Below, in pieces: positions 1-29,912 of a stretch of 29,912 nt of DNA. Each line of letters begins with the position of its first letter. The first letter of the stretch is position 1. A model generated the notes under the pieces. The model was not told the origin of the DNA. It saw only the letters and a program-made list of their open reading frames with translations, and ran no database searches. The stretch covers positions 1,620,834 to 1,650,745 of the forward strand of contig KV454011.1 of assembly GCA_001661245.1 (NCBI GenBank). The letters run 5' to 3'. The position numbers and the translations under genes are program-made. The DNA comes from Pachysolen tannophilus NRRL Y-2460 (taxonomy: Eukaryota).

Positions 1-1868
1 GGAGAAGTTTGAGAGGAAATCTTTACATGAATTTTACAGAGATTTCTAAACCAATCTTTGATCCAAAAAGTAAGAAATTTATAGATAAAAATTGTTTTAT
101 AATATTCGCCCATGGTGATTTATTATTATCAAGAATCCGCAAGATTTGTGAATCTATGGATAGTGATTTATATTTTGTTGAGCCTGATACCGTTGCTAGG
201 TCCAAACAAATTTCTGAAGTTCAAAATAGATCTGCTGATATAAACAATGTATTGGATACAACAACTCGTTCTTTAAATGCAGAATTATCAGCAATTGCCG
301 ATGAATTGTACCTGTGGTGGAATGTTATTAAGTTAGAAAAATCTATATATCAAATTCAAAATAGCTGCTACTATGATTTGGGTAGAAAATGCCTAATTGC
401 AGAAGGTTGGGTTCCAAACAGCGAATTACAATCTGTCAAGTCGGAACTTTTCAAAATATCAAATAACTCTACAGATTCTGAAACAGTTCCAATTATCATA
501 AACATATTAGAAACTACAAGAACACCTCCAACGTTCCACAGAACAAATAAATTCACTGTAGGATTCCAAAATATTTGTGATGCTTACGGTATTGCCACGT
601 ATCGTGAAATTAATGCAGGGTTACCAACAATTGTTACTTTCCCATTTATGTTTGCAATTATGTTTGGTGATCTGGGCCATGGTTTTATAATGACTTTGGC
701 AGCTTTGACTTTAGTGTTGAATGAAAAACGTATTTTAGCTATGAAAAGAGATGAAATTTTTGACATGGCTTTTGTTGGAAGATATATCCTTTTGTTAATG
801 GGTATCTTTTCAATGTTCACCGGCCTCATGTACAATGATATCTTTTCAGTTTCTACCACGTTTTTCAAAAGTGGTTGGGAATGGCCCTCCGGGTTTGAAG
901 TAGGTGATACGGTGTTTGCCAAGCAAGTGGGCGTATATGCTTGGGGATTTGATCCAGTTTGGCATGGTGCTGAAAATGCGTTGTTATTCTCCAATTCTTA
1001 TAAGATGAAATTATCCATTTTAATGGGTTATATGCACATGAGTTACTCTTATATGTTTTCTTTAGCAAATCATATTTATTTCAACTCAATGATAGATATA
1101 ATTGGTAATTTCATTCCCGGATTATTGTTTATGCAAGGAATTTTTGGATACTTATCGATTTGTATCATCTATAAATGGTCAGTTGATTGGATCCATATTG
1201 GGAAATCTCCACCAGGATTATTGAATATGTTGATTTCAATGTTTTTGAGTCCTGGAAATATTGAAGAAGAGCTTTATCCACACCAGGCCACTGTGCAAAT
1301 AATTCTTCTTTTAATTGCACTTGTTTGTGTTCCTTGGTTATTACTTTTGAAACCAATGTACTTCAAGTATCAGTTGTCAAAGAAACATCATTATCATCAA
1401 TTGCAAGACAACGAATCGTCTGCCGCAACTGATCTGAATAATTTGTTAGCCGATATTAACAATGATGATGATGAAGTGCATGAAGAACACACATTTGGTG
1501 ATGTTATGATTCATCAAGTCATCCACACAATTGAATTTTGTCTTAACACTGTTTCTCATACAGCATCTTACTTGAGATTGTGGGCTTTATCTTTAGCTCA
1601 TGCACAATTGAGTACGGTCTTGTGGACCATGACGATTTCTAACACGTTTGGTATGACAGGATTTATTGGTGTTTTCCTGACAGTGGTGATGTTTGCATTT
1701 TGGTTTTGCTTGACCGTTCTGATATTGGTCGTTATGGAAGGTACTTCGGCCATGTTGCATTCTTTAAGATTGCATTGGGTGGAGAGTATGAGTAAGTTTT
1801 TCGAAGGTGAAGGAACATTGTTTGAACCATTTGATTTTAAAACTGTTTTAAACCCTGGGACTGTTTAA
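1..1868 (+). CDS. VPH1: V-type H+-ATPase V0 subunit a, 5'-truncated by the window edge
   Basis: Frame is open from the window start ((W)RSLRGNLYMNF), so TTG at 9 is not the true start. Hallmark motifs: TPPTFHRTNKFT, YREINAG, FPFMFAIMFGDxGHG, NSYKMKLSI, HQVIHTIEFCLNTVSHTASYLRLWALSLAH (essential Arg), MEGTSAMLHSLRLHWVE. Adjacency to PAC1 as in S. cerevisiae favours VPH1 over STV1. Confidence 0.95.
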   Translation, partial: RSLRGNLYMNFTEISKPIFDPKSKKFIDKNCFIIFAHGDLLLSRIRKICESMDSDLYFVEPDTVARSKQISEVQNRSADINNVLDTTTRSLNAELSAIADELYLWWNVIKLEKSIYQIQNSCYYDLGRKCLIAEGWVPNSELQSVKSELFKISNNSTDSETVPIIINILETTRTPPTFHRTNKFTVGFQNICDAYGIATYREINAGLPTIVTFPFMFAIMFGDLGHGFIMTLAALTLVLNEKRILAMKRDEIFDMAFVGRYILLLMGIFSMFTGLMYNDIFSVSTTFFKSGWEWPSGFEVGDTVFAKQVGVYAWGFDPVWHGAENALLFSNSYKMKLSILMGYMHMSYSYMFSLANHIYFNSMIDIIGNFIPGLLFMQGIFGYLSICIIYKWSVDWIHIGKSPPGLLNMLISMFLSPGNIEEELYPHQATVQIILLLIALVCVPWLLLLKPMYFKYQLSKKHHYHQLQDNESSAATDLNNLLADINNDDDEVHEEHTFGDVMIHQVIHTIEFCLNTVSHTASYLRLWALSLAHAQLSTVLWTMTISNTFGMTGFIGVFLTVVMFAFWFCLTVLILVVMEGTSAMLHSLRLHWVESMSKFFEGEGTLFEPFDFKTVLNPGTV

Positions 1869-2125
1869 ATTTAATCTTGTTTTTTTTGATTATACGTACC
1901 ATATATACATTTAATAATTGTTCTCTTTATTTTGCTTGTATTTGACATTATAAAGAATGACTTTGTTTTATATAGATGTTTAGTTTCTTTTATATCGATT
2001 ATCACATCTATTATCAACTAGAAAATGACAAAAAAGATTTAATTGCGAGAGATTTTTGTTTGTTTTTTTTTTCATTTTTTCTGTGTATTGTAATTCTATT
2101 TATTACTCTATGCTTATATAATTGC

Positions 2126-3640
2126 CTAACCCCAAATAATACTTTTATCAACACCTCCACTAACAAAATAATTTCTAAAGCCACTTGCTAGCTTTCTCAT
2201 GTATTCTTCTTCTGGTTCCAATTCATTAGTTTTCTTCTCTGCATTACCATTTTGTTTAACATCAACCGTATCAATTATAGGACAAGAGAATTCCATACAA
2301 TTCACAAATCCTTCATGACCAGTCAAGGTATTAATGCATCTAACTCCATTTTGGTTTGTCAAATCCCATAATTTGATTGTTTTGTCGTCACTACAACTAA
2401 AAAGTATTTTACCATTTGGATGAATTTTTAAATCTTTGACCCATGATGAATGGCCTCTCAATGTCAAAATCAATTTACCATTAGGATCTAAAGACTGCAT
2501 TGGATGCCTGTGAGGTCTTAAATTTGGAAGTGGTAAGAGCCATAATTTGATGAGATCATCTCTTCCACCAGAACAACAATACTTATATTCCAATTGATCA
2601 TATAATTCGTTTTTTAAAAAATGCTTTGATTCTTCTTCACTATCGTCAAACAAAAATTTTTTTGCTAAAACATCTAAATATTTGTTCGATATCTTGGGGA
2701 AAAACATACAAGTTTCTATAACTTGAGAATGTCCAATCATTAACCCTATCCCTGTACCTGATTCCAAGTGTGATAATCTAATACTTAAATCGTTGGAACA
2801 GCTCAATACATATTCACCTGTTGTAGTCAAATCCAATTTTCTAACCCAATCTGAATGACCAATAAAAGTATTTAAACACCAACCAGAAGATATATCCCAG
2901 ATTTTAATAGAAGTGTCTCTTGAACAACTAATAAGCTGTTTTTGATTAATAGGGTGAAATGCAACATACGATACAATATGATCATGTCCAGTGAGTGTTC
3001 TCAAAGCCTTGTAATCCAGATTCAGATCCCATATTTTGATCATGAGATCAGAAGAAGAAGAGGCCAAATATATACTTCCATACTTGTCTTCATTGTTAAG
3101 TACTACTTCTCTTGGTGAAAAATTTAACGATGTAATAGCTTTTGTATGAGCATTTTTAATAATTTTAATAGGCTCCGTTAAATTCAACATATCCCAGACA
3201 ATAATTACCCCATCCCCTGATGCGGTACATACAACTGGTTGAAAAGGGTGTATTGCAATTGCTGTTATAGGGGAATTATAAAATTTCAAATTTTTATTTA
3301 TGTGAGATGGTAACCAATTTAACTTGTCTTTTGATAATAAAATTGAATTTGGCAGACTCGAGGACAGTAATAAACTATCCTTATATTGTTGTACATCATT
3401 CTCCAACTCCATGATTTGTTTTTGTAATCTCAAAACTGCCGACCATTTTTTCTCTAGATAGTGCTTGGGTATACCATCTTCATATCCTTCACGATTTACC
3501 GATAACGACTTAAATAATTGATTTATGATTAATTGTTTTTGGTCCTCTGTTATTTCTGTAGACTGTGTTATCAAAGGAGCTAGGTATTGAATCACCGACT
3601 TATTTAGTTCTGCTGTTTGCCTATCAGAAAGCGCTGACAT
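2126..3640 (-). CDS. PAC1: LIS1/NudF-family dynein regulator (LisH, coiled coil, WD40 repeats)
   Basis: 504 aa. LisH-like RQTAELNKSVIQYL, conserved LEKKWSAVLRLQKQIMELE coiled coil, NWLP motif, multiple GH...WD repeats (TLTGHDHIVS, GHSDWVR, SCSDDKTIKLWD). Confidence 0.93.
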   Translation of the reverse strand: MSALSDRQTAELNKSVIQYLAPLITQSTEITEDQKQLIINQLFKSLSVNREGYEDGIPKHYLEKKWSAVLRLQKQIMELENDVQQYKDSLLLSSSLPNSILLSKDKLNWLPSHINKNLKFYNSPITAIAIHPFQPVVCTASGDGVIIVWDMLNLTEPIKIIKNAHTKAITSLNFSPREVVLNNEDKYGSIYLASSSSDLMIKIWDLNLDYKALRTLTGHDHIVSYVAFHPINQKQLISCSRDTSIKIWDISSGWCLNTFIGHSDWVRKLDLTTTGEYVLSCSNDLSIRLSHLESGTGIGLMIGHSQVIETCMFFPKISNKYLDVLAKKFLFDDSEEESKHFLKNELYDQLEYKYCCSGGRDDLIKLWLLPLPNLRPHRHPMQSLDPNGKLILTLRGHSSWVKDLKIHPNGKILFSCSDDKTIKLWDLTNQNGVRCINTLTGHEGFVNCMEFSCPIIDTVDVKQNGNAEKKTNELEPEEEYMRKLASGFRNYFVSGGVDKSIIWG

Positions 3641-3967
3641 CTCGACTGATTTGTAAAATGCTTTTATAAAAATTAATGCAATTATTTATGAACCGACAAT
3701 ACAATGAAAACAAGCTCCAAAATGATAAAAAAAAAAAACAAAAAAAAGCCAAAAAAAAAACCAAATTATAATTGAAAAGAGATTATAAGAGAAACAGCAG
3801 AAACAAAAATAATAAAGTCAAACCTCAAACCAATTCTTACAGGTAAAGAAACACTCTATTCAACTTTATTAATTACTTCTAATCTGGTCCTGTTTGTTTT
3901 TTTTTTTTTTTTTTTTTTTTGTTTACATTTAAAAGGTAATTGATCCATCTTCAAAGAAGAAGAGATG

Positions 3968-3977
3968 GTCACGTGAC
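3968..3977. promoter_or_regulatory. Palindromic E-box GTCACGTGAC (Cbf1/Tye7-type bHLH site) about 330 bp upstream of PAC1
   Basis: Perfect 10-bp palindrome containing RTCACGTG, standing out in very AT-rich intergenic DNA next to a poly-T tract. Confidence 0.5.
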
Positions 3978-4422
3978 ATGGACATGTTAAAGATCAAATA
4001 TTGAATTAATTATGATTAAACCAACAATGTTGATTAAAGATTAAGCTACAATTCATTAATAGCAGGTAGACATATATATAGAATTACCATTGCTTGAATT
4101 ATATAAACAAAAAAAAATCAAAATTTGTAGAGATAAGTAAATAAATATATAAAATGCCCTTTAATGATTAAAAAGAAAAAAAAACACTCAAATTCAAGTT
4201 AAGTGATTTGGGGTCTATATATGACTAGCCTTAGGGTATTGCAAAAGAGATTAAATTAGAACAAGAAATAAATAGTAAACCAAAACAACAAGACAAGAAA
4301 AAAAAACACAAATCATTTAAATAAAGGCAAGAAAATGCAGTCTCTTGAATAGTAACAAAATAATATGCATAGAGATGTGAAAAGCAACTTCAGAGTAATT
4401 AAAAAAAAATCACTATTTTGAA

Positions 4423-6648
4423 TCATATCTCCAAATGATTCTCATCACTTTCAACAATAGTGTGTTTGTGTCCAGAGTCTAACTTAACCTGACCATTTTC
4501 AACAGTGCAGTACTTAATTTCATTGAACCACTCATCCTCAAAGATTTCTTTCATTGTAAATCTTTTTTCAGGATTTACTTCCAACATTTTAGAGATTAAT
4601 GGTCTTGAAGCATGTGGTAATAATCTTAATAACCTATAAGGACCATGAATTTGCCTATGTCCAGAAACAGATTTTGTATTGTGTTGTTCTTTTGAATTTT
4701 TGTCATCACCATGTTGCTGCTGATGCTGTTCTGGATTCTGCGGCTGTTCTTCCATAGATGCTTGGGTCTTCTTATTGGTATCACTATCTGTTCCATCGCA
4801 ATCTAATTCATTTTCATCTTTTTTCTCTTGATTAACATCATCATGGTCAGTTTCATTATCATGATGTGAATCATGTTCAAGAACATTTTCCTTTTCCTTC
4901 AAATCACATTGGCTTCCATTATTGGACATTTGTTCTGATTTATTGATGCAATCAGTTTCATTTTGTTTATTTGCATCAACTGTGGTGGAATGATCATTGT
5001 TAATATTATTATTAGTATTAGTATTATTTTCATTATTTTGATTATTATTATTATTATTTTCATTATTAATCGATAAATCTTTTAGTTTGTCGTTTAAAGT
5101 GCGTTCTTCGGGTATCAGAGGTGCAGTTGGTACAAAAGATTCCTCATTTAAATTTCCATTCTCAATAATTTGAGGATGCTGCTGATGTGACTGTTGTTCA
5201 AAAGAAGAATCAAGGTTAGGAGTAACAGGTCTTGATCCTTGATTCAGGAGTTGTTGTTGATGTTGTTGAAGTTGCTGTTGTTGACGTTCAATTAATTTTT
5301 GTCTTCTATTTGCCAACAAAATCTTATGATTTTCAGCACTCTTTACATAATCATGTGGTTGATCATCTTCCATGCAATATAATTTAAAACTTGGATCTGA
5401 TAATTTTGGTGCCCTCCATGGGAACCTTCTTATTGTGATACAACAATACATAATAGCAATAGACCAAATATCCACTAGTTGAGGATCATAAGAATCCGTA
5501 CTAGTTAATACTTCTGGTGCCAAGTAGGGATCGGAACCAACAATTCCATGGGCCATAACAACCTTATCTTCAAATGGGTACTTGAACACTACTGCAGAAC
5601 CAAAATCAATAATTTTAATTATTCCATCTCTTGTAGCAACACAGTTTTCTAATTTTAAATCTCTATGAGCTAATCCCGTACTATGTAAATAATTTACACC
5701 AAGAGTTATTTGTTTTAAAGAACAATTAATTTCTGATCTTGACATTTTACCTGACATGACAACTGCAAAGAAATCTACTGGTGCATATTCCATAATTTCA
5801 AAATAATGATTATTTTCACAAATTATATCCAATGTTTGAATAATGTTTGGATGATGTAAAGTTGAACCAATACAAAATTCAGCAGTACATTTTTTACTAT
5901 AATCTCTTATATTTTCATTTGGTTTTTTAGATCTAAATTCTTTTACAGCAAATATAAAACCATCAGCTTCTCTTACTAATAACCTGACAGAACCACCAGC
6001 TCCGGTACCTAAAATTTTACCCAACTTTCCATATTTTTTGGTTAATGAACCTTCCATATCATCTTGAAATCTAGGATCTGTATTGACAATCATATTATTA
6101 TTACTGTCATGAGTAAAACTTGGTGAATAAACTGGATGACCTGGTGTTGTTGTTGTTGTTGCTGTTGTTGTTGAATTCTTGGAATTATCTGAAGAAATTA
6201 AAGATAAACTTGATTTCCTTCCAGGTCTAAAAAATCTTTTCAATTCAACCATGGATCCATATTCTTTTCTCTTTATATGCTGCTCATTTTCTCTCTTGGA
6301 ATTGAGATTAGCATGATGCTCACCATGCGGGCTTGTAGATCCAGAACCTTGATGATGAAGTCCAGATTGATAATGATGATGGTCATCATGTTCCAAAGAA
6401 TTTATTGAAAGATTTGAAGATGATTTACCAATAGAAATTCCTAAAAATGACCTTCTGGAGTTATTTGAATGCTGAGTAAAATAATTGTTTGGAGAATTTT
6501 GACCACCACCACTAGCGCTCTTATCCCCATTGGTTCCACCAGTCGAAGCCGACGGTGACATTAATGGAGACTTCGCACCAGATGAGCTATTTTCTTTATG
6601 ATGATGATGATGTTTATCATGGAATGATATACCTAGTCTATTCGGCAT
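4423..6648 (-). CDS. HRK1: NPR/HAL5-family Ser/Thr protein kinase, Hrk1 type (741 aa from the first ATG)
   Basis: ELKRFF motif, [66 protein letters not shown] long N/Q-rich insert precedes [16 protein letters not shown], as in Hrk1. The ORF-track start at 6660 is TTG; first ATG is at 6648. Confidence 0.88.
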
Positions 6649-8357
6649 GATATTATTCAAATATTTATATTCAAGTGCAACCTATGCTTTAAGAAAATCA
6701 AAAAAATAAAAAAAGAATTCTAATTCGGTTTTATTAATGATAAAAAAAAAATTAATCTCTCTTGTACGAAATTTTGTAACAGCGGTTAATAAAGTTTACT
6801 TAAAATGATGATGATTTTTATATCTGAGTTATTTATTTTTTTTTTATCTTTATTTGTTACTCTCTTTCACAAACTTAAGTTGCACTCTTTTTTTTTTTTT
6901 TTTTTTATTACTTTTAAAGATCCATGAGTCTATCAACTGATCAACTTATTAGTAAAAATAAAAAAATAAGAGAAAAAAAAGAAAGCGAAAAGAAAATAAA
7001 ATACAAGAAAAATAAGTATTAAAAAACTTAATTGTTTAAAATATAAAAAGTTACTTTGCGAATAAGCTGAAATGAAAGGCTAAAAAAAAAAATTAGAGAA
7101 CATCATGCAAGCGAAACAGCGGAGAAGAAAATTGGAAAAGAATTCAAAATGGAGATTGAATGAGTTGACGGTTTATAATACTATTTTCAATGAAAAAGTA
7201 TTGCAAAACGGAAACGTTTTCCATGAAAAACTTCTCCTCTTTTTTTTTTTCTTGGAGAAAAATTGAATAGCAAGTTTTTATTCTTTTGTTCTTTTGTTCT
7301 TTTGTTCTCTTGTTCTCTTGTTCCGGCTATGGCTTCCGTCATGAGCCTCTTTATCGCTCGCTATTATTATTTTTATTATTATTACTATTACTATTTATTA
7401 TGGACCCTTTTTTAGTATGGTATGCACGGTGCGCATTCTCCGTACTTCCCGCGATAGTTTTACCGGCAAAAAAAGGCTTCTTCTTTTTTTTTTGTTTTTT
7501 TGTTTTTTTGTTTTTTTGTTTTTGTTTTGGTACTTTTGTACACGTAATGTGCACACACATTTATATGCAAACCCAAATCACAAATCACTCATCATACTTA
7601 TACTAAAACTAATACATCACTGTAGATACGGTTATTAAGTAATAGATGTAAAGATGTAAGTAGGTGAGGTAGGTATTAAAAGAGAAAATTAATTAATTAA
7701 TTACATACGGGAAGAGAGATGAGTATACAGAAATTTGAAAAGCAAAATACGTACATGATGAAGTAGGTAAAAAATAAAGTGTTAGAATTGTAATTCATAT
7801 TTAAGAATAAGCAAACAAAAATTGTGATTCTATAATTATTGATATATATTTTTTATCTTTTCAGTTTTTCTATTTGTTTGTTATGTAAGTTACTTATATA
7901 TAAAACATTAATTAAAAAGAATAACCTATAACAAGAAAACAAGAAAACTAAAAAAAAAAAAAAAAAAAAAAATTTACAAACTAAATTTAAAATTAGCGGA
8001 TATTACTATAAGAATCAAATAAACTTGAATTCAGGTTAAAGAGTTGTATATAACTAATTATAATTATTCACCGCTAGTTAAATGATTAATATTATAAAGT
8101 CATGATAATAATGTTGATAGCCTCTAAAAAAAAATAAAAAATTCTTTGCAGCCCTTGTCGTGTGATTTTTTTTCTGTGTGATTTTCACCAACTAAATGTG
8201 TATAAGCGACGTTTCCAAAAATTATACAAGAAGGTAGGTAAAGAGGTATACTTGGCTAAGTGTTATAATTATCGAAATCATTTGAATAGTTATTTGTTAA
8301 ATTTTTTTTCTTTTTCTTCAACTAATTTAGTGGACTCATATTATTATTTTTTTCATA

Positions 8358-8972
8358 ATGGATAGTTCAACAGCTACTTTCATATCGATATTGGTTGTTG
8401 CATTTATAGTGCTAAAATGGTTTATGGCTCCAAGTTCTACATCAAACTCACCGAATCAAAGGCTGTCAACAAGTTCTAATACTCGTGGCCAATCTTCTTC
8501 AACAAGTCGAAATCAAATACAAAATCAACAATTTCAAAATAGAGAGCAAGGCCAACAATCAAGACTGCATCGTCAAGTTACTCAAGATATGATAGAAGTT
8601 GTACAATCTTTGGCCCCACAATTAAGCATTCCGCAAATTAGATACGATTTAGAAAGATCTGGATCTGTTGAAGCTACAGTTGAAAGATATTTAACAGAAG
8701 GAGGATTACCTTCTCCACCAAACTTGGAGAATGATGTTGATGGAAATATAGCTGATAAAACTGCCAAATCTGGATTATTTAAAAATTCTTCAAATTCTTC
8801 AAAATCAACTTCTTCTTCTATTGCTGATACTACTGCTGAGAAAAAAAAGATTGGTGGATGGGCTCAGACTAAAGAAGAAAGAGCCGCTAATGTACAAAGG
8901 AAAAGAGAAGAAATGATTTTAAAAGCAAGACAAAGATTGAAATCACAATTGTCTAATGAAAAAAATTTCTAA
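8358..8972 (+). CDS. CUE1: Cue1/Cue4-like ER membrane-anchored CUE-domain protein (ERAD Ubc7 cofactor)
   Basis: 204 aa. N-terminal hydrophobic anchor (FISILVVAFIVLKWF), CUE domain VTQDMIEVVQSLAPQLSIPQIRYDLERSGSVEATVERYL, C-terminal U7BR-like RKREEMILKARQRL. Adjacent to SAP30 as in S. cerevisiae. Confidence 0.85.
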   Translation: MDSSTATFISILVVAFIVLKWFMAPSSTSNSPNQRLSTSSNTRGQSSSTSRNQIQNQQFQNREQGQQSRLHRQVTQDMIEVVQSLAPQLSIPQIRYDLERSGSVEATVERYLTEGGLPSPPNLENDVDGNIADKTAKSGLFKNSSNSSKSTSSSIADTTAEKKKIGGWAQTKEERAANVQRKREEMILKARQRLKSQLSNEKNF

Positions 8973-8979
8973 TTCATTT

Positions 8980-9013
8980 ATATACATATACATATATATA
9001 TATATATATATAT
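8980..9013. repeat. (TA)n/TACATA microsatellite in the shared CUE1/SAP30 terminator region
   Basis: Run of tatacatatacatatatatatatatatatata between the convergent stop codons; resembles yeast 3'-end efficiency elements. Confidence 0.7.
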
Positions 9014-9141
9014 AAATGAATCCATATAGTCTCACATACATAATACATAGATTGTATCTTTGTTTAAATGAATGAATAAAAATTTTTTATAATTATATTT
9101 ATATAGATATATATATATTTATTGAATTTTTTCCTTTTTTC

Positions 9142-9618
9142 CTATTGATTATTAAATCTCAATTTAAAAGCCTTTTCTTGATTTTTAACTCTATATAAAA
9201 AATTAGTTATAACTTCGCTTTCTTTAACGTTCATTCCCATAAAATGTTTTTTGCAAAGAGCTGCCAATTCAGGTTTAGCTATTCTATCTTTATGTTTATA
9301 TGAGTAAGATTTTTTACCAATATCACTTTCTAATAAATATCCATACATTGTTAAAGAATCTTTTATATCATGATTTTTTAAATACATTTTTTTATAATTT
9401 CTTAATGATTTATTAGGTAAATTTTCAAAATCTAAAGGTTCTGGTATCACTTTATCTTGAGGTCCATTTGAATTTATATGTTTTGCTAAAAATTCTTTTT
9501 GAGCTTGTTGTAATGCTTGATTCCTTGCCTTTACCGAAGCCCTACTTGTGGATACTGCTTTTTCATTCTGTTTTGATTCAGACTCGGATGCTGAATGATC
9601 CGTTCTCCTTGGTGCCAT
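9142..9618 (-). CDS. SAP30: Sap30, subunit of the Rpd3L histone deacetylase complex
   Basis: 158 aa. FLAKHINSN...PLDFENL...LRNY, IGKKSYSYK, and C-terminal Sin3-binding region LAALCKKHF...VKESEVITNFLYRVKNQEKAFKL. Confidence 0.88.
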   Translation of the reverse strand: MAPRRTDHSASESESKQNEKAVSTSRASVKARNQALQQAQKEFLAKHINSNGPQDKVIPEPLDFENLPNKSLRNYKKMYLKNHDIKDSLTMYGYLLESDIGKKSYSYKHKDRIAKPELAALCKKHFMGMNVKESEVITNFLYRVKNQEKAFKLRFNNQ

Positions 9619-10861
9619 ATTTTTAAATCAATAAAATAATAATCACTTAGTAATTTATAAAAATTTTAAAGTTCATTTATTATTATTATTATTATTATTA
9701 TAATTGTTCCATCCTTCTACTTCTCCCCCCAAATTATAGAATTAGAGAATTAATTAAAGAATTAAAAGAATATAGAGAATTAAAAAAAAAAAAATCTTTT
9801 CCTAATTTGGATTACTGCCTAATTGGGATATTACTATTTTTGGAAGAATAGTAATTAATTTTTATTGTTATCTTTAAATTTACTTTGGATTCAATTGATT
9901 AACTGATAATGTCACAAGGAAAATTATCAAATTAATTATTATATAAGGACAAAGGGCAAAGAAATTCAAGTCAAAATTAAATTCTATTGCTACAGTAATA
10001 ATAACTAACTATATTGTTTTTTTTTTTTAATATTAATCTTGGTATTATTTGCGGCCATATAGCACGAGTTGCATCTGCACGTAAAGAATTTTTTTTTTTT
10101 AGTTCGTCATTTTTTAATATTCTCAAAGCTGTTGAAAAGTATGTACGAAAAATGAAAAAATAAAAAAATAAAAAAAAAGCTTCGGAGCTTCGTTCCATAA
10201 GGAGAAACTGGGGTTCTTATTAATATTAGTAAAAAAAAAAATTAACATTTACCCCAATATTAAAAGTAATAGATTTAAGTAAAGTTTGGACCTATAATGT
10301 AATTTTTGAGACTTAAAATAAAAATTTTCTTTTTTTATTTTTTTTTTTAAACAAGGGCCAAATTCCAAATGTCAATTGACTTTTACAAAAGGTACTAAAA
10401 AGTTTCTTTTCAAGTCTAGAATTTTAATTAAAGTAGCAATGGAAGACACGAATTTTAGATTTTTTTTGGTATAATTCTTAATTTTTAATTTTTTTTATCT
10501 ATTCAGTACTATTACTATATCAATAATAATTTGCAAAAAAAATCAGAGAATTGTACTAACCTGATATCAATGGTACCTACGAATTGATAATTGGAATTTA
10601 TATTGCCCTACGAAAAGTTTTAATCAGTTTGTCTAAGTTGTGAAAAGTGGCAAAAATAGTTTTTTGCCTTGTAACATCGGCGATAGCATATAAGACTCCT
10701 CTTCAGCCGTACAATAATAAAAAATATCGATTTTAAAGTTTTTTAAAGTTGAAATTAAACTTTTTGTTTATCTATAAGCCGCCGCTGTAGTTTACAAAAA
10801 AAAAAACACAAAAAAATGTAAGAAAACAAGAAAACAGAAAACAAAATACCAATAATAATAT

Positions 10862-11174
10862 NNNNNNNNNNNNNNNNNNNNNNNNNNNNNNNNNNNNNNN
10901 NNNNNNNNNNNNNNNNNNNNNNNNNNNNNNNNNNNNNNNNNNNNNNNNNNNNNNNNNNNNNNNNNNNNNNNNNNNNNNNNNNNNNNNNNNNNNNNNNNNN
11001 NNNNNNNNNNNNNNNNNNNNNNNNNNNNNNNNNNNNNNNNNNNNNNNNNNNNNNNNNNNNNNNNNNNNNNNNNNNNNNNNNNNNNNNNNNNNNNNNNNNN
11101 NNNNNNNNNNNNNNNNNNNNNNNNNNNNNNNNNNNNNNNNNNNNNNNNNNNNNNNNNNNNNNNNNNNNNNNNNN
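10862..11174. other. Assembly gap (313 N) flanked by two error-laden copies of the same ~75-bp sequence
   Basis: 10790-10861 (gtttacaaaa...cacaaaaaaatgtaagaaaacaagaaaacagaaaac) and 11175-11250 (gttttccaaaa...cccaaaaaaatgttagaaaacccagaaaaccgaaaac) are homopolymer-slipped versions of each other. Confidence 0.9.
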
Positions 11175-11244
11175 GTTTTCCAAAAAAAAAAAACCCAAAA
11201 AAATGTTAGAAAACCCAGAAAACCGAAAACCAAATTCCCATTAT

Positions 11245-11283
<39 letters not shown>

Positions 11284-12483
11284 TTAATTAGGACTAAACT
11301 TAAAACGGTCTTCTCATGAGCAAATATGTAAAGTATGAAATAAATGGATACAAGAGATCCAGGCGTTTATAATTAGCAATTAAAGAATAGTACTAGTTCC
11401 AAATTCTATAGCAAAGTGGCGATATTTTTTTTTTTTTTTTTTTTTTTTATTTAATAAACATTCAAAAAATTTTGTTGTATATCTACGTTATTTCCTCATC
11501 ACCCTTGTGGTACTTATTTCAGCTATACAAATTTCTTTTTATTTTTTTTAATTAGAGGTAATAGTCTGTAACTAGTATTGGATTGGAGAAATCATGCGCA
11601 TACGTAATTGAAAAAAATAAAAAAATTAAAAAAAATTTAAAATTTAAATAATATTTTTTATTTTTATTTTTTATTTTTTCTTTCTTTCTTCTGTTCTCTC
11701 TTCCTGATCCTGGACTTTTTACGCAAATCAAAAAAGCAAAAAAAGAAAAAAAAAAGGCCGGAGTGAGTTCTGTAGGTGAAAATCCCTGACCCTTTTTCTT
11801 CAAGAAAGGAACCTTTCTTGCAGGCGGCGGTAGATTTAAATCTAGGCAGTTCGGGCAACTTAAAGATAAATAGATAGAGATAACTTCGATAATAATAATA
11901 AATATTAATAATAATAATAATAGTAATAATGGATTGACGTATCTCAGTTATCCTTTAGCTCTTCCATCCAGACTTTTTGATCTTCCATATATATATATAT
12001 ATATATGTAAGTAATACAATTATTAAAACTTTGAATTTTAAAATTAATCAGAGGAGACTTTTTGTTTATTTTTTTCTTTTCTTTTGCTATACAATCAATT
12101 AATGTTTCAATGCATTGATCTCGAAAAAAAATTACAAGAATCTTACGGGACTGCAACATTATACCTATAAAAAGTTAATGTAGACTACTTGATTGGAAAA
12201 TGTCAATATTATTACTTCATCAATTTTCTCAACCTTTTTTTTTTCTTTTGTTTTTTTTTATTTAAGGTTTTTCACCGTATGTACCAATCTGCAAGCTTAC
12301 AATAAGGTAGCGGCATGAAAGGGCAGAGCTTAAGTTTATTTTTATACCAGACAGACATTTGGAAACGGATGATGAATAAAATTAAAGTAGAAAAGAAAAA
12401 ATTGGCTACTTGCTGATAAATAGATGAATTTAAGCTGATGGTTTGGTCAGGCTCAGGTTTAGACTTGCAGGAACGAAAGAGAA

Positions 12484-12491
12484 TATATAAA
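12484..12491 (+). promoter_or_regulatory. Candidate TATA box (TATATAAA) of the WOPR-family gene
   Basis: Matches TATAWAWR about 140 bp upstream of ATG 12631, which has an A-rich context (ataaaatATG). Confidence 0.45.
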
Positions 12492-12630
12492 ATAACCTAT
12501 TTAACCGCTTGATTATAAAGTATCTCTATCTCTATCTTTATCTATATGGTTAAAAAATCTATTTGTATTTAAGAAAATAATATTTTTTTTTTGTTTCTTC
12601 TTTCTCCACTTGAATAATAATTCATAAAAT

Positions 12631-12930
12631 ATGGAATCATATCACGGATTAATTTTAACACCTAGAGATGCTATTGTCTTATTAGAAGCAGCAAGAGTTG
12701 GACTAATTCCAAAGATAACGAGAAGATTAAGTGAATTTGAACGTCAAAAAGTTATTAGAAATGGCTCAGTTTTCATCTGGGATGAATCTGAGAGTGGAAT
12801 GAAAAGATGGACTGATGGTAAATCATGGAGTGCAAGTAGAGTTAGTGGTAGTTTTTTAATTTATAAAGAAATGGAAAATACTAAAAATTTTTCATTTTTT
12901 GAAAATAATCCAAAAAAACCTACATATTAA
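12631..12930 (+). CDS. Gti1/Pac2 (WOPR) family transcription factor, Pac2/Pth2 subtype: N-terminal WOPRa half only (99 aa)
   Basis: MESYHG...DAIVLLEAARVGLIPKITRRLSEFER..IRNGSVFIWDESESGMKRWTDGKSWSASRVSGSFLIYKEME is the WOPRa signature (RWTDGxxWSxSR). The ORF stops about 16 codons after the domain, in what is normally the linker. Confidence 0.9.
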   Translation: MESYHGLILTPRDAIVLLEAARVGLIPKITRRLSEFERQKVIRNGSVFIWDESESGMKRWTDGKSWSASRVSGSFLIYKEMENTKNFSFFENNPKKPTY

Positions 12931-12973
12931 TGATATATGAGCAGCAGCAACTAACGAAAGCTTTTAGAATAAA

Positions 12974-13004
<31 letters not shown>

Positions 13005-14063
13005 GTAATAATACAAAAAAAAAAAATAATAATAATAATAATAATTAATTTTTCTTTTACTAGTTGAAAGTTCTATCTAAGGCAGTCAAAAATTGACCAT
13101 CCTCCCTATAAGAAGAACTTTCAATACTATGACGATGCAGATGCATTAAACCAGCCATTGGAATATTAGGATCCGTACCATCTACGGTTAAACTATTATT
13201 ATATTTGATTTGTTCCAATGGGGGTAATCTTAAATGATACTGATTTTCATTAATTGAATTATTTTGAATCTTATTATCAACTTGTAAATATGCCTGATAT
13301 TTAGGGGGTGTTGTATAATCTCCTCCTGAAATATACAGAATTTGTTGTTGTTTATCATTAGGTATATTTGAAGGTATTGTTACCAATGGAGGAAGCCTTG
13401 GAGATACATTTTCAGTATTAATACTTGTAAAAGAATCATAACTGTTTGTAGTATTAGCACTGGAAAAAGCAGCAGATGTGTTTTGATTGTTGGTGTTGAC
13501 TGTTGGTGAATAACTATTAGGCAGACGACTGCCCCCTTGTATTTCTGTAGCATCATCTGAAGGAGACCTGGAGACAATAGTAGTAGCATTTATAGAATTT
13601 ATAGCATTTGTGGGTTGGAGTCTCAGCTGCAGTTGCAGTTGCACTTGAGCTTGCAGTTGTACTTGAGCTTGCAGTTGCAGCTGGAGTTGTTGTTGTCGCA
13701 TAATTGTGTCCAGAGAAAGATCAGTAAATATATCTTGGTAAGCTAGAATATGCTCTGGATACAATTCTTTATTATATAAAATATTTGCAAATAATGGATT
13801 CAGGCTTGGCCTAATCAATTTTTCAATATGAGCCAGACCCAGTCTTGAACTTGAAGAATGTCCATGAGAAGAATTCAAATGTGAATCTCTTAAATAAGAA
13901 TCATTAACATAACTAATCAAATGTAATTTCAGTTTATTTTTCAAATTTAAAGAAAAACTTTGTTTAATTAATCCATTACTTTTATATCTATAAGTGTCAT
14001 GATTAGAGCCGTTAATACAATCCAATTTTTTTTTCGGCAAACCTTTTGAATTTTTTGATGTAG
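12920..14063. repeat. 6-bp inverted microhomology CTACAT (12920-12925) / ATGTAG (14058-14063) bounding the apparently inverted segment
   Basis: Left, + strand: AAA CCT ACA TAT TAA. Right, - strand: AAC TCT ACA TCA AAA. The shared CTACAT is in the same codon phase in both half-ORFs. Confidence 0.55.
12974..13045. repeat. (AAT)n microsatellite and poly-A between the two convergent WOPR half-ORFs
   Basis: Two runs of aat repeats separated by an A-tract; this would be the 3' UTR of the minus-strand half. Confidence 0.85.
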
Positions 14064-14088
14064 AGTTTATTACATAGATAGATAGATC
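13060..14088 (-). CDS. Gti1/Pac2 (WOPR) family transcription factor: linker, WOPRb and C-terminal half on the opposite strand, lacking an ATG start
   Basis: Frame is open from 14088 (after TAG 14091-14089) to the stop at 13060. Contains WOPRb YRYKSNGLIKQSFSL...KLHLISY (13992-13909), RPSxxP, a Q-rich tract, LPPL motifs and a Pac2-type C-terminal ED...L..LDR.F motif. First in-frame ATG (13701) is downstream of WOPRb; the ORF-track start at 14040 is TTG. Confidence 0.85.
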   Translation of the reverse strand, partial: DLSIYVINSTSKNSKGLPKKKLDCINGSNHDTYRYKSNGLIKQSFSLNLKNKLKLHLISYVNDSYLRDSHLNSSHGHSSSSRLGLAHIEKLIRPSLNPLFANILYNKELYPEHILAYQDIFTDLSLDTIMRQQQLQLQLQAQVQLQAQVQLQLQLRLQPTNAINSINATTIVSRSPSDDATEIQGGSRLPNSYSPTVNTNNQNTSAAFSSANTTNSYDSFTSINTENVSPRLPPLVTIPSNIPNDKQQQILYISGGDYTTPPKYQAYLQVDNKIQNNSINENQYHLRLPPLEQIKYNNSLTVDGTDPNIPMAGLMHLHRHSIESSSYREDGQFLTALDRTFN

Positions 14089-15535
14089 CTAATACCTACG
14101 GGAGGGATCTAAATTTAAAAATAATTTCCAAAGGATGATTTAATATGAAGCTGATGTTTCAAATTTTAATAAAACAAATAATAAAAAAGAAAGAAAAAAA
14201 AACAGTATTTGAAAAGAAAAAGGGGCAAAAAAATCATTAATTAATTACCAAAACTACAAACAATGATCGCCACCCAGTTGATTACAGAGCAATAAAAAAA
14301 AAGACTAGTTTTTCATTATCAGCGTAAACATTAAAGAAATCATTTGATACTTTAAAAATGAAATTGTTTGCTTAGAAATTAAGGTTTTTTTTTTCTTTTC
14401 TTCTCCAAAACAGATAACAAGATTTACAAATACATCAGTTGGAACTAAGTAAAACAACTAGTGTGTGTGTGCAATTAAACAAAATTACAACGTTCAGTAA
14501 AGAAGTAACTAACATTCTACTAATATTTATCTTCGTTGCCTTTCTTTTTTTTTTTTTATGGTCCATGTAGTCCGATGCTTGTCTTTTTTCCTGGCCTAAC
14601 TAGAGCATAATTTTGAATTGCCCTGAAATCTAGAATTTAGTTAACAAAAAGATTAAATAGACAATTAAATAGATAAAACAGATACAATTAAACACATTTA
14701 CAATAGAACCTTTCTGACGACATAATAAAATGGTCATTTGGTTTAAGCAAGTTGGGTAAAACATAAATATATAAATATATTAATATATATATATTAATTA
14801 TAAAAAGAAAAAAAAAAATCCATCATCCTTCACATTTGAAACCGCATATGCAATGAACTTAATTGCATATATATTACATTAATTTAGCTCTTTTTGGACT
14901 TTTTTTTTTATTTTTATTTTTTTTTTATTTGTTAAACTCCAACCAAGAACTAGGTAGATATGAACTCCGAACTTTAAAATAAAAAAAAAAAAAAAAAAAA
15001 TTACGTGAATTGGTTGGTGGACGGGAAAAGAGAAATAAGTTATTGCTATGCAGACAGTTGCTATTTGATGTTTAGCGCTGCATTAGAAAGTCAATTAGAG
15101 ATCGATCAATTGACTAATTAAACAAACTATAAAGAGAGAAAAACTCATATAACTCGTAAAACTTGATCGGAAAAATAACAATTACAAAATACTTTTCTCC
15201 TACCCAATCATTGTGATAATACCAGAAAAGGATGATCATCTACTTTTAATCATTTCAAAAGGCGGTAGCATTTTGGTTGAAGCAATTTGGATTTTGCTCT
15301 TTGTTATCTGGGATATATGACTTTCTTTATTCTTCCTTTGTTCTTCCTCCGTGTTAATTTTGCAATCACAAATGGTAGTGCAAGAAAGTACAATATAAAA
15401 TTGTATTGAAGAAATTAAAAGGAAAGAAGAAAAAAAAAATTATAGTATGGAGCTAGTAATAATAATACTTATAAAATATTGAACAACAAAAAAAAGGGAA
15501 GAAAAAGTATCTTGGTGTTGGTTCTCTTATAGATC

Positions 15536-16771
15536 ATGTCGAATGTAAAGCACTTCCCACTTATATCTCGGTCGAAAAATACTGCTTTGAAGCAGCCAAA
15601 GGAAATTTCAAGCTTTTCAAGAAATATTGAAGGTGAATATCTTCAAGATGATTCGAGTTTAAGTTACTATTATTTACCAGATTCGGATGTTGGACAAGAT
15701 CAGATTGATTTATCTGCAGGATTTAAAGATTTTATTCAGTTTGATCCTGAAAGAGATGGTGAGTTTACTGGATTGTTAAAATGTATTGAAAATTATGAAA
15801 GAAGTATGGATTCTAAGTTAAAAGTTGATATTATCTCATGGAGAGGTATAATGACAAAATTATTAATTTTACCCTATGAAAATAGAAATGAAATAGATCT
15901 TAATATTATTAGATTTGATGGTCAAATTTTTATACAATCAGATAAAAAACTTGATTTAAAAAGACAAGAAGAAGAAAAGCTGTCCCAAACCGATCAATTG
16001 AAAAAACTTACATTTAGTGGTTATAAATTTGAAGTTGCAAGTACTTTAAGTCAACCATGGCTGCAGTCTACAAGAAAAGAGATTGAAACTAGAAGGAAAA
16101 GAAAAGTGAATAATATTGAACAATATTGTTCTGTTGTAAAGACAGGAATAGGGAAAGTTAAATATTGTATTGGAGGAGAAGTTGATTGTGTATGGGATTA
16201 TAAACCTTCTAAAGAAGAAGAATTGGAAACGAATGATGATCCATTGACTCATTACGTTGAATTGAAAACCTCGAGAATCTTGGATCAACCAGGGCAAGTT
16301 TTTAATTTCGAAAAAAAATTGTTTAAGACTTGGGCACAATGTTTTTTAATTGGTATAAGGAAAGTAATATACGGATTTAGAGATGATAATTTAATATTGA
16401 GGAGCGTTGAAGAATATAAGACTGATGAAATTCCATTATTGTTTAAACAAAATCCATTAAATCAACAGCAACAGCAACAGCAGCATCAGAAGAATCCAGC
16501 TAAAAAGGCAAAACATTTAAACAAATGTATGGATTCCCTAAAGTTTTTTGGATCCTTATTGGAATTTATTGTTGATAATATACCAGATGATGAAACTAAA
16601 CTGTGGAGATTAAGTTATCATCCAAATTCGAATAAAGATTACTTGCATTTAACTCAGTTGGATGTATTAGAAGCTAACGAATTGTTAAATGGTGAAAATA
16701 GTATTTTGACTTCTGATTTTAAAAATTGGAGAAAAGAATTAAAAGAAAAAATAAATTCCACTTCAAATTGA
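15536..16771 (+). CDS. RAI1: Rai1/DXO-family decapping nuclease, partner of Rat1
   Basis: 411 aa. LKQPKEISSFSR, DIISWRGIMTKLL, GYKFE, QYCSVVKTGIG, GEVDC, YVELKTS, KLFKTWAQCFLIGI..VIYGFRD. Catalytic E/EVD/ELK/Q motifs are intact. Confidence 0.95.
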   Translation: MSNVKHFPLISRSKNTALKQPKEISSFSRNIEGEYLQDDSSLSYYYLPDSDVGQDQIDLSAGFKDFIQFDPERDGEFTGLLKCIENYERSMDSKLKVDIISWRGIMTKLLILPYENRNEIDLNIIRFDGQIFIQSDKKLDLKRQEEEKLSQTDQLKKLTFSGYKFEVASTLSQPWLQSTRKEIETRRKRKVNNIEQYCSVVKTGIGKVKYCIGGEVDCVWDYKPSKEEELETNDDPLTHYVELKTSRILDQPGQVFNFEKKLFKTWAQCFLIGIRKVIYGFRDDNLILRSVEEYKTDEIPLLFKQNPLNQQQQQQQHQKNPAKKAKHLNKCMDSLKFFGSLLEFIVDNIPDDETKLWRLSYHPNSNKDYLHLTQLDVLEANELLNGENSILTSDFKNWRKELKEKINSTSN

Positions 16772-16924
16772 AGACGCATATATATTTAAAGTTTTTCAAC
16801 CTATATTATAATGTATTTTATTAGAACTTTTATATATGAAAATAAATAAAAATAGACCAAATTCTCTAGACTATATACCAAATTTTACTTTTTAAAGAAA
16901 GTTTTTTTTTCTTTTTTTTTTTGT

Positions 16925-17627
16925 TCAAAAATTGAATCTCCTTTGAGTACTCTCTCCGTGTTCATTCCCGATAGCAGAACTATTACCATATGGTGTGCGA
17001 TATTCACTGGTTAGCAACAATTTTTTCTTTTGAAAAGGCGTTTCCCTGGGTTGTGTAGGCAGGGAAATGGGTTGATCGCCATTATCAACGTCAGACTTCT
17101 GCTGTTGTTGTTGTTGTTGTTGCTGATGCTGATGCTGTATCTGTTCAAGATAGCTCCCCTTATAAGTACCAAAAGCGACATTGTTAACATATAACGATCC
17201 TACAGTAATCAACAAAACGAAAAAAATAGCCTTCCATGAAATTGGTTTAACAAATCCATTAATTATTTCAGCAAACGTTTCTGCACCAATTCTAGCTTTC
17301 CCCAACTGAGCGGGATCTCTTTGCATACATTTTTCCCACGTCAAGCATGATTTCTCCAACGCTGGCACTCTTGTTGGGGGAGCACAATTGTTTTGATTAT
17401 ATTCTCTGGAGCAGGAATTTATCTGCTGTAGAACTGCAGCTGAGTAGATTTCTATCTTATTATCAATATCTGTTCTTATAGTGGAAACAAATAAGTAAAT
17501 TAAGTAAAGTATGAATGATACCACTATTATGTTGATTATTAGTTGAAAATAAAGAGCGATGCAGTATGGAATTGAAGGATCACTTATTAATCTATGGAAC
17601 GTGAATTTGTTACTGCTATTACTATTA

Positions 17628-17662
<35 letters not shown>

Positions 17663-18604
17663 GTTATCATTATTACCATAATTATTATTTTCTTTTTCGT
17701 TATATTCATTTAGGTCAACATTTTGCTTTTTAGCGTCATTCTCTTGGGAAAGAACCAATCCATTCAGATCATTCTCATCCAGCGAGCCTTCAATAATATC
17801 TGAGTATTTAGTAGAGTTTTCATTAAAGACACTATTCTTCATCAAAGGACTAGATTGATAAGGTAAACTTCCTCTTCTGTAAATTAATTTTGGTGGTAAA
17901 TAACTTCTATCAAATGGCAAAGAAGAATTAAAGAACGATAAGCCATTGTTGTTATTGCTGTTTATATTAGAATTTGTCTTATCAATGAGCATATATGCTT
18001 CTTTAACAGGATTAGTTTTGCCAGGACCAACTGATTGTGATAAGTTATGCATGATACCTTGAGTCAAAGGATTGGTAGTTGAGCTGTTGATATGAATGTT
18101 GATGTTATTGGTACTATTGTCGATCATCGATTTGTAAGGTGAGCCAGTAGCATTATTGTGACTCAAATTTGAACTTGGCCGCACAATTTTTTTATCTTTA
18201 TCTTTAGATCTTTGTGTAGATTCAGCAAGAATTATTCCTCTTGATGATGCCTTCTTTTCACCACTTTTGCCTTTACCATTCAAAACAATACTATCATTTT
18301 CCGTAGCATTAAGCCAGCTTCCAGGAATCGTCACATTTGAAGTATCATCATCATCATCATCATCATCAGCATCGCTATGAGCTATTATTCCATCTTTACC
18401 AAAATTGATGGGTGTGATAGTTTTTCCCGTTTCAGCTTTCTTCAAAATTCTTGAATATTGAGTCCTCAATAATGGAGTTTTAGGATCTTTTTCAATATCT
18501 TGGAGCGTGATGGGCGACAACGAATTTCCTGAAAAACTCGAATCGATAATTGATGGTGTACCAAAATCACCATTCTGTGGATGAATAGGAGTACTTGTTG
18601 TCAT
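16925..18604 (-). CDS. Brl1/Brr6-family nuclear envelope membrane protein (nuclear pore biogenesis)
   Basis: 559 aa. Long low-complexity N-terminus, then PYxIxxYFQLxxN transmembrane helix, luminal loop with four Cys (SCSREYNQNNC...RVPALEKSC..WEKCM..DP), AETFAEIINGFVKPISWK and a second transmembrane helix. Length resembles Brl1; position next to RAI1 resembles BRR6. Confidence 0.92.
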
Positions 18605-18836
18605 TTCAAAAAAATAAATTTATTATTATTATTATTATTATTCTAACTAATCTAGCTTAGATCTTAGATACACAAAAAGCTTTCCCTCTTATATATCAGA
18701 TCAATATAAGAAGATAAATACCCTCGTACAGTTTCAACTTAGTATTTAATAATTATTATATATTCTTTTATTTACATTTCTCTATTTTGTAAACAAGTCG
18801 TAAAAACTAAAAGTAGTGCAAAACAATGCACAGAAG

Positions 18837-21800
18837 CTAACTCATATTCAGCTTCTCGTCCTTACCAACGTTATACTTTGGTGAGTTCTTCTTTGTGTTT
18901 CTACCAAAGACCAAAGATCTATCTTTATTTTTGTTTGTGTGTGACGATGGCATGCTGCTGGAGTTGTTGATTGTCGAAGATGAAGAAGGAGGTGTCATTG
19001 AAGGAATACTATTTGATGCAGGAGATGCAGCTGAGTCATGGTTTACGATTGGTGAACTATTGACGCTAAACCTATTGGGTTTCTTCTTTGTCTTATTAGA
19101 GCTTCTCAATAAACCATCCAAGCGGAATGAACTTTCCTGTTGTGGGTAAACTTGCTGGTGAGGGGCTAGTTGTGATTGTTGTGGTTTGCTTGTGTCATAC
19201 TGCTGTGGTTGTTGTAATTGATACTGTGATTGAGATTGATCTGCTTGTGAAAATTGAGAATCAATATCTTTTGAATTAGATGATATTATCTGAGGAGCTA
19301 ATCTTGGGGATTGATCACTCAAGGGAGTTAAATCAGTAACAGATTTTAAATTTTGATTATAAGAATGATGTTCTAAACCTAACCTTCTTGTAGAATTTCT
19401 GTTACTTTTAAACGAGATATATGAACTTCTTTGAGGTAACGTATTACCATTATTATCTCTGTTAAAATAATGCTCTGAAAGTGCCGTTGGACTACTTCCA
19501 AAAGAATCAGCCAATGAAGTCTTGAAAGAAGTAGATGAAGGGGTACGAGCCAAACTTCTATTCAATATAGCAGAAACTTTTTTATCATAAACTTGAGGAG
19601 CTGATTCAAACGGAACAATTGCATCACTATTGCTATAAGATGTATCCGTTGATCTTCTATATTGATGTAATGAAGAATTTCCATACCCAGAAGCAACAGA
19701 GTCATTAATCTCTCTTGTAAAGAAGGAATCCAAGTTATCCAAAGCCGCATATATATTACTCAAAGCAGAACTATCATTTTCCAGTACATGTGATTCAATA
19801 ACAGAAATTGTGTCACCAAATTCGGGTAATATTTGCAGTTGCAGTTGCAGCTGGTATTGATGGTAATGTTGCTGTTGTATGTGATGTTGATGACTTTGTA
19901 TTTGTTTTTCATAAGTATATTCTTCTGCATGAAATTCAACATTATCTTGCTGCTCGGTTTCAGCGTTACTTGCAACTACACATGTAGAGAAGACAGCATG
20001 GATGTTGTTTCTAGTAGTAGCCGCAGTTACTGCAGGCATTGGAATAGCCCAACCACTTTCTTCTGGTATACCAAATAAAGTTGCCGTTTTTTCATATCCT
20101 TTTCTAATTGTTTTATTACCAAGACTCATTCTTAAAACATCTTTATCTAATTGCGAACCTGATATACTAACAGTTTTATCAAGAACCGTCAAAGCTTTTT
20201 CTGCGTAATCAGTGAGAAGCAAACGTAACAATGGTGAAATTAAATCGGCACCTACTCCAATAAACTCTTCTTTTTGTAAGTCAATCAAAGGAAATATTTT
20301 TTCTAACAACTCCATCGTTTCTATTTTTACCCAATCAATTTTATTTGATAAAATTCCTAGTAAAAAAACCACCGTTTGTGCTTGATAATTATTAAAGAAA
20401 TACTTCTTGATGGTATTAACAATTTGACTTAAAAAATCCTGCTTGGTTCTAAATTTTTTCTTTATAAATGAAGATAAAATACGGGACAAATCCGACCTAT
20501 CATTCTCTGGGTGATTAGACAGAATTGCATTCAGATTAAATCTTTCCACCATTCCACAAATAGCGGTTGCTGCATCGATAATGTCAACGGGGAATTCATT
20601 GATAGCTAAAGCGTGTAAAAACCTAGGGAGATTTGATAAAGTAGCTAATAATAACCTAGAGTCTCCCGATCCTATGATATCACTATCATGTAATTTGTTT
20701 AAACGATCTAGTAATGCCAAACATGGCTCCCAAGCATTTGAAGATCTTAAACCAATCATAACAATTTGCTGTAAACCATCAAATTTACCCTCCCATTTAG
20801 GAGGAAAAGTCGAGATCAAACATGAAACAGTATCAGGAGAATCTAAATCAATTTTCGAAACAAATTTAGATAAAGCAGATAAGACTTCGATAAATTCTTG
20901 TTCATGAACAGTACTTAAGCAAGAAACACTCGACCAAAACAACTGAGGAAAATCAATTAATTTTTCCGAACTCAATTCAGCCGTTATGGCATTCAAAGTC
21001 ATTAAAATTTGCATCGCAAAGCCTTGGATATCTGGGGTCTCATCCGAAATAGTATTTGATAGACGGTGTAACATATCTCTTAACATACCTTGATCTAAAA
21101 ACGATAACAATGACCTGAAAATCTGAAAAGAACGACAAGCAATATGCCTTACAGCACAAGTTGTTGCCCATGTTAAAGAGACTCTACTCCAATCTTCTTG
21201 CAAGTTTGGAACGGAATTTCTGAATATTTCCAACATATTACGGGTTAGTACATCCATGTTTCTCGGAGTTCTGGTTCCATTCCTATCACTATTCAAATCA
21301 TCATAAACCCATAAACTTTTGGAATAATCGCGCTTTCTCAACAACGAAATTGTATCAGCCGCCTTTGGCTCATCTAGAGCCAACCCATGAATCAAGTGAA
21401 TTAACATCTCACATGCTTGATCCTGAACAATAAATAAATAATGATCCAACAAAGAAAAGGAAACATGTAATAACAAGGCCAACTTTGTCCTCATAACCTC
21501 TGATGACGCAATGAAAAGATCAACTAAAAAGATCATTGATATTTGACCTAAAGAGAATACTGATTCTTTTCCTGTATCACTCAAATATTTCCATAAATCT
21601 GCAATATATGGCAACTCATCCGATGTTGGTTGAAATTCTGATGTATCTGGTTGTGGCGGAACCATTGCCTTCGGTTCTAAATTGGAGATAAGATCATCAA
21701 TTAATGAACTGCCTGCTGGGGCTAATGATAGATAGACAATAACTTGACGTGAATATTCCACAAAAGATGATAACCTTCTTTTGAGACAATCCGAATTAAT

Positions 21801-24800
21801 AAAATACATAATGGGCTTAATATTATTCATGTTGTTACCATTTGCTAAGGCAACCCAAAGAGCTTCGACCTCATTTTGCATTCTATCACTGAATTTGATT
21901 GAAATTTCAAATAAATTGTTCAAAACCATTAAAGTGTTGACATCTTCTTTATTTTCGTCATCCAATTGTAATTTAACACTATTAAACCAAGGTAACAAAA
22001 TTGCCAATAAATCTCGTCTGAATTCAACGCTGACCACATGGAACCATTTCGTTAATTCGGATATTATCTTAAAAGATTCTTCAGGTTGAGTGGATGCAAA
22101 ATGAGAAGACATATTGAAAATTGCTCTTTTATAAATAACTTTAGTCCTACTACAAACACTTTCGGTGAATCGGTCAACAAAATTACTATTATATGCCTTC
22201 TTTTCAGTATGTTTCAATAATTTAGCTGCTGCAACTCTCATTTTAAAATTATCAGAGCCCGCTGCACATAACGCTAGAGAAACAATCTGATAGGATTTTG
22301 CGGGCAATTCATCTAATTTCAATACTGCATCAGCAAAAGTTAAAAAGTAACTTTCAGCAGTTTTCGGATTTTCATGATATGTATAGCAGCATTCAAAAAT
22401 ATTTGAATATATCTCTTTGTTATCCGTATTTAATGATAAAATATTAAATAACGCTTTTCTACCAAATGAATGAAGTTTCAGGTTTTTTGTATTAAATAGA
22501 GCACTGATCCAATGCAATAGACCCGGAATATCAAATGACATAAGAACAGACTTTCCTGATTCTTCTATTTGCTTCATTATTGGACTTGAACATAAGGCCG
22601 CCATACAGCTAACTGATGAATACTCTAATGCAGATCTCTCTAGCTCAAGCGACGCATTCAAAGAAATAGAATCCTTCGAACTAGATATGTTCTTTATCAT
22701 GTAGTTATATCTTTCTTGGGCTACTGCAGCAGACAGTCCATAACCACACCATTCTTCTAAAAACGAAAAGCAACTAGCTCTTGCTTCAAATGGTAACCAT
22801 ACATCTGCATCAAAATTTTGCGAAATCCCTAAGTACACATTTTCCAAAATACCACTGAAATAACGACGTAATCTTTGAAATACAAAATCTGTTTGAATTG
22901 AAGGTATGGATAAAAACATTTTTAAACTTTTGATAATCGCCACCAACTTTCCCAATATCCACTCATCTGCATAAATACGATTATCCAAAAATCTAGCGGT
23001 AATATTATTCAATATTCTTGCTAGTTCAATTTTCAACCTATCTTCACTAAGATCTCTTTGGTTATGCTTCGGGTGATCGTCATTTAGTGATGGATCAATA
23101 CTTTCTAAGAAACTTTTGAAAATATTAACATTGACACAACTAAGTCCAGCAACGATCGCATCTCTCACTGTTGGTTGTTGGGTTTTTAACAAAGGTACAA
23201 CCATTTTAAAAATCGATTTTGCACTGGTGATTTTTTGATGCTGAACTGTTAATACTTGTTGAGACCTTTTTCTGATATGAGACTTAGTGAAACTTGATGA
23301 GTTGGAAGTGCCAGAGATTGAGCCCGAAGGTATATGTAGTCTTTGCTCATTTGTAGATGTTAATGTAGTACATGCTACAATCAAATATATTCTCCATTGT
23401 TCCACTAATAATTCTGGTGGAGAAAATTGTTTTGATGCTGAATTTGTAGCTCCCATCAGTTCTTCAACAGCAGTCTGATTATTGGTAGAACTATTACTAT
23501 TATAAACACCAGACAAAGCTCCAAAAAATGATGAAGCTGATTTATTTGGTTGATGATGGCTATGATTCTTTCCAACGTAATTCAGAGAAAAAGACAAACT
23601 CCTCGAAGTTGACTCCTCTGAAAAGCTGAAGATGGGTTCATGAATTTGAACTAACCTGACGCACACAATAGAGCGACATAAGGCTATTGGAATCGGGCAT
23701 TTCTCAAAAATTATTGTCAAAACTTTAGGAAATATTTTAAACCATAATGTGCTATCGATCCCATAGTCACTTCTGGCTAATGAAGTTAATATATTTTTCC
23801 TTTTTTTAATATTTAATTCCTTTAGCCTTTTTTTCTCAGGTAAAGTCAATTCTTTTTCCAACGGGGAAATTAGTTCAAAGAAGTCTGTATTGCTTAAAAT
23901 GTGAATTAATCTAGTACCGACTTCAGCAGTAAATTTGGAAGGAGTCCTTTTATGTTGATTTTGGTCTTTAACAAAATCTTCTTTTGTATTTTCAGTATTT
24001 GAACTTATAATAGTTAACTCGTCAATAACTTCATCGAAGGTTGATACGATTTTCAAAATTTGTAAACCAAAATGGCGAGTTCTAGAATCTTGCGAACATA
24101 AGAAAAATAAACCGTTCCCTTCTACTTCTTCAATAATAGTAATAATGTTTTTCAATTCAAGCTCATCGCTAATCTTATTGGATTCTACTTTCACTAGATT
24201 ATCACCGCTATTAATAACTCCGTGAACTGGATTATTTATGTTCCCATTTATATTCATATTATTGATATTATTTGGATTCATACCATTAATTGAGACTTCG
24301 ACCGCTTCCGGCTGAGAGTTCTTTAAAATTTCTTTGAAAGAATTTAGCCAGCAGTTCAACAAATCGACATATATTTTGAGCAAACTCTGATACTCTTTAG
24401 AAGTCAAATAATTTACATCAAAAGCACAGTAAGACTTTTCATCAAACTGAAAAGCATATCTTGCAAAAGTAATAATCAAAATTTTTGGATTCTTCTTTAT
24501 GAGCAAAACCTTTAACGTATTGATCGCAGCTGAACTTATTCTTACGTCACCATGTACAGAGTTCCTAACTAATAGTTCAACTAATTTCCTGTATGAGATA
24601 TTTAAACCAGAAGATGAGCCATATGGAATAGTGTCAATCAACGTAGAGAACAACTCAATATTCAAATTTTTCGTAATATGAGAAGAAAAATCATTGTTAT
24701 GCAAGAACGAGGAAAAGGGCGACTTTGCCGAAAATGTCGAAGACAGAGTTGAAGCACCAGAAGTCAACGATGATATAGACATACCAGAACCAGGTGAGGA

Positions 24801-27509
24801 TGAAGTGTTTGAAACAGAACCATTATCTGGCAGGGAAGAACTAGAATTCAATTGCCAGTTAGGAGCCCCAATAGAGCTATCCAAAGTTTGGAAGAGTTTA
24901 AGAAATATTTTCGTGAGTTCTTCGTGAGTTGAAGCATTGGATGAATTTTTTTCAAAAATATCAGTCCCTCCATTACTGAATAAAACAGAACCATTTTTTT
25001 TCCTGCTGTCAATATTTATAAACTCAAAAGCATTTCTCTGTTGCGGAATATCTATCAAAACTTCGTCGGTAGGAAATGGTGGCCTCTTCTTCGTTTCGAC
25101 ATCTATCAAAATAGCAATGTATGATCTTAAACATAAAATCAATTTTTCTTGAGAAATTCCCTCTAAGCCAGAACCATTATAACTTGACTTGATTAATGGT
25201 AACAAAACATTTTCTAAAGTATAGTTTAAATTCGAATATCCGACGGATCTCAACAACTGAACGGAAGCTTGAATCAATGATAAATCAGACGTTATCCATT
25301 GCTGTTTCTTTGAGGAATTATTGAAAAATAAAAGTTTAAAAATTCTATCCAAATTCCTAACGGTATTATTTAATGATTCAGTACATCTGAATAAATACGT
25401 CCAGGTTAGTCTTGCACAGCATGTGATATATATTATCTTGTCCTCTACTGAGGCCTTCGGAACCTTGGGCTTCAAAATATTAACATTACTTTCAATAATT
25501 TTCAACCAATTGTCTAAAAATAAGTCGCTATTAGAAACGGACAAACTAGTTGTTACCAAGTTAATTCCAGAGGCCCAGAATTGTCCAGATTTATAGCTCA
25601 ACATCCATAACGCTTTCTGAGAAATTAAATCGATTGCTTCACTCCAGGTAGGATGATTCACCTCTGCAGTGACAATACCAGCCAATGGCAATAAAATCTG
25701 ATTTAAAACTTCCGCGTATGATAATAACACATTTTCGTTTTGACATTTGCTAAAAAATTTTCCCACGCTCTGCAAAAAATCTGAACTTTCTTCAAAATTT
25801 TCCAAGGGGTAATGTCTTAATTTTAAATATCTCATTCCATGAATCAATAATCTTAAATTGTCTTCTGTATGGCTGTTATTGTTATTATTAGTGCTATTAT
25901 TATATTCAATTCCATTATAAACATCAGCAGATAAATTTCCTTGATCACTTTTGCTTATTGAAGAAGATGAATTATTTGAAATATTTGGTGGAACTTTTTC
26001 CAAATCAGCTATGAATCTATCACTAACACTTAAAAATCTCTTATCAGACATATAACCTAATAATTCTGCAAATAAATTCCAGTTTGAAGATCTTATCAAA
26101 CTTTTACTTATCAATATTGGATCTGTAGTTTTCAATTGTGAATGAATAATTTCCTCCAATTTATCCCCTAAATCGTCTCCTAAGACATCATTTGGTGTTT
26201 GTTTGACAACCTCGATTAATACTCGACATAATATATAAATACTTATTAAAGATTTTCTTTCTGCTTGAATTGCAGTTTCTTTAGATTCTTCGACTTTAAT
26301 TGCTAAGCTTTTAAGATTATTGTTATTAATATCAGACAAGTTGGTACCATTATCAGATGAGCTTATCGAATTTGATTTACGATCTTTCACTGGAGAATTG
26401 GATGTAGATGATGATGAAGTAACTGGACCTAATTTGGATGAACTTTTCTTGTGTGATCTCATGAATGATAAAGAAGCCTGGCGATGTAGGCCCTTGTGTT
26501 CTTTAAGTGGTGGTTCAGGATTTGAAATTGTTCTTGAAGTAGAAGGAATTAATCTTCTCTGTTCTTGTTTCAATATTTTGATATTTTTTTCAACTGCACT
26601 AGACGCTAATATGGCAACTTCTGATTTTGATTTTCTCCAAAACATTACAGAGTCAATTACAGGCTTTGGTTTTCTTCTTGCAATATATCCCAATGATTCT
26701 ATTATTTTATCAAATGCTGGGTCAACACCTTCTGCTAACAATTCATTTATCGGAGGTTCCGTATCTAATGAATAAGTATTTAAGCATAAATTTAATTTCC
26801 TTTCAGCATGTCTAACAAATTGTGTAAATAATATATGTAATGTATACTCAGCTGGAGTTTTCTGATCAGTTGCCAAGTTTCTGCGTACTTCATTAATCTC
26901 ATTAATATTAATCATAGTCAATCTTCTATCCAAACCTGTCTTTTGTTGTTGTTGCTGCTGCTGCTGCTGTTGTTGCTGTTGTTGTTGTTGCTGTGGAGCC
27001 TGTTGAGCTTTCTGGGTCTGCTGAGATACTTGCTGCAATAAGTCCTGAGAATTTTGTACTTTCTCAGGAGTGACAAGTGGGGGTGGAGGTGGTAGTTGAG
27101 GTGTAATTAAATTATTCAGAAATTGTGAAGTAGGTTCAGCATTGGGAGTCGTTACCATTTCATTAGTATTTTGATTTTGATTTAAATTCAAGTTTTGGCT
27201 TAATGAATGCATAGGAGGATCTCCCAATTTAAAATCAGAAGTTTGAGAGTAATATTGATCGTGGTCTTGTTGAACTATTTGAGGTGAAACTTGATGTTCA
27301 TGTTGTTGTAAACGCAGATGAAGATTATTTTCGAATGTATTGGAATCAAAGGATGAATTTGCGTTATAATCCTCGGGTATATCTGGAATTTCTATTATTT
27401 GAGGAATGTGATTTTCTTGAGATATGTTATATATTGATTGCTGATTATTATGATCATTATTACTGCCATTTGCACCGTTGCCTCTTTCGCCATCAATATT
27501 CACCGACAT
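18837..27509 (-). CDS. TAO3: Tao3/Pag1/Mor2/Furry RAM-network scaffold protein (2890 aa)
   Basis: TPAEYTLHILFTQFVRHAERKLN, EGVDPAFDKIIESLGYIA...KPKPVIDSVMFWRKSKSE, AERKSLISIYILCRVLIEV, EEVEGNGLFFLCSQD, WATTCAVRHIACRSFQIFRSL, KTATLFGIPEESGWAIPMP. Confidence 0.95.
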   Translation of the reverse strand: MSVNIDGERGNGANGSNNDHNNQQSIYNISQENHIPQIIEIPDIPEDYNANSSFDSNTFENNLHLRLQQHEHQVSPQIVQQDHDQYYSQTSDFKLGDPPMHSLSQNLNLNQNQNTNEMVTTPNAEPTSQFLNNLITPQLPPPPPLVTPEKVQNSQDLLQQVSQQTQKAQQAPQQQQQQQQQQQQQQQQQKTGLDRRLTMININEINEVRRNLATDQKTPAEYTLHILFTQFVRHAERKLNLCLNTYSLDTEPPINELLAEGVDPAFDKIIESLGYIARRKPKPVIDSVMFWRKSKSEVAILASSAVEKNIKILKQEQRRLIPSTSRTISNPEPPLKEHKGLHRQASLSFMRSHKKSSSKLGPVTSSSSTSNSPVKDRKSNSISSSDNGTNLSDINNNNLKSLAIKVEESKETAIQAERKSLISIYILCRVLIEVVKQTPNDVLGDDLGDKLEEIIHSQLKTTDPILISKSLIRSSNWNLFAELLGYMSDKRFLSVSDRFIADLEKVPPNISNNSSSSISKSDQGNLSADVYNGIEYNNSTNNNNNSHTEDNLRLLIHGMRYLKLRHYPLENFEESSDFLQSVGKFFSKCQNENVLLSYAEVLNQILLPLAGIVTAEVNHPTWSEAIDLISQKALWMLSYKSGQFWASGINLVTTSLSVSNSDLFLDNWLKIIESNVNILKPKVPKASVEDKIIYITCCARLTWTYLFRCTESLNNTVRNLDRIFKLLFFNNSSKKQQWITSDLSLIQASVQLLRSVGYSNLNYTLENVLLPLIKSSYNGSGLEGISQEKLILCLRSYIAILIDVETKKRPPFPTDEVLIDIPQQRNAFEFINIDSRKKNGSVLFSNGGTDIFEKNSSNASTHEELTKIFLKLFQTLDSSIGAPNWQLNSSSSLPDNGSVSNTSSSPGSGMSISSLTSGASTLSSTFSAKSPFSSFLHNNDFSSHITKNLNIELFSTLIDTIPYGSSSGLNISYRKLVELLVRNSVHGDVRISSAAINTLKVLLIKKNPKILIITFARYAFQFDEKSYCAFDVNYLTSKEYQSLLKIYVDLLNCWLNSFKEILKNSQPEAVEVSINGMNPNNINNMNINGNINNPVHGVINSGDNLVKVESNKISDELELKNIITIIEEVEGNGLFFLCSQDSRTRHFGLQILKIVSTFDEVIDELTIISSNTENTKEDFVKDQNQHKRTPSKFTAEVGTRLIHILSNTDFFELISPLEKELTLPEKKRLKELNIKKRKNILTSLARSDYGIDSTLWFKIFPKVLTIIFEKCPIPIALCRSIVCVRLVQIHEPIFSFSEESTSRSLSFSLNYVGKNHSHHQPNKSASSFFGALSGVYNSNSSTNNQTAVEELMGATNSASKQFSPPELLVEQWRIYLIVACTTLTSTNEQRLHIPSGSISGTSNSSSFTKSHIRKRSQQVLTVQHQKITSAKSIFKMVVPLLKTQQPTVRDAIVAGLSCVNVNIFKSFLESIDPSLNDDHPKHNQRDLSEDRLKIELARILNNITARFLDNRIYADEWILGKLVAIIKSLKMFLSIPSIQTDFVFQRLRRYFSGILENVYLGISQNFDADVWLPFEARASCFSFLEEWCGYGLSAAVAQERYNYMIKNISSSKDSISLNASLELERSALEYSSVSCMAALCSSPIMKQIEESGKSVLMSFDIPGLLHWISALFNTKNLKLHSFGRKALFNILSLNTDNKEIYSNIFECCYTYHENPKTAESYFLTFADAVLKLDELPAKSYQIVSLALCAAGSDNFKMRVAAAKLLKHTEKKAYNSNFVDRFTESVCSRTKVIYKRAIFNMSSHFASTQPEESFKIISELTKWFHVVSVEFRRDLLAILLPWFNSVKLQLDDENKEDVNTLMVLNNLFEISIKFSDRMQNEVEALWVALANGNNMNNIKPIMYFINSDCLKRRLSSFVEYSRQVIVYLSLAPAGSSLIDDLISNLEPKAMVPPQPDTSEFQPTSDELPYIADLWKYLSDTGKESVFSLGQISMIFLVDLFIASSEVMRTKLALLLHVSFSLLDHYLFIVQDQACEMLIHLIHGLALDEPKAADTISLLRKRDYSKSLWVYDDLNSDRNGTRTPRNMDVLTRNMLEIFRNSVPNLQEDWSRVSLTWATTCAVRHIACRSFQIFRSLLSFLDQGMLRDMLHRLSNTISDETPDIQGFAMQILMTLNAITAELSSEKLIDFPQLFWSSVSCLSTVHEQEFIEVLSALSKFVSKIDLDSPDTVSCLISTFPPKWEGKFDGLQQIVMIGLRSSNAWEPCLALLDRLNKLHDSDIIGSGDSRLLLATLSNLPRFLHALAINEFPVDIIDAATAICGMVERFNLNAILSNHPENDRSDLSRILSSFIKKKFRTKQDFLSQIVNTIKKYFFNNYQAQTVVFLLGILSNKIDWVKIETMELLEKIFPLIDLQKEEFIGVGADLISPLLRLLLTDYAEKALTVLDKTVSISGSQLDKDVLRMSLGNKTIRKGYEKTATLFGIPEESGWAIPMPAVTAATTRNNIHAVFSTCVVASNAETEQQDNVEFHAEEYTYEKQIQSHQHHIQQQHYHQYQLQLQLQILPEFGDTISVIESHVLENDSSALSNIYAALDNLDSFFTREINDSVASGYGNSSLHQYRRSTDTSYSNSDAIVPFESAPQVYDKKVSAILNRSLARTPSSTSFKTSLADSFGSSPTALSEHYFNRDNNGNTLPQRSSYISFKSNRNSTRRLGLEHHSYNQNLKSVTDLTPLSDQSPRLAPQIISSNSKDIDSQFSQADQSQSQYQLQQPQQYDTSKPQQSQLAPHQQVYPQQESSFRLDGLLRSSNKTKKKPNRFSVNSSPIVNHDSAASPASNSIPSMTPPSSSSTINNSSSMPSSHTNKNKDRSLVFGRNTKKNSPKYNVGKDEKLNMS
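26942..26994 (-). repeat. CAA/CAG polyglutamine tract in the TAO3 N-terminus
   Basis: Run of tgt/tgc triplets on the + strand encoding about 17 consecutive Gln. Confidence 0.85.
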
Positions 27510-28037
27510 TGGTAATTCTGAGAATATATATGATTCCTTTCCTTTTATCTGATTTTTTCGCTTCCTGAAATAGTTTCAAATGTATATACAATGTGTTCAG
27601 TTGCTTTTTATTATAGTACTCAAACTATAGTACTTATAAATATTAAACAAAGTAGTTAGAAAAAGCCCGACATATAAAAATAACAATTTGATCTAAGTTG
27701 ATTTTATCAACAAGCAAAAGAAAGTAATAAAAATAAAAATAAAAAAAAAAAAATTAAAAAATTAGAAATTATGAAGCAATAAGTAATATACAACAATTGA
27801 TTTGAACCAAGCAATAAATAAAAGGCCTGAGATAAATCCAAACTAGATTTATTTGAAGTAATATATTTAAATATATATATATATATATATATATAAAACT
27901 TTAGTGTTTATATTTTGATGTGTGTACACACATTGTGTATCAGATTCGCATTGGGGGAAAAAAAAAGAAAGGAAACTTTTGTTCGTAAAGAAAATATCAA
28001 AAAAATAAAAAAATTTTGAAAAAAAAAATAATGTAAT

Positions 28038-28127
28038 TGCGAATTCTGTGGATCGAACACAGGACCTTTAGATTGCAGCGCTTAGCACGTCTTCAGTCTA
28101 ACGCTCTCCCAACTGAGCTAAATCCGC
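28038..28127 (-). tRNA. tRNA-Phe (GAA) with a 17-nt intron (28074-28090)
   Basis: Reverse complement GCGGATTTAGCTCAGTTGGGAGAGCGTTAGACTGAAG[ACGTGCTAAGCGCTGCA]ATCTAAAGGTCCTGTGTTCGATCCACAGAATTCGCA is nearly identical to yeast tRNA-Phe. Intron is at the canonical 37/38 position, the anticodon stem is TTAGA/TCTAA, and a T-run Pol III terminator follows. Confidence 0.97.
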
Positions 28128-28265
28128 TATACATTAATAAAGTTTTGAACACTGTTTTGACATTCGCTATACAGAATAATGTAAGAAATGTAAGAACAAT
28201 TTATCGAACAATCTATCACTATTACTATTATTTATTGATTTTAATTAGCCACGTAACTATAAGAC

Positions 28266-29708
28266 CTATACAACGCAGTGGAAATAATCACGGCCTTTGG
28301 AAATTCCATCCAAGACTATTTTAGAAATTTCATCTGCGTCACTTGTGATACCTGTTAAATTTTCAGCTCCATCTTTTGTTACCAAGATATCATCTTCTAT
28401 ACGGACACCACCGATTTCGTAGTATTTTTGCATAATTTCTAGATCAATTTTTTCTGCTTTTTTAGGATCTTTTAATCCTTCTTCAACTAAGAAAGGTGAG
28501 AAATATACACCTGGTTCATCTGTGACAACCATACCTTCTTGTAGAGGTCTACGTATTCTTAAATATCTCAACATTGGATTTGGATCTTCATAATTTGGTA
28601 ATCCACCAACATCATGAGTATCCATACCTAGTAAGTGGCCCAAGCCGTGGGGGAAAAAAATAACTGAAGCAGCGCTCTCAAAAATTTCATTTTCTGTGAA
28701 TTGGGATTTGAAAATACCCATTCTTAAAAAATGTTTGATTAATATTTTATGTGCTAAAATGTGTATATCATCCCATAATACTCCAGGCTTAATTTGAGCA
28801 AATGCTTGTTTTTGCATGTCTAATACAGTATCATAGATTTCTCTATGTTCTTTTGACCATTTACCATCAATGGGGAAACATCTTGTAACGTCGCAACTAT
28901 AGTTTGACCATTCTGCTCCAGCATCAATTAAAACTGATTTCCTTTGCCCTAAATCTTCATCATTTTTAACATAATGTAAAGTACTACAATTTGGACCTGA
29001 ACAACATATTGGATCATAACTTTGAAATTTCGAGCCCTGTCTAATTGAATGATAAACAAATTCTGCGTGTATGTGACCTTCATTTTTTTCAATTGGCAAC
29101 GCTGACATCACCGCTAAATGTGAATTATCTGTAATCTTAGCAGCATGGCGCATCAACAGAATCTCATAGTCATCTTTGATCATTCTAGATTCATCCAAAG
29201 ACCACAAGAATTCTTTATCATCAGCAATTAAAAATTTTTTAAAAGATTCTTTATAATTCTTATAACAAGTACTATAAATCTCTCTTTTATCTAAAGAATA
29301 GTCTTCTAATTTCTTCAAAATTTTAGATTCGTATAAAACTTCATCGACATCAAATACCTCTTTGGCTTTTTTTAAACTCATTGGCATACCACTCCACATA
29401 ACGTCATCATAATCAATTTCCGGTAAGAACAAAGTCAACTTATTTGTTATCAAGTCAAATAATACATGCAGACTAGGTATATTACAACCTGTAAGATAAT
29501 AAAAATATCTGTTTTGTCTAAATGGATAAGTTTGATCACAATATGGTATTGGTAAAGGTGCTTCTCCACTGACGAAAAAAACCGATCTCGATGACGAAGA
29601 TTTTTTGGTCAAAAAATGTTTGGCAACATTCAAGGCATGTTTCTTGGCTGGATATTTCTTCCCTTTCAATTCAATCGGACCTTCCTGATATGATGAAAAC
29701 GACAGCAT
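28266..29708 (-). CDS. Xaa-Pro aminopeptidase/prolidase (M24B; YFR006W/PepP-like), 480 aa from the first ATG
   Basis: KYPAKKH, FRQNRYFYYLTG, SRMIKDDYEI, TLHY, LIDAGAEW..Y..DVTR, FPHGLGHLLGMDTHDVGG, TDEPGVYF, GGVRIEDDILVT; metal ligands present. The ORF-track start at 29831 is GTG; first ATG is at 29708. Confidence 0.93.
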   Translation of the reverse strand: MLSFSSYQEGPIELKGKKYPAKKHALNVAKHFLTKKSSSSRSVFFVSGEAPLPIPYCDQTYPFRQNRYFYYLTGCNIPSLHVLFDLITNKLTLFLPEIDYDDVMWSGMPMSLKKAKEVFDVDEVLYESKILKKLEDYSLDKREIYSTCYKNYKESFKKFLIADDKEFLWSLDESRMIKDDYEILLMRHAAKITDNSHLAVMSALPIEKNEGHIHAEFVYHSIRQGSKFQSYDPICCSGPNCSTLHYVKNDEDLGQRKSVLIDAGAEWSNYSCDVTRCFPIDGKWSKEHREIYDTVLDMQKQAFAQIKPGVLWDDIHILAHKILIKHFLRMGIFKSQFTENEIFESAASVIFFPHGLGHLLGMDTHDVGGLPNYEDPNPMLRYLRIRRPLQEGMVVTDEPGVYFSPFLVEEGLKDPKKAEKIDLEIMQKYYEIGGVRIEDDILVTKDGAENLTGITSDADEISKIVLDGISKGRDYFHCVV

Positions 29709-29868
29709 TGTAGAAGTTGAGAATTTTCCAATTGTATTAAAAGCAGTATTCGTAGTATCAATATATTTGCCAAAATTTAAATTTTTTTTCCTATGGAAAT
29801 TATACGACCACTTACAGAGAAATTGTACCACGTAGCTAACGAGTTAAACATAAGAATTAAAAGAATTG

Positions 29869-29911
<43 letters not shown>

Positions 29912-29912
29912 A

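Follow-up and report, generated by a model that had tools for sequence, protein, structure and literature searches.

How does a WOPR transcription-factor gene come to lie as two convergent halves on opposite strands, and does the arrangement record a lesion, an error of assembly or a genetic switch? The question is raised by a locus in the window (the whole 29.9-kb stretch of DNA analysed here) in which the WOPRa region is encoded on the plus strand (12631-12930), while the WOPRb region and the C-terminal tail lie on the minus strand (13060-14088). No description of this Pachysolen WOPR locus was found in the published literature searched. Most probably the locus is a null allele confined to this strain or else a local error of the assembly, and its reading as a switch is not supported. 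The arguments that lead to this view, and those that favour one or the other of its two branches, are set out below.

Two open halves of one WOPR gene

The plus-strand half is an ORF of 99 codons that begins at ATG 12631, ends ...ENNPKKPTY and is closed by a TAA at 12928-12930. It matches positions 1-87 of the 168 positions of Pfam PF09729, Gti1_Pac2 (E 5.4e-36, 124.7 bits), as well as two WOPR domains of known structure, those of Wor1 (4qtj, E 3e-17) and YHR177W (4m8b, E 1e-14). The WOPRa region, about 80 amino acids long in this family, is thus present, and with it the KRWTDG motif, here in the form GMKRWTDGKSW. KRWTDG is a family hallmark of WOPRa and has been named as a putative PKA site (PMC13729134). 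A homologue search that covered proteins of at least 175 amino acids returned 1317 matches; among the best 120 of these, which were examined, the highest identity is 75%, to a Candida boidinii protein (P0002). A candidate TATA-like element, TATATAAAA, can be read from the plus strand at 12484-12492, 139 nt 5' of the ATG. The motif TTAAAGTTT, which we take to be the Wor1-type site, has 2 matches against 2.43 expected, so that there is no sign of the clustering of such sites that would point to autoregulation.

The sequence 3' of the WOPRa stop has some features of its own. A branch-point-like ACTAAC is followed by an acceptor-like TTTTAG at 12949-12967 (+), and directly after TTTTAG comes a 26-codon open frame of AAT and AAA (Asn/Lys) codons ending in TAA, the whole stretch occupying 12949-13048 (+). 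A plus-strand intron that would use these two elements was considered and rejected, since no GT donor is found between about 12852 and 13004. The pair is read as a chance occurrence (an estimated frequency of about 9%).

The minus-strand half is open from 14088 to 13063 (342 codons), with its stop codon at 13062-13060. This openness is not accidental: the longest open run in 2000 shuffles is 158 codons. The frame contains a linker remnant, the WOPRb region at 13906-14040 (residues 17-61) and a tail of 280 residues, which includes a (QA)n tract, an S/N-rich part and a C-terminal EDGQFLTALDRTFN motif. WOPRb, of about 50 amino acids in the family, is recognised by a YRYKxxGLIKQSFS...KLHLISY block that aligns with relatives. 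Its match to positions 124-167 of Pfam Gti1_Pac2 scores 25.4 bits, barely above the cut-off of 23.6, and is backed by alignment to three single-chain relatives. With the K. phaffii protein P0003 this half has 49% identity over 91 residues (9-99 of the 326-residue query), and a PDB sequence search with the minus half gave no match at E up to 1.

Translation of the minus half appears to be compromised at its start. The first in-frame ATG is found at 13701, 3' of WOPRb, and rescue by an intron is not apparent either: the 1.45 kb upstream, with 6 donor-like sites and 2 acceptors, yields no solution combining an ATG exon and an intron. Near-cognate start codons do precede WOPRb in frame, for example TTG at 14040. 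Directly upstream of the open frame there is an ATG-TAA mini-ORF, at about 14073-14068 (-). A (GATA)3 microsatellite on the plus strand, within 14068-14090, also adjoins the frame. The first-pass annotation had read this anatomy correctly in all its elements, namely WOPRa on the plus strand with an ATG and a TATA candidate; the linker, WOPRb and tail on the minus strand, with no ATG before WOPRb; two halves free of internal stops and frameshifts (99 and 342 codons); and stop codons 129 bp apart, the spacer being 12931-13059.

The two halves tile single-chain orthologues without overlap, and the break falls in the variable linker. The alignment set consists of two C. boidinii-type proteins (437-438 aa), K. 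phaffii 'MIT1' (385 aa) and a Kuraishia capsulata protein (324 aa), which are the top full-length WOPRa matches among the 120 listed of 1317. Besides the YRYKxxGLIKQSFS...KLHLISY block, the tiled alignment takes in a C-terminal EDGxxLxALDRxF motif. Conversely, when the minus half was used as the HMMER query against 1.84 billion representatives, three proteins were detected at E <=0.001 (from C. boidinii, K. phaffii and Kuraishia). In all three the match starts at residue 87-108, and therefore WOPRa precedes WOPRb in the same chain. Judged from these alignments, the split is shared by no detectable relative, three of three being contiguous. The nearest relatives are named both MIT1 and pac2 in the sources, and the earlier label 'Pac2-type' is a tentative one, as the subgroup may be Wor1-like or Pth2/Pac2-like.

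Of four features that define the family, three (WOPRa, KRWTDG and WOPRb) are thus found. The fourth, a single polypeptide with WOPRa, linker and WOPRb in this order, is missing as assembled, the two regions being on opposite strands, and a single chain is obtained after an in-silico flip. Inverting 12919-14025 creates one frame of 417 codons from ATG 12631, collinear with relatives of 324-438 aa, which reads ...ENNPKK up to the junction and LDCINGSNHDTYRYK... beyond it. This bears out the earlier proposal that one gene is regained when the middle segment is turned round. The precise ends leave some latitude: in a breakpoint scan 1545 of 4752 pairs give one stop-free frame, and the flip of 12919-14025 is the simplest of them.

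Neighbouring genes and the genetic code

Nine ORFs of at least 150 amino acids are present in the window. They correspond to V-ATPase subunit a, a WD40 protein, a kinase, a CUE protein, a SAP30-like protein, Rai1, a Brr6-like protein, a Tao3/Pag1-type protein and aminopeptidase P. When the neighbour ORFs are translated with table 11, six out of seven are absent from the protein collection. With table 26 (CUG = Ala), four of these six become exact deposited proteins (ORFs 2129-3640, 4426-6648, 15536-16768 and 28269-29708, exact under this table only), whereas table 12 gives none of two. The annotation of this organism thus follows the CUG-Ala code, and table 26 is the one named for Pachysolen tannophilus. 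Three ORFs are not exact deposited proteins under table 26: the CUE ORF at 8358-8969 (+), the Brr6-like ORF at 16928-18604 (-) and the 2890-aa Tao3/Pag1-type ORF at 18840-27509 (-). Other start codons or introns were probably chosen in their deposited models.

The code matters for the WOPR gene too. There are 14 CTG codons in the minus half and none in the WOPRa half. Read as Ala, they convert the 'LQLQ' stretch of the tail, at 13620-13701 (-), into the regular (QA)n tract. One minus-half CTG, in ...TGAKLHL, aligns with the Ala of both C. boidinii-type relatives (P0001 and P0002).

As to the products of the locus itself, no exact copy of the 99-aa, 213-aa (tables 11 and 26) or 326-aa form exists in the protein collection. 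A search with the minus half among proteins of 188-599 aa found nothing, the HMMER representatives include no protein nearly identical to it, and no protein of at least 175 aa exceeds 75% identity to the WOPRa half among the 120 matches listed of 1317. The neighbour proteins can be traced to one contig only, and therefore the collection contains no second assembly of the organism. A 40-nt stretch adjoining the left junction had no match in a metagenome scan.

Junctions and the origin of the split

The candidate inverted segment, 12919-14025, measures 1107 bp and would comprise WOPRb, the tail and some 140 nt that used to lie 3' of the gene. Its putative left breakpoint is a run of seven A residues (12912-12918, +) within the linker, a part between WOPRa and WOPRb that is not conserved; a flip at this run is in frame and stop-free. 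Its right counterpart is a run of nine T residues (14026-14034, +), the reverse complement of the left A run. The T9 run is favoured as the right breakpoint because the sequence at 14068-14090 looks like non-coding flank rather than former linker. An 84-nt (AAT)n low-complexity tract (12962-13045, +) lies 43 nt from the left junction and fills most of the 129-bp spacer between the stops. AAT/ATT trinucleotide tracts recur in the window, at about 4990-5076, 12962-13045 and 17606-17710, and some of them are coding, as poly-Asn.

Flip/flop systems have flanking inverted repeats, and here A7 facing T9 is all that is seen. When the locus and the entire window were searched for repeats, low-complexity pairs were all that came up, the AAT/ATT tracts being the sole 'inverted repeats' reported. 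For the two zones of 301 nt around the junctions, the best local alignment in inverted sense has a score of 26, which was likewise reached in 85 of the 300 shuffles and in 78 of the window's 112 other intergenic pairs.

Neither junction contains an N. A 313-nt N run, which may be a scaffold gap or a masked stretch, occupies 10862-11174 and is separated from the ATG by 1.46 kb, and the contig that carries the WOPR locus starts at 11175. This N run sits in a 3-kb region of 21-23% GC upstream of the WOPR gene. In five sequencing runs (two studies), none of them on record as RNA, 0.89-0.90 of the sampled words of the stretch are present, a share that is blind to orientation: the loss expected from the two junctions is about 1% of the words, the same as from two base changes. 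A scaffold-level assembly of Pachysolen tannophilus, with a contig N50 in the 10^4 bin, appears in a table of PMC13232491.

The state of the two halves bears on the age of the event. Decay beyond the primary lesion, expected of an old pseudogene, is not seen; the conserved blocks survive, as does the C-terminal motif. In the minus half, about 4.9% of the possible point substitutions would make a stop, from which some 50 such hits can be estimated for each unit of neutral divergence, indels not counted. At such a rate an unselected half would rarely remain intact past one or two percent divergence. The undecayed state of both halves thus leaves three options: an event of very recent date, an event that did not take place, or selection that still acts on the halves.

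We tentatively prefer, at somewhat less than an even chance, a real and recent inversion of about 1.1 kb that broke one single-chain WOPR gene. According to this model, an ancestral single-chain WOPR transcription-factor gene would have suffered a single, non-programmed inversion. One break would have occurred in the non-conserved linker at the A7 run and the other at the T9 run, about 140 nt beyond the stop codon, both points being approximate, and the ends would have been joined by a microhomology-mediated two-break event or by a template switch. A join of this type is consistent with A7 and T9 being reverse complements. The promoter would now drive a WOPRa stub of 99 residues only, with the WOPRb-plus-tail half oppositely oriented and devoid of a start codon. 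The lesion would be very young, arisen within the species or even acquired in culture, because neither half has decayed. In its favour, the halves tile one orthologue and are fused by a simple flip into the 417-codon frame, the 342 open codons of the minus half exceed every shuffle, the junctions are free of N and lie in otherwise unique sequence, and no inverted repeat reaches a length at which an assembler could mistake the orientation. The arrangement would then exist in cells, beyond the one assembly on which it rests. This dependence on one assembly is itself a weakness, as are the A-run and T-run ends, which look identical in either orientation, and the hard-to-assemble surroundings with their N run and (AAT)n tract. 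Small (about 1-kb) inversions that are free of repeats are rare in yeast genomes, which also counts against a real lesion.

Flawless halves are equally predicted by misassembly, and it is a serious possibility, to which we give a little less credence, that the gene is contiguous in cells and that the 1.1-kb piece was misoriented during contig joining or gap filling. In favour of such an artefact, the frame is exactly restored by a simple flip, the segment ends (A7/T9) are alike in both orientations, and the N run (1.46 kb upstream) and the (AAT)n tract (at a distance of 43 nt from the left junction) are close by. All three detectable relatives are contiguous, and neither half was found as a deposited protein, whether as exact products, as near-identical matches to the minus half or among the listed WOPRa matches of at least 175 aa. 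If the organism is P. tannophilus, the draft is a heavily scaffolded one, as tabulated in PMC13232491. Against this explanation, homopolymers of 7-9 nt are far below the overlap or k-mer of an assembler, and no longer inverted repeat is at hand. Moreover, the junctions hold no N, and junctions in unique sequence would normally be written only when reads contain them.

Two other readings take the inversion as real and the halves as useful, and both appear very improbable. The first-pass annotation, which proposed three readings (a switch, a recent inactivating inversion and a misassembly), chose in its title a candidate invertible on/off switch. The last two readings survive, whereas the switch lacks its defining anatomy. 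A programmed, reversible inversion that turns a WOPR master regulator on and off would fit the intact halves and the restoration of the gene by a flip. It would also suit the role of WOPR proteins in governing cell-state switches (PMC13729134) and the inversion of the MAT region that the CUG-Ala yeast P. tannophilus is reported to carry out on nitrogen depletion (PMC6692504). However, the inverted repeats are limited to 7-9 nt of A/T, as compared to the ~2-kb repeats of flip/flop systems. As the annotation had itself stated, the window offers no recombinase gene; a recombinase or transposase domain is found in none of its nine ORFs of at least 150 aa. Yeast homologous recombination is inefficient on 7-9 nt, which further weakens the case. 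That 12919-14025 might behave as a recurrent or polymorphic WOPR on/off switch by another path, through A/T-run microhomology or a recombination route free of long repeats, is just as hard to credit.

It is similarly doubtful, and to a like degree, that a real inversion has left a working two-chain WOPR protein, in which the stub and a separate WOPRb/tail protein would assemble non-covalently. WOPRa and WOPRb do interdigitate and are joined only by a variable linker (PMC13729134), both halves are intact down to the conserved C-terminal motif, and the TTG at 14040 and other in-frame near-cognate codons could start a product that includes WOPRb. This must be set against the lack of any ATG before WOPRb, the failure of the intron search and the mini-ORF just upstream (about 14073-14068, -). 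Youth explains the intactness of the halves more simply, and three of three relatives are unsplit.

Consequences and comparison with known systems

If the arrangement is real, the gene as assembled would be a null, because its promoter yields only the 99-residue stub and the WOPRb half has neither an ATG nor rescue by an intron; this loss of function is deduced from the sequence. The WOPR fold is an interdigitated sheet built from WOPRa and WOPRb, both of which are needed, and the linker between them is variable (PMC13729134). Since the fold requires the two regions to interdigitate, the WOPRa stub alone should not bind DNA. The sequenced CUG-Ala strain would hence be short of one WOPR regulator. 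In other fungi, WOPR proteins steer programmes of morphology, of metabolism or related to mating. The phenotypes that this reference strain shows might therefore be untypical of the species, and the rejoined allele would provide a clean tool for complementation. If, on the other hand, the arrangement is an artefact, the scaffold needs a local correction and an unannotated gene of 417 codons is to be added. With a true switch, genetic phase variation would govern a WOPR family known for epigenetic bistability, and this in a yeast whose mating-type locus is already subject to flipping. It would be the first case, mating-type loci apart, in which a eukaryotic master transcription factor undergoes phase variation by inversion. 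Wide interest attaches only to this unlikely reading.

In its parts, all of them undamaged, the locus is like Wor1 of Candida albicans, YHR177W/Rof1 and Mit1 of S. cerevisiae, C. boidinii P0002, K. phaffii P0003 and Kuraishia capsulata P0011. It has in common with these WOPR factors a KRWTDG-bearing WOPRa, a WOPRb, a variable linker, a low-complexity tail and the C-terminal EDGxxLxALDRxF. Unlike these single-chain factors, WOPRa and WOPRb are here convergent ORFs that make no single chain as assembled. Site-specific invertases, such as those of the bacterial Hin/Fim type or the FLP/FRT system of the yeast 2-micron plasmid, invert a small segment and so join or disjoin a gene and its promoter or 5' part. 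In contrast to these systems, no recombinase is encoded among the nine ORFs of the window and no common inverted core sites are present at the junctions.

The likeness to the flip/flop mating-type switching of Ogataea polymorpha, Komagataella phaffii and Pachysolen tannophilus, which belong to the same yeast clade, is that the orientation of a segment would decide the expression of a cell-fate regulator. The inverted region measures 8 kb in P. tannophilus and 138 kb in K. phaffii (PMC6692504), and 19 kb in O. polymorpha (PMC5720833); in P. tannophilus and Ascoidea rubescens, inverted repeats about 2 kb in length border it on either side (PMC6692504). Such systems shift intact genes beside a silencing region, whereas the segment considered here is 1.1 kb long and one of its breaks falls inside a coding sequence. 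The closest likeness is to ordinary strain-specific loss-of-function alleles or small assembly inversions: two breaks, microhomology, no decay and no machinery. The sole contrast with ordinary disruptive inversions is that the gene hit belongs to a family known for epigenetic switching.
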